From the NCBI GenBank assembly GCA_964459995.1, contig CAYWOR010000009.1, positions 36,891 to 100,890 on the forward strand: a stretch of 64,000 nucleotides of DNA. Reading direction: 5' to 3'. The position numbers and the translations under genes were made by a program. This stretch comes from an uncultured bacterium. Lineage in GTDB: Bacteria; UBP14; UBA6098. Shown one piece after another: positions 1 to 64,000 of this stretch (its first letter is position 1; the number at the start of each line of letters is the position of its first letter). The notes under the pieces were generated by a model, which saw nothing but the letters and a program-made list of their open reading frames with translations, did not search any database and had not been told where the DNA came from.

Positions 1-40
1 AGCCGTCTCGATGGCACCGGCCCGTAGGTGAATCTGCCCA

Positions 41-505
41 CTATTTGCCGCCTTTAGCAAGTTCTTTTCGGTATTCGTCGAGTTTTTTTGCGATGTCTTC
101 GTCGTGAAGCGCGAGAATCCTCGCGGCGAAAAGGGCGGCATTTTTTGCGCCGTGTTTTCCGATAGCCATCGTGCCAACGGGTGTTGAACCGGGCATTTGG
201 ACTATGGATAAAAGAGCGTCGATACCGTTAAGAGGCCCGCCGTCTGCAGGGACGCCTATGACAGGAAGCTCGGTCATACTGGCTACCACTCCCGGCAAAT
301 GCGCGGCGAGCCCTGCGATAGCGATAATGATATCGAACCCTTTTTCCTTCGCCGTGGTGGCGAACTCCTTGCAGGTGTCGGGCTGACGATGTGCCGAGAT
401 AATAAAATCCTCATGCCCGATTCCAAATTTGTCGAGGGTTTCTTTGACTTTCTCGACAAGCTCTTTGTCAGAACTGCTTCCGCATACGATTGCAACTTGG
501 CTCAT
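41..505 (-). CDS. purE: N5-carboxyaminoimidazole ribonucleotide mutase
   Basis: 154 aa; PurE-like motifs (IISAHRQPD, GLAAHLPGVVA, VIGVP); adjacent to purD on the same strand. Confidence 0.9.
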   Translation of the reverse strand: MSQVAIVCGSSSDKELVEKVKETLDKFGIGHEDFIISAHRQPDTCKEFATTAKEKGFDIIIAIAGLAAHLPGVVASMTELPVIGVPADGGPLNGIDALLSIVQMPGSTPVGTMAIGKHGAKNAALFAARILALHDEDIAKKLDEYRKELAKGGK

Positions 506-517
506 CTCTTCTCCTCG

Positions 518-1786
518 TTATCTGAGAAAATTGTGTCCTATGTCGTTTCTGTGAAATTCCTTATCCCAGCTGATTTTTTCGACTGCGCGATATGCCCTGT
601 CGCGCGCCTTCTGAAGGGTTTTATCCCAAGCGGTAACTCCGAGAACTCTGCCGCCGTCGGTAACGACTTTATCGCCGATGGTGGTTGTTCCGGCATGGAA
701 AACCTGAGTTTGGTCATCTTTGACATCATCGAGCCCGAATATTTCCGCGCCTTTTTTGTATCTCTTGGGATAACCGCCGCTGGCCATAACCACGCACATC
801 GCGGACATATCATTTCTCCATATAATTTCTGATTCTTCCAACTTGTCATGGTGAATATGAAGCATAATCTCCATCAAATCGGTTTCCAGCAAGGGCAGAA
901 TAACCTGAGTCTCCGGGTCGCCGAAACGGCAGTTATACTCGAGAACCTTAAACTCGCCATTCACAATCATAAGACCGGGATAGATAACCCCTTTGAATGG
1001 TGTTCCACGGTATCTCAGACCGTCGATTGTCGGCTGAAGAATTTCCTCCTGAATCCTTGCGAGAGTTCTCTCGTCGAGATTTGGATTTGGCGAGATTGTG
1101 CCCATTCCGCCGGTATTTGGGCCGACACCGCCATCGAAAGCGCGTTTGTAGTCGGTGCTTGTAACCATCGGCACAACAGTCTTGCCGTCGGTGAATGCAA
1201 GAACCGAAACCTCCCTTCCGGGAATGAACTCCTCGATTAGAATACGACGGCCTGCTTCGCCCCACGCGCGCTCGATCATCGACCTGCGGATAGCGTCTTT
1301 TGCCTCTTCGATGTTTTCGGCAACGACTGTTCCCTTTCCTGCGGCGAGACCGTCGGCTTTTATAACGAGGGGTAGTTTATGGTTTTCGACGAACTTTATC
1401 GCGTCTTCTGCGTTATCGAAACTCACGAAGCTCGCTGTAGGAATTCGGAATTCGTTCATGAATTCTTTCGCGTAGATCTTACTGGATTCTATTTTCGCGG
1501 CTTCCTGACCCGGTCCGAAGACATTTAGTTTCCGGCTGTTGAAATAATCGACAATACCTTCCGATAGCGGTGCTTCCGGCCCTACCACAGTGAAATCGAC
1601 ACCGGTCTTCTCGACGAAAGAAGCCAAATTTCGAATATCTGTGTCCTGAATATTCACACTTTCCGCGAGCTGAGATATGCCCGCATTTCCCGGTGCGCAG
1701 TAGATTTTTTCGACATATCTGCTCTGTGAAAGTTTCCAAATAAGAGCGTGTTCTCTTCCACCGCCGCCAACTACAAGTATTTTCAT
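518..1786 (-). CDS. purD: phosphoribosylamine--glycine ligase
   Basis: ATP-grasp enzyme with N-terminus MKILVVGGGGREHAL. The listed ORF runs to 1870, but the internal ATG at 1786 gives the family-typical length of about 422 aa. Confidence 0.9.
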   Translation of the reverse strand: MKILVVGGGGREHALIWKLSQSRYVEKIYCAPGNAGISQLAESVNIQDTDIRNLASFVEKTGVDFTVVGPEAPLSEGIVDYFNSRKLNVFGPGQEAAKIESSKIYAKEFMNEFRIPTASFVSFDNAEDAIKFVENHKLPLVIKADGLAAGKGTVVAENIEEAKDAIRRSMIERAWGEAGRRILIEEFIPGREVSVLAFTDGKTVVPMVTSTDYKRAFDGGVGPNTGGMGTISPNPNLDERTLARIQEEILQPTIDGLRYRGTPFKGVIYPGLMIVNGEFKVLEYNCRFGDPETQVILPLLETDLMEIMLHIHHDKLEESEIIWRNDMSAMCVVMASGGYPKRYKKGAEIFGLDDVKDDQTQVFHAGTTTIGDKVVTDGGRVLGVTAWDKTLQKARDRAYRAVEKISWDKEFHRNDIGHNFLR

Positions 1787-1988
1787 TTTCGACTCCTTGA
1801 TTTCTGTTTTATGTAATTTAATGCTCGACCGCCCCAATGTCAACAATCGAAGTTCTAACACTGACATCAAATAAAATATAGCGGGAACTTTGACTTTTAG
1901 AAATAATCACCAAGTATATTTTCTTATTGACAATTGAATCCAAAAGAACGATTTTAACGCAAAGCAACTTTTATTATTAGGAGGAAAA

Positions 1989-2780
1989 TTGAAAAAGACA
2001 ATCGTTGCACTGGTTCTTATCGGAATTATCATCTATGGCTTCGGATGTTGCGGAGTGCTCGATAAGGCCAAAGATTTAGCTAAGGATGTTGAAAGCACAG
2101 TAGATGCGATGGCTCGTTTCAGCGAAGATATCGAAAAGCTGAAGAATGAAGACGGCGAATTTGTGCTCACACAGGCCAGAATCGATAAATTCATCAAACA
2201 ATACCCCATTTTCAAAGAAATCGTAGAAAAGAAGGGCGAAGAGGTCGAAAGCGCTAAGGATGACTATTCGAAGGGCATGAAATCGCTTAATGAACTCGCT
2301 AATCTCGATAAGGATCTTCGCGACGCAGGTATCGATAATCCAGCCGAATTCTACCTCACTTTCGGCGAAATTAGCGCGGGGATGCTTTACCTTTCATTTG
2401 AACATTATGCTAAAGCTACCAAAGAGGGTATGAGCGATCAGGCCGCCGAGTTCAAAAAACAGCTCGAAGACCCGAACACCCCGGAGGATCAGAAAGAGAT
2501 GCTTCGCGAGGCAATCAAGGCCATCGAGGAAGTCGGTCAGGAAAAACCGGATGTCCCCGGCGAACTGAACGAAGACGAAGTTGATCTTATTCGTAAGAAT
2601 TTCGATGCAATAGCCAAACTCCTCGGCATGGAGTTCCCTGAAACACAAGGAGATCAGGAAACTGAAGAAGCCGAAGTGGCTGAGGCGGAAGAACCGAAGA
2701 CCGAAGAGGCCGAAAAGCCCGCCGCTCCCAAACCCCCGCAGGGACAAGGTGGCAAGCCCAAAGGCGCTCGAGTAGAATAA
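1989..2780 (+). CDS. hypothetical lipoprotein with acidic/Pro-rich low-complexity C-terminal tail
   Basis: TTG start 5 nt after AGGAGG; signal peptide plus lipobox (YGFGC); C-terminal E/A/K/P-rich tail; no recognisable family. Confidence 0.5.
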   Translation: MKKTIVALVLIGIIIYGFGCCGVLDKAKDLAKDVESTVDAMARFSEDIEKLKNEDGEFVLTQARIDKFIKQYPIFKEIVEKKGEEVESAKDDYSKGMKSLNELANLDKDLRDAGIDNPAEFYLTFGEISAGMLYLSFEHYAKATKEGMSDQAAEFKKQLEDPNTPEDQKEMLREAIKAIEEVGQEKPDVPGELNEDEVDLIRKNFDAIAKLLGMEFPETQGDQETEEAEVAEAEEPKTEEAEKPAAPKPPQGQGGKPKGARVE

Positions 2781-2799
2781 ACTGTCCAATCTTATTTTT

Positions 2800-2856
2800 C
2801 GCCCGGTTGATGGAGAGCTATTCACCGCTTTTTCGGACAACCGGGCGTTTTGTTTA
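2800..2856 (+). terminator. putative intrinsic terminator (10-bp GC-rich inverted repeat CGCCCGGTTG/CAACCGGGCG followed by TTTTGTTT)
   Basis: Inverted repeat at 2800-2809 / 2838-2847 followed by a T-tract; the loop is unusually long (28 nt). Confidence 0.4.
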
Positions 2857-2894
2857 TAGTTTGACACATAAGTCGTATTTGACGGAGCACAACG

Positions 2895-3539
2895 ATGTTC
2901 AACAATATAAAAGCAATTTTCGAACGCGATCCCGCATGTAGGAATGTTTTCGAGGCAATAATCTGTTATCCGGGGTTACATGCCCTCTGGTCGCATAGAA
3001 TAGCGCATTTCTTCTGGGCGAAACTACGGTTAAGACTTTTGGCGAGGCTTATAAGCGAGACATCGCGTTTCTTCACCGGAATAGAAATCCACCCCGGAGC
3101 GGTTATAGGCAAGGGGCTTTTCATCGACCACGGAATGGGTGTGGTTGTCGGCGAAACGACGATTATCGGTAATAATGTTACACTTTATCAGGGCGTTACA
3201 CTTGGCGGAACAGGTAAGGAAAAGGGGAAACGCCATCCGACTCTTGGGAATAACATCGTTGTCGGCGCAGGGGCAAAAGTTCTGGGCAATATCACAATCG
3301 GCGACGAGGTGCGTATCGGTGCCGGAAGTGTGGTTGTTCGCGATGTCGAACACGATTCGACGGTTGTTGGAATCCCCGGCAGAGTCGTTATAAGCAAAGG
3401 CAAAAAAGTCCATGAAGCATGGCTCGATCATGGGAATTTACCCGACCCCATAACAGAAAGACTCGCAGATTTACAGAGCCTTATTAACGAACTTCGTAAG
3501 ATGGTGAACGAAGACCTCGGAATTCGAAAAGGGGAGTAA
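2895..3539 (+). CDS. cysE: serine O-acetyltransferase
   Basis: Hexapeptide-repeat acyltransferase with the typical CysE N-terminal helical region ([16 protein letters not shown]) and a left-handed beta-helix core ([31 protein letters not shown]); immediately upstream of cysK. Confidence 0.9.
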
Positions 3540-3544
3540 CACAG

Positions 3545-4447
3545 ATGACGGCGCGAACGATTGGCATCCTCGAAGCGATCGGGAACACTCCACTGATAGA
3601 ACTTCGAACAAAAAAAAACCTGTTCGCCAAACTCGAAATGTCAAATCCCGGCGGCTCGGTTAAAGACCGTGCGGCGCTAAGCATCATCACCGACGCTGAA
3701 AATCGCGGTCTTCTCGATTCAAAAACAACCGTAATAGAAGCCACCAGCGGGAACACCGGCATCGCCCTCGCGATGATATGTGCGATTCGAGGCTATGAGT
3801 GCTTTCTTGCGATGCCGGAGAGTATGTCAATCGAACGAAGAAAGATTATGCAGGCGTATGGGGCGAAAATCGAGCTGACCCCGCCGGAAAAAGGGATGAG
3901 AGGGGCGATAGAAAGAATAGATGAGCTTCAACATGATATCCCGAAAACCTTCGTAGCAAGCCAATTCTCGAATAGTGCGAATGTCGCCGCCCATGAATTC
4001 GGCACCGGCCCGGAAATTATCGAAGCTCTCGAAGGCAAAATCGATGCTTTCGTTGCAGGAATCGGCACTGGCGGGACGATAACTGGAGTTGCTAAAGCAC
4101 TGAAAACGGCAGGGATCCCGGCGAGAATCATCGGGATCGAACCTGAAGAATCCGCGGTTCTAAGCGGCAAACCTTCTGGAAAACACGGTATTCAAGGAAT
4201 CGGCGCAGGTTTTGTTCCGGAAATCCTCGATCTTGAACTTCTTCACGAAATCCGTCGTATCGATACAACCACTGCAATTCAAGCCGCTCGTCTTTTAGCC
4301 GAAAAAGAAGGCATACTCGGCGGAATATCCTCCGGCGCGGCATATTGGATTGCCACACAAATCACCTACGAACTCGGTGAAAATGCAAATGTCGTTACAC
4401 TCTTCCCCGACGGCGGCTTTAAATACCTTTCAACAGGCCTTTTCTGA
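3545..4447 (+). CDS. cysK: cysteine synthase (O-acetylserine sulfhydrylase)
   Basis: PLP-enzyme motifs NPGGSVKDR and TSGNTGIALA; 300 aa; 5-nt gap after cysE. Confidence 0.9.
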   Translation: MTARTIGILEAIGNTPLIELRTKKNLFAKLEMSNPGGSVKDRAALSIITDAENRGLLDSKTTVIEATSGNTGIALAMICAIRGYECFLAMPESMSIERRKIMQAYGAKIELTPPEKGMRGAIERIDELQHDIPKTFVASQFSNSANVAAHEFGTGPEIIEALEGKIDAFVAGIGTGGTITGVAKALKTAGIPARIIGIEPEESAVLSGKPSGKHGIQGIGAGFVPEILDLELLHEIRRIDTTTAIQAARLLAEKEGILGGISSGAAYWIATQITYELGENANVVTLFPDGGFKYLSTGLF

Positions 4448-4449
4448 AA

Positions 4450-4815
4450 ATGGTCCAAAAGAAATTCATCGAACGAGGCGATATCGGCGAGAAACTTGCG
4501 GCCGAATTCCTTTTGAAACTGGGTTATGAGATAATCTCGAGAAATTGGCGTATTCGCCAAGGGGAGATAGATATAATCGCAAAAGACGGCAGAACGATTG
4601 TCTTTGTGGAAGTTAAAACGGCCTACGGGGATAAATTCGGCAGACCCGAGGAATGGGTCAATACGGCAAAACGCCGCCAAATTGGCAAAATAGCCGAAGC
4701 CTGGATTGATAAACACAATCCAGAGGGCTATTTTTTCAGATTCGATGTTGTGGCTCTAACAAAAACTCCCGAAGGCTTCGATTTGAATCATATTATCGAC
4801 GCCTTCAGTCTTTAG
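4450..4815 (+). CDS. yraN: YraN-family (UPF0102) endonuclease-like protein
   Basis: 121 aa; the N-terminus (GEKLAAEFLLKLGYEIISRNWR...GEIDIIAKDG...VFVEVK) matches the YraN/UPF0102 family. Confidence 0.8.
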   Translation: MVQKKFIERGDIGEKLAAEFLLKLGYEIISRNWRIRQGEIDIIAKDGRTIVFVEVKTAYGDKFGRPEEWVNTAKRRQIGKIAEAWIDKHNPEGYFFRFDVVALTKTPEGFDLNHIIDAFSL

Positions 4816-5158
4816 GACGATCCACAGACTCGGATTTTGTTCTTTTTAGTTGTTCTTCGCGTTTCTCCAGCTCTTCCGCAACCATTTGCCAGATTTTGCT
4901 CCAGCGCTCGGGAGATTTGTCGAGTTCGGTTTTGTAATTGTCGAACTGATCGCGAGATACGTTGTTGGCTTTGAAAATGGAATCCTGAATCGCGGAAAGA
5001 TGCACAGAGTCGGAAAGGAATTGTTCCGCCGCGAAAGAAAGATCGACATACAGCAACACAAACTGTGTGTCCGTTATCGCTTTCGTCTCGGCGAAAGAGC
5101 ATCCTGCGACAATTACAAGCGCAGTCAAGAACATGAATTTTGCTAACGATTTTGTCAT
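4805..5158 (-). CDS. hypothetical lipoprotein
   Basis: Start chosen at MTKSLAKFMFLTALVIVAGC (AAGGT RBS, lipobox VAGC); convergent with yraN, overlapping it by 11 nt. Confidence 0.45.
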   Translation of the reverse strand: MTKSLAKFMFLTALVIVAGCSFAETKAITDTQFVLLYVDLSFAAEQFLSDSVHLSAIQDSIFKANNVSRDQFDNYKTELDKSPERWSKIWQMVAEELEKREEQLKRTKSESVDRPKD

Positions 5159-5258
5159 AAGCGTTACCTTCATTTTGAAGATAAACCGAACTATTATTTT
5201 GTCAAGTTCAATAACTTCATCGCTGTTTCGCAAACTCTATGCCAATAGGAAATTCAAG

Positions 5259-6329
5259 ATGGAAAAAAGGTCAGTTCGAAAGCTTACAAAAAAAATAAAG
5301 GTCGGCAGAATATCAATTGGTGGGGATTCACCGGTTTCTGTTCAATCTATGCTCGATGTTCCGACTACGGATATCGATTTGGCGATTGCGCAGATATACC
5401 GTCTCGAGTCTGCCGGATGCGATATTGTTAGATTGGCGATTCGAGATTTTGTCGCGGTCGAAGCCTTCGCGAAGATACGCAAGTCAACTGAAATGCCGCT
5501 TGTGGCTGATATTCATTTCGACTACAGACTCGCAATTAGCGCGATAGAGGCCGGCGCAGACAAGATCCGCATTAATCCGGGAAATATCGGCACAAAAGAA
5601 AGAGTCAGAGAGGTCGCAGAGACGGCAAAAAGTAAAGATGTCCCGATAAGAATCGGTGTTAATGCCGGAAGTCTTCCGGAGAATATAGCGCCGCATAAGT
5701 CTTTACCCGAAAAGATGTTAGAAGCGGCGATCCGAGAAATATCGATTCTCGAAGAGTTTGAATTCACCGACATTGTCGTATCCATGAAATCCCATGACAT
5801 ATTCGATGTTATCGAGGCGAACAGGCTTTTCAGCGAACGGTTCGATTATCCTCTGCATTTGGGAGTTACCGAGGCTGGATTGCCGCCTGATGCTCTTATA
5901 AAAGGCTCATTGGGAATCGGTGCCCTTCTTGTCGAGGGAATCGGCGACACTATTCGATTTTCTATAACAGGCGATCCTGTGGAGGAGGTTATCGCCGGCA
6001 AAGATCTTCTGCAGGCCTGCCATTTGCATGAAAAGGGGATAGAACTTGTCAGTTGCCCAGTTTGCGGGAGATGCCGTGTCGATTTGGCGAATATTGCGGC
6101 CAAAGTCAAAGAAGCCTTACCCAATACCGAAAGGAAACTCGTCGTCGCAGTTATGGGGTGCGAGGTCAACGGCCCCGGTGAAGCGAAAAACGCGGATATC
6201 GGAATCGCAGGGGGAGACAACTGCTTTTTCCTTTTCAAGGATGGTGTTCCGATAAAAAAAGTCTCTGTGGAAGACGCTGTATCATCGTTATTGGGGGAGA
6301 TTTATTCTCTTCTCGAAGAAACTCGATGA
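5259..6329 (+). CDS. ispG: 4-hydroxy-3-methylbut-2-en-1-yl diphosphate synthase (flavodoxin)
   Basis: GcpE family: KVGRISIGGDSPVSVQSM at the N-terminus and the C-terminal Cys cluster CPVCGRC...GCEVNGPGE. The ORF opens at 5067, but homology begins at the MEKRS ATG at 5259. Confidence 0.9.
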   Translation: MEKRSVRKLTKKIKVGRISIGGDSPVSVQSMLDVPTTDIDLAIAQIYRLESAGCDIVRLAIRDFVAVEAFAKIRKSTEMPLVADIHFDYRLAISAIEAGADKIRINPGNIGTKERVREVAETAKSKDVPIRIGVNAGSLPENIAPHKSLPEKMLEAAIREISILEEFEFTDIVVSMKSHDIFDVIEANRLFSERFDYPLHLGVTEAGLPPDALIKGSLGIGALLVEGIGDTIRFSITGDPVEEVIAGKDLLQACHLHEKGIELVSCPVCGRCRVDLANIAAKVKEALPNTERKLVVAVMGCEVNGPGEAKNADIGIAGGDNCFFLFKDGVPIKKVSVEDAVSSLLGEIYSLLEETR

Positions 6330-6437
6330 TAAATCAAAACCGTCCTAATATTTAATGGTTGAAATTTTTCTTTTTTTCGTTAAAGAATTAATATGTAGTG
6401 TCGAAATCGAGAACGTTCATAATCAATAACTTTAAGT

Positions 6438-9278
6438 ATGGAATACAATTATTTGAATATCAATAGGATAGCAATTCTACTTCTTCTAATTTTAGTATCC
6501 GTTTCACCGGTTCTTGCCCAAGAATATAAAGATAGTGCGAGAAAATCAGCAAACAACGATTCAATCCATGTCGCAGTTTACCGCAATTTCCCCCCTTTCA
6601 GCTTCATTGACGACCACGGCAATCCGCAGGGTTTTTCGATTGCAATCGCAAAAGAGATAGGCAAAAGGCTCGATAAGCCTGTCGCATACCGTTTTATAGG
6701 ATTCGACGAGGTTGCCGATTCGGCTGTTCGAGCTGAATGCAATTTGTTCGTCGGTGTCCATCGCAATAACTGTTTCGGCGATGAATGGGTATTTTCGAAA
6801 CCGATAATCCAAAGTCAATTCTCCTTCTATTGTGGCAAAAACCACATTATAAGCGGTCTAAATGATTTATGCGATAAGCGAATTGCGACACCGCCATTGC
6901 TTCCGCTTTCAGAACTTCTTGAAACAAAATGTGAAGAGCTAAATGTGCGGAAACTCTCACCGCGCAACGCTATAATGGCCTTAGCCGAGGGTGAGATCGA
7001 AATTGCAGTAGTGCCTTCAGAGGTAGGGGACTATTTCATTCGCGAGTTCGGATTGCAGGCGAAAGTAGATAAACTGGACACTCCAACCCTCAAATTCGAT
7101 TATGTCGTCGCAATTCCCGCAGAAAAGGTCGAAATTCTCGGCCAAATTGATGACATAATTTCCTCACTTAAAAAAGACGGACAGCTTGCCACATTGCGAG
7201 GCAAATGGCTTAATCCGCCCACTGAGGGAAAGAAATCTGCAGGCGGATATGTTTATCTCATAATTGTTCTTATCGTTCTCATGGGCATGCTGTTCTTTTA
7301 TATCGCATTGAAAAACCGTAACTTCCGGATTTATACCGAGGCGGAAAAAAATGTCTCGGAAGCACTAAAAAACGAACTCGAAGATCTGAAGAAGCAATTC
7401 GACGGATATAATCTCGCCGCTTCCGCGGTCGATATAGGCTTCTTCGCCATTCGTGACGAAGATGGTATCCTCGGTAGATTCGTTTATGTCAATTACGGCC
7501 TCGAAAAGATCACGGGTTATACCTTTGAAGAACTAAGCAAGAAGAGTTTTGTCGAGCTTTTCGAAGGAGAAGATTTAGAAAAGGTTATCGAAAGATATAA
7601 ACTTCGCAGAAGAGGGGAAGACATACCCGAAGCCTACGAAGTGATAGGGATTCGTTCCGACGGCGAAAGAAGACCAATTGAACTTTCGGTGCGTTTAGCC
7701 CATCTCTCCGAAGGTGATCTAACCCTTGGAATCGTAAAGGATTTGTCGCGCGAGAAGAACCTTCAGAAAAAGCTCCGCGAATCCGACCAAAACTTCAGGG
7801 CGATGCTCTCGAGTATGCCGAATGGAGCGCTTGTTCTAAATAACCAAAGGATACTCTACATAAACAACGCATTCCGGCAATTGATAGGAAAAAGCCCCGA
7901 GTGGATACGTTCGAGCGGTATCTCAAGAATATTGCCGCCTGTCCATCGGGCGCGTATCGAAGCTCTTATCAATAATCTTATAGATGGCAAAGAAGCACCA
8001 AAGGAGATACAATTCGAGCTTCTCGGCCCCGATGACGATCTTGTTTTGCTAACCGCAAGACCACGTGCAGTAAGCTATTTCGGCGAATCCGCGGTGCTTT
8101 TTATCATCGATAACAAAGTCGGCGCAGATTCGCAATCCGCGTCGAAAGAATCGCGTCCGACAACAGGTTTTGCAAAGGCAACCGAAGATCTCGTTCTCGA
8201 CTACAACAATAGTATTATGAGTATTGTGGGCGCGGCCAGCAGATTGTCCAATCTCACCGAAAACAACCCCGAAGAGCTAGAGTTCACTCGAATTATAGAG
8301 AAAGAATCCGAACGTCTCGGCGAATTGACCGGAAAATTGCTCTCAATCACAAAAGAATCCGATGAGAAAAGCGGTAGGGTCATTTCTGTTCACTCGGTTA
8401 TTCGTGATGCAATCGAACTTTTGCCCACACAGCCTTCGGTGGCGTTTTCCATCAAGACTTTTTTCAACGCCAGACCGGATACTATTCGCGGAAACCTCTC
8501 GCAGATACATCAAGCTGTGCTGAATCTGATGGTCAACGCAGTGGAAACTATGCCCCAAGGAGGAGACCTGACCGTTATCACAGGGAATTCGGTCTTCGAA
8601 TCGCCGCGCATAATTAGTGATGAAAGCGTAGATCCCGGTCGCTATGTTTGGATATTGATAAAAGACAACGGCCCGGGTATCGTCGAACCTGAGCTGGAGA
8701 ACATTTTCAAACCTTTCTCCGGCGCTGGGCGAGTCGGCGCGGGTTTTGGATTGGGACTTTCGCTGGTTCAAAAACTGGTGAAACGCCATCAGGGATTCAT
8801 CTCGGTTGAATCAGAATTAGGAAAAGGAACAACCTTCACGATATATTTCCCCGAAGTGCTTCCGATCGAGGCAGAATCTTGCTCCGAGAAAAAGCTTCCG
8901 CGAGGCGACGAGACAGTCCTTGTCGTCGATGACGAACCACACATTCGAACGGTTCTCGATTCGATGCTCAACTATTTGGGCTACAAGGTTCTCTTAGCCT
9001 CTAATGGTGCTGAAGCGATTGAAATAATGCGTTCTAAGAGCAAGGAAATCAGCCTCGTTCTTTTAGATATCATAATGCCCGAAATGAGCGGCGAAGAGGC
9101 CTATCGCAACATTAAGAACATCAAACCGGAAGCAAAGATAGTTATCTCGACAGGTTATGCACGCGATCAAACGCTTAGCGACCTTCTTCAACAGGGCGCC
9201 GATTCGCTTATTCGTAAGCCCTATTCTGTCGGCACGATTGCGCGTGTTATCCGCGAAACTCTCGATGGGGTGAAATAA
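6438..9278 (+). CDS. hybrid sensor histidine kinase: periplasmic solute-binding-like domain, TM, PAS x2, HisKA-like, HATPase_c, receiver domain
   Basis: 946 aa; signal peptide, periplasmic SBP-like domain, TM helix (YVYLIIVLIVLMGMLFFYIAL), PAS regions, ATPase N/G1/G2 boxes (NLMVNAVE, DNGPGI, GFGLGLS), and a C-terminal receiver (VLVVDDEP...VLLDIIMP...K). The H-box reads LDYNN rather than HDFNN. Confidence 0.8.
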   Translation: MEYNYLNINRIAILLLLILVSVSPVLAQEYKDSARKSANNDSIHVAVYRNFPPFSFIDDHGNPQGFSIAIAKEIGKRLDKPVAYRFIGFDEVADSAVRAECNLFVGVHRNNCFGDEWVFSKPIIQSQFSFYCGKNHIISGLNDLCDKRIATPPLLPLSELLETKCEELNVRKLSPRNAIMALAEGEIEIAVVPSEVGDYFIREFGLQAKVDKLDTPTLKFDYVVAIPAEKVEILGQIDDIISSLKKDGQLATLRGKWLNPPTEGKKSAGGYVYLIIVLIVLMGMLFFYIALKNRNFRIYTEAEKNVSEALKNELEDLKKQFDGYNLAASAVDIGFFAIRDEDGILGRFVYVNYGLEKITGYTFEELSKKSFVELFEGEDLEKVIERYKLRRRGEDIPEAYEVIGIRSDGERRPIELSVRLAHLSEGDLTLGIVKDLSREKNLQKKLRESDQNFRAMLSSMPNGALVLNNQRILYINNAFRQLIGKSPEWIRSSGISRILPPVHRARIEALINNLIDGKEAPKEIQFELLGPDDDLVLLTARPRAVSYFGESAVLFIIDNKVGADSQSASKESRPTTGFAKATEDLVLDYNNSIMSIVGAASRLSNLTENNPEELEFTRIIEKESERLGELTGKLLSITKESDEKSGRVISVHSVIRDAIELLPTQPSVAFSIKTFFNARPDTIRGNLSQIHQAVLNLMVNAVETMPQGGDLTVITGNSVFESPRIISDESVDPGRYVWILIKDNGPGIVEPELENIFKPFSGAGRVGAGFGLGLSLVQKLVKRHQGFISVESELGKGTTFTIYFPEVLPIEAESCSEKKLPRGDETVLVVDDEPHIRTVLDSMLNYLGYKVLLASNGAEAIEIMRSKSKEISLVLLDIIMPEMSGEEAYRNIKNIKPEAKIVISTGYARDQTLSDLLQQGADSLIRKPYSVGTIARVIRETLDGVK

Positions 9279-9280
9279 TA

Positions 9281-9577
9281 ATGTTAGACATGCTTAATGT
9301 TTGGGAACTCAGATGGATTCTCTATCTTCTCGGGTTTATTTTCGTTCCACGGATTAATCTGCTTTTCATCTGGCATTTCCACGGTGGAACATTCTGGGAT
9401 AGGCGCGCGATATTATTTGTTCCGGGATGGTTTCTTATGCCGCGAATGATGACAGGACTTATCGTAGCTTTCACAACAGAAAATTTTCAGCTCGGCGCAA
9501 TAATGGCTATCGCAGGTTTTCTAATGGACGGCGGAATGAAATATTTCTGGTATAAACGCCGCAAGAAAAAGGATTAA
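9281..9577 (+). CDS. small hypothetical membrane protein
   Basis: 98 aa; hydrophobic, with 3 predicted TM segments and a basic C-terminus; translationally coupled between the kinase and the lipoate ligase gene. Confidence 0.4.
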   Translation: MLDMLNVWELRWILYLLGFIFVPRINLLFIWHFHGGTFWDRRAILFVPGWFLMPRMMTGLIVAFTTENFQLGAIMAIAGFLMDGGMKYFWYKRRKKKD

Positions 9578-9580
9578 TTA

Positions 9581-10300
9581 GTGAGTTCGCTCGAAATCGA
9601 AGAGTATTGGCGAGTCGAAATTCAAGGGGCATTGCCGGGGGAGGAGAGTATGAACCTCGACGCCGCCCTTTTGAACGAAGCCAAATCACAAACTTTTCAG
9701 CCGATGCTTAGATTTTACGATTGGCTGAATCCAACACTTACAATCGGATACGGACAACCAAGAAGCGACATCGATTTCGAAGCACTCGAACGCGACGGTG
9801 TAGATTTCGCTGTCCGTCCGACCGGAGGAAGGGCGGTTCTGCATTGGGACGAGGTAACCTATTCGATAATACTTCCATCGGGACATCCAATCAGTGAATC
9901 GAGCGTGCTCGAAAGTTACCATACGATATCGGTTGGCCTCGCAGAGGGACTTCGTAGGATTGGGATAGAGGCCGAAATCTCCCGCGGCGAATCGGGCGGC
10001 CATAAGAATCCTTCATGTTTCTCATCGACCAGCAGATATGAAGTCTCGGTTGGCGGGAAGAAACTTATCGGAAGCGCCCAACGCCGAAAAAACGGTGCTT
10101 TGCTTCAACAAGGATCGATTCCGGTTGGCGGCGAATTTCGGTATCTGGACAGATATCTAGTGAATTCGGAGATTGACCCCGAACTTTCAAAAAAAGCCGT
10201 CTGTATAAGCGAATGCGTCGATACGGCACCTTTAAAATCCCAAATCTACAAAATTCTGGCCGATTCTCTCGCCGAGAAGCTTTGTTTTAGCTATTCTTAA
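9581..10300 (+). CDS. lipoate-protein ligase / octanoyltransferase family protein (BPL/LPL catalytic domain)
   Basis: 239 aa; motifs typical of LplA/LipB-like BPL_LPL catalytic domains (RPTGGRAVLHWDEVTYSII, KLIGSAQRR). Confidence 0.65.
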   Translation: MSSLEIEEYWRVEIQGALPGEESMNLDAALLNEAKSQTFQPMLRFYDWLNPTLTIGYGQPRSDIDFEALERDGVDFAVRPTGGRAVLHWDEVTYSIILPSGHPISESSVLESYHTISVGLAEGLRRIGIEAEISRGESGGHKNPSCFSSTSRYEVSVGGKKLIGSAQRRKNGALLQQGSIPVGGEFRYLDRYLVNSEIDPELSKKAVCISECVDTAPLKSQIYKILADSLAEKLCFSYS

Positions 10301-10386
10301 TAAGTTACTATTTCTTTCGAGCCTCTTAACCAAGTGGATATCCGACCTTGCCTCAGTTAATATTCACATTATTAATTAGAAAGAGC

Positions 10387-10415
10387 TTGACACTCGCGAG
10401 GCCGCGAAATATAAT
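10387..10415 (+). promoter_or_regulatory. consensus sigma70 promoter TTGACA-17-TATAAT
   Basis: TTGACA at 10387-10392, exact 17-nt spacer, TATAAT at 10410-10415; followed by an ~88-nt leader, a GGGGAGG RBS and the ATG at 10504. Confidence 0.7.
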
Positions 10416-10503
10416 TTACGGATAAAGCATCGGTTAAGTTTATCGATGTATTCCGTTAATTTGGAAGAATTGAAATGAAAAAAATATAGCAGGGGAGGTT
10501 TCG

Positions 10504-13500
10504 ATGGTGCAGAAACGCACCTCGGGGCTTATTGTAGCCCTAATGGTTCTTATCATCCTTGTTCCCGTCCTTTGGGGGCAAGAGTCCGGTAAAATCCGTG
10601 GGAAAGTTACCGAGAAAAATACCGGCGATCCTCTCGCCGGCGTCAATGTCCAGCTCCTTAGCGACAATGACATGATCCAAGGCGGCGCCGCCACCGATTT
10701 CGATGGCGAATATTTCATCCTCAATGCACGCGCCGGCATCTACAAAATCAAAGTCTCATATGTCGGCTACAACACAGTGATCGTCAATAATGTGATGGTT
10801 TCGACCGACCAAACCACCGTCATAAATGTTCAGATGGAGGACGAGGTCATTAAAGGCACTGAGGTTACTGTTTATGCCGACAAAGACGAAGTCAAGCTCG
10901 ACGTTACACACTCCGAAGCCAAAGTTACCGGCGACGACATCGCGAAACGTCCGGTTACGCGTATCGACGATGTTCTTGAAACGAAAGCCGGTATCGTCTC
11001 GCGCGATGGACAGATTCATATGCGCGGAGGCCGTTCTCGCGAGGTTACTTACATGGTTGACGGTATGCCGGTTACCGACCCGACCTATGGTGCGAAGGGT
11101 CTCGAAGTGGCTACCTCCAGTGTCCAGGAGGTTTCGGTGCAAACCGGAAGCTACAATGCCGAATATGGCGGCGCTCTCTCCGGTATCGTGAACATCGTTA
11201 CAAGAGAGGGTAGTGTTACCAATTTCTCCGGTAGCGCTATGTATCTTACCGACGACTTTATTCTCGACGAGCTGAATAAATTCTCAAGGAATTCTGACAG
11301 GTTGGAGTTCTCGCTTTCCGGTCCAGAACCAATCAGCACTTACATTCTTCCAGTGGTTGGTCTCGAGATTCCGCGTTCCCAAAGGGTAAGCTACTTCCTT
11401 TCGGTTACCGGCGAGAACACAGATACAAGATATCCGTATAACACCCTCTGGGATCTCGATGAGATAATGCCCACAAACGATCCCATCGGAACGCCCTACG
11501 CTATCGATTATGGCTGGTATGGTTTCTTCCCCGAGAGGCGTTATAACGAATACACAGCCACTCTCAAACTCAAACAGAAATTAACCCCCTCCATGTCCTA
11601 TACCGTTACCGGAACAGGCAACTGGACAAAATCCAGAAGCTGGAGTTGGGATTATATTTATGTTCCTCAGAACGCCCAGGTTGTCGAAAGAAAGGCTTAT
11701 CAGCTTTCTGCGAAGTGGGTTCACAACCTCTCTCCGAGGACATTCTACGAGATTCGTGCCGGATATTTCCGCACAGGTCTCGATTATGAGCCGGGTGGAC
11801 TAACACCGGATGCTTTTGCTGTAGATAGCTCGGTTTACGGTAGTCTCGATGACTGGATCGATATCAACGGCGACGGCGTTCCACAGGTCAGAGTCAAATG
11901 GTGGGACTCTAACTCCAACGGCCAGTGGGATTTCTGGGAGTATTGGGAACCGATTGTCGACTATGTTGACACAGTTTGGGCGGATGCCGCTCGAACAACC
12001 ATCGCATACCTCGATACGGTTTACATCGACGACAGGCCGCCCATGCTTGGCGAAGAGCCATGGTATGAGATTAACGGAAACAATGTCTTCGAGCCACGAG
12101 AGACCAATTTCAACAGCTATATTCTCGCAAGCCCGATGGACAGACCTGAACCTTATGTCGATGGCGAACCTTTCCGCGATGGAATGCCCTTTGGAATCGG
12201 ATTCTATGGCGAAAATGTGTATCCCGGCGGCCTTTTCATCGATGACACTCTTTGGGTCGATTTGAACGGCAATGGGATAAAGGAGATGGGCGAGTTTGTT
12301 TTCGGAACCTATTATTATAACAATCCTCTTGTTCCCGAGCAATATCACATAGCCCTCGAAGAAACGACCTGGAACGATATAAACGGCAACGGCCGTGTCG
12401 ATTGGGGCGAGTTTGTCGATGTCAACCGCGACGGTGTATATACTATTCGCAATGGTTATTGCGACTTCATCGACGCGAATGGAAACGGTGTTTATGATGT
12501 CGGCGAAGAGGGCGAGGCTTTCCTCGATCTCAACGGAAATGGCAAATATGACGGCCCCAATTACCAGCGTGATGAATGGGAGCCGTATATCGACCTCAAC
12601 GGCAACGGTAAATGGGACGGCACCGACCTCTTCCTCGACCGCGGTTTCGATCGTTATGCGGTATGGCATCGTAGAGAAACGAATATTCTAATGGCAAAAG
12701 CCGACCTTACGAGCCAAGTCGATAATAATAATCAGGTCAAAACCGGTGTTGAATTCCAGTATATCAACATGAATATGCAGGAAATCCAATACCCCGAGTT
12801 CAAATATGACCGCGAACCGGATGGCGGCCCTTATCAGGAACATGGTGTCTTTAGATCTTTCTACGAAAGGTCTCCTAAACAGTTCGCATGGTATATTCAG
12901 GACAAGATGGAATACGGCGGTCTAATCGCAAATATCGGCGTTAGGCTCGATGTGTTCCTTCAGGCGGGCGAGGTTTTGGAAGATTCCGTCTCGCAAGCCA
13001 TCGTTCAAGTTCTTCCGGAATACGACAAAATTTTCAAATCCCAAAGCACGCTTAGCCCGCGTATCGGTATGAGCTACCCGATTACGGACAAATCCAAATT
13101 GTTCTTCAGCTATGCACATCTGTATCAGCTTCCGGGATATGATAATTTCTATCAGATGCCTACTCAGGCGAGCCGCGCCGGAAGGCTTCTCGGTAACCCG
13201 AACCTCGGATATGAAAAGACCGTTACATACGAAATCGGCGTTGGATATGGTCTTACCGACGACTGGACTCTGGAACTATCCGGTTATTATAAGGATATTT
13301 ATGGCCTTCTGAATACGATCACTCAGAATCTCGGGCCAATTTCCCAGAGTGTTTATGAGAATCAGGACTATGCTCGAAGCAGAGGCATCGAAATGTCGAT
13401 TCGCAAAAGATATTCTGATAGATGGAGCTTAGATGCGAACTATCAGTATGCTTTCGCTTTCGGCAAATCCAGCTCGAACCGTAGCGGCTATGACGCCCTC

Positions 13501-14007
13501 TTCGATCAATCGGCGATTCCGCTTCAGGACTTACCTTTAAATTGGGATCAACGCCATATGATTAATCTCGTCGGCGATTATCGCGTCCAGGAAGGGGACA
13601 ACCCAATTGTATTCGGACTTAGAATTCCTGATAAATGGGGATTGAATCTGCTCTTCCAGTTTGGAAGCGGATTCCCATACACACCTACAGTCAAAAACCC
13701 GAATTGGGATCCTTCTCCGGGCGAGAAGGCTTGGGAACGTGAAAATGCTCTCAGAATGCCGCCGAACTACAATATCGATTTACGCTTCAACAAAGATTTC
13801 ACTATTGCAGGGATGGATTATTCATTCCTCATATGGGTTCAGAATCTCACAAACAGGCGGAATATCGAGTATGTTTATAGCGAAACCGGCGAGCCTGATG
13901 ACTGGAGTATAGACGACGGTCTAGGAAACGGGATGGATTATGCGTATAATCCTGAACATTGGAGCGCCCCGACTAACATAAGACTCGGCCTTCAGATAAG
14001 CTGGTAA
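10504..14007 (+). CDS. large outer-membrane plug-and-barrel protein (carboxypeptidase-regulatory-like domain + TonB-dependent-receptor-like plug/barrel) with internal Ca-binding-like DxNGNG repeats
   Basis: 1167 aa; signal peptide; CarbopepD_reg-like N-terminal domain (GKIRGKVTEKNTGDPLAGVNVQLL...YKIKVSYVGY); plug-like region (IHMRGGRSREVTYMVDGMPV); beta-barrel-like C-terminal half; five DxNGNG(K/R)xDxGE repeats in the middle. Confidence 0.6.
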   Translation: MVQKRTSGLIVALMVLIILVPVLWGQESGKIRGKVTEKNTGDPLAGVNVQLLSDNDMIQGGAATDFDGEYFILNARAGIYKIKVSYVGYNTVIVNNVMVSTDQTTVINVQMEDEVIKGTEVTVYADKDEVKLDVTHSEAKVTGDDIAKRPVTRIDDVLETKAGIVSRDGQIHMRGGRSREVTYMVDGMPVTDPTYGAKGLEVATSSVQEVSVQTGSYNAEYGGALSGIVNIVTREGSVTNFSGSAMYLTDDFILDELNKFSRNSDRLEFSLSGPEPISTYILPVVGLEIPRSQRVSYFLSVTGENTDTRYPYNTLWDLDEIMPTNDPIGTPYAIDYGWYGFFPERRYNEYTATLKLKQKLTPSMSYTVTGTGNWTKSRSWSWDYIYVPQNAQVVERKAYQLSAKWVHNLSPRTFYEIRAGYFRTGLDYEPGGLTPDAFAVDSSVYGSLDDWIDINGDGVPQVRVKWWDSNSNGQWDFWEYWEPIVDYVDTVWADAARTTIAYLDTVYIDDRPPMLGEEPWYEINGNNVFEPRETNFNSYILASPMDRPEPYVDGEPFRDGMPFGIGFYGENVYPGGLFIDDTLWVDLNGNGIKEMGEFVFGTYYYNNPLVPEQYHIALEETTWNDINGNGRVDWGEFVDVNRDGVYTIRNGYCDFIDANGNGVYDVGEEGEAFLDLNGNGKYDGPNYQRDEWEPYIDLNGNGKWDGTDLFLDRGFDRYAVWHRRETNILMAKADLTSQVDNNNQVKTGVEFQYINMNMQEIQYPEFKYDREPDGGPYQEHGVFRSFYERSPKQFAWYIQDKMEYGGLIANIGVRLDVFLQAGEVLEDSVSQAIVQVLPEYDKIFKSQSTLSPRIGMSYPITDKSKLFFSYAHLYQLPGYDNFYQMPTQASRAGRLLGNPNLGYEKTVTYEIGVGYGLTDDWTLELSGYYKDIYGLLNTITQNLGPISQSVYENQDYARSRGIEMSIRKRYSDRWSLDANYQYAFAFGKSSSNRSGYDALFDQSAIPLQDLPLNWDQRHMINLVGDYRVQEGDNPIVFGLRIPDKWGLNLLFQFGSGFPYTPTVKNPNWDPSPGEKAWERENALRMPPNYNIDLRFNKDFTIAGMDYSFLIWVQNLTNRRNIEYVYSETGEPDDWSIDDGLGNGMDYAYNPEHWSAPTNIRLGLQISW
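11860..12630 (+). repeat. coding repeat: 5-6 copies of calcium-binding-like DxNGNGxxDxGE (EF-hand/thrombospondin-type-3/dockerin-like) loops inside the barrel gene
   Basis: DINGDGVPQ, DLNGNGIKEMGEF, DINGNGRVDWGEF, DANGNGVYDVGEEGE, DLNGNGKYDG and DLNGNGKWDG are visible in the translation. Confidence 0.7.
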
Positions 14008-14011
14008 GGAA

Positions 14012-16366
14012 ATGAGTATATTGGAGCAAAAAATGAAAAGAGAAGTTACATTCATAATGCTTATCCTTCTTGGGGGGATGCTTCTATCCGGAGCACTCTT
14101 CGGCGAAGACGGCCCAGCTGGGCAAACATCGCCGAGAAGAAGGCCGGCGGTATCTACGCCGGCAGTGGATGAGAAGACTCACGATGTCGGTCAGCTCTTC
14201 TTTACAGTATCGAACTGGGGATTCTTTGGAAGCCAGAGAGGCGAAGATGATCCGAGATACTGCATCATCTACAAAACCGGCGCAAAAACCGGACAATGCA
14301 GGCCTGCCGCTGAATATCCCGGTGGATCGGGCTTAGAATATCTATTCCAGGGAGCACTATGGATTGGCGCTGTTGTTGCCGGCGATACCCTTGTGAGTGT
14401 CGGTGAAGACGGCTGGTTCCACGATGTAAACGAGCTCCTACCGGGATATAATCAGGCCACCGATACAATAATGATCAACTCGATATATCTTGATTCTTTG
14501 ATAGCTATCAGCGAACAGGATTTCGAGGCGATGATGACCGATACGGTGAAAAACCCAAGTATTGTTCCTACCGAGCATAGACCTATTGGTGTCGAAGTCC
14601 GTCAGCGTTCGGTGTCTTGGTCATATAACTATGCACGTAATTTCGTTATCATCGACTACTGGTTCAGAAACATTCGTGAAGAGAGGGATACCATTCGTGA
14701 CGCCTATGTCGGAATATATATCGACGGTGATGTCGGGCATGTGAATACTCCTCAATATGCTCAGGACGATGTTACGGGATTTGTGCAGTCATATTGGGAT
14801 CCAATCAAAAACGATTCAATTGTTGTGAATACTGCATGGTTGGCCGATAACGACGGCGATCCGACAAACGACGGCCGTTTCGACGAGTATTCGCCAACAG
14901 GTGCTTTGGGAATCGCACTTCTCAAAGTCGGTGAGAATCCTCTCGATGAACTAACATATTCTTACAACTGGTGGGTATCGAATACAAACGAAGATATCGA
15001 CTGGGGCCCGATGCACAGATATCCGCCGATGAGCTGGGACGGAACTCCTGAAACCGATATTATGAAATATCAGGTTATGAGCAACGGCGAGTTCGACTAC
15101 AACCAGACAGATATTCTCAATTATAGGGATCACCCTGATTGGGTTCCGCCTCCTTCGGATTTGGCGGAAAATATGAGATGCGGATACGATACGAGATTCC
15201 TATTCTCCTTCGGGCCGTTTGATATTCTCCCGGATGACACAATGAGGATAGCTATTGCGGTTATGGTTGCCGAGGATTTCCATCAGGATCCGAATGTTGT
15301 CGGCGATTGCCAACCGGAGAAATTCAATTATGCCGGGGTAGGTAAAACAACTCAGTGGGTTCGTGATGTTTATGGCGCTCCGAACGGCCTTGGTGTGCCG
15401 AATTATCAGGGACCTGTGCCGCCGCCGAAGCCATATTTCGAGGTCGAGACTTACGATAACAAGATCGACATCTATTGGAAATTCCAGGAAGCTATGAATT
15501 TCACCGACCCGATAACACTGCTTGAGGATTTCGCAGGTTTTAGGATTTACACCGCCGAAGCGAATCTCGAGAGCTACTATGTTCCGATCATCGAGTTCGA
15601 CAAAGTTCTCTTCACCGATTATAATTCACTCGATACCTTCCAGATTCAGGTCAGAACCGACGAGTTCCTCGCGCCGGAAGATTTTTCACCGGGCACATTC
15701 CCGACACTCGATACGACTTATACTTGGGATGGCGGAGAGGTTGTTGTGGACGTGTTCCCGAGGAAGAAATTCGGAACTAACTCCGGATTGCCGGAACCTG
15801 TCATGCGCAACGGAGAAGAATGGTTCAAATACACCCTTACAAACCAGCGCGCCGGGTCGGACATCTACATCTCTGTAACAGCATATGACTATGGCCAGCC
15901 CACACGCGATCTCGAATCGTTGGAATCGTCGAAAACTACGAACTATAAATGGGTGGTTCCGGTTGGAAGCGGTGAGACTTCAAAAGAGGTCTATGTTATT
16001 CCGAATCCCTATCGAGTAGATAATAACTACGCCGGTGCCGAGGGTCTCGACTGGGAAACGCCGGTCGGTCAGGTTTGGACGGAATATTCCCGCAAGATAA
16101 GATTCGCGAATCTTCCGCCAAGATGTATCATCCGTATTTATACGGTTGATGGCGACCTCGTAGATGAGATGACTCATAGCGACGATGGTTTCTGGCAAGG
16201 TGGAAAAGACAACAAAGACTCCGACAGAAAAGACATGGTAGGTGCCGAAGACTGGGATCTTATCAACAAAAACGATCAGGCCATAGCCAGCGGTATTTAT
16301 ATGTTCAGTGTCGAGAATGCTGAGACAGGCGAATATCAACTTGGTAAATTCGTTATTATTAAATAA
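14012..16366 (+). CDS. secreted protein with T9SS C-terminal sorting domain (T9SS cargo; function unknown)
   Basis: 784 aa; signal peptide; the C-terminal ~90 aa fit the T9SS CTD pattern (VIPNPYR...IRFANLPPRCIIRIYTVDGDLV...ASGIYMFSVENAETGEYQLGKFVIIK); Trp-rich body with no family recognised. Confidence 0.55.
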   Translation: MSILEQKMKREVTFIMLILLGGMLLSGALFGEDGPAGQTSPRRRPAVSTPAVDEKTHDVGQLFFTVSNWGFFGSQRGEDDPRYCIIYKTGAKTGQCRPAAEYPGGSGLEYLFQGALWIGAVVAGDTLVSVGEDGWFHDVNELLPGYNQATDTIMINSIYLDSLIAISEQDFEAMMTDTVKNPSIVPTEHRPIGVEVRQRSVSWSYNYARNFVIIDYWFRNIREERDTIRDAYVGIYIDGDVGHVNTPQYAQDDVTGFVQSYWDPIKNDSIVVNTAWLADNDGDPTNDGRFDEYSPTGALGIALLKVGENPLDELTYSYNWWVSNTNEDIDWGPMHRYPPMSWDGTPETDIMKYQVMSNGEFDYNQTDILNYRDHPDWVPPPSDLAENMRCGYDTRFLFSFGPFDILPDDTMRIAIAVMVAEDFHQDPNVVGDCQPEKFNYAGVGKTTQWVRDVYGAPNGLGVPNYQGPVPPPKPYFEVETYDNKIDIYWKFQEAMNFTDPITLLEDFAGFRIYTAEANLESYYVPIIEFDKVLFTDYNSLDTFQIQVRTDEFLAPEDFSPGTFPTLDTTYTWDGGEVVVDVFPRKKFGTNSGLPEPVMRNGEEWFKYTLTNQRAGSDIYISVTAYDYGQPTRDLESLESSKTTNYKWVVPVGSGETSKEVYVIPNPYRVDNNYAGAEGLDWETPVGQVWTEYSRKIRFANLPPRCIIRIYTVDGDLVDEMTHSDDGFWQGGKDNKDSDRKDMVGAEDWDLINKNDQAIASGIYMFSVENAETGEYQLGKFVIIK

Positions 16367-16377
16367 CCGGGAGAATC

Positions 16378-17304
16378 ATGAGACAACATAAATTAATCAT
16401 AGCCGCATTGATACTCCTTCCGATTGTCGCTTTCGCACAGGCGAAGGTGGGCACAGCGGCGGCCCAGTTTCTCGAGATTCCCGTCGGCGCACGTTCGGTG
16501 GGTATGGGCGACGCCTTCTTAGCTACAGCTAATGACGTCTCCGCGATATACTACAACCCCGCAGGGCTAACTAACCTTATGCGTAAAGAGGTTATGTTTA
16601 CGCATACAATGTGGCCTGCCGGCATAATGCACGATTTTGCGGCTTTTGCCATGCCAGTTCCTCAACTGGGCGGTGTAGTAGGCATTAGCGCAATCGGCCT
16701 TACAACAGGCGAGATGCGTGAGACCACTCCGGGACGGCCAGAAGGAACCGGAAGGACATTCACCGCAAGCGATCTCGCGGTGGGGGTTACATATTCACGA
16801 AAAATGACCGACCGTTTCTCGTTGGGCGTTACATGGAGATATGTGGGTGAGTATTACGCCGATGTCAAAGCTCATTCTTGGGCGATGGATATCGGAACTC
16901 TTTATCGCACACAGTTCAAGAATCTCCGTATCGGAATGAACTTCTCGAATTTCGGGCCGGATATTACCTTCCTTCAAACACCGTATCCACTACCTATGTC
17001 TTTTAAAATGGGCGTGGCGGCGGAAGTCTATGAAGCCGGAGCGCACAAAGTTACTCTTGGCGCTGAGGGAAGCCATCCAAACGACAATCTCGAGAAATTT
17101 CAAGTGGGGGCGGAGTATTGGTTCAATAACATGTTCGCAGTTCGCGGCGGTTATCGTTTCGGTGCATGGGATGCAGAGCGGTTCAATGCCGGTATTGGCG
17201 TTAGATTGCCGGTCGGAAATGTCATCACCAAGATAGATTATGCCTACAGCGACATGCAGGAATTGCTTAATGCTCACAAATTCACCCTTGGACTGGAATT
17301 TTAG
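16378..17304 (+). CDS. PorV/PorQ-family (FadL-like) outer-membrane beta-barrel protein, T9SS-associated
   Basis: 308 aa; signal peptide; the N-terminal motif AAQFLEIPVGARSVGMGDAF resembles PorV/PorQ (UPF0164) family proteins; ends in an aromatic residue (LGLEF). Confidence 0.45.
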   Translation: MRQHKLIIAALILLPIVAFAQAKVGTAAAQFLEIPVGARSVGMGDAFLATANDVSAIYYNPAGLTNLMRKEVMFTHTMWPAGIMHDFAAFAMPVPQLGGVVGISAIGLTTGEMRETTPGRPEGTGRTFTASDLAVGVTYSRKMTDRFSLGVTWRYVGEYYADVKAHSWAMDIGTLYRTQFKNLRIGMNFSNFGPDITFLQTPYPLPMSFKMGVAAEVYEAGAHKVTLGAEGSHPNDNLEKFQVGAEYWFNNMFAVRGGYRFGAWDAERFNAGIGVRLPVGNVITKIDYAYSDMQELLNAHKFTLGLEF

Positions 17305-17315
17305 GAGGCCCGAAT

Positions 17316-19031
17316 ATGAGAAAGACTAATATCATACTTATCATTCTGATGGTCGTTCTTGCTGGCCTTCTTATAACCGGTTGCGGCTATCAGGGCGATA
17401 TCGACACGAACCAGAAACCGATTATTAACCTCTACAATAATCCGGCTGACGGCGATACGCTTGGCGCCGCCCCGATTATGTATTGGCAAGCCTTCGACAC
17501 AGATGGCAAGGTTTATGTCTATGAATATATAATCCTGCCCCATCAGCAGGCCGGTAAAGGTCTCGCGACGAGTATTTGGAATCAGTATTACGAAAATCAA
17601 CAAAGCCTCGCCGATGTCGAATCTTTAGTAACACTCGATAATATGAAAATCCGCTGGACTCGTGTGGACAGTTCGAGCACCAGCGATACGATTTTCTTCC
17701 AGCATCTGCACCCGGATTCGGTTACTAAACACCTTTTCTGTGTTCGTGGAAAGGACAATGAGAACCTTTATTCGGATATCGTTTGCCGGACTTTCTATCG
17801 CAACAACCTTCCACCGGATTCATGTGTAATCGTTACCGATCCCTTCGATGGCGAAGAGTTCTGGATCCTTAAGGACACGACATACAGCTGGAAAGGTATC
17901 GAAGTAAGCTGGACAGGCGGCGATCCTGACCATTCTATTCTCCTCGAATACAGATGGCAACTCGAACAGGTTTCGACCGGTAATGTTGTTATCACTTCGT
18001 TAGTCGATGATTCTATCGGTGGAATTAACTCCGGTTATGATCCCACAGACGGTTGGGTTCGTAGCACGACTACTTATCTAAAAGGCGAGATTCCCGAAAA
18101 CGGCGACTATCGGTTCTGGGTTCAGGTTCGCGATGACGCCTTCTATCCCGGTGCCGCAGATACTGCTGTTATCACACTTGCTCAACCAGTATTCGACATT
18201 TCCGATCCAACTGTCAGACAGCAATATATAAACGGCACTTTCGTCCATAAGGTGCTTATAATCGACCAAAACAATTCAGTCGGTTATCCGGACTTTGCGA
18301 TTGTCAGTGCTTGGTATGATGGAGTTTTCGATAATCTCGTAAGTTCGAATGTAATACGTGATTACGAAATCATACGCCCCGCCAGTGCGTCCACGTGGAG
18401 TATCCCGCGCACCACTCTCGCAGACTACAGCATTATCTGGGTGCTCGACCAGGAGTATTTCAGCACAACTATGAAAATAGGCTCTGAGTATCTTCTTGAG
18501 CTTATGAATTATATTCAGGTTGGTGGAAGGCTTGTTTTCGACGGCAGGGATATGTTCAAAAACGAGCTCGATGTTTGGAGCCAGTCGCCGTCATATAACT
18601 ATTTCGGCATCGCTGAAGATGTCGAAGGTTCTGGTAACAAGATTTTTGCAAGAGCCGTTGCGAATACAAGTATTTCTGGGTTCCCCGATCTCTATGTAGA
18701 TCCTGCGAAGACAGTTGACGGTCTTTCGATAATCAACAGGGTTACTCGAATCGGTATGAGAGAGCCATCCTTCAGTGGAAGCCCTTATACTCAGCGCGTG
18801 TATAGTTTCGGTATCGTCGATACTGCAAGCGCAGATGATAAGAGAGATTTCGAGAATGTTCCGGTTGCGGTTCGTTTCGTAACACCGAGTTTCCGGTCAG
18901 CCTACTTCGGATTCCCGCTCTATCTTATGAATAATGATGAGGGGCAAGTCGAACAGGTAATCGAGAATACTCTCCAATTCATCAAAACGCAGTTGGATGT
19001 TCAGCCTGATTCGCTCGATATTCCGCTGTAA
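17316..19031 (+). CDS. hypothetical lipoprotein
   Basis: 571 aa; signal peptide with lipobox (LITGCGY); no recognisable domain; last gene of the cluster before the bidirectional terminator. Confidence 0.5.
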   Translation: MRKTNIILIILMVVLAGLLITGCGYQGDIDTNQKPIINLYNNPADGDTLGAAPIMYWQAFDTDGKVYVYEYIILPHQQAGKGLATSIWNQYYENQQSLADVESLVTLDNMKIRWTRVDSSSTSDTIFFQHLHPDSVTKHLFCVRGKDNENLYSDIVCRTFYRNNLPPDSCVIVTDPFDGEEFWILKDTTYSWKGIEVSWTGGDPDHSILLEYRWQLEQVSTGNVVITSLVDDSIGGINSGYDPTDGWVRSTTTYLKGEIPENGDYRFWVQVRDDAFYPGAADTAVITLAQPVFDISDPTVRQQYINGTFVHKVLIIDQNNSVGYPDFAIVSAWYDGVFDNLVSSNVIRDYEIIRPASASTWSIPRTTLADYSIIWVLDQEYFSTTMKIGSEYLLELMNYIQVGGRLVFDGRDMFKNELDVWSQSPSYNYFGIAEDVEGSGNKIFARAVANTSISGFPDLYVDPAKTVDGLSIINRVTRIGMREPSFSGSPYTQRVYSFGIVDTASADDKRDFENVPVAVRFVTPSFRSAYFGFPLYLMNNDEGQVEQVIENTLQFIKTQLDVQPDSLDIPL

Positions 19032-19049
19032 ACTCGAACCAAAGAAATC

Positions 19050-19088
19050 AAAAAAAAAGCCCGACCATTTGGCCGGGCTTTTTTTTTG
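19050..19088. terminator. bidirectional rho-independent terminator (A-tract, GCCCGACC/GGCCGGGC hairpin, T-tract)
   Basis: Sits between convergent genes: AAAAAAAAGCCCGACCATTTGGCCGGGCTTTTTTTTT. Confidence 0.8.
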
Positions 19089-19089
19089 C

Positions 19090-20730
19090 TTAATCCCAAG
19101 GCATCTTTGGTATGGTTCGGATTATCTCTGTAAGCGAGGTATCTCCGGCGAGGACTTTTTTCACGGCTTTTTGCCATAACGTTCCAACGCCCTTATCACG
19201 AAGTTTCGTTGCGAGGCTTTCCACGTCTGATGTTGTGAAAACGACTTCACGTGTGAGGTCTTGTCCTGGAATAAGCTCGAAAACCCCGGTTCGCGAGGCA
19301 TAACCTGTCCAACTGCAATCTTCGCAGGCTTTTGGATTATACACGATTCTGCCGTCATTGAGTTTGGAAGCTTGCCGACATGATTTGCAAAGTGTTCTAA
19401 CCAGTCTTTGTGAGATGACTATATTGACGGAATCTGCGATGATAAAAGGGTCAATTCCGTAGTCGATCAGCCGAGTGATTCCCTCGAAGCAATCCCTCGT
19501 ATAAAGAGTCGTGATGACTGTTTTGCCCGTGTATGCCGCTCTTACTGCCAGTTCGGCCATTTTCGAGTTCGCAATCTCATCGATCATTACGATATCCGGA
19601 TCCATCCGAAGAATCCTATTTAGTGCGGTTTCATAATCGATACCCTTATCGAAATCGATTCTTATCTGACTTGCGAAATCCAAAGTTTTTTCTGTTTGAT
19701 GTTCGATCGTGAAAATCTTCTTTTCGCTACAGGCCAATTTGCGTAGAATTGCGTATAGTGTAGTAGTTTTTCCTATGTCGCTCGGTCCGCAGATAAGAAC
19801 AAGACCTCCGGGCTTAAAGATATTTTCGATGACAACAGCAAGTTCGTGGGGACTTAATCCGAGTTCTTCCAATGTCTTCAAGGGTCCAGCTTCGTCGATA
19901 AGCCTTATTACAGCATCTTCACCCGTAATTGTCGGGATGAGATGGACTTTGAAAATTATCTCTCTTCCCCGATTCTCAACAGCGAAGGCCCCTGTCTGTT
20001 CGATATCGGGGATTCTGTCATCGAGATTGGCCATAATCCGAAGTCTCGCGATTGCTCTTTGTCCGTTCCCCGTTTCAATCGAGTATTTGTCCGTTAAAAC
20101 GCCGTTAATCCTATATCTTACTCTTGTTTCACCGGCTGTTGATTCGATATGAACAGCACTTGCTTTGTTCAAAAGCGCTGTTTCGATAACAGAATTGACA
20201 TCCTCGATTATGCTCTCCTGCGAGCATCTCAAAATAGATATCTCTTTATCGGTTACGTCGAAAGCTTGGATAATGCCGGGCTTGCGCTCCTTTTCATTCG
20301 GAGTTCCGCCGTAAATTAGATTTAAAAGCTCTTCGATTTTCGAAGGTTCTGCAATTCCTGGGATAACTTTGTAGTTCGTAACAAATTCGACAGTTTCGAT
20401 GGCGAACTTATTTAGTGGGTCATCCATCGCCAAAACGAGCATGTTGTTCTCGATCATGTATGGTATAATTCTGTATTGACGGCAGACATTTCGCGGAACC
20501 ATGGAGAGCAAACGCCTATCTATCTTTTTTGGGTCGAGATCGATTCTTTTGAAATCGCGTTGTTGGCTAACGATATCGGCAATTATTTTCTCATCGACCA
20601 AATTAAGCCGAACGAGTATCTCCCCGATTTTTCCGCCCTGCTTCTCTTGAATCCGAAGAGCCTGTTGAAGCTGTTCACTAGTTAAATAATTCGAATCCAC
20701 GAGTATCTCGCCCAGAAGTTTTCTGTTCAT
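19090..20730 (-). CDS. GspE/PilB-family type II/IV secretion ATPase with N-terminal MshEN-type (c-di-GMP-binding) domain
   Basis: 546 aa; tandem MshEN motifs (LLGEILVDSNYLTSEQLQQALRIQ, KIGEILVRLNLVDEKIIADIVSQQ); Walker A reads GPSDIGKTT; a CxxC...CxxC tetracysteine motif lies near the C-terminus. No partner pilus or T2SS genes are nearby. Confidence 0.75.
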   Translation of the reverse strand: MNRKLLGEILVDSNYLTSEQLQQALRIQEKQGGKIGEILVRLNLVDEKIIADIVSQQRDFKRIDLDPKKIDRRLLSMVPRNVCRQYRIIPYMIENNMLVLAMDDPLNKFAIETVEFVTNYKVIPGIAEPSKIEELLNLIYGGTPNEKERKPGIIQAFDVTDKEISILRCSQESIIEDVNSVIETALLNKASAVHIESTAGETRVRYRINGVLTDKYSIETGNGQRAIARLRIMANLDDRIPDIEQTGAFAVENRGREIIFKVHLIPTITGEDAVIRLIDEAGPLKTLEELGLSPHELAVVIENIFKPGGLVLICGPSDIGKTTTLYAILRKLACSEKKIFTIEHQTEKTLDFASQIRIDFDKGIDYETALNRILRMDPDIVMIDEIANSKMAELAVRAAYTGKTVITTLYTRDCFEGITRLIDYGIDPFIIADSVNIVISQRLVRTLCKSCRQASKLNDGRIVYNPKACEDCSWTGYASRTGVFELIPGQDLTREVVFTTSDVESLATKLRDKGVGTLWQKAVKKVLAGDTSLTEIIRTIPKMPWD

Positions 20731-20803
20731 TTATGCTCCTGTTAGGTGCACACAACTCTATTATGCCGAAAAGTAAATAAAAAATGAGTCTTGCGGAAGG
20801 ATT

Positions 20804-22690
20804 TTATTCCACCGTGACAGATTTTGCGAGATTGCGTGGCTGATCGACATCGGTGCCGCGCAAAACCGCAATGTTATAGGCCAGAAGCTGAAGCGGAATC
20901 GCTGTGATTAGCGGCATCACGCGCGGATCAGCCTTTGGGACAAAGATGACATCTTCAGTCAGCTCGCCGATTCTTTCGTCCCCGTCTGTTGCAATTGCGA
21001 TGATTTTTCCGCCGCGTGCCTTTATCTCTTCGATATTCGATGTGATTTTATCGTAAAGGGGGTCTTCCGTGGCAATAAAGACCGCCGGAGTGTTATCGTC
21101 GATAAGCGCGATTGGTCCATGTTTCATCTCAGCCGCAGGATATCCTTCGGCGTGGATATAACTAATTTCCTTGAGCTTCAATGCGCCTTCGAGTGCGACA
21201 GGAAATTGAAGCCCGCGCCCGAGATAAAGGAAATTCTTCATCTCGTGATATTTATCGGCTATTCGGCGGATATTATTCGTCTGTGTTTCGCGGTCGAGGA
21301 CCTCTTTGACTTTTATTGGGACATTCTTGAGTTCGTTGAGGAGTCTCGTGCCTTGAGCCATCGAGTAACCCTTCATACGGCTCAGAAGCAGAGCGACCTC
21401 GAGAAGAACCATAACTTGACTCGTGAAAGCCTTTGTCGAAGCCACGCCAATCTCCGGGCCGGCATGGATATAAACACCGGCGTCGGTTTCGCGTGCGATT
21501 GTCGATCCGACAACATTGACAATGCCGAAGACAGGGATGCCGAGCCTCTTTGCCTCGCGGAGCGCCGCAAGAGTGTCCGCTGTCTCGCCTGATTGGCTAA
21601 TCACGAAAAGAGTTTCATTTTCACGGATAATCGGATTGCGATATCTGAATTCCGAGGCATAGTCCACCTCGACAGGAATTCGGGCAAGCTCTTCGATGAG
21701 ATATTCGCCGATAAGCGCGGCGTGCCAGCTTGTTCCGCAGGCGGTAATCATAATTCGGTCTGTCTCGCGAAGATAATCGAAATAATTCTTCAGTCCGTTC
21801 AAACGCACAGTGCCCTCTTCGATGTTAAGACGGCCTCTGAATGCGTTTTCGAGTGTCTGGGGCTGTTCGTATATCTCCTTGAGCATGAAATAATCGTAGC
21901 CGCCTTTCTCGATTTCATTGAGCGACATCGAGATTTTCTCGATTTTCGGCGTGATAGGCTCCGCTTCGAGTGTCGAGATTACTACCGAATCTGCTTTGAT
22001 TGTCGCCAGCGTGCCCTCGTCGAGATAGATTACATTGCTCGTATATCGAACAACAGCGGCGGCATCAGACGCCACGATGTGTTCGCCTTCGCCTGCTCCA
22101 ACCAGAAGCGGGCTACCATGCCGTGCCGCGAAAATCTTATTCGGTTGATCAGCGAAAAGCACTGCAATCCCATAGGTGCCCTCGATTTCCTGCAAAGCAC
22201 CGCGCACCGCTTTCCAGAAGGGAATTTTATCGGAGGAGTTTTCGTCCGGATTGCACGAACTCGCTGTAGGAGAGCCGTAATATATATCTTCGATAAGATG
22301 AGCAATTACCTCGGTGTCGGTTTCTGTTCTAAAAATATGTCCCCTATCTGTGAGGTATTTCCGAAGTGCTCTGTAATTTTCGATGATGCCGTTGTGGACA
22401 ACTGCGATTTTGCCGGTGCAGTCGGTGTGTGGATGTGCATTTGTGATGGAAGGTTCGCCGTGAGTAGCCCATCTTGTGTGCGCTATGCCGACATTTGGTC
22501 TGAAATGTTGTTTCGCAACTTCTTTTTCGAGTTCGGTGATTCTACCAATGACCTTGAGAGTTTTGATTCCTTCGTCGGTGTGATAGGCTAATCCTGCCGA
22601 ATCGTATCCTCGGTATTCGAGCCTTTTAAGGCCGTCAATTAGAACAGGAAAGGCCTCACGTTTTCCGATATATCCAACTATTCCACACAT
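20804..22690 (-). CDS. glmS: glutamine--fructose-6-phosphate aminotransferase
   Basis: An N-terminal MCGIVGY (Cys2 nucleophile) requires a start at 22690 rather than at the first ATG (22702); two SIS domains; C-terminal ...VE. Confidence 0.9.
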   Translation of the reverse strand: MCGIVGYIGKREAFPVLIDGLKRLEYRGYDSAGLAYHTDEGIKTLKVIGRITELEKEVAKQHFRPNVGIAHTRWATHGEPSITNAHPHTDCTGKIAVVHNGIIENYRALRKYLTDRGHIFRTETDTEVIAHLIEDIYYGSPTASSCNPDENSSDKIPFWKAVRGALQEIEGTYGIAVLFADQPNKIFAARHGSPLLVGAGEGEHIVASDAAAVVRYTSNVIYLDEGTLATIKADSVVISTLEAEPITPKIEKISMSLNEIEKGGYDYFMLKEIYEQPQTLENAFRGRLNIEEGTVRLNGLKNYFDYLRETDRIMITACGTSWHAALIGEYLIEELARIPVEVDYASEFRYRNPIIRENETLFVISQSGETADTLAALREAKRLGIPVFGIVNVVGSTIARETDAGVYIHAGPEIGVASTKAFTSQVMVLLEVALLLSRMKGYSMAQGTRLLNELKNVPIKVKEVLDRETQTNNIRRIADKYHEMKNFLYLGRGLQFPVALEGALKLKEISYIHAEGYPAAEMKHGPIALIDDNTPAVFIATEDPLYDKITSNIEEIKARGGKIIAIATDGDERIGELTEDVIFVPKADPRVMPLITAIPLQLLAYNIAVLRGTDVDQPRNLAKSVTVE

Positions 22691-22766
22691 ATTTTGCTCC
22701 AATCACGTCCCGTGTTCGTAATCATCACTATTTCATAACAAGCGCTCTGCCAAACCGCGAGAAAAG

Positions 22767-24101
22767 CTACTGAACCAATAACTTCTTTGCCTTTTCGATC
22801 AGATTACGAGCTTTTTCTTCGTTTTCACTTTCAGCAATAAAGCGCATTATCGGCTCAGTGTTCGATGCTCGAACGTGAAGCCAGCCTTCAGGGGTAATGA
22901 TTCGGACTCCGTCGGAAGTGTCCGTTGAAGGATTTTCGAATCCCTCTTTCAAGCGGATTTCGACAGCCGCGTAATCGAGAGATAACGACGATTTTTCCTT
23001 TATCATAGTTAACTTTGGGAACTCAGATGTTAGCTCTGAGAGTTTTTTTCCGGTTCGCGCCATACGATTCAAAATAACCGCTGTGGCGAGGATGCCGTCC
23101 CTTCCGGGATGACACGAAGGAATTATCAGACCGCCATTTCCCTCGCCGCCCACCTGAGCGCCGATTTCGAGCATCTTTGAAGTGACATTAATCTCGCCCA
23201 CCGGTGTTCTTATTACCTGTTTTCCGAGCGATTCCACCATTGCGCTGGTAGAGAGATTTACAACGATTGGACCATCGAGAAATTCCGAAGCCTCTGCCGC
23301 TCCAATTGCCAAAGTGTATTCTTCGCCGATTGCGATGCCATTCTCATTCACGAGAGCGAGGCGGTCGGCATCAGGGTCGGTGGCGAGGCCGATATCGGCG
23401 TGATTAGCCCCAACAAGTTCGCATAGCTCGGCAAGATTCTCCTGACGCGGCTCGGGGTTATGTTTGAAATTGCCGTTTGGAGTGCATCCGAGGGGGATAA
23501 CTTCGCATCCAAGCTTTTCGAGCAAAGGCATCAACGCAATCGAACCAGTGCCACCGTTGGAATCGAGAACGACTTTGAAACGCGCCTTGCGAATTGCCTC
23601 GATATCGAGCCATTCGAGTTTAAGGATGGCATCAACATGGTTTTCTTCAGCAAATTCGAGAAAGCTCAGATTCCCAATTTTGTCATGAAGAGCCCATCCG
23701 AAATTTCTCTCAGTCATATCATTTTTAAGTTCGAGCAGTTTTTCAATCTCCAAAGCATTCAAGAAGGTTCCGTCGGATTTGAGAAACTTAAGAGCATTCC
23801 ATTCAATAGGGTTATGGCTCGCAGTTATGATTATCCCGCCTGCGGCTTCGGAAATCGCTGTGATAATCTCCGCTGTCGGAGTCGATTGGATTCCGATTGC
23901 GATAACATCCCTTCCAGCAAGCCTAAGCGACGAACATAGCAAATCGGAAATCGCCGCGCCGCTCGGACGCGAATCGCGAGCAACAATAATCGCCCCCTGC
24001 GGAAGAAAAGTAGCGAAAGCCGTGCAATACCGAATAATAACCTCAGGTGTAAGCCCCTCGCCGACAATCCCCCTTACACCGCTGATACTCTCTTTTAACA
24101 T
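22767..24101 (-). CDS. glmM: phosphoglucosamine mutase (phosphohexomutase family)
   Basis: Active-site loop TASHNP, Mg-binding DPDADR and sugar-binding GGEGNGG motifs; adjacent to glmS. Start placed at MLKESISGVRGIVG (24101). Confidence 0.8.
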   Translation of the reverse strand: MLKESISGVRGIVGEGLTPEVIIRYCTAFATFLPQGAIIVARDSRPSGAAISDLLCSSLRLAGRDVIAIGIQSTPTAEIITAISEAAGGIIITASHNPIEWNALKFLKSDGTFLNALEIEKLLELKNDMTERNFGWALHDKIGNLSFLEFAEENHVDAILKLEWLDIEAIRKARFKVVLDSNGGTGSIALMPLLEKLGCEVIPLGCTPNGNFKHNPEPRQENLAELCELVGANHADIGLATDPDADRLALVNENGIAIGEEYTLAIGAAEASEFLDGPIVVNLSTSAMVESLGKQVIRTPVGEINVTSKMLEIGAQVGGEGNGGLIIPSCHPGRDGILATAVILNRMARTGKKLSELTSEFPKLTMIKEKSSLSLDYAAVEIRLKEGFENPSTDTSDGVRIITPEGWLHVRASNTEPIMRFIAESENEEKARNLIEKAKKLLVQ

Positions 24102-24259
24102 AATGCTCCTATTGGTATAATGCCTGCGAAGAAAAATATCCGCGAGCCGAAATTTGTCAAGCGATTCTCTAAAATATCGACCTGCGAACAATAGGCTTGC
24201 ATCGTGCCATTTAGAGTATATATTTCACAAAATGTGAATTTGAACCAAAGGAGAAAAAA

Positions 24260-24772
24260 ATGAGAAAAGCTATCCTAATCGCACTTCTGCTGATTGTTGC
24301 GGCGGCCTACAGCGCGGATTTCAAACTGGCTTACATCAATTCCGAACGCCTAAGAGAAGATTATGGCGCTTTCAAAGACGCTCAGGCGCAGTTCGACAAG
24401 GATGTTACAACTTGGGAAGCTCAAGCTGTCGAAAAGGAGCAAGAGCTTATCGATTTGCAAACCGAACTCGAACAGCAGTCACTACTTCTCTCCGAAGATA
24501 AGAAAAAAGAGCGCCTTCGCCTTATCGAGCAGAAAAAGCAGGAGTATCAAAGGTTTCTCTCGGAGATTTTCGGCACCGGCGGACGAGCAGAGCGCAGAAA
24601 CGCCGAGCTGACCTCGCCGCTTCTCGATAAGATCAATACTGCACTCGTAAACCTCGCCCAACGCGAAGGTTATGACCTTATTCTCGATGTTGCCGGCGGA
24701 AATGTCGCCTATATCGACGAAAACCTCGATATTACCGACAGGCTTCTCGAAGAGCTAAATTCCAGCAGATAA
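24260..24772 (+). CDS. skp: OmpH/Skp periplasmic chaperone
   Basis: 170 aa; signal peptide; coiled-coil-rich OmpH family; immediately upstream of lpxD. Confidence 0.8.
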
Positions 24773-25806
24773 TGCAAGCCAGCGAACTCGCGCGAAGGCT
24801 TGGCGGCGAATTTGTCGGACCGGGAGACCCCGATGTGCGCTCGATTAAACCCCTCGGGGAAGCTAACGCCGGTGATGTGGCTTTTTTGCACAATGTCAAA
24901 TATAAACCGCAGTTGGAGACAACCAAAGCATCATGCGTGGTTTCCGCCGCCGACTGCATTTATGAAGGCAGAAAATACACCGCGATAATCCATCCCGAGC
25001 CGCACATGGCGATGGCACTCGCTGTGGATATACTATATCCGGAATTGATTCCAGAACCGGGAGTTCATACCTCTGCGGCAGTCGATAACAGCGCGAGAAT
25101 TGGCGATAGAGTCTTTATCGGCCCTAGTGTTTTCGTGGGTGCCGATTCAGAAATAGGGGCAGGGACTATTATCGAGTCCGGTTGCTCGATTATGCCCGAT
25201 GTGCGAATTGGCGAAAACTGTCATATCTACCCAAATGTTGTAATATACCCTAAAACCTGCCTTGGAGGGCGTTGTATCATTCATTCCGGCACGATACTCG
25301 GCTCCGACGGTTTCGGGTTTGCGCCAACAAATGACGGCATTCTGAAGATCCGCCAAATTGGAAGCCTTGTTATCGAGGACGATGTCGAAATCGGCGCGAA
25401 TTGCACAATCGACCGTGGCACATTCACCGAAACCCATATCGGACTCGGCACTAAGCTCGATAATCTCGTGCATATCGCTCACAACTGCCGAATCGGCAAA
25501 TACTGCCTTATTGCCGCTCAGACAGGCCTTGCCGGAAGCACCCATCTTGGCGATAGGGTCATTGTCGCTGGACAGGTGGGTTTTGCGGGGCATCAGAAAA
25601 TAGGGGATAATTGCATTTTCTTCGCGAAAAGCGGAATCAACGGCGATATCGAACCCGGAAGTCAGCTTTTCGGGTATCCAGCAAAACCAAGGCTTCAGGC
25701 GCATCGTGATAACGCCTATGTGTCGCGGCTCGGCGAACTCTTCAAAGAGGTCAAGGAGCTTGCCAAAAAGATTTCCCGAATCGAGGATAATCAGGAAAAG
25801 AGGTAA
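24772..25806 (+). CDS. lpxD: UDP-3-O-acylglucosamine N-acyltransferase
   Basis: 344 aa; LpxD N-terminal domain followed by hexapeptide left-handed beta-helix repeats; its start overlaps the skp stop. Confidence 0.85.
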
Positions 25807-25807
25807 A

Positions 25808-27391
25808 ATGAGATTGTTTTCATCCATTTTATTAATGAGTCTCGTTGTCGGCGCGATTTTTGCCCAGCCGTCAAATACTGCGGAATTCAACCATCGAGGA
25901 GTCGCGATTGCCGGTTGCGAGGCGGCTATCGACGGCGAAGGTAGTTTTCTCGACATTTTCGATTTCTCGAATGGCGAGAATCCGGCGGCATCACATTTCA
26001 ACGAGGCCTATCGACTTCGCGCGGACCGTATAGACAAAATCGGCGGCGCGGATAGATTCGCTTTCGATATCGGGTTCAGAACCCTCGAATATCCCGGGCC
26101 AACCGAAGACGGCGAGAAAAGATCATGGTATTGGATAGACGGTATCGGCAGGATTATGGTCGATAAGGGTTTCGGCGAGAGCTTCTCCACACGCTTTCAG
26201 TTCAACGGCGGCTACAACACAATGCGCAATTCCTTCTGGGGGCTTAGATATAGGCACAACTACACAGCCGCTGTTCCGGACTGGTCGAATATATCCAAAC
26301 GCGCATCTACAACCGGTGCGGCGGCATTATTGCCACTCGGCGAGTTCTATTTTAATTATCATTCGCCCTTTGGCCTTTCGGTAGGCGCGGGCGGAGGTTA
26401 TGGATTCAGCGAGTTCGAAGACCTCTACTATTCCCGCGGGTGGCATACCCTATCGAAGGGCAATGTTACGTCATATGCTGTCAAAATGGGCGGCCGTTTC
26501 GCAGTCCCCGAGTTTGAGCAATATGGCGCTATAGGCGTTTCCTACGGCATCAAGGGCGGCAAAGTCCGCAATGAAGATGGCGATGACTACGATATGTTCG
26601 ATACCGGCGATGACATTATCGGTTTTCAGGCAGAATTTGGCTACCCCGGTTATGTCCGAGGAGCGTTCGGATACGATAAATCCGCTCTGAACGAGGATTT
26701 CTTCACCTCTGCCACCGATACAATTGCCGAAACCTCCGAAGACGAGGTCGCGCGGACTTCCTTCGGGGTTCAGGTTTACGGCGATGAGTTCCGTGTCCCT
26801 GTTACACTCGGATTCAGAACTGAGTCGTATGCCACCGAGGGCAGGTCGATTAATGCGAGCACTGTTACCAATGAAAATAAACTCTCCTGGGGTGACACGC
26901 GAATCGGACTTTCTGCCGAGCCTATCGAGGGTTGGACTATAGCCGCGGAATACAAAAAAGGCTATAACAAGATCGAAAGCGGATCGAGCCTTATATCCAC
27001 TAATCAGGACGCTCAAGTCGATTTATCGGCCATTGCGGGTGGTATGGAGATATATGTTGTGCCGGAATTCGGGATCCGCTTTGGTTTCGAGAATTTTTCC
27101 CTCGAACCGGATTCGATTTACAAGAGTGAATTTGGTTCTTTCGATGTCTATTATGGCGGCGAGGGCGATTATGTCGCGCCGTATTTTACGCCGTCTTCGA
27201 GATATGGCCTCGTTCCTGTTCAGACGCGTGGAAATGCCCTGTCGTGGGGGTTTGTTTTCCGCCTCGATGATCAACGGCTTATCCTCGAGCTATCTGGTCG
27301 GCATGTTCTCGCGAGCGAACCACAGGTTTATCGAGACAATGCCGGAACGCTTCACGAGGGGTATGTTGGCTTAACATATTACTTGAAGTAA
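25808..27391 (+). CDS. hypothetical secreted / outer-membrane protein
   Basis: Starts at MRLFSSILLMSLVVGAIFAQP (signal peptide), 1 nt after the lpxD stop; Gly/Tyr/Phe-rich beta-rich composition; no family recognised. Confidence 0.45.
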   Translation: MRLFSSILLMSLVVGAIFAQPSNTAEFNHRGVAIAGCEAAIDGEGSFLDIFDFSNGENPAASHFNEAYRLRADRIDKIGGADRFAFDIGFRTLEYPGPTEDGEKRSWYWIDGIGRIMVDKGFGESFSTRFQFNGGYNTMRNSFWGLRYRHNYTAAVPDWSNISKRASTTGAAALLPLGEFYFNYHSPFGLSVGAGGGYGFSEFEDLYYSRGWHTLSKGNVTSYAVKMGGRFAVPEFEQYGAIGVSYGIKGGKVRNEDGDDYDMFDTGDDIIGFQAEFGYPGYVRGAFGYDKSALNEDFFTSATDTIAETSEDEVARTSFGVQVYGDEFRVPVTLGFRTESYATEGRSINASTVTNENKLSWGDTRIGLSAEPIEGWTIAAEYKKGYNKIESGSSLISTNQDAQVDLSAIAGGMEIYVVPEFGIRFGFENFSLEPDSIYKSEFGSFDVYYGGEGDYVAPYFTPSSRYGLVPVQTRGNALSWGFVFRLDDQRLILELSGRHVLASEPQVYRDNAGTLHEGYVGLTYYLK

Positions 27392-27427
27392 ACACCATAA
27401 CACATTGAATATAAATAAGATATAAAT

Positions 27428-28354
27428 ATGGAATTCAATTGTATTGCTCCTCGCTATAAAACAATCTCGCTGAGCCTGATCTTCCTTGTCGCGATTCTAA
27501 CTTTTTTCGCATGCACCGATAGCGGCCCTGTAAATCCGCCGGATGGCCATGTCGGCGACGGCAAATTTTACCTTCGCATAATCGATGTCGGGCAGGCGAG
27601 CGCCGCATTAATTACAACTTCCGACGGCTATAATCTAATCTACGATTTCGCCACCGGAACTGAGGCTTACTCGAAAATCCTGCCGCTAATGGACTCCCTG
27701 GGAATAGATTTCATCGATATGGCCATAGTCTCGCATTTCGACGGCGATCATATCGGCGGCGCGGACGAGATATTCGGAGTAATAGAACTTCGTGGCTTTT
27801 GCTACGACCACGGCGGCACTTTTTCGACGAACAATTTTCTCGATTACACATCGACGATAGGCCAGAAACGCAGGTCTATAAGCTATGGCGACACTTTATA
27901 TCTCGGTAACGACGGCGTTTACATTGCCTGTATGGCAAGCGGCGGAAACGGCACATATGTGATTCAGGAGAATGACAAATCGGTGGGATGCATTATCACA
28001 TGGGGTTCTTTCGATTTCTGGATTGGCGGCGATATCAACGGAAGCGATGAAGGCGAACGTGTGAATATCGAAGCGAGAATCGCCGACAACTGCCGTATTG
28101 TCGAAGGTTATGTCGCGAATCATCACGGAAGCGGATATTCAAGCTCCCCGATTTTTCTCGAAGCACTTCAGCCCGATTTTTGCGCTATTTCATGCGGTTT
28201 GGGAAACCCTTACGGCCATCCGCACGCAGATGCACTCGAAAGAATGCAAGCGTGGACGGCCGACATTTACCGAACAGACATTTCCGGCACGATAACTGTT
28301 ATTGTTGGCAGTGATGGGTCATATTCTATCTCGACAGAGGCAGGCGGATATTAG
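27428..28354 (+). CDS. MBL-fold metallo-hydrolase lipoprotein (ComEC C-terminal lactamase-like)
   Basis: Lipobox FFACTD; metallo-beta-lactamase motif HFDGDHIGG; further His/Asp ligands downstream. Confidence 0.7.
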   Translation: MEFNCIAPRYKTISLSLIFLVAILTFFACTDSGPVNPPDGHVGDGKFYLRIIDVGQASAALITTSDGYNLIYDFATGTEAYSKILPLMDSLGIDFIDMAIVSHFDGDHIGGADEIFGVIELRGFCYDHGGTFSTNNFLDYTSTIGQKRRSISYGDTLYLGNDGVYIACMASGGNGTYVIQENDKSVGCIITWGSFDFWIGGDINGSDEGERVNIEARIADNCRIVEGYVANHHGSGYSSSPIFLEALQPDFCAISCGLGNPYGHPHADALERMQAWTADIYRTDISGTITVIVGSDGSYSISTEAGGY

Positions 28355-29009
28355 AAAACTTCTCGGCATATTGGGCGCGACTTTCATTTTGGGCGCGATG
28401 TTTATCGGGTGCGACAACGGCGTGGTGCCGCCGGACCCCGAAATACCCGACGAAATTCATGGAGCTATTTGGCCGCTCGATGTTGGCAACGAGTGGACTT
28501 TCGATGTCCAAAGCTGGGACGATTCCATCGCCGATTGGATTTATTACGGCGAGAGATACATTGTCGATACAGCCTTTATGCACAACGAAAAACGTGTTGC
28601 CAAGATTCGGCTGGAGTATTTCTTCGGCGATACTGTTTTTCAGGAATTCTCGCTTTGGTGGGGGAACACACACACCGGTCTTTATGAATATGCCCCCTTT
28701 GGCGATGGCTTTGTGCCCTATGCAGAAAGCCGGATGCTCTTTAAATATCCTGCAATTGATGGCGAGCTATTCTCGAGCTATGCCCCTAATCCTGTCAATC
28801 CTGTCAGCATGGGATTCATGGCGGAAATGCCGCCGATAGAAGTTCCTGCGGGGAATTTCGAAAATTGTGTGGGATACCAATATTATGAGCCGCCAGGGGA
28901 GAATATCTACTACTATTTTGTGCCGGATACCGGCTACATTCAGATGGAAAGATACATCGGTTCGACTCTCAATAAGGCGCGTTTTCTTAATTCTTATGTG
29001 CAAAATTAG
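28302..29009 (+). CDS. hypothetical lipoprotein
   Basis: Basic n-region, hydrophobic core, lipobox FIGC. Start uncertain: 28302, 28314 or an internal TTG; overlaps the MBL gene's 3' end. Confidence 0.4.
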   Translation: MLAVMGHILSRQRQADIRKLLGILGATFILGAMFIGCDNGVVPPDPEIPDEIHGAIWPLDVGNEWTFDVQSWDDSIADWIYYGERYIVDTAFMHNEKRVAKIRLEYFFGDTVFQEFSLWWGNTHTGLYEYAPFGDGFVPYAESRMLFKYPAIDGELFSSYAPNPVNPVSMGFMAEMPPIEVPAGNFENCVGYQYYEPPGENIYYYFVPDTGYIQMERYIGSTLNKARFLNSYVQN

Positions 29010-29011
29010 GC

Positions 29012-29944
29012 TTACTTGCCGAGAATACCTATTCCCCATAAAACAACTAATACGACAATAATTAATAAGCCGATGAACGAAAAAGCGAGCACCTGTTTTC
29101 GCTCGATTCTTCGCCCTTGCTTAAAATCGCGATGAAGCTCTCTGAGCCATTTTCCAGCTAATGCCGGAGTGGAAAGGCTTTCCGCCGCGATGTAATCGAG
29201 AAGCGTTTTGTCCGCAGTTTCTCCGATTGCGGAAATAACCGGCAAATCGCTGGCAATAACAGCGCGAAGAAGTTCTTCGTTGTCATAAATATGAAGATCG
29301 TCGCCGCCGCAATTGGTTATAATTATCGCATCCAATTCGCCTTTGTGTCTGTTGCACCGCTCGATTTCGGTAACGATCGCTTCCGGCGTGTGGTTTTCGA
29401 GAAAACGGACATGGAAGGTCAGTCCTCCAGACCCGGTGGCGGTTGTGCGAATATCAACCGGAGCCTGCGAGTTGTGCGGCGCAATAATAGCGATATCGGA
29501 AGGTGGAGGATCTTTCGGGACAGCTTTCAAACGGGCTTTCGTAAGAAGCCCTTCGGAGTCGAGCTTTGTAATGACAGAATCTTCACGGATACGCTCCGCG
29601 AGCGATTTTTGTAGTTCAATAGACTCCAAAAGCAACTCGACGCTGGCATCTTTGCGATAAAGCCACAATCTCCCGCGTGTTACTATCCGCGAGCCTTCTT
29701 TGATGTTGAACTCGATATTTTCACAAACCGAAGGTGGTGCGACACATCGGATTGAACGATCAGAATCTTTGAGGTAGAAAAACATCCAGCCGGTGTCTTT
29801 GCGATTGTCGATAAGGCCACCGACCTCGCCCGCAACAATAACTTTTTTGTTATAATCGGCGACAGCTTTCTCGATGACATCGCAGAGAATATTGTGGACA
29901 CCTGCTGGGGAACACTTCACTATGTCGAGTTTATCTCTATTCAT
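29012..29944 (-). CDS. xseA: exodeoxyribonuclease VII large-subunit-like protein, short form with C-terminal transmembrane helix
   Basis: The OB-fold N-terminal region and the catalytic-domain block (DAIIITNCGGDDLHIYDNEELLRAVIASDLPVISAIGETADKTLLDYIAAESLSTP) align with E. coli XseA as recalled from memory. Lacks the usual C-terminal coiled extension; ends in a hydrophobic helix (FSFIGLLIIVVLVVLWGIGILG). Confidence 0.65.
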   Translation of the reverse strand: MNRDKLDIVKCSPAGVHNILCDVIEKAVADYNKKVIVAGEVGGLIDNRKDTGWMFFYLKDSDRSIRCVAPPSVCENIEFNIKEGSRIVTRGRLWLYRKDASVELLLESIELQKSLAERIREDSVITKLDSEGLLTKARLKAVPKDPPPSDIAIIAPHNSQAPVDIRTTATGSGGLTFHVRFLENHTPEAIVTEIERCNRHKGELDAIIITNCGGDDLHIYDNEELLRAVIASDLPVISAIGETADKTLLDYIAAESLSTPALAGKWLRELHRDFKQGRRIERKQVLAFSFIGLLIIVVLVVLWGIGILGK

Positions 29945-30596
29945 AAGGGCCACTCTCCGGAAGGTGCGATTTTCCAGGGCAAACGGCACAAATCGGAGCT
30001 TTTTTTCTGCAGAAATTTTTACCAGTTTCAACTATCATAGCGTGGTAATTCTTGTAAATTGAAATATCATACTCAATTGACGCGCGAAATATCTCTGCGA
30101 GGCCGTCATAATCGATATTTTGTGGAATCCAGCCATGTCTATACGCAATTCTGAATGTATAAGCATCGACAACGAAAACTGGACGATCGAGAGCATAGAG
30201 TAGAATATCATCAGCTGTCTCCGGCCCAATTCCTCTAATTGAAAGCAGGTCATAGCGAAGTTCTTCAGTCGGAAACATTGACAGTGCATCGATAGAACAT
30301 TCTGTTTTATAATTCAACCAGTCCATAAACCTACGAAGTTTAAGCGTCTTCTGATTGAAATATCCCGACGGGCGTATAGCCTCACGGATAACCTCGTCGT
30401 CCGCATTCAGAAGTTCATGTGGGGAGAGCAGACCAAGTTTTGCGAGATTACTCAGTGCTTTTTCGACATTGACCCAATTAGTGTTTTGAGTGAGAATCGC
30501 ACCGAGCATAATCTCGAAAGGGGTTTCGCCCGGCCACCATCTAAGGTCGCCATATCTCTCGAAAAGAGAATCATAAAAACGTCGAATCTCCGTCAC
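29937..30596 (-). CDS. HhH-GPD base-excision DNA glycosylase (endonuclease III-related)
   Basis: 219 aa; helix-hairpin-helix GPD region (LLSIRGIGPETADDILLYAL...VDAY); C-terminal Cys cluster CRKKAPICAVCPG. Confidence 0.7.
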   Translation of the reverse strand: MTEIRRFYDSLFERYGDLRWWPGETPFEIMLGAILTQNTNWVNVEKALSNLAKLGLLSPHELLNADDEVIREAIRPSGYFNQKTLKLRRFMDWLNYKTECSIDALSMFPTEELRYDLLSIRGIGPETADDILLYALDRPVFVVDAYTFRIAYRHGWIPQNIDYDGLAEIFRASIEYDISIYKNYHAMIVETGKNFCRKKAPICAVCPGKSHLPESGPYE

Positions 30597-31735
30597 AATC
30601 CACCGTTCGGAATCTCGCCGCGGTCAAGCATTGGTTTGAGAATTTTGTTGTAATATCTGGCGAAAGCATCCACTACGAGAGGGTCGAAATGAGAGCCGCT
30701 TTCGCTTAGAATGAGGCATTTCGCCTCTTCGAATGTAAGTGCCTTTTTGTATTCGCGGGCTGAGGTTATCGCATCGAAAGAGTCCGCAACACCGATTATC
30801 CTCGCGCCGAGCGGGATTGCCTCGCGAGCCATGCCAAAAGGATAACCTCTGCCGTCCCATCTCTCGTGATGAGCACTTGCGATGAGCGGAACATCGGCCA
30901 AATCCTCGGCAAAATGCACTTTGCTTACTATGTCGTGAGTGATTTTCGCGTGGCTTTTAATCTGTTCATATTCGGATTCGGTGAGTGGTCCTTCTTTTTT
31001 TAGAATTACATCGTCGATGCCTATCTTACCGTAATCGTGTAACAAGCTTGCAATACGGATTTGCTCGATGTCTCTTTCTGAAAGCCCCATTTCACGGGCG
31101 ATTCCGACCGAGTATTTTGCCACACGGTGTGAGTGTCCTTTTGATATAGGGTGTTTGGCGTCGATAGTGGCGGCCATAACTTCGGTGAGCGAACCCAGAG
31201 TTTTTCGTAAATCATTGTAGAGCCGCGCATTTTCGATGGTCATCGAAATCTGTGCACCGGCGGCTTGCAGAAGCAGATAATCCTCGTTCGTGAATCCACC
31301 GGATTCTTTGTTAATCATCTCGATAACACCGATAGTCTCGCTTCTGTAGTTCACCAAAGGGATAATGAGAATATTCTCGACCTTCAGGCCGAAAACCTCT
31401 TCGAGTTTGCCTTTGAACCGGCTGTCCAGATGGGGGCTGTCAGATATAATATACTCGCGGGTCGTTGCCACCCAACCGACCATGCCCTCGCGGAGAGGGA
31501 GTTTGACAATCCTACCGGAGGGGAAAAGGGCAGTCCATAATTCTGACTGTTCGCGGTCGAAAATCCATATTACGCAGTTACTTGCACCAACGAGAAGCGC
31601 ACATTCATGCGTTACTTTATCCATAAGGTTTTCCAGATGGATATCGCTGGAGAGCGCTCGCCCGATTTGCAGTAAACGTGATAACCGGGCAACTTCCCGC
31701 CGCAGTAAATTCGTGTCTTCTTTATCTTCCCTCAT
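30593..31735 (-). CDS. GAF-domain HD-GYP phosphodiesterase (c-di-GMP signalling)
   Basis: 380 aa; N-terminal GAF-like region; C-terminal HD-GYP (HSHRVAKYS...LLHDYGKI...HHERWDGRGYP); its stop overlaps the EndoIII-like start by 4 nt. Confidence 0.8.
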   Translation of the reverse strand: MREDKEDTNLLRREVARLSRLLQIGRALSSDIHLENLMDKVTHECALLVGASNCVIWIFDREQSELWTALFPSGRIVKLPLREGMVGWVATTREYIISDSPHLDSRFKGKLEEVFGLKVENILIIPLVNYRSETIGVIEMINKESGGFTNEDYLLLQAAGAQISMTIENARLYNDLRKTLGSLTEVMAATIDAKHPISKGHSHRVAKYSVGIAREMGLSERDIEQIRIASLLHDYGKIGIDDVILKKEGPLTESEYEQIKSHAKITHDIVSKVHFAEDLADVPLIASAHHERWDGRGYPFGMAREAIPLGARIIGVADSFDAITSAREYKKALTFEEAKCLILSESGSHFDPLVVDAFARYYNKILKPMLDRGEIPNGGL

Positions 31736-31803
31736 AATAATTCACCGTGAATAATCAGCAAAAAGAATACGGTTGTCAATCGATATTATTTTGCAAATCT
31801 AAA

Positions 31804-34800
31804 TTAGAACTTCAGTTCGACCCAAATGCTTACATCTCGAACATGTGTGATCTGTTCGATTCTGCGGTTGTTCGTGTCTATCCATTTTAATTCGAGACCG
31901 CCGCGAATATTTCTGCTGAAATTGTAACTTGCCGAAGGTGTTATGCTCCATTCGACATCGTCACGGGAGCGAGAAACCTCGCCGGTGGCTCCTTCGACCC
32001 ATGATTCTGTGATACGTGTGGTGTTTTGAACAGTAAGAGACAAAGTAAGCTGGTTCTCGAATTTCAGAGTGCCAATAATCGGAAGCTTGAATCCTTTCGA
32101 GCCGCGAATGGAATATCCTGCTGTAATTTTGTGCGACAGCTCGTAGTTATGACGAATATTTACCGATGTTGCCGAATAAGTTCTCTCGTGTGAATTGCGG
32201 AGGTTCGTCGAATAATCGGTGCTGATTCCGGGTTTCCATGTCATGTTTATGGACACGAGCGGATTGAAGCTGTGCGTTAAGACATCGTTTTTAAGGGCAT
32301 TAGATTCATAATTCTCGCGGACTTCATAAGAATAATTAGAATTCGCACGGGCGTTGCTCGCGAGTGTTTTAAATGGCGGAATCTGTCCGAGACCGTTCCA
32401 GTTAAGGGTAACATCCGGGAAAGTAGTTTGGATCTGTTTTGTATTGTTTGTGCTGATAGTAACATTTTTAACGTAATTGTATCTCGCCTGCAAAGTCATT
32501 TTGAAAGGTAGGCGCGTGCCGGTGCGGATATTCCTCTTTTCAGTCGTAGTATGGCTCTCTATCTGGCTTGTAGCGGCAAGAGAGTCAGTAACTCTGTGAA
32601 CACCGGGGTCGGTTGTCAATGAAAGTTGATACCACAAATCAGGCCTTCCGGCGAGATTTGGTATTTGACGGCGATCGTCGAATTGCCAGTCGAAATTCAA
32701 ATCGTCGAGATTGTCGAAAAGAGGTTTTGTAATAGCAAGAGCTTTTTTAAGTCCGCCTGTGGATTCACGAGAACCTGATGGCGCCGGCTGTTCCGGAGTA
32801 GGGGGTTCTTCTTCACCTTGCCTGCCGCCTCTATCTCGCGGAGTTTCCCTTCGAGGAGGCATGGGTGACGATCCGGAAGTTGTTCCGCCGATTGCGCTTC
32901 CAAGCTGTTTCCACTTTATCCCCCACGAAGCTCTGAAAGAGCGGTTTAAGTTCACCACTCCGAACCTGTCGCGATATCTCGCCGGATCGGTATCCTCTTT
33001 GTATTCGCCGCGGATTTCGTAGTTTTGCGAGAGCCAGGATATCATTGCCGGTGTATATCGAACATTTTGGCTGATAGATTTTGACAGGGGATTGCCAATC
33101 ACAACCGGATGTCTCCATCTAAAATGGGCTGAATCGCCGATATCGCGTTTCATTGAGAGAATAAAGCCGGTGGTAATCGGGGGCATGATATTTGTGTTTA
33201 GCGTCGCTGTGTGTGTTAGCGATTTTTCGTTGCTGTATGTTCGCGTATCATATCGGTCGAATCGCTCTTCCTCGCGACCGGTAAGATTTGTTTCAAAACG
33301 TAAGGCTGTTGGAGCGAAATTCAGCGAAAGGTCGAGTAATCTCGGAACCGAGGGGTCTTCGATTCTCGCGCCGGGTCTCGATGGTGTGCCCTTTGGGGGC
33401 GATATTGGCGATGAGGGTTTTCCCTCTACCGAATCGACTTCGGTGCGTTCATCGTCCTTTTTATCCGCGAACATCCATCGAGTTAGATGGACATTCCAGT
33501 TTTTAGAAGTCGGCGTGAGATCATAAGTCTGCCGAAGGTTCCAATTTCTGCTTATACGAAGTGGATATGTCGGGCTAATCTCACGGGTTTCTCCGGCGCT
33601 AACGCTATGAGAAAGCCTCGAAAGAGTAAGACCTATCAGCCAATGCGGATCGCGAGGTTTTAAGGTCTCGGTTATGTTCACCGAATACTGCTTGGTAGTA
33701 GTAGTTTCCTGCTGACGAAGCGTATCCGGAACGCTGATGTCCGAGCCTGTTTTAAGTCTTGGAACGGAGATTCGCCGAGAGAAATTGGAAGACACAGGCA
33801 GATTCAGCCCCCACCTGTCAGGGGCGAATTTGTGTGGCTTGAAACCGCCGGAAAGGCTTAGCACCGTTTCAGTCCTTCCGGTGCCCACTCGCTCGTTAAG
33901 GCCGTGGAATTCGCTATCTTTACGTTCGAGAGTTCCGCTAAAATCGGCGAGGTCGGCAAAATTCATCGAGAATGTCGCTTTTTCCGCCCAGCCGGGTTCT
34001 TTGCGGACATTTGTAACGCGAAGCTCATCGACCCAAATCTCACCGGAAATTGGACGGAATCGGTAGGGATTAATAACACCCATCTCAAAATAACGAACAT
34101 CGGTCAAAGTGGGGGAGCCGTTGATAATATACCAACCGTTTTCCGTTCGATAGATTGGATCGATGTTTGGTATGCTCGTATCAGAGATTGCAGTCTGATA
34201 TTCGTTCTTGAAGGCTGTCATCTCGGGGAAATCCATCATCACCCTGTTTGATTCGACCCAGCCGTCCTGAAGGTAAGTTCTGTATTCGTATGTATTATTA
34301 GCATCCCTGCCGAGTTTGAAGAAGAACAAAACCGAATCGTCGCTGACATGCTTGTTGAAATAAACCCACATATCGAGCGCTTGATAGAGAGTGAGATCCA
34401 TCGATTCGCCCGCGAAAGTTGTGCGGAAACACGAAGCGACAGATTGGCCGGGAACTTTGTCATAGAGTATCGCAAGCGATTGCTCCTGGCTCATAATGCC
34501 GGTTGTAACAGAACGCTCTCCGGTAACACCGGGGGGTGAGACATAATCGCCGTCTTCATGAGTATTTTTAGTGGCGATTTCGATATTGGCGGTTTTCTCT
34601 TCCCACTTATTTCCGACAAGCTCGATTTGGGCAATCTGAATTTTCGAGTATCTTTCGACACCATCCACCCAAATTCGAGAATATCTGATCCTCTCCCAAT
34701 CCGGCGAACCTACTTCCTTCCGCCGATGAACCTTGCCATCTGGGTTATGAGTATAAACAGAGTCCTGAATAGGTATTCGATACAGCCTCCAATATTCGTC

Positions 34801-37800
34801 TGTGCCGTCCTCGACAATATTACGCGTGTTGGGCACCTCGAATTCGGAGCTTGAAAGATCGATTGTGAACTCGAAATAGTCGTTATTAGTATCGAGGAAA
34901 TTGTTGCCGTTGAGGTCTTCGGTATCTGGCTTTGTTCCGCCTTCGGGGTCTCTGCCGTTGCCTTCAGTGCCGTTGATTTTAGAATAATCGTTCGGATTAT
35001 CTTTGCTCCAGTGCCAGTTGTCGCCGTTAGGGTCTGGATTGTTCACCGGATGGTATCCAGGTTCGAGGCTGTCGGGAAGGCCATCGAGACCTACATCCTC
35101 GGCGGCGCTTAGGATGCCGTCGCGGTAACCTGCGACTTCGAGGTCTTCCGAGTTCAGAACGCCGTCGCCGTTTATATCCTCGTTTATCGAGCCGAAATTA
35201 AAGTGCAGATGTCCCTCATTTCCGCGCACCCAGACTTCGAGGAATCTCGATTTGCTCTGGTCGTGGTAGCCGGTGGTTATATATCTCATAACACCAGCCC
35301 ATTTATCTGTTCCACCGCCGACAGAATCCGGGTCGAATTCCAAAACGAGGACATTGGTTCTCGAATCTTCGGTTGCTACGTCCTTCTGAGGCCATATCTC
35401 CTTCACTGCGACCTTGTCGTAGGGATTATACCAAATTAGGTGCCCGCGATCATCCTGTGTCTTTCCCTGTGGTGCGGAGGATTTTTTCCATGCTGTTCGA
35501 CGAATTTCGAGATTGAAAGTGCTTCTCGACCCTTCAAAATCGTCGATATAAGCCTCGTCCTTTGTGTTCGGATTGCTGATAACCTGCGCAACTTCGGCTG
35601 TGAAACGTATCTTCGATGCTGACTCGGTATGAATTAGGGGGATAGCATTGACCGCATCCGTAATGAATGGCACTTCATAGTCGAGCTGAAGGTCGGCATC
35701 CCAAATGAAAGCCTTGCCGGGTTCACGCCCGATTCGAGGCCTGCGCTCTGCGCTCGATGTGGATTTGTAAATAGCTGTTCCGCCGATCCAGCTTTGTTCG
35801 CCGAAACGATATTCGGCTCTTGCTCCGAGAAGAGCTTTCTGTTCCGGCATGAAGAAAGGCTCGTAATCGAAGTCTATAGTAAGCGTTGTATTGGGGTTTA
35901 AAGCTTCATCGTTGAGGAACGTGATCTGCCCGATTTGATAATCCACACGGTAATCTATACCGCTTTGAAGCCTTCTTCCGCCAAGTTTCACAATTTCGGA
36001 ATTCTCGATAATATTAAATCTGCCGAGGCTCATAGGATTCTGACGCTGTCCGGTTTTCAAACGAATGATGTATTGATGATCCTGTGCGATTTCTGAGCTT
36101 GTCGATGAGGTATACATCGCGCGGACTCTGGGTGTGTTCGGCCCAAGATTCATGCGTGTTGAAGCCATTTCGGCTTCGCTCGGATTAAAAGGATGGAGAA
36201 CGGGAAAAATCAGATGGCCGTCTTGCGGATTAACCATGACCGCATCAACTCTGCCATCGGATTCGTAATTTCCCATTGTGTTAAGCTCGTCGAGACCGAA
36301 AACTTCGAGGAAATTCCTCGGCGGCGATTGTGTTGTATCGCTTCTAATATCGTTTGTTACTGGATTTAGGAATATTTCGACTTCGAGATTATCGGTGTTG
36401 ATGTTTGTCGAACTTAGATAATAGACATTGCGCCAGGTTTGTTCCCAGCAGGGGTTGTTCGACCTCATCGCCGGCGGTCTGATTAAATTTAGCTGTAAGG
36501 TTGTGTCTCCGGATGTCGGGTCGATATACAACCCTCCGACCGTGTCCTGCGTGCCGTCCGCGCGGCGTATAATGTAACTGCATGCGATAGCGTGGTTGTT
36601 GCTCAGAGGATTCGACCCGGTCATATAGAACCATCCGAGCCTTCGGTAAATCTGATAATACTCTTGGCTGATTGTGTGGAAATAGCCTCTGTGACCGACA
36701 TCACTCACATATGGATCGCCGGGATTGGGCATCGCAACACCTTCTATCGCGCCATTTGCGATATTATTCGACGAAATTTGGTCGTCCACCCAAAGTGTGA
36801 ATTCGACGATGCTGTCGCCGGCCATATATGGGTTTGCCGTAACAGGCCAAACGAAGGGATAAATGAAACTCGAATCTATCCAAAAATAGGTCAGGTCGAG
36901 GTAATTATATTCTCTGATGTCGGTCGGTTGTGTAGATGTGTTGCCGGTAATTGTGGTTGTTTCGTGTTGGCCTTTTTCTTGGCTTGCTATGGCTGTTATC
37001 GCCCAATCGCCGATCTGAAACTGGCTCTTAATGCCGAAAAGCCCTTCGACCCTCTCCGAATAGCCCACGAAAGTCGCACCGGGAAGCGAAAGATTTGTGT
37101 TTCCCGCTTCGATTTTCTGGATTATATCGTCCTCTTCGCCGGTAAATGCAATGTTGATAGTATTCTCGAGGTCTGTTTCCCTTTTCGAGTCCTGATCGAC
37201 CGTAACACTTATCTTGCTTCCGATAGTTCCGGTAATCGTGAAACGGCTTTCCTGCTCCATCTGAAGGCTTGGAAACTTGCTCTGATTTGGCCCGAATTCC
37301 TGTCCGGTAATCCATGTGCTTCTGCCGGAAAGGGTTATGCGGCGATATCCCGATACACGAAGCCCCGCGCCGCCCTCGCCGATGATGTCACGCACCCCTT
37401 TTGGAAAATCGATGGGAATCTCGAAACTCAAGCCGTCCCTTCGAGCTTTTGCTTCCTCCTTTGAGCCTTCCCATGCGTTATTGCGCCAATATCTATTGGC
37501 CATGAACAGCTTGAATTGATCAATGGGAACTACTCTCGAGGCATATATCTGCCTGTCGAGAACCCACTCGTCAATAACAACAAAGCCGTCGCCCCAGAAT
37601 ACGACCGCAGAATATCGATGATTAAGGGTCGAATAATCTAATAAAGCCAGCGTAGTGTCAGTTTCGCCAATTCCGGAGAAATCATATAACCCCGGCTGAA
37701 AACGATTTTCGAGGGGGAGGAAGAATCTGCCTTCCTGATGCAGGGAAATATCGACGCCTTGCGCGAAAATTCCGGCGGGAACAAGCGCAAAGAGTAACGC

Positions 37801-37833
37801 AATCGCGATTATATCGAATTTATTCCGCCGCAT
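31804..37833 (-). CDS. sprA: giant outer-membrane beta-barrel protein, putative T9SS translocon SprA/Sov family
   Basis: 2009 aa; signal peptide; ends ...WVELKF with an aromatic terminus. Size, beta-rich composition and the T9SS context (CTD cargo and a PorV-like gene in the window) support the call; no motif-level verification was possible. Confidence 0.5.
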   Translation of the reverse strand: MRRNKFDIIAIALLFALVPAGIFAQGVDISLHQEGRFFLPLENRFQPGLYDFSGIGETDTTLALLDYSTLNHRYSAVVFWGDGFVVIDEWVLDRQIYASRVVPIDQFKLFMANRYWRNNAWEGSKEEAKARRDGLSFEIPIDFPKGVRDIIGEGGAGLRVSGYRRITLSGRSTWITGQEFGPNQSKFPSLQMEQESRFTITGTIGSKISVTVDQDSKRETDLENTINIAFTGEEDDIIQKIEAGNTNLSLPGATFVGYSERVEGLFGIKSQFQIGDWAITAIASQEKGQHETTTITGNTSTQPTDIREYNYLDLTYFWIDSSFIYPFVWPVTANPYMAGDSIVEFTLWVDDQISSNNIANGAIEGVAMPNPGDPYVSDVGHRGYFHTISQEYYQIYRRLGWFYMTGSNPLSNNHAIACSYIIRRADGTQDTVGGLYIDPTSGDTTLQLNLIRPPAMRSNNPCWEQTWRNVYYLSSTNINTDNLEVEIFLNPVTNDIRSDTTQSPPRNFLEVFGLDELNTMGNYESDGRVDAVMVNPQDGHLIFPVLHPFNPSEAEMASTRMNLGPNTPRVRAMYTSSTSSEIAQDHQYIIRLKTGQRQNPMSLGRFNIIENSEIVKLGGRRLQSGIDYRVDYQIGQITFLNDEALNPNTTLTIDFDYEPFFMPEQKALLGARAEYRFGEQSWIGGTAIYKSTSSAERRPRIGREPGKAFIWDADLQLDYEVPFITDAVNAIPLIHTESASKIRFTAEVAQVISNPNTKDEAYIDDFEGSRSTFNLEIRRTAWKKSSAPQGKTQDDRGHLIWYNPYDKVAVKEIWPQKDVATEDSRTNVLVLEFDPDSVGGGTDKWAGVMRYITTGYHDQSKSRFLEVWVRGNEGHLHFNFGSINEDINGDGVLNSEDLEVAGYRDGILSAAEDVGLDGLPDSLEPGYHPVNNPDPNGDNWHWSKDNPNDYSKINGTEGNGRDPEGGTKPDTEDLNGNNFLDTNNDYFEFTIDLSSSEFEVPNTRNIVEDGTDEYWRLYRIPIQDSVYTHNPDGKVHRRKEVGSPDWERIRYSRIWVDGVERYSKIQIAQIELVGNKWEEKTANIEIATKNTHEDGDYVSPPGVTGERSVTTGIMSQEQSLAILYDKVPGQSVASCFRTTFAGESMDLTLYQALDMWVYFNKHVSDDSVLFFFKLGRDANNTYEYRTYLQDGWVESNRVMMDFPEMTAFKNEYQTAISDTSIPNIDPIYRTENGWYIINGSPTLTDVRYFEMGVINPYRFRPISGEIWVDELRVTNVRKEPGWAEKATFSMNFADLADFSGTLERKDSEFHGLNERVGTGRTETVLSLSGGFKPHKFAPDRWGLNLPVSSNFSRRISVPRLKTGSDISVPDTLRQQETTTTKQYSVNITETLKPRDPHWLIGLTLSRLSHSVSAGETREISPTYPLRISRNWNLRQTYDLTPTSKNWNVHLTRWMFADKKDDERTEVDSVEGKPSSPISPPKGTPSRPGARIEDPSVPRLLDLSLNFAPTALRFETNLTGREEERFDRYDTRTYSNEKSLTHTATLNTNIMPPITTGFILSMKRDIGDSAHFRWRHPVVIGNPLSKSISQNVRYTPAMISWLSQNYEIRGEYKEDTDPARYRDRFGVVNLNRSFRASWGIKWKQLGSAIGGTTSGSSPMPPRRETPRDRGGRQGEEEPPTPEQPAPSGSRESTGGLKKALAITKPLFDNLDDLNFDWQFDDRRQIPNLAGRPDLWYQLSLTTDPGVHRVTDSLAATSQIESHTTTEKRNIRTGTRLPFKMTLQARYNYVKNVTISTNNTKQIQTTFPDVTLNWNGLGQIPPFKTLASNARANSNYSYEVRENYESNALKNDVLTHSFNPLVSINMTWKPGISTDYSTNLRNSHERTYSATSVNIRHNYELSHKITAGYSIRGSKGFKLPIIGTLKFENQLTLSLTVQNTTRITESWVEGATGEVSRSRDDVEWSITPSASYNFSRNIRGGLELKWIDTNNRRIEQITHVRDVSIWVELKF

Positions 37834-37998
37834 CGTGTGTTAAATCCCGAGTGGATATTGAACTGCGACGAATGAGAATAGAAAAATTGAATTTATTATC
37901 AATAACTTTCATTTATCTTCCGTTTGACCTTGACGTGGTTCTAATCAAGGAGTAAATTATTAAAAAGTCAAATTAAAACCGAGCCAAAAGGAGGCACA

Positions 37999-38760
37999 AT
38001 GTATTTCACTCCATTTATCATTCTCGGGTTTTTCGTTATCGTGCTTTTATCGAGCATGATTCGAATCCTTAAAGAATACGAACGCGGAGTAATTTTTCGT
38101 CTCGGCCGTGTAATCGGCTACAAAGGCCCCGGATTGATATTTCTTATCCCTTTCATCGATAAGATGGTCCGTATTTCGCTTAGAACCATCGTTATGGATG
38201 TTCCGCCACAGGATGTCATCACCAAAGATAATGTCTCGGTGAAAGTTAACGCGGTGGTTTATTTCCGCGTCGTTGATCCACAGAGAGCGGTAATCGAGAT
38301 TGAGAACTATCTTTACGCCACCAGCCAGCTTGCCCAGACAACCCTTCGTAGTGTTCTCGGCGAAAGCGACCTCGACGAATTGCTTTCCGACCGCGAGAAG
38401 ATCAACCATGAGCTTCAGGAAATCATCGACCACGCCACTGACCCATGGGGAATAAAAGTCTCCATGGTTGAGGTGAAGCATGTCGATCTTCCCACCGAGA
38501 TGCAACGTGCGATGGCGGCTCAGGCCGAAGCCGAACGTGAACGCCGCGCAAAAGTTATCTCGGCGGAGGGCGAATTCCAGGCTTCGCAAAAGCTTTCTGA
38601 AGCCGCCAAGGTGCTTTCGGAAAATCCAGCCGCGATTCAGCTTCGCTATCTCCAAACCCTCGGCTTAATTGCCGCAGAGAACAATTCAACAACAATTTTC
38701 CCAGTTCCAATAGACCTTTTTGGACCCTTTTTGGCAAAGGGAAAATCGAATAACGATTAG
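37999..38760 (+). CDS. SPFH/band-7 (stomatin-like) membrane protein
   Basis: 253 aa; N-terminal TM helix plus stomatin/prohibitin core ([32 protein letters not shown]...); AEAERERRA coiled region. Confidence 0.85.
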
Positions 38761-38804
38761 CAGGCTACGTGCCATAGGAAGGCTTTCCTAACCTCTCTGA
38801 AAGC

Positions 38805-38846
38805 ACAAAAAAAAGAAGAGCGGCCACTCTGGCCGCTCTTTTATTA
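38805..38846. terminator. bidirectional rho-independent terminator (AGAGCGGCC-ACTCT-GGCCGCTCT flanked by A- and T-tracts)
   Basis: A perfect 9-bp stem with a 5-nt loop between convergent genes. Confidence 0.8.
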
Positions 38847-38874
38847 CTTTAGGTCATTTAACCTAAGTCGAAAA

Positions 38875-39114
38875 TCAATAAGTGTTTAGAGCAATACAGG
38901 TAATCGTCCGCTGGATTCCCGGGACCTTCCGAATCTGTTCGATGATTTCCTGTTTCAACATTTCCAAAGAATCAGCCTCGACATAAGCGATGACATCGTG
39001 AAGGCCGGTAACGACTCTAACACCCGACACACCATCGACTTTGCGAAGGTCGTCGGCTACCTGAAGTTCGCTTCCAGTCGCGACGTTGATAAGTAAATAG
39101 GCTCCTGGTTTCAT
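38875..39114 (-). CDS. stand-alone Lrp/AsnC C-terminal ligand-binding (RAM) domain protein
   Basis: 79 aa with a beta-alpha-beta-beta-alpha-beta-like pattern (LLINVATGSELQVADDLRKVDGVSGVRVVTGLHDVIAYVEA). Confidence 0.55.
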   Translation of the reverse strand: MKPGAYLLINVATGSELQVADDLRKVDGVSGVRVVTGLHDVIAYVEADSLEMLKQEIIEQIRKVPGIQRTITCIALNTY

Positions 39115-39197
39115 TTTTCCTCCATTTTGTTTTTTTCAAACTCACTCTAATAGTAATCAACTCATTAAGGGCTGTCAAGGGATTATTACATGTCCCA

Positions 39198-41270
39198 TTA
39201 AGTTTCCTTCCTAAGGAAAATCTGATTTTGAATATAACGGCTAATTTTGCGGCAGAAGGTCTGATAATCGCGGTAATCTTCGGGCGGGATGATTCGTGCT
39301 TTGAGATCATAAACCCCCTCGAAAAGAACTCCCTTTTGCGTTTCGCGATAGTTTGCCTTGAAATAAGCATATTGGCTCTCGATTTCGATATCCTCCGGAA
39401 GGGCTTCGATAACGATGTTCTGCGGAAATTCAAACTCCACATGGAAGGATTCGCGATATGGTGCAGTGTATTCGATTGGGAATTTCCGCTCTTTAAGCGA
39501 AACCTCATCGAAAACAAGAATGTTCTCTATTTCCGGGACTTTCACGAGCCACAAATCCCCCGCGAAAGAGGGGTAGGATTCAACCCGAAGTTTCATCTCC
39601 TCGCGAAAAGGCACCGAAAGGTCATCGGCTCCCGGAAGCTCCCACGAAACAACCTCCGCGCCCGAGATTGTATAGCTCATCCAATTTTGAAGAATTATTC
39701 CCCTGCGCTCAACAGGTTGCATTTCCCAAAAACCGCGAAAATCCGCCTCGTAATTGCCAATGAAGCCTGCCGTGTAGTTCGCTGTCATGTTGCCCTTCTC
39801 GTCGATAAAGGCTTTTATGTCGATATGACGTGCATTTTCCTCAGGCGGCGGTGTCGATGTCATCCCCCAACGTCTGCAAAGGGCGCAAACATAGGTTACA
39901 CCGACATCGTCCGACCGGTAATAGGGAAATTTATGTGTTGTCGAGGTGGGATCGAGGAAAATCTCCTCGCCGTCGTAATAAATTAGTGTTATCGCATGAT
40001 TGCCGTCAAAACCGGGAATATCCCGCGGGATTTCCTCTTCATCGTTTGTCATGATGATTATCGGATAAGCCTCTACGCCTATTTCGCGTAGCATCGTGGA
40101 TAGAAGTATCGATTTGTCGGTGCAGTCGCCATATTTTTTCTCGAATGTAAATTGCGCTTCGTGGCCGGTTTGACCGCTGGCAACAGAGCCTTTAATGCTT
40201 ATATAATGTATTTCGCGCTGAACCCAAATGTAGATTCTTCCGATCGAATCGGCCATATCTATCGCACAATCCGTGATTTCAGCGACTTTGGCTTTTATCT
40301 CGTCCGTGGCCACCATGCGTGCGCTGTTCAATCCGCCGAGCCAATCGTAAATATAATTCCAATCGTGGAAAAGACTTGCGTTGAAATGGGGGACAAGGTC
40401 CGCGTAGGATGGCGCTTTTGGCTCGTTCAGGAAGGGCGTCGTGTTTTCGATTAACCAGTCGTATGTTATGAAGTTCTCATCGCGTGTGATTTTGGGCGAG
40501 TTATTGTCCTTAGGCCAATTGTAATTCTTGAAATTCAAATCCTTCCCAATTGGGACGACAACAGTGCAATGGCTTTTGACAGTAGGGACTTCGTCCTGAA
40601 AATAGAAACCCGCGGAAAAGAAATTTGGGTCGAATGGATTATAAGTCGTTGTCTCGTAAGCGTATTCGACAATAGAACCGATTCCGACCTCGGGGAATGC
40701 CGCGGACAGAATTTTGCCATAATCGAAAAAGACACCCCCTTCGGAAGGCTCGGTTATCACATAATCGGAGGTATCCCACCATGCGATTTCGCCCTCGGGC
40801 GATATTACTCGTGCGAAAAGTATCTTCGCTCCGCTACGGCCCTCTTCGAACCACAGCGGACGGTGTCCCCATCCAAGGGTGCTCTGGTCGAGAATTCTTC
40901 CTGCGAAGTGGTAGCTGTAAGACCTCGTCCCATCGAGGTTTAGCTTATATGTGCCGTGATCGACAATGACTATTCCGGAAGCATCGGGGTATTTTTCTTC
41001 GACAATTTCGGCTTGTTCGAAAAGATAATCGATGTCGGATAATATTTCAGAAAAGCCCTGTCCGGCCTGTTCGCCTATAGGGGCGTATCGCTTCGTTCCG
41101 AGTGTGATTCGCGAAATTTCGCTCCGATCGAAAGCTTTGCCGTCGAGAAGCAGTTTGCCGTTGCGATATTCGAGATTCGAGCCGGATATCAATCGGCCGT
41201 CGGACATATCGACAACATCAGCATATGAGGCGATTAAGAGAATCAGGATAAAAACAAGTAGTTTGCGCAT
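39198..41270 (-). CDS. secreted transglutaminase-like cysteine-protease-fold protein (DUF3857-like N-terminal domain + transglutaminase core)
   Basis: 690 aa; signal peptide; transglutaminase-like core with Cys in GDCTDKSILLSTMLREIGVEAY and His/Asp downstream. Confidence 0.65.
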   Translation of the reverse strand: MRKLLVFILILLIASYADVVDMSDGRLISGSNLEYRNGKLLLDGKAFDRSEISRITLGTKRYAPIGEQAGQGFSEILSDIDYLFEQAEIVEEKYPDASGIVIVDHGTYKLNLDGTRSYSYHFAGRILDQSTLGWGHRPLWFEEGRSGAKILFARVISPEGEIAWWDTSDYVITEPSEGGVFFDYGKILSAAFPEVGIGSIVEYAYETTTYNPFDPNFFSAGFYFQDEVPTVKSHCTVVVPIGKDLNFKNYNWPKDNNSPKITRDENFITYDWLIENTTPFLNEPKAPSYADLVPHFNASLFHDWNYIYDWLGGLNSARMVATDEIKAKVAEITDCAIDMADSIGRIYIWVQREIHYISIKGSVASGQTGHEAQFTFEKKYGDCTDKSILLSTMLREIGVEAYPIIIMTNDEEEIPRDIPGFDGNHAITLIYYDGEEIFLDPTSTTHKFPYYRSDDVGVTYVCALCRRWGMTSTPPPEENARHIDIKAFIDEKGNMTANYTAGFIGNYEADFRGFWEMQPVERRGIILQNWMSYTISGAEVVSWELPGADDLSVPFREEMKLRVESYPSFAGDLWLVKVPEIENILVFDEVSLKERKFPIEYTAPYRESFHVEFEFPQNIVIEALPEDIEIESQYAYFKANYRETQKGVLFEGVYDLKARIIPPEDYRDYQTFCRKISRYIQNQIFLRKET

Positions 41271-41318
41271 TGTTCCTCGATTAAAAGTCTTTCAAATAGA
41301 TTGAGGCATTGTTATTAG

Positions 41319-41804
41319 CTATTTTGACGCGAGAAGTTCCTCGTATTTGCTCTTGACTTGATCAATATGGTCTTTCACACTGACCTTTTGCCAAAAGTGC
41401 GCGATGTTTCCTTCGGGATCAATAATGAAGGTGCTCCTTAGCACTCCGTAATACTCGCGACCGGCCATTTTTTTCAATTGCCAAACACCAAATTTCGCAA
41501 CGACTTCTTTTTGAACATCACTCAATAGAATTATACCGAGATTATGCTTATCGATAAATTTGCAGTGGCTTTGCGGAGAGTCGGGGCTAATACCTACAAT
41601 AACAGCCCCACGGGAGTCAAACCAGTCTTTTTCGTAAGTAAATTCGACAGCCTCCAAAGTGCATCCTGATGTGTTGTCCTTTGGGTAGAAATACAAAATC
41701 AGCCATCTGCCGGAAAAATCTTCGATACAGACAAGTTTTTCATTTTTGTCTGGAAGGCAGAATTGAGGGGCTTTTGCGCCTATCTTGAGTTCGATATCTT
41801 TCAT
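41319..41804 (-). CDS. bcp: peroxiredoxin (Bcp/thiol peroxidase, AhpC-TSA family)
   Basis: Peroxidatic Cys in the PKDNTSGCTLEA context; start at MKDIELK (41804) with a GGAGG RBS. The first ATG of the ORF (41816) lies within the RBS. Confidence 0.8.
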   Translation of the reverse strand: MKDIELKIGAKAPQFCLPDKNEKLVCIEDFSGRWLILYFYPKDNTSGCTLEAVEFTYEKDWFDSRGAVIVGISPDSPQSHCKFIDKHNLGIILLSDVQKEVVAKFGVWQLKKMAGREYYGVLRSTFIIDPEGNIAHFWQKVSVKDHIDQVKSKYEELLASK

Positions 41805-41875
41805 GCAAACCTCCACTTTCCACGAATATAGACTCTAAAAGTGAAAAATCAAATGCAAATTCTTCAAAAAGGGGC

Positions 41876-41904
41876 TTGACAGTTTGAAAATACGCGTATA
41901 TTAT
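41876..41904 (+). promoter_or_regulatory. sigma70 promoter of lexA (TTGACA-17-TATTAT)
   Basis: TTGACA at 41876-41881 and TATTAT at 41899-41904; ~30 nt upstream of the lexA ATG, with a GGAGG RBS. Confidence 0.6.
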
Positions 41905-41908
41905 GCAT

Positions 41909-41922
41909 AGAACAAATGTTCG
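41909..41922 (+). promoter_or_regulatory. putative LexA operator (Cheo-box-like AGAACAAATGTTCG, GAAC-N4-GTTC)
   Basis: An inverted repeat of GAAC/GTTC arms 4 nt apart, immediately downstream of the -10 element of the lexA promoter; matches the Gram-positive-type SOS-box consensus CGAACRNRYGTTYC. Confidence 0.55.
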
Positions 41923-41935
41923 CATGGAGGAGAAT

Positions 41936-42541
41936 ATGGCCGAAAAGCTTACGAAACGTCAAAGTGAAGTCCTTCAAGAGATTAAATCGCATTATCGCCG
42001 CGAAAAAATCGCACCGAGTGTCCGAGAACTCGCAGAAAAGCTCAAAATTACACCCTCGACAACTCACAAACTTCTCAGAATCTTACAGAGCAAAGGTTAT
42101 ATTGAGCTTAGGGACAATATTTCCCGCGGGATTGTCCTTCCAAAGGCGGTTTCCGGGAATTCCATACGGGTTCCGGTTATCGGAAGAATTCCCGCCGGAA
42201 ATCCGGTTCACGCTGAGGAGGTCTTCGAGGGGCATATCGAGATTGACCCGGAGCTTGTTCCACGAGGCGAACTGTTTGCCCTTAAGGTTATGGGAGACAG
42301 CATGATAGGCGCTTCGATTATGGACGGCGACACCGCAATTATTCGACATCAGGAGGATGCCGATTCGGGAGAAATAGTCGCGGTTGCAATAGATGGCGAG
42401 GCAACTCTGAAGCGTCTCAGAATTAACGATTCGAGGACATTTCTTCATCCGGAAAACACAGATTTTTCTCCTATAGAACTTAGTCCCGAACAGGATATAC
42501 GGATTTTGGGCAAACTGGTGGCTGTTATTCGCAAATATTAA
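41936..42541 (+). CDS. lexA: LexA repressor (S24 peptidase family)
   Basis: N-terminal winged HTH (SVRELAEKLKITPSTTHKLLRILQSKGYIEL); A-G cleavage site in IPAGNP; catalytic Ser in VMGDSM and catalytic Lys in EATLKRL. Confidence 0.9.
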   Translation: MAEKLTKRQSEVLQEIKSHYRREKIAPSVRELAEKLKITPSTTHKLLRILQSKGYIELRDNISRGIVLPKAVSGNSIRVPVIGRIPAGNPVHAEEVFEGHIEIDPELVPRGELFALKVMGDSMIGASIMDGDTAIIRHQEDADSGEIVAVAIDGEATLKRLRINDSRTFLHPENTDFSPIELSPEQDIRILGKLVAVIRKY

Positions 42542-42642
42542 TGAAAAAACCAAAATCAAACTTGAAAGAGGAGTAGAAAATACCTATCATAAATTGATAT
42601 TAGGTCTTGGCTAACCGCTTTTGACGTTCGATTGAGGTCACA

Positions 42643-43239
42643 ATGCCACGGTTCAATAACCTGACTACTTATAGATGCGATTTTCCTTCCGCAGTTAGAA
42701 TAGTCCTTATACTTATGCCCCTTATGCTCGTATTTTCTCTATTCGCGCAGGAAGCGACCGCGCCTTTCGAGATCGACGTTACGGTTAATTATATCGATCT
42801 CGAGCTTCGGACGACCGGCGGATCTCCCTATATCGCTTGGTGGATCAGCATGGTTGGAAGCGGCGACACGGTCGGAATGGAACTTGGCGAAGTAGTTCAT
42901 TTGATAAACCGAAGCAATGTGAATGTCGATCTATATTCTACGATCATCGATTCTCCCGACAGTGCTTCGTCCGATACCCTTTGGCCAGTTTGGGAAGTTG
43001 CACCCTTTGGAGGTCACGATTCGATTGGTTTCCGATGGGCGAGCTTAATCGACCTTCTGATTCCACCTTTTTCTACTGGGCAGACGATTCTATCTTCCCC
43101 AAGCCTCGTGGAGCTGACAATCCCATCGGCAGAGAATAGATACCTTTATGGATGGTTTATCGCGCCCACAGAGGGCGAGCCGGGAGAACGACACAGATTG
43201 TTATCGACAATTACTTTAACACCGGCAATGGTGCCATAG
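42643..43239 (+). CDS. small secreted hypothetical protein (paralogue 1 of a TVTVN(Y/F)I(D/E) family)
   Basis: 198 aa; signal peptide (cleavage near FAQEA); shares the N-terminal block FEIDVTVNYIDLELRTTGG with the next gene; no recognised domain. Confidence 0.5.
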   Translation: MPRFNNLTTYRCDFPSAVRIVLILMPLMLVFSLFAQEATAPFEIDVTVNYIDLELRTTGGSPYIAWWISMVGSGDTVGMELGEVVHLINRSNVNVDLYSTIIDSPDSASSDTLWPVWEVAPFGGHDSIGFRWASLIDLLIPPFSTGQTILSSPSLVELTIPSAENRYLYGWFIAPTEGEPGERHRLLSTITLTPAMVP

Positions 43240-43273
43240 ATTTGTTTTGTAAAATCCAAATAGGAGGAGAAAA

Positions 43274-43828
43274 ATGAAAAGAGCTATGTTAATCGGGTTG
43301 TTTGCGATACTCGTCGCGACGGCAAGTTTTGCTCAAGTAACCGATGATTTCACAATTACTGTAACTGTGAACTTCATCGAATTCCAGCTTATGACTGCGG
43401 ATAGCAGTGGAGCCTATCCCGGATGGGCGGTCGGCAACATGAACGAGGGAGAAACGGTTGTAATGACCACCGGCGGAGGCGGAGATCACATCTATGTTAA
43501 GAACCTCAGCAATGTTCCACTCGATTTCAGCGCATACAGTAATTCACCGGCACCGGCTGGGTGCGGATACGGAACCCCCACTGCTTGGAATCCCGGTGCG
43601 GCCGCCGGAACCGACATCTATCTTTTAGAGCTTGGTAAAGGCGCGGCTGGAGTGGTTCCCGCTACATACACAATCATCGACGGAACAAACATCGTGTCTT
43701 CGGACCTTTACTACACGACAATTGCGGGGGAAAGCTACCATATGTATTCGAGATTCACAACCCCAATTTCCGCGAGCGACGGTTGTCCTCATAACATAAC
43801 AGTTACAATCGTTGCGGCTACTCCCTAA
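43274..43828 (+). CDS. small secreted hypothetical protein (paralogue 2)
   Basis: 184 aa; signal peptide (SFAQV); block FTITVTVNFIEFQLMTADSSG homologous to the previous gene; Gly/Thr/Ala-rich. Confidence 0.5.
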   Translation: MKRAMLIGLFAILVATASFAQVTDDFTITVTVNFIEFQLMTADSSGAYPGWAVGNMNEGETVVMTTGGGGDHIYVKNLSNVPLDFSAYSNSPAPAGCGYGTPTAWNPGAAAGTDIYLLELGKGAAGVVPATYTIIDGTNIVSSDLYYTTIAGESYHMYSRFTTPISASDGCPHNITVTIVAATP

Positions 43829-43854
43829 TCGAATTCCAAAGCTTGGTTCGAATA

Positions 43855-43884
43855 CGGCAAGTCTGCAAAGGCTTGCCGTTTTTG
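43855..43884 (+). terminator. rho-independent terminator (CGGCAAG...CTTGCCG + TTTTT)
   Basis: A 7-bp GC-rich stem followed by a T-run directly after the paralogue-2 stop. Confidence 0.7.
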
Positions 43885-44059
43885 TGGGATACATTCGATA
43901 TCCCATCATTTCCACAAGCCGGCGCGCACTTTTTCTCGCTTGCGATTTGTTTTTTTGCAGATTACTTTGCTTCTCAGTTGAAAGAATAACATCTCGTTAT
44001 GTGATTGCGTGGATTATCGGCTTTTCCAGATAACTAAAATTCCTAACTAAGGTGAAAAA

Positions 44060-46293
44060 ATGAAGAAGATCCAAATTTTGTTTGTGGCCATTATAAGCCT
44101 TTCTCAAGCGGTTTTGGCGCAGAGTGTAACAATGAACATCCCCAAAGATCCGATAGGTATTGCCGAGGATATTATTGCCCCGGTCTATGAGATCAAATCA
44201 CCGGAAACTACCGATTTGCATCGAAGATTTCACATGATGACTCCGCTGGATTCTATTTTTATCGAGGTTGTTCTGCCGCCCGGGGCTTATGCGGCGATTT
44301 ATGTTGATGTAACCGCCGAAAGCATCGCCTATTGCAACCCCCCAGAGTTACCATTGGACAGCGCGATGAAATATTGGGTCGAACACTCTCCATATGGCCT
44401 AAAGCTTCAGCTCGAGCAGAACCTCGCCGCTCTAAATCCTTCTTACTATTCGATTTATGACGATTTGCTCCGCAGTGCAGATCCTCTTTGGCGCGATGAA
44501 ATTCTCTATTGCCTCGCTCATCTTGCCCGCGAGATTCTCGAACTGCCGGAGATGAGTTTTCTTCTCGATGAGAATGTTCGCGGAATATATGCAATGGATT
44601 CTCTGCTTTCCTATGTCGAGATTATCGACCTTGGCACTCCGGGAGGAGGCGATCATCGCACAGAGGCGCATTATCTCACAATAGACACGGGCATGGTAGG
44701 ATATGAGACGATCGTCTTGGATTCCGAGATGTATTATCGATATGTCATGTTCCCTAAAATAACCGACGAGATTCCGGGATATATCGAACCGCACACCGGC
44801 GACAGAATCGACCCTTGGTATGGCTGTTTCTGGCGGACGTGGTTTTGGGATATCGAGGAAACAATCGGAGGGACTTATTATTGGCCGCTTGGAGATTCGC
44901 TTTGCCGTGTTTCGACGCTGTGGAGCGGTATTTTCAATAATGCCGCCGATAATGGTGCTGTCGGAGTGGTTACCTCATGGATTCAGAACAGTCTCGATTT
45001 CGATTCAGATGCCGAAAGACCGCATCAGCCGGTTCGAATCTACGCAAAACACAAAGGAAGATGCGGCGAACACGAGGATATAACTGTCGCCGCGGCACGA
45101 ACCGCGCTTCTTCCGGCGAGAGGCATCGAATCGATCAGCACCGACCATGTTTGGAACGAATTCTGGACAGGATGGCGTTGGGCGGGTTGGGAACCGGTCA
45201 ACAACTATGTCGATCATCAGTGGGTCTATGCCGACGGCTGGGGAAAAGAGTTCGCGACAGTGTATGAACATACCGGCAAAGGTAGAATGGAGCCGGTTAC
45301 AAGAAGATACTCCCATGAAATCGCGGAGATAAACATCACCGCGACAGATGCAGTCGGAAGACCTGTCGATGGTGCAAAGCTTATGATTGCCGCAGAAAGC
45401 GGGACATCTATTTATTACGACTGTATTCTCTTCACCAATAGCAGAGGCAAAGCCAAAGCGGTCGTCGGTGACAACAAGCATATGTATTACAGAGTTGATT
45501 CTGAGATTGGATGTAATCCCGAACCGGGGTTTGTGTCGAACCTTGTTACAAATACGATGGACGGAATCGTTTACAGCCGGACAGCCTCGATTCCTGGGAA
45601 TATGCCATATCACACCTATTCTTTGGCCGACAGCACAGATTCTCCGACTGCATATTTAGGCGCGCGAGTTCGACCGGTTGGTGAATTCATCGAGTATGCC
45701 GCACCATTCGATGATATTTTAGCGACATATTATCACTGGGAGGATGATGCCTACGGCTACGCCCTATTCGCTCTCACAGAGGACCAATTCCCTATTTTCG
45801 AGTCAGGAGGGGATTTCGCCGCTTTGATTATGCATGAGCGTTGCGACTTCGCTTCTTTCGAGATTCCGGTCGAAAATAGCGGTTATTGGATTGTTCTTTC
45901 CAATCGTGAGAATGTTAAGAATACCCTTGTCGGCGAATTGGCGGTAATGCTCCATCGGACTTCGTCAGGAATACCCTCGACGGAAATGCCGGTGAATATC
46001 TCTCTCGGTGCATATCCGAATCCTTTCAATTCCGCGGTTAAGATTGTTATCGAGGGGGGGCGGATTTGAAGAAAGAGGCCATAACGATTGAAATCTGCGA
46101 TATAACCGGACGAAAAGTAGATGAGATTAGAATATCCGGTTCGAATTTCGATCCTGCCTTTGGGGCTTCTCGAAACGGAGGCAATCTCGAATTCATATGG
46201 CAACCTTCGGAGTCAACACCCTCGGGAGTTTATCTAATTCGTGCGAAGATCGGCAAAGAGACACATACCAAACGCGCGATATTATTGAGATAA
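44060..46293 (+). pseudogene. secreted transglutaminase-like protein with T9SS C-terminal sorting domain, interrupted by a -1 frameshift at a G7 homopolymer
   Basis: Signal peptide; transglutaminase-like core (HKGRCGEHEDITVAAART...DHVWNEFW). The CTD begins ...YPNPFNSAVKIVIEGG in the 44060..46069 frame and continues EAITIEICDITGRKV...VYLIRAKIGKETHTKRAILLR in ORF 46066..46293. One extra G in the 46054-46060 run restores a single ORF. Confidence 0.7.
46054..46060 (+). repeat. poly-G (G7) homopolymer at the frameshift site
   Basis: GAGGGGGGGCGG seen directly; G8 would give in-frame ...IEGGADLKKEAITIE... Confidence 0.9.
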
Positions 46294-46378
46294 CTTAGCG
46301 AGCCTTTTGCAGAAAATGCCCTCGCGAGTAGATTCTTTCGTGAGCGTAATTTTAAGACGATTGCGGTTGTGAAAAAGC

Positions 46379-46879
46379 TTACCTGCGAATAGCCTCTCCA
46401 ATAGACCATTCGAGAGTTGCCATGTTCCGAATATATGCGCTGTCGGGCAAAAGAGGGGGGACGGAAACACTATCAACAATGTTGCCCTCTGTATCGAAAA
46501 GCCCCACCCATTCGCCATCTGCACTGATACGGAAACCGGCGTGATTGGATCCCTGTTCGGGTTGTCCATCGCACCATATTAGCATTGTCGAATCAGACAA
46601 AAGCGACGTTGGTGCGGGGAATACATATCGAATCGAATCTGGTCTATCAGAAAGAACCCAACCGCTGAGTATTACCGAGGTGTCTTGTGGGTTGTAAATA
46701 ACTACAAAATCGTCGAATTCTCCGAACTCGTCAGCTTCAATTGAGGTGTTATTGGATACGATTTCGATCATATAGACTGTGTGCCAAACGCTCGGTGGCT
46801 CGGAATCCGGTTTGTATGGCGATTTTGTGCATCCAAAAAATAGGATAACAGCCGAAAGTATGGGGAAAAGCGCTCTCAT
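46379..46879 (-). CDS. lamin-tail-domain (LTD) lipoprotein
   Basis: 166 aa; lipobox FFGCTK; LTD-like core (IEIVSNNTSIEADEFGEFDDFVVIYNPQDTSVILSGWVLSD...IRYVFP); last gene of the operon. Confidence 0.55.
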   Translation of the reverse strand: MRALFPILSAVILFFGCTKSPYKPDSEPPSVWHTVYMIEIVSNNTSIEADEFGEFDDFVVIYNPQDTSVILSGWVLSDRPDSIRYVFPAPTSLLSDSTMLIWCDGQPEQGSNHAGFRISADGEWVGLFDTEGNIVDSVSVPPLLPDSAYIRNMATLEWSIGEAIRR

Positions 46880-47805
46880 TAAAACCTCGCTGAAGCTTGA
46901 ATTTTCAGTTCAGAGCGTGGCGAATCACTTTCGATAAAGCTTGTCTGCGCACATAAGCGAGTTTTTGTTGTCGGATCGAAAGCTACGCCGAGATGTGCCC
47001 GATTCTCCGAATCCGATTCTTCGGAAATGCTTTCGTAATGAACATAAGGGGTGAATTTACCGATGGAATATTTAACCCAAGCCTGCCAACCTTCGAATTC
47101 TTCACCGCTGAGAATGCTATTTCCGGTTATAAATTCACCTCCGAATTCGCCACCCAAGTATTGGGCAATTGTGCCGATTTCCCACGCATTTCGCCATTCG
47201 AGGCCGAGGCTGTCGATTCCGGTTCCGAAAGAACCGACGATATCTATAGATTTGGTCGGCGAATAGATTAGTCTTCCGGAGAAATGCTTCTCGCTGGTGC
47301 GGACATCATAGTCCCTTCCGTTGAAAAGCCCGAAGTCATACTCGATTTGATATGGTTCCTGAAAGAATTTTCCAATGATCCATGCGCCAATATCTCTGTC
47401 GAGATAGCCGGTGTCATCGAGAAGTGCGTGAACTTCGCTCCAATCAGCAGATGGCGAGTCGTTTAAACCAAGTAATTCTTCGATTCCGAAGGGTTTGCGT
47501 CGTCTTCCGATTCCGACACTAAATGCCCTGCTTTGTTTCCATTCGATATAGGCATCCCGAAGGCCGGCAAAGCTCGAATTAAGGTCGAAAGATAACCTTG
47601 TAGAAATTAAAAGGCTGTCCTCCGAAATGAAATCGGCATCTAATTTTGCACGGATTCTTCGAAGATAGAACTCGTTATTTGGATAAATCTCGCGTGAATC
47701 CCATTTCCATCCGGCAATAACCTCACCGCCGACATCGATATCGACCTTAGCAGTAACAAATCCGCAAAACAGAATGAAAGAAGCAATAAAAAGCCGAGGG
47801 TTCAT
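46879..47805 (-). CDS. porin-like outer-membrane beta-barrel protein
   Basis: Start at MNPRLFIASFILFCGF (signal peptide); alternating amphipathic beta-strand pattern; C-terminal ...IQASARF with an aromatic terminus; 4-nt overlap with the upstream gene. Confidence 0.5.
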   Translation of the reverse strand: MNPRLFIASFILFCGFVTAKVDIDVGGEVIAGWKWDSREIYPNNEFYLRRIRAKLDADFISEDSLLISTRLSFDLNSSFAGLRDAYIEWKQSRAFSVGIGRRRKPFGIEELLGLNDSPSADWSEVHALLDDTGYLDRDIGAWIIGKFFQEPYQIEYDFGLFNGRDYDVRTSEKHFSGRLIYSPTKSIDIVGSFGTGIDSLGLEWRNAWEIGTIAQYLGGEFGGEFITGNSILSGEEFEGWQAWVKYSIGKFTPYVHYESISEESDSENRAHLGVAFDPTTKTRLCAQTSFIESDSPRSELKIQASARF

Positions 47806-48695
47806 TGTTCGATTTCCATATCGTCTATTTCGGAGGATTTTTCGCGTTTCCACGCGATGCGAAGAATATCAGCGCTGTTCAATTCCTCAGCTACGTTGTT
47901 TCTATCGATATTCCCGGAAATCTCGACCTCGATCTCTGTTTGATCTTTCTCGGGTCCGCGGTCGCTTCTTACTCGCTTGATTTTATATACGATGTCATCG
48001 TCGTCGAGAAGATCTTTAATCTGGGTTAATGTTGCATCCGGATTCGTTGTTCGGACACGCAGGTTCCAATTCCAATTTGTTGAGAATAATGATTTTTTGA
48101 GACCTTTTGGCATATGTTCGAAAAGGAACACCATCGCGACGATATAGAGCGTTACAATAATCGCCAAAGGATACAGCCCGACTCCGCATGCCATGCCCAC
48201 ACCGAGCGCTATTACCAGCGAACTTGCCTCTTTAGGGGATTTAAGTGAATAACGATAGCGCACGATCGACGCCGCGCCCATAAGCCCAAAAGCGCGTGCA
48301 ATCTGGCTTCCGATAATCATCATCATAAGCGCCGCGGCAATCGAGAGAACGATATGCGCCTCGGTGAAATCCATCTGTGCCTTCCCGCCGCCGCTCCGGT
48401 AGCTTATTAGCCCCGATAATACGGATGTAAGCAGAAGGGTTGCGAGAATATTTAGTGCACTGCTCCAGTCAGTGTTCCAGAGCGGTTTCAGAGGAGCTCC
48501 GCCCTCCGCCGGAGGGCCTTCGGATCGGGTCTGTCCCGATGATGAGGAGAAAATCGAATCGACAGTCTGCGCGAGCAGAGTAGTTGAGATATCAATTCTG
48601 TCGAAAAGCTTCCCATGACCAAGTAAAGCAATCATCGCGATAATCGCGAGAATTATCAAAGCAGTTCCCCAGAAACGCGAATGGATTAATTTCAT
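47802..48695 (-). CDS. DUF4956-like integral membrane protein
   Basis: 297 aa; 4-5 TM helices followed by an acidic C-terminal soluble tail; resembles the DUF4956 family that co-occurs with VTC/polyphosphate-related genes; ATGA overlap with the upstream gene. Confidence 0.45.
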   Translation of the reverse strand: MKLIHSRFWGTALIILAIIAMIALLGHGKLFDRIDISTTLLAQTVDSIFSSSSGQTRSEGPPAEGGAPLKPLWNTDWSSALNILATLLLTSVLSGLISYRSGGGKAQMDFTEAHIVLSIAAALMMMIIGSQIARAFGLMGAASIVRYRYSLKSPKEASSLVIALGVGMACGVGLYPLAIIVTLYIVAMVFLFEHMPKGLKKSLFSTNWNWNLRVRTTNPDATLTQIKDLLDDDDIVYKIKRVRSDRGPEKDQTEIEVEISGNIDRNNVAEELNSADILRIAWKREKSSEIDDMEIEQ

Positions 48696-50677
48696 AATAG
48701 AAGCCCGCTTTTCGCTCTGTCGCTCTTTGTTTTAAGCCTTTCGGCGCGATTTCTGTCAACGAGAACTGTCAAGCCGAACTCCTTCTCGAATAGGTCCTTT
48801 TTGTTCAAAACCGATTTCCGCTCGGCTTTTGCGGAATTGACAGAATTCAAATCCAATATAATCGAGTTCAGCTCTCGCGACAAACGCAATTTCAAAACAA
48901 TCTGTTTATCGGAGGAATCGAGCGCATCTGCGACGCGAAGTATTCCGGCGAGTTTTCTTACCGCGAACTGCTCTTCGGCGCGAAGTTTCCATTGACGCGG
49001 ATTATCGAGCGACTTTTCCGAACCGTTATGATATAATGCACAGATTGCTATTATTCGCTTTTCTCGGTCGGAAAGGCGTGAGAATTTATTATCCATAATG
49101 ATTCGATAGCTGTGCATTTCGTGTTCGTCGCCCATTGACCGGCCAACATCGTGAAGAAGCGATGAATACTCGAGAAGCCGCCTTGCATTATCATTTAAAC
49201 CGTGGATATCCACAGTGGCGTCGAATATCTGAACCGCGAATCCTCGAACTTTTTGGGCATGCTCGAAATAGCCGTTATGCGCATGATAAAGTTCGAGCAC
49301 CTCGCGAAGTTCCTTATCGATAGCTTTCGTCTTCGGATCGATCCCGATTGTGCCGGCGACGATATCGATAATCGGCGCATAAAGCTCGGAGGGGTCTTCG
49401 TTTTCAGCGACAATAGGTATTCCGTCGGCTTCTGCAAACGGTTTATAAAGATTCGACATCTTTAAATCGGTGTTATCTGGGCAGTCGATAAACACCGCGG
49501 CATCCGGCCTGTAAGCAAAGCCTTTCAGATTTTCGACCAACCAATCTCTGTCAAAGTTTGATGACAGACAATCCGCAAATGCCGAATAGAAGGAGTCTTT
49601 GAGGATTACAATTTCGCCGCGTTCCAGAGCGGGGATTACCTCGGTATCCATAAGATATGCCATCTCGCTTAGAGAGAGCATTACTTTCTTAATCGGTGTA
49701 ATCGCGCCTTTTTCTTTGGCCGGAATGATAATCTCGGAGGTTATCCAGCTTTCTCCGGCACCGGTTTTTGCCACCCCGATGTTTCTTATCTGAAGCCAGT
49801 CATAAAGTGCGTTGACCTGATGTGTGATAGCTTCTTTATTGCATCCCTCGATTGTTATGAGTTTGCCGGGCAAGTTGTGCGGGGGGAGTTCGCTGATTAA
49901 TCCGGAAATCTGGTGTTTTTTAAGATCGTCATGGTAAAGGGTTCTATCCTCTATTTGCGATCGAATGTGAAGGGGTTTTTCATCTGGAGATTTGTCGAGC
50001 TTTTCGAGAAAAGGCTCGATTTTTTCGATTATTGAAGCGAAAATCTCGTCCACATTACAATTCATACAGATAGGACTTAATTCTCCGCTTATGACCAAAC
50101 TCTGATATACCTTATCGACCCTTCCCTGAAATTCTCTGAAGGATTCCGCCGGATCGCTTTCACCGGAAACATCCATTCCGCATTCGTAGTATTTCGGCAC
50201 ATTGCCGTTTTTCTTCATAGAGCGACTTAGGGCAATATCAATCGGAAGATCGCACAAGAATGCAATGTCCGGTTCGATAGCCAGAGAATATATCCTTTTG
50301 ACCCATTCGATATCGACTCCACGGGCTTCATCGCGGGCGAGGGCAGTGTAGGAATACCTGTCTGCGATGACGATTTTTCCCTCGTTCAGCAAAGGTATGA
50401 TAAGGTTCTCATGCCTATTGAGAAAATCGGCGGCATGAAGCGCGCTGAAACATGAAGGAGTAAGAAGGTGAGCCTTTTTTGCACGTTTAGTAGCTCGGCT
50501 GATGTATCTACTGGAATTCCAAGTTGTAACCTCAACCGAATATCCCTTTTCTTCGAGATAATTTGCAAGCCGTTTAACCTGCGTGCTTTTCCCCGCGCCG
50601 TCCAAGCCCTCGAAAACTATTAAAAGTCCCGGACGGTTTGCTATTTTCTCATCAGCATGTATCGTTGGATTTGTCAT
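48692..50677 (-). CDS. fusion protein: thymidylate-kinase-like domain (intact P-loop) + second thymidylate-kinase-like domain (degenerate P-loop) + C-terminal HD-domain resembling the Ppx/GppA C-terminal domain
   Basis: 661 aa. Domain 1 has LLIVFEGLDGAGKSTQ and a DRY motif; domain 2 has ITIEGCNKEAITHQ with GKS lost; C-terminal LLHDVGRSMGDEHEMHSYRI...ALYHNG is an HD-type hydrolase motif. Confidence 0.6.
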   Translation of the reverse strand: MTNPTIHADEKIANRPGLLIVFEGLDGAGKSTQVKRLANYLEEKGYSVEVTTWNSSRYISRATKRAKKAHLLTPSCFSALHAADFLNRHENLIIPLLNEGKIVIADRYSYTALARDEARGVDIEWVKRIYSLAIEPDIAFLCDLPIDIALSRSMKKNGNVPKYYECGMDVSGESDPAESFREFQGRVDKVYQSLVISGELSPICMNCNVDEIFASIIEKIEPFLEKLDKSPDEKPLHIRSQIEDRTLYHDDLKKHQISGLISELPPHNLPGKLITIEGCNKEAITHQVNALYDWLQIRNIGVAKTGAGESWITSEIIIPAKEKGAITPIKKVMLSLSEMAYLMDTEVIPALERGEIVILKDSFYSAFADCLSSNFDRDWLVENLKGFAYRPDAAVFIDCPDNTDLKMSNLYKPFAEADGIPIVAENEDPSELYAPIIDIVAGTIGIDPKTKAIDKELREVLELYHAHNGYFEHAQKVRGFAVQIFDATVDIHGLNDNARRLLEYSSLLHDVGRSMGDEHEMHSYRIIMDNKFSRLSDREKRIIAICALYHNGSEKSLDNPRQWKLRAEEQFAVRKLAGILRVADALDSSDKQIVLKLRLSRELNSIILDLNSVNSAKAERKSVLNKKDLFEKEFGLTVLVDRNRAERLKTKSDRAKSGLLL

Positions 50678-50695
50678 ATTAATTTTTCTGAGATG

Positions 50696-52762
50696 TTATT
50701 TCAAATAGATAATTTTTTTCACAACTTCACTATTCTCTGAAACTACTCGAACATAGAAGACGCCGGAGCTTGTTTTTTCATTGGGGTTCCAAACAATCTG
50801 CCTGCGGTTATTGCCGGGAGAATCTTCGCATATGTCCATTACAGCCGAATTGTTCAAATTAAGATGATCTATTTGCCTACCTGAGATGTCGAAGATTTCG
50901 ATGCTCTCGATTCGCATTTCTGTGCCCTCGATTTCGATACGACAAGACGAGTTGAAGGGATTTGGGTAGGTTAACAGAGTTAAACCTGTCGGAACCGACA
51001 GGCCATTTGAATATATTGCCGACCATGAATTTTCCGCACCGGGTGTGGCTTCGAGGCAAATCTGCCATGTTGCGCTTCCATTGGGATATCTGCCCCAGCT
51101 TTCATCACGTTCCAAACCCATCCACGAAACGCTGTCGGATAATTGTGCGCCGATAAAATCCGAACCGAAAATAGCCAATTCCTCCTCATCCTTATTGAGT
51201 TTGAAAGTTGCATGAAGAGGTCCCTGTCCGGGGTCGTCATCTGCCCAAACCACCAGATAACCGCCTGCTGGGATCACCGTTCCGGACGGAAAACTCCACT
51301 TTCGCGGGTTTGATAAATTGTCGGTGGCAAACCAATAAGAGATGTCGATAGTTGTATCGGCTGGATTGTAAACCTCGAACCAGTCGTCGAATTGATCGGC
51401 TTCATCTGCTATTGTAGAGCCGTTAGAAGCCATAAGCTCGTTTATTAAAACAACACCGGAGACATCGAGCCTTTCGCAACCTCCGACAACACCTGCGATA
51501 TATGCATATCTGTCCATGATAAAATCCCTGAGGCCCGGGATTGTTCCCATTCCGCCTCCGCCACCGCCCCCGCCCCCGCTGGAGTAATCATAATCGAGAT
51601 TTGTCTCGAAAGCCGCATTGGAGAACTGTTTGTTAACATCGTCATAAACATAAGGTCGAACGAGATCGGCAAGTTCAGTTACTCTCGCGTTGAAAGTTAC
51701 TGTATCGAGAGTTGTCTCCATCAGCTCTCGAATAGCACAATTTACAAGCCCCCAAAAAGGCTCCCAGTTTTCGAAACATCTTTTAGCCAGAGGACGTCCG
51801 CTACTTCCGGGGGGAAAGCCTCCACCGGTGCTATACCAATCGATACGCATCTCACGCATACCAGTAGCCGAAAGACCTGAATTATATCCCCCAAAGGCCA
51901 TATTGAGGTCATAAACGATATAGCGGGCTATGTTGTTTGAATCGAAATAGAGGAAATAGTTACTTCCCGCGCCGGGGTAGCTGTTCAGATTGACAATGAA
52001 AGTATTTGCGGCCCACATACGAGCGAATGTAATCGCATCGAACCGGTCGAGCAGTTCGGACGAAAAGGTAGTATTATCTGTATTATTTAGAAAATTGATG
52101 AAGTTAAGCAGGTCGCTCCAATCCTCGTCCAGATTAGTCTCCTTTTCATAACCTCCATAGGAGGCTGGATCCCAGCCTTGCCACGTCAGAGGAGCGTTTT
52201 CGTCGCAATTATACAACCCCCCGCTTTTTTCACTGAAAAAGAGTGTCAACGCGTCTTTGTTCACTGGAGTAACAACATTATAAAATCCCCAGTAAATATC
52301 GTTGTAATACACGACACAGAAAGCGGAGCGAGAACATGGAACGTTCAGTCCCTGAAATATCTCGCAGGAAAGGTGTTCCCGAAGAAAGGTCGGGTCGTTA
52401 TAGCAGTTAGAGAAAGTAAGCCGTTGGTTCCCTCTATAGCTCCTTTTATCGATATATTCGTCGATTTTCAGATGAAATGGTTTCTTGTTGCCCGGATGGT
52501 TGAAGGAACTGAATCCCTTCAATCGAATACCGACGCTGTCCAATGTATCGACGGCATCGAAAACGACCTTGCACATTATGTATTCTTCGGTGGTATGTGT
52601 GGCGTAAAGCTCTGTCCAATAGCTGGGATTATCGAAGTAAACATGAACGGTATGGACGGTATCGCCAAAATAATCCCCGAATACAGATGAAATAAATAGA
52701 AGGGAAAATAAGGCGACTAAGAATGAATATATTTTTCCGGCTTTCAACATTTGAAGCTCCAA
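50696..52762 (-). CDS. CotH-kinase-family protein with lamin-tail domain and T9SS C-terminal sorting domain (paralogue A)
   Basis: 688 aa; signal peptide; CotH blocks (NDPTFLREHL...VYYNDIYWGFY, NYFLYFD...YIVYDLNMAFG); a GGGGGGGGG linker; LTD (LINELMASNG...WFEVYNP...YWFATD); CTD (YPNPFNSSCRIEIEG...VFYVRVV...KKIIYLK). Confidence 0.75.
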   Translation of the reverse strand: MELQMLKAGKIYSFLVALFSLLFISSVFGDYFGDTVHTVHVYFDNPSYWTELYATHTTEEYIMCKVVFDAVDTLDSVGIRLKGFSSFNHPGNKKPFHLKIDEYIDKRSYRGNQRLTFSNCYNDPTFLREHLSCEIFQGLNVPCSRSAFCVVYYNDIYWGFYNVVTPVNKDALTLFFSEKSGGLYNCDENAPLTWQGWDPASYGGYEKETNLDEDWSDLLNFINFLNNTDNTTFSSELLDRFDAITFARMWAANTFIVNLNSYPGAGSNYFLYFDSNNIARYIVYDLNMAFGGYNSGLSATGMREMRIDWYSTGGGFPPGSSGRPLAKRCFENWEPFWGLVNCAIRELMETTLDTVTFNARVTELADLVRPYVYDDVNKQFSNAAFETNLDYDYSSGGGGGGGGGMGTIPGLRDFIMDRYAYIAGVVGGCERLDVSGVVLINELMASNGSTIADEADQFDDWFEVYNPADTTIDISYWFATDNLSNPRKWSFPSGTVIPAGGYLVVWADDDPGQGPLHATFKLNKDEEELAIFGSDFIGAQLSDSVSWMGLERDESWGRYPNGSATWQICLEATPGAENSWSAIYSNGLSVPTGLTLLTYPNPFNSSCRIEIEGTEMRIESIEIFDISGRQIDHLNLNNSAVMDICEDSPGNNRRQIVWNPNEKTSSGVFYVRVVSENSEVVKKIIYLK

Positions 52763-55700
52763 TTGTTGTATAACGCAATTATTTCAAATAGGTTATCTTG
52801 ATTATTTCGGAGTTTTCACTCGATTTGATTTTAACCAGATATATTCCCGAACTGAGCGTTTCGTCCGGTCTCCAGCTGACAGAATGGCGATTTGAACCCC
52901 CACTCTTGTTATCGTCCGCGCAAAATTCTCCTAATAATAACCCGTCAATTTTTTTGCCGGTAATATCGAATATTTCAACACTCCCATCCCTTAACCCACC
53001 ATTCTCGATTTCAATTCGCACCGAGGAATTGAAAGGATTCGGATAGGCGGAGAGACGTAACTCGCCGGGAAGAGGCGAATTTTCTTGAACAACGAAGCTC
53101 CAGGCATTCACGGCACCGGGTGTGGCTTCAAGACAAATTTGCCATGTTGCGCTTCCATTTGGATAACGTCCCCAACTGCTGTCTCGGGGCATATCTGCCC
53201 ATGAAACCGAGTCGCAAAGTGTATTGCCATAGAAATCCGGCCCGAATAGCGCGACCTCCTCGCGGTCGGCATCGAGTTTGAAACTTGCATGAAGCGGCCC
53301 CTGCTCGGCGTCGTTGTCAGCCCAGATAAGTAGATAACTATCAGGGGCGATAATCGTTCCATTAGGGAGAGTCCATTTACGCGGTTCGGTTATGTCATCA
53401 GTCGCGAACCAGAAAGACAAATCCACCGCCGTATCCGCCGGATTGTAAAGCTCGAACCAGTCGTCGAATTCCCCCTCCTCGTCGGAAATGGTCGTCCCGT
53501 TCGATGCCATGACCTCATTAATTAACACAGCACCTGCGACATCGACGGCATCGCAGGGCATGAGAACGGAAGAGATGTATAATCCTCTATCGTAGATGAA
53601 GTCCCTAAGCCCGGGAATAAGGCCTCCACCGGGGGGAGGGCCTCCGCCGATATCGTCGTTGAGGTTAGTCTCGAAGTTGGCGTTGCTATACATCTTGTTC
53701 GGATCGGCGTAAACATAGGGGCGGACTAAATCCGCGAGTTCTGTTACTCTGTCCGAGAAAGTCGAGTATTCCAGTGTTGTCGATAAAAGTTCGTGCAAGG
53801 CGCAATGGACTAATCTTGTGAAAAGAGGGTAGTCGCTGAAAAGCCTTTGAGCCAGAGGCCTGTTCGATGAATGCCAGTCGATTGCGAGGTTGCGCATCGC
53901 TGTGCCGTTCATGCCCATAGCGAAAACGCCGAAAGCTTCGTTAATATCCCAAACGATATATCTTCCGATGCCGTCGGAATCGAAATATAGATAGTAATTA
54001 TGTCCCGAACCCTGATAGCTGTCGAGGTTCACTAAGAATGTGTTCGCCGCCCACATTCGAGCGAAACTGAACATGTCGAACCAATCGTGCATTCCCGCCC
54101 GAAAATCTACCGCAGATGTATTATTGATGAAATTACAGAACCCGACGAGGTCGCTCCAATCGTCGATATCCTCGTTTGTAGATTTCTCGTAACGGGTTCT
54201 ATATGGCCCATCCGTAGCGCCAAGCCACTCAAAGGTGCCGCTTGGGTCGCCTTTATAAAGATTAGCGTCGTTTTCTCCGAAAAAGCGGGTTAACGCGTCT
54301 TTATTGATAGGATCGACAACAGTGTAAAACCCCCAATAAGTATCGTTATAGTAAACAACAGCCCATGTCGCACGAGGACATGGCACACCGAGACCTCTGA
54401 ATATCTCGCTCGCAAGCTTCTCGCGAAGGAATGTCGGGTCTTTGAAACAGTTATTGAATGTCAAACGCTCGTTGCCGCGGTATTCTCTTCCGCCGATATA
54501 TTCGTCGATTTTGAGATGAAAGGGCTTTTTGTTCCCCGGATGTCCGAAAGAGCTGTTGCCTTTGAGGCGAATTCCCACGCTGTCCAATGTATCGACAGCA
54601 TCGAAAACGACCTTGCACATCATGTATTCTTCGGTGGTATGTGTGGCGTAAAGCTCTGTCCAATAGCTGGGATTATCGAAGTAAACATGAACGGTATGGA
54701 CGGTATCGCCAAAATAATCCCCGAATACAGATGAAATAAATAGAAGGGAAAATAAGGCGACTAAGAATGAATATATTTTTCCGGCTTTCAACATTTGAAG
54801 CTCCAATTGTTGTATAACGCAATTATTTCAAATAGGTTATCTTGATTATTTCGGAGTTTTCACTCGATTTGATTTTAACCAGATATATTCCCGAACTGAG
54901 CGTTTCGTCCGGTCTCCAGCTGACAGAATGGCGATTTGAACCCCCACTCTTGTTATCGTCCGCGCAAAATTCTCCTAATAATAACCCGTCAATTTTTTTG
55001 CCGGTAATATCGAATATTTCAACACTCCCATCCCTTAACCCACCATTCTCGATTTCAATTCGCACCGAGGAATTGAAAGGATTCGGATAGGCGGAGAGAC
55101 GTAACTCGCCGGGAAGAGGCGAATTTTCTTGAACAACGAAGCTCCAGGCATTCACGGCACCGGGTGTGGCTTCAAGACAAATTTGCCATGTTGCGCTTCC
55201 ATTTGGATAACGTCCCCAACTGCTGTCTCGGGGCATATCTGCCCATGAAACCGAGTCGCAAAGTGTATTGCCATAGAAATCCGGCCCGAATAGCGCGACC
55301 TCCTCGCGGTCGGCATCGAGTTTGAAACTTGCATGAAGCGGCCCCTGCTCGGCGTCGTTGTCAGCCCAGATAAGTAGATAACTATCAGGGGCGATAATCG
55401 TTCCATTAGGGAGAGTCCATTTACGCGGTTCGGTTATGTCATCAGTCGCGAACCAGAAAGACAAATCCACCGCCGTATCCGCCGGATTGTAAAGCTCGAA
55501 CCAGTCGTCGAATTCCCCCTCCTCGTCGGAAATGGTCGTCCCGTTCGATGCCATGACCTCATTAATTAACACAGCACCTGCGACATCGACGGCATCGCAG
55601 GGCATGAGAACGGAAGAGATGTATAATCCTCTATCGTAGATGAAGTCCCTAAGCCCGGGAATAAGGCCTCCACCGGGGGGAGGGCCTCCGCCGATATCGT

Positions 55701-56679
55701 CGTTGAGGTTAGTCTCGAAGTTGGCGTTGCTATACATCTTGTTCGGATCGGCGTAAACATAGGGGCGGACTAAATCCGCGAGTTCTGTTACTCTGTCCGA
55801 GAAAGTCGAGTATTCCAGTGTTGTCGATAAAAGTTCGTGCAAGGCGCAATGGACTAATCTTGTGAAAAGAGGGTAGTCGCTGAAAAGCCTTTGAGCCAGA
55901 GGCCTGTTCGATGAATGCCAGTCGATTGCGAGGTTGCGCATCGCTGTGCCGTTCATGCCCATAGCGAAAACGCCGAAAGCTTCGTTAATATCCCAAACGA
56001 TATATCTTCCGATGCCGTCGGAATCGAAATATAGATAGTAATTATGTCCCGAACCCTGATAGCTGTCGAGGTTCACTAAGAATGTGTTCGCCGCCCACAT
56101 TCGAGCGAAACTGAACATGTCGAACCAATCGTGCATTCCCGCCCGAAAATCTACCGCAGATGTATTATTGATGAAATTACAGAACCCGACGAGGTCGCTC
56201 CAATCGTCGATATCCTCGTTTGTAGATTTCTCGTAACGGGTTCTATATGGCCCATCCGTAGCGCCAAGCCACTCAAAGGTGCCGCTTGGGTCGCCTTTAT
56301 AAAGATTAGCGTCGTTTTCTCCGAAAAAGCGGGTTAACGCGTCTTTATTGATAGGATCGACAACAGTGTAAAACCCCCAATAAGTATCGTTATAGTAAAC
56401 AACAGCCCATGTCGCACGAGGACATGGCACACCGAGACCTCTGAATATCTCGCTCGCAAGCTTCTCGCGAAGGAATGTCGGGTCTTTGAAACAGTTATTG
56501 AATGTCAAACGCTCGTTGCCGCGGTATTCTCTTCCGCCGATATATTCGTCGATTTTGAGATGAAAGGGCTTTTTGTTCCCCGGATGTCCGAAAGAGCTGT
56601 TGCCTTTGAGGCGAATTCCCACGCTGTCCAATGTATCGACAGCATCGAAAACGACCTTGCACATCATGTATTCTTCGGT
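52531..56679. repeat. period-2044-bp direct tandem repeat (about 2.03 units; essentially identical except 2 mismatches near the 5' ends of A/B)
   Basis: The sequence at x and x+2044 is identical across 52779-54635 vs 54823-56679, and near-identical for 52531-52778 vs 54575-54822. Duplicated antisense ORFs sit at constant +2044 offsets in the ORF track. Confidence 0.85.
52779..54806 (-). CDS. CotH-kinase-family protein with LTD and T9SS CTD (paralogue B; chimeric: A-like 5' end, C-identical body)
   Basis: 675 aa; the first ~65 codons are near-identical to paralogue A; the remaining ~610 codons are identical to paralogue C. Confidence 0.75.
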   Translation of the reverse strand: MELQMLKAGKIYSFLVALFSLLFISSVFGDYFGDTVHTVHVYFDNPSYWTELYATHTTEEYMMCKVVFDAVDTLDSVGIRLKGNSSFGHPGNKKPFHLKIDEYIGGREYRGNERLTFNNCFKDPTFLREKLASEIFRGLGVPCPRATWAVVYYNDTYWGFYTVVDPINKDALTRFFGENDANLYKGDPSGTFEWLGATDGPYRTRYEKSTNEDIDDWSDLVGFCNFINNTSAVDFRAGMHDWFDMFSFARMWAANTFLVNLDSYQGSGHNYYLYFDSDGIGRYIVWDINEAFGVFAMGMNGTAMRNLAIDWHSSNRPLAQRLFSDYPLFTRLVHCALHELLSTTLEYSTFSDRVTELADLVRPYVYADPNKMYSNANFETNLNDDIGGGPPPGGGLIPGLRDFIYDRGLYISSVLMPCDAVDVAGAVLINEVMASNGTTISDEEGEFDDWFELYNPADTAVDLSFWFATDDITEPRKWTLPNGTIIAPDSYLLIWADNDAEQGPLHASFKLDADREEVALFGPDFYGNTLCDSVSWADMPRDSSWGRYPNGSATWQICLEATPGAVNAWSFVVQENSPLPGELRLSAYPNPFNSSVRIEIENGGLRDGSVEIFDITGKKIDGLLLGEFCADDNKSGGSNRHSVSWRPDETLSSGIYLVKIKSSENSEIIKITYLK

Positions 56680-56826
56680 TTCGTGGGTTTCATAAAGTTC
56701 TGTCCAGAAACCTGAGTCGTCGAAATAGACTCGCACGGTATGAACTGTATCGCTAAAATAGCTCGCTTGTGCTGTTAGAATTGTTGAAAATGCAAATAGG
56801 ATAGCGAATTTGAAGAGCTTTCTCAT
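54823..56826 (-). CDS. CotH-kinase-family protein with LTD and T9SS CTD (paralogue C)
   Basis: 667 aa; its own signal peptide (MRKLFKFAILFAFSTILTAQA); CotH blocks (KDPTFLREKL...VYYNDTYWGFY, HNYYLYFDSDGIGRYIVWDINEAFG); LTD; CTD ending IIKITYLK. Confidence 0.75.
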   Translation of the reverse strand: MRKLFKFAILFAFSTILTAQASYFSDTVHTVRVYFDDSGFWTELYETHETEEYMMCKVVFDAVDTLDSVGIRLKGNSSFGHPGNKKPFHLKIDEYIGGREYRGNERLTFNNCFKDPTFLREKLASEIFRGLGVPCPRATWAVVYYNDTYWGFYTVVDPINKDALTRFFGENDANLYKGDPSGTFEWLGATDGPYRTRYEKSTNEDIDDWSDLVGFCNFINNTSAVDFRAGMHDWFDMFSFARMWAANTFLVNLDSYQGSGHNYYLYFDSDGIGRYIVWDINEAFGVFAMGMNGTAMRNLAIDWHSSNRPLAQRLFSDYPLFTRLVHCALHELLSTTLEYSTFSDRVTELADLVRPYVYADPNKMYSNANFETNLNDDIGGGPPPGGGLIPGLRDFIYDRGLYISSVLMPCDAVDVAGAVLINEVMASNGTTISDEEGEFDDWFELYNPADTAVDLSFWFATDDITEPRKWTLPNGTIIAPDSYLLIWADNDAEQGPLHASFKLDADREEVALFGPDFYGNTLCDSVSWADMPRDSSWGRYPNGSATWQICLEATPGAVNAWSFVVQENSPLPGELRLSAYPNPFNSSVRIEIENGGLRDGSVEIFDITGKKIDGLLLGEFCADDNKSGGSNRHSVSWRPDETLSSGIYLVKIKSSENSEIIKITYLK

Positions 56827-57116
56827 AGCTGTATCCTTTTCAAAGTCTCATTGTTTCAATGTGATAAAGCCTCGGCGGCTCTATCAATATTAGGACTTCT
56901 TTTTTCAATTTAAGTTTAGTCATCTTTTTTAAAAACTCATATTTTTTTAACAATATGTTAACAAAATTGAATAGTCAAATGACAACATTTATCGAATTGC
57001 GTTTCTTCACGATGTCTAAGTCTATTTCCCGCTTGATTATCCCGCCTATATCGATATAATATTGTCAAGTTGCGTCGGTTTGGCCGATGCAGTGAAATAG
57101 ATGGATTGGAGACGAT

Positions 57117-58778
57117 ATGGGACGCAAATTGTTGATTAGAGACCTTACACTACGCGACGGCCAGCAATCTCAGCTTGCGACGCGCATGAACCAAAATCAG
57201 GTCGATAGGACTCTTCCGTTCTACCGCGAGGCGAATTTCTACGCCATGGAAGTATGGGGGGGAGCAGTTCCCGATTCGACGATGCGCTATCTTGGCGAAA
57301 ACCCATGGGACAGGCTCGCGAAAATCAAAGAAGTGGTTGGCGATGCGAGCTATCTAACAGCCCTTTCCCGTGGCCGCAATCTTTTCGGCTATAATCCATA
57401 CCCCGAGGAGACAATCGAAGGTTTCAACCGCAACGCCCTTCAGACCGGAGTCGATATTATGCGCATTTTCGACGCGCTGAACGATATCGACAACATGAAA
57501 TCAACAATAGAAATTGTCCGCAAGAATGGCGGCCAGACAGACTGCGCGGTATGCTACACTACCGACCCCCATTTCACTTTGTGGGAGAGGATTGTGGGTA
57601 TTGCTAAGGGCAAACCGCTTCCCAAAATGGTCTTCACAGTGGATTATTTCGTCGAAAAAGCTCTGAAATTGGAAACTCTCGGTGCGGATCAAATCACTAT
57701 GAAGGATATGGCCGGCCTTATTCAACCCAGCGTTGCGAGCGAACTCTACCGTGAGCTTAAAAAGAAGGTCAAAGTTCCAGTCGGGCACCACAGCCACTGC
57801 ACCCCGGGTTACGGCCTCGGATCAGCTCTCGTAGCGATTATGAACGGCGTCGATATCGTCGATACAGTGATAATGAACTTCGCCGGAGGCCCTGCCGCAC
57901 CTGCTTTCGAGCTACTGCAGATTTTCTGCGATAAACTCGGAATCGAAACCGGTGTGAACCTCGACGCTGTAGCGAAAATTAACCGCGAACTCCTTCATAT
58001 ACGCAAAGAAATGGCCGCCTTCGACAAATCGAAAATGTTTCCTTTGCCGCTCGATTTGACCGATTACAAAATCCCGGCGGATATCGAAGCCCTTTTCGAC
58101 AGCGCGATAGAGGCCAGCGGAAAGGACGACCACGACAAAGTTATCGAATTAACTCAGGAAATCGAAAAGAGATTCGGATTCCCCGGGCCGAGCCAGATTG
58201 TCAAAGAGGCGCAGATACCCGGCGGGATGTATAGCAACATGGTTGCACAGCTCGAAACTATGGGTATGTCCGAGCTTTTTGACACCGTGCTTAAAAATGT
58301 TCCGCGTGTCCGGTTGGACTCGGGTCTCCCGCCGCTTGTGACCCCAACAAGCCAGATTGTCGGCGTTCAAGCGGTCAACTCCGTCGTGAGCGCCGCGCAG
58401 GGCAAAGGTTTTTATGACATGACCTCCGCGCAGTTCGTTAGCCTCGTGCAGGGCGGATACGGCAAAACCCCGATTCCAATCGACCCAAAATTCCGCGAAC
58501 TTATAACAGGTTCGCCGGAGGAAATCCCCTATGACACATCGGCCTACCAAAAGCCGGATAACCCAATCCTCGAAAACTACGGCGAAGTCCAATTGGCAGA
58601 GAACGAGAAGGAAATGCTCTTGCTGGAGCTTTTCCCCTCGGTGGCGGCGAAATATCTCGAAGGGATTAAACGTGCAAGATTCGAGGCCGAGCAAAAAGCG
58701 CTTATCGATGCCGAGATGAAGGTTGCAACCGAGGAATTCTCCCGTATTCTGGTGGGGATGGAGGAGAACTACCTGTAG
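57117..58778 (+). CDS. carboxyltransferase subunit (pyruvate carboxylase subunit B / oxaloacetate decarboxylase alpha / transcarboxylase 5S family) lacking a biotinyl domain
   Basis: 553 aa; LRDGQQS motif; TIM-barrel HMGL-like carboxyltransferase region; no C-terminal AMKM biotin-attachment motif. Confidence 0.7.
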   Translation: MGRKLLIRDLTLRDGQQSQLATRMNQNQVDRTLPFYREANFYAMEVWGGAVPDSTMRYLGENPWDRLAKIKEVVGDASYLTALSRGRNLFGYNPYPEETIEGFNRNALQTGVDIMRIFDALNDIDNMKSTIEIVRKNGGQTDCAVCYTTDPHFTLWERIVGIAKGKPLPKMVFTVDYFVEKALKLETLGADQITMKDMAGLIQPSVASELYRELKKKVKVPVGHHSHCTPGYGLGSALVAIMNGVDIVDTVIMNFAGGPAAPAFELLQIFCDKLGIETGVNLDAVAKINRELLHIRKEMAAFDKSKMFPLPLDLTDYKIPADIEALFDSAIEASGKDDHDKVIELTQEIEKRFGFPGPSQIVKEAQIPGGMYSNMVAQLETMGMSELFDTVLKNVPRVRLDSGLPPLVTPTSQIVGVQAVNSVVSAAQGKGFYDMTSAQFVSLVQGGYGKTPIPIDPKFRELITGSPEEIPYDTSAYQKPDNPILENYGEVQLAENEKEMLLLELFPSVAAKYLEGIKRARFEAEQKALIDAEMKVATEEFSRILVGMEENYL

Positions 58779-58948
58779 AGCATAATACTACCTCAGAGAA
58801 AAGGCATCTATTATCTGCAATTCAAATCGAGCCGGTATGTTATTGAAGACGAATATAACGGCTCTCAATCATATATCATTTCGATAAATCGAAAATTTCC
58901 TTGCGAAAACCCCTCGCGCGATTTATATCTCCCGAAAAAGGACACGAA

Positions 58949-59335
58949 ATGACAGCCGAAGAAGAAATAGAACATCAGCTCGACCTATGGAACATCGCCC
59001 TATGCTCTGCTAATCCGGTCGGTGTGAGCGAGCTTTACTCCGAAGACTCTGTCCTTCTGCCCACCTTCTCGAACCGGCTTCGGCGAGGAAGATCAGAAAT
59101 CTGCGACTATTTCGAACATTTCCTCATTAACCGCCCCTATGTCGAGATAGTGCAGTCAAACATACGTGTTATCGGCGAGTTTGCCGCGAACTCCGGAATT
59201 TACAACTTCCATTTCTCCCAAGGCCCAATCGAATGTTTTCAGGGGCGATTCACCTTTGTTTACCGCAAAGACGGCGAAGAATGGTTTATTCTCCAGCATC
59301 ACTCCTCCGCGATACCGGAGGAATGCGCGAAATAG
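58949..59335 (+). CDS. NTF2-like / SnoaL-like (DUF4440-type) small protein
   Basis: Start at MTAEEE (AAGGA RBS) rather than at 58901; the cone-shaped alpha+beta NTF2-like pattern (LDLWNIALCSANPVGVSELYSEDSVLLPTFS...FTFVYRKDGEEWFILQHHSS) is characteristic. Confidence 0.55.
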   Translation: MTAEEEIEHQLDLWNIALCSANPVGVSELYSEDSVLLPTFSNRLRRGRSEICDYFEHFLINRPYVEIVQSNIRVIGEFAANSGIYNFHFSQGPIECFQGRFTFVYRKDGEEWFILQHHSSAIPEECAK

Positions 59336-59358
59336 TTAATCATTAATATAGAAACAGA

Positions 59359-59392
59359 AAAAGGGGCCGGAGTTAATCCGACCCCTTATCGT
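59359..59392 (-). terminator. rho-independent terminator for the minus-strand giant gene (AAGGGGCCGGA...TCCGACCCCTT hairpin, T-rich tail on minus strand)
   Basis: An 11-bp stem with one G-U wobble/mismatch followed by TTTCTGTTTCT on the minus strand. Confidence 0.55.
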
Positions 59393-59407
59393 TTGCGCAA
59401 TACCTAA

Positions 59408-62400
59408 TCAATCCTTCGGTAAGTCGAGATGCGGTTTCATATCCATGTTGTTATTTGGAAGTTGTGGTAATGTTTCGTGGATATCTGAAGGTGCAGAAGT
59501 TTTATCGTGCTCGACCTTTCTGAGCCAATCATCTTTTGACATATTGCAATCTTCCCAGTCTTGATCTGTCATAGAGGCGGGATCGGATAGATATTTTTCG
59601 AAGGCGGCTTCGAAAGCTATCGCTTCCGCGCTCTTCGGCTGTGGTTCGAAAGATAGACGGCTGTAATCCCAATGGATCGGCCTTGCGGAATCTTCGGTGT
59701 TGCGTTCATCGAACATGACTCCGCGCATGTTGGCATCGTAGTCGGAAGCGAGAATTTCATCGGGCACGTTCACGCCTTCTTCATACCCTTCCTGAATAGC
59801 GGTTGCCATCCAGTTAATGCTGAGATTACTGCGACCTTCGTTGTTTTCGACTATAGTAAATCCGTCTTTTGTGATGTCAGTAACATAGACCCCATTGCTG
59901 GCTCCGAGAGGAGTTGCTGTAACAATAATAGGCTTGGCGACCGAAACCAAATTCGAGAAATCGCGGTCGAAAACTACTCTGCATGTTCCATCGACCAGTT
60001 CGGTCATTCCGCATGTATTTATTGTGACTTCGTTGCTTATTGATGAATACATGACAGATTTTGTTCCTCGCGATGACTGCCTCACAAACCCCTGCACACC
60101 GTTCGTGTATGAATCGCCATCAGTATATAAAGCATAACGGGGGCCTCTGAGATGAAGTCCGTAAACCTCTCCGCGCAACCATCCGCCCATGAACGATGAA
60201 TATGCCCCGAAGCCCATACCTTCGCGTTTCTCACCGATATAACTACGGGTATCGTCAGCCTCGGGACGTCTACGACCGCTTCCGGAACCAGTTCCTCCTG
60301 CAAAGTATGCTCCATAGGTTGTTCCTCCGCTGTTTCTATAACCTAATGATGCCCAAGAAGTTGGTGAAGTTGCGGCACCCAAGACACCCATAGCGCCTCC
60401 GGTTCTATTAGAAGCAGAATTTGCTACTCCGAAGGTTCCAAAGGAATACGATCCGCTGTCATTTCTGCCTTGGACACCCTGTCTTGAGTGGTTGTAGCCA
60501 TAGTTTGTTCCATTACCACTGCCGCTAATCTCACCGCGGATGGCCCTGTAATCTGAGAATTCCACAAATGCGTCTGTATTCCATGCATCAAGTCCTTCAC
60601 CGGAAGTTCCTATGTAGGCGTAATGGTTGCCTTCATAATGGCGGGCATATGCGCCATATGAATAACCACCTAAATAACCATAACTTCCGGAATAGTTATA
60701 TCCGTAAATAGCGTATGAAGAACCTGCGAGATAGCCGTATGTTCCGGCATCATATCCACCATATACACCATAGGAGCTTCCGCCAAGATAACCGTAATAC
60801 CTTGTTCCGTTCGTATTCTCGCCAAAAACTGCCATCTGTCCGGCAGTGGGTGTAACCGAATGAACAGTATAGGTTGGCGCAGTCGTTCCCACGCCAAGGA
60901 TATTGCCAACATAGACATTTCCACTTGAGAAATAACCCGCCCAGTTGGTTGTGCCGCCGGAAGCAGTGGCGTAGATGCCATAATGGGTTGCGCCGGCTAC
61001 CGATGATCCAGCGTTAAAATATCCACCGTAAGTATCTCCCGAACCGGGTGAATAACGGTAAGCATAAGAATAAACGCCGTAGTTAACGCTGTTCGAATAA
61101 CTATATGCGTAGAATTGTCCTCCATAGTTCGTATATCCAGCTGAACCATTTCCGTTTTGGTAGGCATAGACAGTTATCCCTCGGTTATCCCTCGACGCTG
61201 AGTTGGAACGGAAATATCCTGCGAAATTATAACTTGGGTTGCCAGTTCCGGTGAAATTCGCTTCGGCATATATGCCGTAAGAGTTAGAATTTGATGTAGT
61301 GTGTTTGAAATACCCTCCATATCCTTCTGCACTGCCGGTATTCATATTAGAATAGAATCCATATGTATGGGTTTGGACATCGGCGACTTGGAGGTTCGTT
61401 CCAATGCCTCCGCTTGGGTAGAGATAATTTCCTGCATCTGTCCAAAGACTGCCACTGGAGGGTAAATCCGCCCAATATGCAGGACTGGAACCATTGGAAG
61501 TGAGAACTTGCCCTGCAGTTCCATTACTGCTGTTTGCCGAAAGGGTGCCTGTGAGATTGAAATTCTGGGAATACACAGTGCCCCATCTGTTGCCACTGGT
61601 TCCAAGATCGTATCCGCTAACATCGGGGCGAAGATAGGTTGACCAGACCCTCATAACATTAGAGCCACCGTATGCAAGGTAGAAACCTGAGCCGTCGATG
61701 TTATAGGAGCCCATATTTAAGTTTGTTGTTGCTGTATGGTTTCCAAGATTATCACCGGGGAATGTGCCGCTAACAGTCAAATTGCCTGTGATGTTGACAT
61801 TGCCCTCAAAATAGCCGGCGTATGTCCCTGTTCCTTGGCTTCCCCAGACACCGTAGCCTCTTGTATCACCGAGAGTTCCACGCTGAGAGGAAGAACCGTA
61901 GGCGTCGCCGTATGCACCAGACCAAGTCGATCCGACCCCAATTACTTGACCGCCAAGATAACCTGTTTGGAAACTATTATACCCATAAACCGCCCAATCG
62001 TTACTGATACCGGATGAGATATACCCATAAACACCGTAATCGCTAGAGCCGCTGGGCGCGCCTTGTGCTTGACCATAAACGCCGTAGTTACTTGTTGTCG
62101 TGGAAGCGGCTCTTCCATATAAACCATAGGCTTGTCCGCTTTCGTAAGCTCGAACATAGTCGTTACCTACTACCCTTTTATATACTCCTGCATCCTCCCA
62201 TTGGGGGGTCGAGCTTGTAGGGGCATCAATCCAATTTGTCCCCGAACCGGTGCTTGAAAGAATCTGTCCGCTGGTTCCGGCATCGCCGGAAGTGTCGTAA
62301 TACCTTCCGGTAACTTGAATATCACCGCCGAAATAGCCTGCCAAGCCTGTTGCACCGGTAACATGAATACCATCGCCGCCAACAGTAAGTATTTCAACAC

Positions 62401-64000
62401 CATGGTCACCGGTATTCGTAATATAGACACCGGAGTTTGTGGGATTTGTGACGAATATGCCGTGTCCTCCGGCATTGTATGCCCCGATACAGCTCCATCC
62501 CGATGGTGAACCGGTTACTCGTAAACCATTTATTGAGCCGCTGGCAGGTCCGATTATATCGACCCTTGCATTTGTAGGTGTCGATGTTCCAATTCCAAGT
62601 CTCGTATTAGTGTTATCCCAATGGAAGTTGTTCGAACCGCCGAAAGCGCCGGAGTTATTAAATTGGACATTGCCGTTTACGCCCGCAGGAGATCCACCGG
62701 AGGGCCAAGAGGTGATATAACTTCCGTTGAGCTGTATTCCACCTGTAACTTCGAGGTCGTTTTTTACGAAAAGATCGCCGTCGCCGTCTGCACGCAACGC
62801 CGTGCCGCCATCACCGATCCACACTAATCCACCTTGGAAATAACCGGCATAGCCGCCGGTATTGTCGGCATTAGCGAATAAAGCGGCGTCACCGGGGGCG
62901 GCTGATGTATAAGAACCGTCATGAAGCACAGCGCTCACCGCGGTTCTTCGATAGCCTTGTGTTGCATTTACATCTGCGGCGACACCGTAAAGATAGCCAT
63001 TAGCGGTTGTGCTCATCGCTGTTGCTTGAACACCCCTAATCGCAAAATTTGAAGATCCCGTGTTATATCCAATTCCGTAAACACCCCATTGATTACCGCT
63101 TGCACCTGAGCTATAACCATATACGCCAGCTCTATAGCCACCGGGAGTATAACCCAGGCCGCCGAAACAGTTGCCGTCATATTTTCCAATAACACCAGCG
63201 CTTTCTCCGTTTGCTACTACTTCGAGCTTTGCGGTTGGTAATGTTGTTCCGATACCGACATTTCCATTCGATTTGAGGACATATAAGCTCGGTTCGGTAA
63301 CATCGGCGCTTCTGAGGCTCAATGCTGTTCCGCTGGAAACTGTGGAAAGAAGGAATTCATCGGTTGTTCCGCTTTGGAAACGCATTCTCGCAATTGCTCC
63401 GCCGCCACCGCGACGAAGATAAAAATCGATATCGTCGTTTGTCGATTGGAGTGCGAAACTGCGGGCGCTAGAGCCCCAAATATGCAGATTTGTGCTCGGT
63501 GAGGTTGTCCCGATGCCGATATTGCCGGTAGTTCCCTTTATGGCCATCCAGGTTGTAACACCTCCGACAGTCGAAAAATAAAGGTCTCTTCCATTTGCTG
63601 AGCTTGCTTCTGAGCTTTGTATGTAGTTTGCAGTCGGGCCGATGTGCAATCTCAACCTTCCATCGTTGCTTCTCGCCTGAATGTAAGAATCGGAGGGGTC
63701 TGAACGATAGACATCGAGAGGAATCAAAGGCGTAGTTGTGCCGATACCGAGCCGCTGGTTTACACCATCGAAATGCGCATAGGGCACTGCAGTTGCTGTT
63801 TGCACCTGAGTGTATGGCCCGCGAAGTTTGATTCCTTCGGCGGACACGAGAATCATCTGGTCGGTCGATACGATGTTTTGGTCGGTGGCGGTGGCGTAAA
63901 TATCGATATAGCTCGAAGCATCGCCGTAGAAATAGCCGTGCCCGTTTATTCTAAAATTGCCTGTCTGAGTCGATGCCGATTGATTCTGAATATAATCTCC
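59408..64000 (-). CDS. giant Gly/Tyr/Ser/Thr-rich repetitive surface protein with tail-fibre-like [IL]GIGTTxP repeats (partial; N-terminus beyond window)
   Basis: The reading frame stays open upstream of the listed ATG (63856) all the way to the window edge, giving at least 1530 aa. Repeated LGIGTTTPLIPLDV / IGIGTTSPSTNLHIWG / VGIGTTLPTAKLEVV / LGIGTSTPTNARVDIIG motifs and dozens of xYG(V/A)YGY units are present; the C-terminal ~250 aa are non-repetitive. Confidence 0.6.
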   Translation of the reverse strand, partial: GDYIQNQSASTQTGNFRINGHGYFYGDASSYIDIYATATDQNIVSTDQMILVSAEGIKLRGPYTQVQTATAVPYAHFDGVNQRLGIGTTTPLIPLDVYRSDPSDSYIQARSNDGRLRLHIGPTANYIQSSEASSANGRDLYFSTVGGVTTWMAIKGTTGNIGIGTTSPSTNLHIWGSSARSFALQSTNDDIDFYLRRGGGGAIARMRFQSGTTDEFLLSTVSSGTALSLRSADVTEPSLYVLKSNGNVGIGTTLPTAKLEVVANGESAGVIGKYDGNCFGGLGYTPGGYRAGVYGYSSGASGNQWGVYGIGYNTGSSNFAIRGVQATAMSTTANGYLYGVAADVNATQGYRRTAVSAVLHDGSYTSAAPGDAALFANADNTGGYAGYFQGGLVWIGDGGTALRADGDGDLFVKNDLEVTGGIQLNGSYITSWPSGGSPAGVNGNVQFNNSGAFGGSNNFHWDNTNTRLGIGTSTPTNARVDIIGPASGSINGLRVTGSPSGWSCIGAYNAGGHGIFVTNPTNSGVYITNTGDHGVEILTVGGDGIHVTGATGLAGYFGGDIQVTGRYYDTSGDAGTSGQILSSTGSGTNWIDAPTSSTPQWEDAGVYKRVVGNDYVRAYESGQAYGLYGRAASTTTSNYGVYGQAQGAPSGSSDYGVYGYISSGISNDWAVYGYNSFQTGYLGGQVIGVGSTWSGAYGDAYGSSSQRGTLGDTRGYGVWGSQGTGTYAGYFEGNVNITGNLTVSGTFPGDNLGNHTATTNLNMGSYNIDGSGFYLAYGGSNVMRVWSTYLRPDVSGYDLGTSGNRWGTVYSQNFNLTGTLSANSSNGTAGQVLTSNGSSPAYWADLPSSGSLWTDAGNYLYPSGGIGTNLQVADVQTHTYGFYSNMNTGSAEGYGGYFKHTTSNSNSYGIYAEANFTGTGNPSYNFAGYFRSNSASRDNRGITVYAYQNGNGSAGYTNYGGQFYAYSYSNSVNYGVYSYAYRYSPGSGDTYGGYFNAGSSVAGATHYGIYATASGGTTNWAGYFSSGNVYVGNILGVGTTAPTYTVHSVTPTAGQMAVFGENTNGTRYYGYLGGSSYGVYGGYDAGTYGYLAGSSYAIYGYNYSGSYGYLGGYSYGAYARHYEGNHYAYIGTSGEGLDAWNTDAFVEFSDYRAIRGEISGSGNGTNYGYNHSRQGVQGRNDSGSYSFGTFGVANSASNRTGGAMGVLGAATSPTSWASLGYRNSGGTTYGAYFAGGTGSGSGRRRPEADDTRSYIGEKREGMGFGAYSSFMGGWLRGEVYGLHLRGPRYALYTDGDSYTNGVQGFVRQSSRGTKSVMYSSISNEVTINTCGMTELVDGTCRVVFDRDFSNLVSVAKPIIVTATPLGASNGVYVTDITKDGFTIVENNEGRSNLSINWMATAIQEGYEEGVNVPDEILASDYDANMRGVMFDERNTEDSARPIHWDYSRLSFEPQPKSAEAIAFEAAFEKYLSDPASMTDQDWEDCNMSKDDWLRKVEHDKTSAPSDIHETLPQLPNNNMDMKPHLDLPKD

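Follow-up and report, generated by a model that had tools for sequence, protein, structure and literature searches.

Tandem arrays of diverged paralogues are known to give rise to hybrid genes through unequal crossing-over, as in haemoglobin anti-Lepore, where the gene order is delta, beta-delta hybrid, beta, and in the red/green opsin arrays. In bacterial populations, precedent exists for RecA-dependent tandem duplications that remain polymorphic (PMC9946442, PMC3784515): Burkholderia thailandensis carries a 208.6-kb, RecA-dependent and reversible tandem duplication between IS elements (PMC9946442), and merodiploids with transformation-induced tandem duplications occur in Streptococcus pneumoniae (PMC3784515). 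For the CotH family, to which the genes of the present locus belong, the D228Q variant of the Bacillus subtilis protein is inactive (PMC7821199). Here, we describe an array of three co-oriented CotH-family genes in the window, that is, the whole 64,000-nt stretch of DNA analyzed, in which the middle gene, B, is probably a hybrid that arose when unequal exchange between the paralogues C and A duplicated a 2,044-bp unit in tandem and thereby created a novel joint. The three genes are as follows:

54823..56826, reverse strand: paralogue C, 667 aa, with CotH (Pfam PF08757, E 1e-56), lamin-tail (PF00932) and type IX secretion C-terminal sorting (PF18962) domains
52779..54794, reverse strand: hybrid gene B, 671 aa from the ATG, with all three Pfam domains intact and in frame
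50696..52750, reverse strand: paralogue A, 684 aa from the ATG, with the three Pfam domains as in C; about 58% identical to C (tblastn)

The open reading frame of B spans 52779-54806, with the probable ATG at 54794. Its nucleotides 1-173 are of the A type and encode the signal peptide MLKAGKIYSFLVALFSLLFISSVFG, while the remainder is identical to C; the mature proteins of B and C are distinguished by 9 of 647 residues, every one of them N-terminal. The initial annotation had described the middle gene as a chimera of the signal-peptide-encoding 5' end and upstream region of A with the body of C, and C as retaining its own 5' end (MRKLFKF...); both descriptions hold, B having the A N-terminus MLKAGKIYSF... 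and the signal peptide of C, MRKLFKFAILFAFSTILTAQA, being its own and distinct. The C-B and B-A gaps measure 28 nt each. The exact A protein (P0013) occurs on 9 public contigs and the exact C protein (P0121) likewise on 9, while the exact B protein (P0122) occurs on one public contig alone (NCBI). A scan of representative genome contigs with C as the query gave a best identity of 66% and nothing closer, which places the species outside the representatives covered, and a search of metagenome contigs for related loci with A as the query returned only one distant locus (L025). The housekeeping proteins of the host resemble those of the candidate phylum Zixibacteria.

All three proteins belong clearly to the CotH family, with PF08757 scores of 169 bits for A and 193 bits for B and C against a curated cut-off of 23.8, and they match B. 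cereus CotH (PDB 5jd9, E 4e-15). The catalytic-loop Asp and the metal-binding Asp (D228 and D251 in B. subtilis) are D258 and D283 in B and D254 and D279 in C; these pairs align with B. cereus D224/D247, and the spacing of 23 between D224 and D247 equals that between B. subtilis D228 and D251. As in cargo of type IX secretion, PF18962 lies at the C-terminus of A, B and C, and each protein has a predicted signal peptide (judged by eye); components of the type IX machinery are encoded in the window as well, namely SprA (31804-37833) and a PorV-like protein (16378-17304). The surroundings of the array comprise an upstream intergenic region and four downstream genes:

56827..57116, unstranded: intergenic region of 290 bp between C and a divergently oriented carboxylase-subunit gene (ORF map)
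48692-50677, reverse strand: fusion of a thymidylate-kinase-like domain with Ppx/GppA domain III and HD (Pfam)
47802-48695, reverse strand: DUF4956/MgtC-like gene (Pfam)
46879-47853, reverse strand: porin O/P-like gene (Pfam)
46379-46879, reverse strand: gene for a small lamin-tail-domain protein (Pfam)

As no other non-coding stretch of any size lies upstream of the array, the intergenic region is its likely promoter region. Promoter-like sites numbered 21, against 17.4 ± 3.7 in shuffled sequence, and terminator-like sites 20, against 12.6 ± 3.9, neither being clearly above expectation; the terminator scan predicted none in the C-B-A gaps.

When the window is compared with itself at an offset of +2044, the longest exact match is 2,058 bp, with 52578-54635 equal to 54622-56679. 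This match contains the exact block that had been noticed earlier (52779-54635 and 54823-56679), reaches 201 bp further, and breaks at 54636 / 56680 as had been noted. The adjoining segment 52531-52778, which had been described as near-identical with 2 mismatches, is indeed of high identity but contains three (52532, 52553 and 52577), all within 52531-52577. Because the run of 2,058 bp exceeds the period of 2,044 bp, the repeat is arranged head-to-tail, with 2.007 units and no spacer:

52578..54621, unstranded: repeat unit copy 1, 2,044 bp, made up of the first 173 nt of A, the spacer of 28 nt and the part of B that runs from nt 174 to the stop codon (exact self-match)
54622..56665, unstranded: repeat unit copy 2, 2,044 bp, made up of the first 173 nt of B, the spacer of 28 nt and the part of C that runs from nt 162 to the stop codon (exact self-match)

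Below 52578, self-identity at this offset drops to about 70% with the register kept (52201-52500), a level that reflects the more ancient divergence of A and B/C as paralogues. The values are 50-76% above 54636 and about 25%, the random level, in the rest of the window. Chance is excluded as the origin of the 2,044-bp repeat. The repeat search recovered 3 in-register copies with a spacing of 2044 and no other long repeats in the 64 kb. Tandem Repeats Finder returned no rows, which is no evidence against a 2,044-bp repeat, as the longest period it considers is 500.

The point at which B changes from one parent to the other, and the homology that surrounds it, can be delimited from a five-sequence alignment:

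54622..54635, reverse strand: novel joint, 14 nt common to A, B and C (columns 160-173 of the five-sequence alignment)
52533..52591, reverse strand: conserved patch of 59 nt in A, with TEEYIMCKVVFDAVDTLDSV as its translation; it agrees with the C patch (56621-56679) at 57/59 positions, and the B copy lies at 54577-54635

The parental equivalents of the joint lie at 52578-52591 in A and 56666-56679 in C. In the alignment, B carries A-specific bases 5' of column 160 and C-specific bases 3' of column 173, which confines the exchange to 14 nt, in register and with the frame preserved; the apparent exchange is accordingly placed inside the 59-nt homology shared by A and C. Perfect A-C blocks measure 14 and 23 nt. 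As the longest of these, 23 nt, is short for efficient RecA-mediated exchange, the event should be rare unless selected. In the central block of the patch, A and C are 95-97% identical within a genome, whereas orthologues share 79-82% and the two L025 genes 79%, and this unusually high identity suggests an older small exchange or conversion.

The same patch borders a further anomaly, which concerns gene A:

51768..52523, reverse strand: segment of A divergent from the sister lineage, with aa 58-340 only 67% identical and flanks 93% and 98% identical
51983..51985, reverse strand: Asn256 of A (codon AAC) at the position of the catalytic-loop Asp; GAC in B (54021-54023) and in C (56065-56067)

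The kinase core of A is divergent and imported, and its left border falls within the 59-nt patch or directly beside it; no closer donor for it was found among 20 other nearest family members. A mobile element or diversity-generating retroelement was rejected as its source: about 760 bp are affected, all base types are changed, and no repeat or element lies nearby. In an alignment of 122 family members and B. cereus CotH, the catalytic-loop column is D in 122 of the 123 sequences, A being the sole exception. The suggestion in the initial annotation that the array is a hotspot for copy-number and 5'-end shuffling gains modest support from the patch, which holds the joint and the signs of older A-C exchange and contains or directly adjoins the left border of the import into A, but the copy-number variation itself comes from a single contig.

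The most direct comparison is with other loci of the same and related lineages, comprising same-strain ENA MEGAHIT contigs from three samples (L026-L028), a sister lineage (L022-L024) and the distant relative L025. After removal of 52578-54621, the window matches L026 at 100.000% identity with 0 gaps over 21,986 bp, and L027/L028 at 100.000% identity with 0 gaps over 16,884 bp; these three contigs hold only C (667 aa) followed by A (684 aa), and no B. Two genes also occupy the locus in the sister lineage, at 98.7% nucleotide identity, and in L025, and the order of the co-oriented genes downstream (46379..50677) is unchanged throughout L022-L028. Since removing one unit from the window makes it identical to the two-gene contigs of the same strain, and the relatives likewise have two genes, what took place is the gain of a single unit. 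Comparison with other assemblies, which had been proposed as a check, therefore gives a divided result for the strain, with the duplicated form on one contig and the single-unit form in at least three assemblies, and the duplication is, as judged from these contigs, not fixed.

On balance, we favor an extra unit that is real but non-fixed, which we consider more probable than an assembler artefact. The ancestral locus would have held two tandem, co-oriented genes for secreted CotH-family paralogues, C and then A. The 5' patch of A on one chromosome copy may have mispaired with the patch of C on the other, and a single unequal (non-allelic) exchange, resolved within the 14 shared nucleotides, would have added one 2,044-bp unit, giving the order C, hybrid B (A leader and C body), A. 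In the resulting array, B would be an added third cistron and a near-second copy of C, expressed behind the signal peptide of A. On this reading, the extra unit would be present in cells, and it would have been made by homologous recombination and not by template switching that uses this short homology without RecA; C, B and A would be co-transcribed, and gene dosage would matter. No C5'/A3' gene, which would be the reciprocal deletion product, has been recorded: the P0013 cluster has one member.

The strongest competing explanation, possible although we consider it the less probable one, is that the genome contains only C followed by A, and that either the path from the C body to the A 5' end was traversed twice, or overlapping contigs were merged through the 97%-identical 59-nt patch, by the assembler or in later merging or re-assembly. 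Every retrievable same-strain contig is single-unit and otherwise identical to the window, B is confined to one public contig, the joint sits at the sole place where an overlap-based merger could mispair A and C, and a 50-mer across the junction had no match in the JGI metagenome contig collection. Moreover, the two copies are exactly identical, as expected for a path used twice. The alternative posed at the outset, a very recent event or a product of assembly, is supported; as an assembler walking one graph path twice would also yield identical copies, the identity of the copies is uninformative on age. That the joint is in frame and in register is expected under a real duplication and an artefact alike and does not discriminate between them. 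Against an artefact stands the joint itself: words of at least 16 nt that take in both the A-specific C of column 159 and the C-specific G of column 174 are absent from A and C in both lineages, so a k-mer graph would need reads to create the joint. No third A allele able to supply these words is known, each of the two A alleles being the only member of its 90% cluster. A third allele or a mixture of lineages was also rejected as their source: columns 159 and 171 distinguish the sister-lineage A from B, and the clusters contain no further allele. Unitig assemblers are not known to output repeats that exceed k; the contig would therefore come from an assembler that resolves loops by coverage, pairs or long reads, and that needs some evidence of a loop.

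A real duplication may also have been produced by a different route, either RecA-independent template switching on identities of 14-23 nt, or uptake of self-DNA that paired alternately with both patches; we regard this as unlikely. The shortness of the perfect homology, in blocks of 14 and 23 nt, is in its favor, as is the left border, in or directly beside the same patch, of the segment imported into A, since that import means that the locus took up foreign DNA earlier; a transformation model is documented in S. pneumoniae (PMC3784515). The import, however, is older than the duplication, because all single-unit contigs already carry it, and the sequence offers nothing that tells this route from RecA-mediated exchange. 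Gene conversion of a pre-existing third paralogue, in which C would have overwritten the body or A the 5' end, is highly improbable and the label given earlier is contradicted. In its favor, B looks mosaic and an older conversion of small extent has left signs in the A-C patch. Against it, a third gene is absent from all relatives (L022-L028, including L025, all have two), the window is longer than the same-strain contigs by exactly one 2,044-bp unit and differs in nothing else, whereas conversion leaves length and copy number unchanged, the identity continues without a break across the 28-nt spacer and the ends of both genes in a single head-to-tail unit, and a duplication with its end points inside two paralogues produces the chimera automatically, with no conversion of an existing third gene.

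Returning to unequal exchange as the preferred reading, a more speculative extension, which we hold to be rather unlikely, would see the locus in the midst of functional turnover: A would have acquired a foreign core, which lacks the catalytic Asp, and B would set an intact C-type kinase behind the A leader, compensating for a dead A or raising the dose of active enzyme. The duplication would be kept as a reversible copy-number polymorphism, open to selection, within a natural population of this Zixibacteria-like bacterium. That a single paralogue in a single strain has lost the catalytic Asp offers a testable lead. Whether real or assembler-made, a duplication of this type is an ordinary kind of event, and the present understanding of duplication mechanisms is unchanged by it. 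If real, it would be a clean natural case, in an uncultured bacterium, of tandem paralogues yielding in-frame hybrids and copy-number variants via very short homology, with the pre-duplication haplotype of the same strain on record for comparison. In practical terms, it serves as a warning to validate exact kilobase repeats at the level of reads before any conclusion on copy number is drawn from metagenome-assembled contigs.

Compared with Bacillus CotH (PDB 5JD9/5JDA), B and C likewise retain both the Asp...Asn catalytic loop and, at Bacillus-like spacing, the second Asp, and are putative kinases, whereas A has Asn in place of the catalytic Asp; A, B and C differ further in adding lamin-tail and type IX secretion C-terminal domains, and in being secreted proteins of a non-sporulating lineage. 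Loop mis-resolution and tandem-repeat collapse in metagenomes resemble the present case in that identical copies appear in one assembly and are missing from others of the strain, but here there is a specific novel joint that neither parental gene can supply. With the anti-Lepore and opsin arrays, the locus shares in-register mispairing of diverged tandem paralogues, in which both parents are kept and the hybrid between them combines the 5' part of the downstream gene with the 3' part of the upstream gene (here C, A5'/C3', A); unlike them, it is a bacterial operon-like array, and the homology is only about 59 nt. Finally, the duplications of B. thailandensis and S. pneumoniae are similarly head-to-tail, with one novel joint in repeated sequence and with single-copy and duplicated forms both present in the population, while the present repeats are coding paralogues instead of IS copies, the unit is 2 kb as against 100-900 kb, and the joint makes a new in-frame gene.

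The array comprises three adjacent genes encoding secreted CotH kinase-like proteins, each of which matches PF08757 (CotH), PF00932 (lamin-tail) and PF18962 (type IX secretion C-terminal sorting domain) in Pfam, with intergenic gaps of 28 nt from stop to ATG.

Genes of the array
50696–52762, minus strand: gene A, ORF with probable ATG at 52750, 684 aa
52779–54806, minus strand: gene B, ORF with probable ATG at 54794, 671 aa
54823–56826, minus strand: gene C, 667 aa

When the window was compared with itself at an offset of +2044, the longest exact self-match spanned 2,058 bp (52578–54635 = 54622–56679); since this run exceeds its period, it constitutes a head-to-tail repeat of 2.007 units without spacer, the 2,044-bp unit occupying 52578–54621 and 54622–56665. 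The exact block described in the initial annotation (52779–54635/54823–56679) is contained in this run, and the divergence it placed on the far side, from 54636/56680, was recovered. The 250 bp it called near-identical with two mismatches is indeed similar, but the match is exact from 52578 upward and three mismatches (52532, 52553, 52577) fall in 52531–52577. At the same offset, self-identity is approximately 70% below 52578, still in register, 50–76% above 54636, and 25% elsewhere, the random level; the residual similarity of the flanks reflects older paralogy. A repeat search found no further long repeats in the 64 kb, and Tandem Repeats Finder reported nothing because the longest period it handles is 500. 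A 52-nt inverted match (79%) links 46003–46054, at the 3′ end of a transglutaminase-like gene (44060–46069, plus strand), to the CotH genes at 53004–53055 and 55048–55099; it lies where the type IX secretion C-terminal domain has its YPNPFNS motif and is thus shared domain sequence rather than a structural repeat.

Gene B is a mosaic of its two neighbors. In a five-sequence nucleotide alignment, with columns counted from the ATG, B matches A without difference from the spacer up to and including column 173, and likewise C from column 160 onward as far as the stop, which confines the exchange to 14 nt (54622–54635) common to A, B and C. They are the first 14 nt of a 59-nt patch (A 52533–52591, B 54577–54635, C 56621–56679) that encodes TEEY(I/M)MCKVVFDAVDTLDSV and is identical between A and C at 57 of 59 positions, the longest perfect A–C match being 23 nt. 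The exchange forming B is in register and in frame. With the signal peptides cleaved at sites presumed by eye, the mature forms of B and C are distinguished by 9 of 647 residues, all of them close to the N-terminus.

Identical database proteins exist for the C (P0121), B (P0122) and A (P0013) of the window, and P0001, which at 99% identity is the closest homologue of C, belongs to a cluster with two more members. In NCBI, JGI, Logan and ENA taken together, C and A are each found as exact matches on 9 contigs, and B as an exact match on one NCBI contig only (100,890 bp). Same-strain contigs were found via two neighboring genes; in the MEGAHIT contigs from three ENA assemblies (L026, ERZ27252305; L027, ERZ27252296, 124,997 bp; L028, ERZ27252304), C (667 aa) is followed directly by A (684 aa), and 21–23 further contigs were counted with essentially the same neighborhood. 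After removal of 52578–54621, the window aligns without gaps at 100.000% identity to L026 over 21,986 bp and to L027 and L028 over 16,884 bp. The comparison with other assemblies suggested in the initial annotation therefore leaves the duplication as the sole difference: the same-strain contigs are single-unit and otherwise identical. Two genes are likewise present in a sister lineage from three JGI metagenomes (L022–L024, approximately 98.7–98.9% nucleotide identity) and in a distant relative (L025).

We favor, with some reservation, a real duplication that is not fixed in the population. The competing explanation, that the extra unit is an assembly artefact, we regard as possible and distinctly less probable. 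It draws on the occurrence of B in only one public contig, on the several identical-strain assemblies that run straight through from C to A, which, with MEGAHIT as assembler, implies a joint that was missing or only a minor variant in the samples concerned, and on the junction 50-mer, which was not found in JGI contigs. The copies are also exactly identical, as from a graph path used twice, and overlap-based merging could mis-join contigs via the 97%-identical patch. Against this, any joint word of at least 16 nt that spans column 159 (A-specific) and column 174 (C-specific) is absent from both A and C, in this strain and in the sister lineage alike. Nor can a mixture of strains provide such words, because A of the sister lineage departs from B at columns 159 and 171; a third A allele is not recorded, both A clusters having one member. 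Unitig assemblers are not known to output exact repeats of 2 kb, which implies that the window came from a method resolving loops by coverage, pairs or long reads.

The tandem duplication with a hybrid gene proposed initially is borne out by the exact 2,058-bp repeat and the A/C mosaic, and the order C, A5′/C3′ hybrid, A is precisely what a single unequal exchange between two tandem paralogues would yield as its duplication product. The gene conversion also proposed there is contradicted, because no relative has a third gene and the window exceeds the same-strain haplotype in length by exactly one unit; a separate event of this kind is superfluous for the structure.

Other recombination footprints adjoin the joint. 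Compared with sister-lineage A, gene A is 95–100% identical at nt 1–173 and from 984 to the end, and only 48–87% identical at nt ~228–983 (51768–52523, minus strand, ~760 bp); in the protein, aa 58–340 are 67% identical and the flanks 93% and 98%. Outside this divergent kinase core the sister lineage is 98–99% identical. The segment looks like an imported cassette from an unsampled donor, given that all 20 other nearest family members reach at most 64% there. Its left border lies in or immediately beside the patch, whose central block shows 95–97% nucleotide identity between A and C within one genome, compared with 79–82% between orthologues of different lineages and 79% between the gene pair of L025, the amino acids being equally conserved in each case. 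This suggests that the patch was homogenized by an older small exchange (gene conversion) between A and C. Together, mosaic border and homogenized patch lend modest support to the earlier idea of a hotspot.

The catalytic residues were located in an alignment of 123 sequences, comprising B. cereus CotH and 122 members of the family. In it, D224 of B. cereus corresponds to the Asp of the NLDSY motif and D247 to that of WD; the two lie 23 residues apart, as do D228 and D251 of B. subtilis CotH, whose variants D228Q and D251A lack catalytic activity (PMC7821199). The catalytic-loop column holds Asp in 122 of the 123 sequences, the sole exception being A of this strain, with Asn256 (codon AAC, 51983–51985, minus strand); B and C retain the Asp. 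A of this strain is thus probably impaired in catalysis, perhaps to the point of being a dead kinase, and B would place an intact C-type core behind the leader of A. That selection favored this combination is speculative and rather improbable.

Beyond the array, four co-oriented genes follow in an order conserved in all close relatives, and type IX secretion components share the window with type IX secretion cargo genes.

Neighboring features
46379–50677, minus strand: run of four genes downstream of the array, as follows
minus strand: thymidylate-kinase-like/Ppx-GppA domain III/HD fusion
minus strand: DUF4956/MgtC-like membrane protein
minus strand: porin O/P-like protein
minus strand: small lamin-tail-domain protein
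31804–37833: SprA, type IX secretion component, 2,009 aa
16378–17304: PorV-like protein, type IX secretion component

The downstream genes thus bring a nucleotide/phosphate theme next to secreted kinase-like proteins. A very large ORF (59408–63856, minus strand; 1,482 aa in the window, 1,900 aa in L027 at 12292–17994) has no Pfam match; the protein encoded next to it combines CarboxypepD_reg domains with a type IX secretion tail. Ordinary chromosomal genes are present (purD, ispG, glmS, glmM, lpxD, lexA), and GlmS is nearest to proteins named candidate division Zixibacteria (best match 87% identity); judged by these genes, the window is chromosomal DNA of an uncultured Zixibacteria member or relative.

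Events of this kind are already well known. The haemoglobin anti-Lepore arrangement follows the same logic of unequal exchange between tandem paralogues, and the array would resemble it in carrying the hybrid between both parents. Documented bacterial parallels are RecA-dependent tandem duplications between repeats, which stay polymorphic and reversible in populations, as in Burkholderia thailandensis (PMC9946442) and in the transformation-stimulated merodiploids of Streptococcus pneumoniae (PMC3784515).
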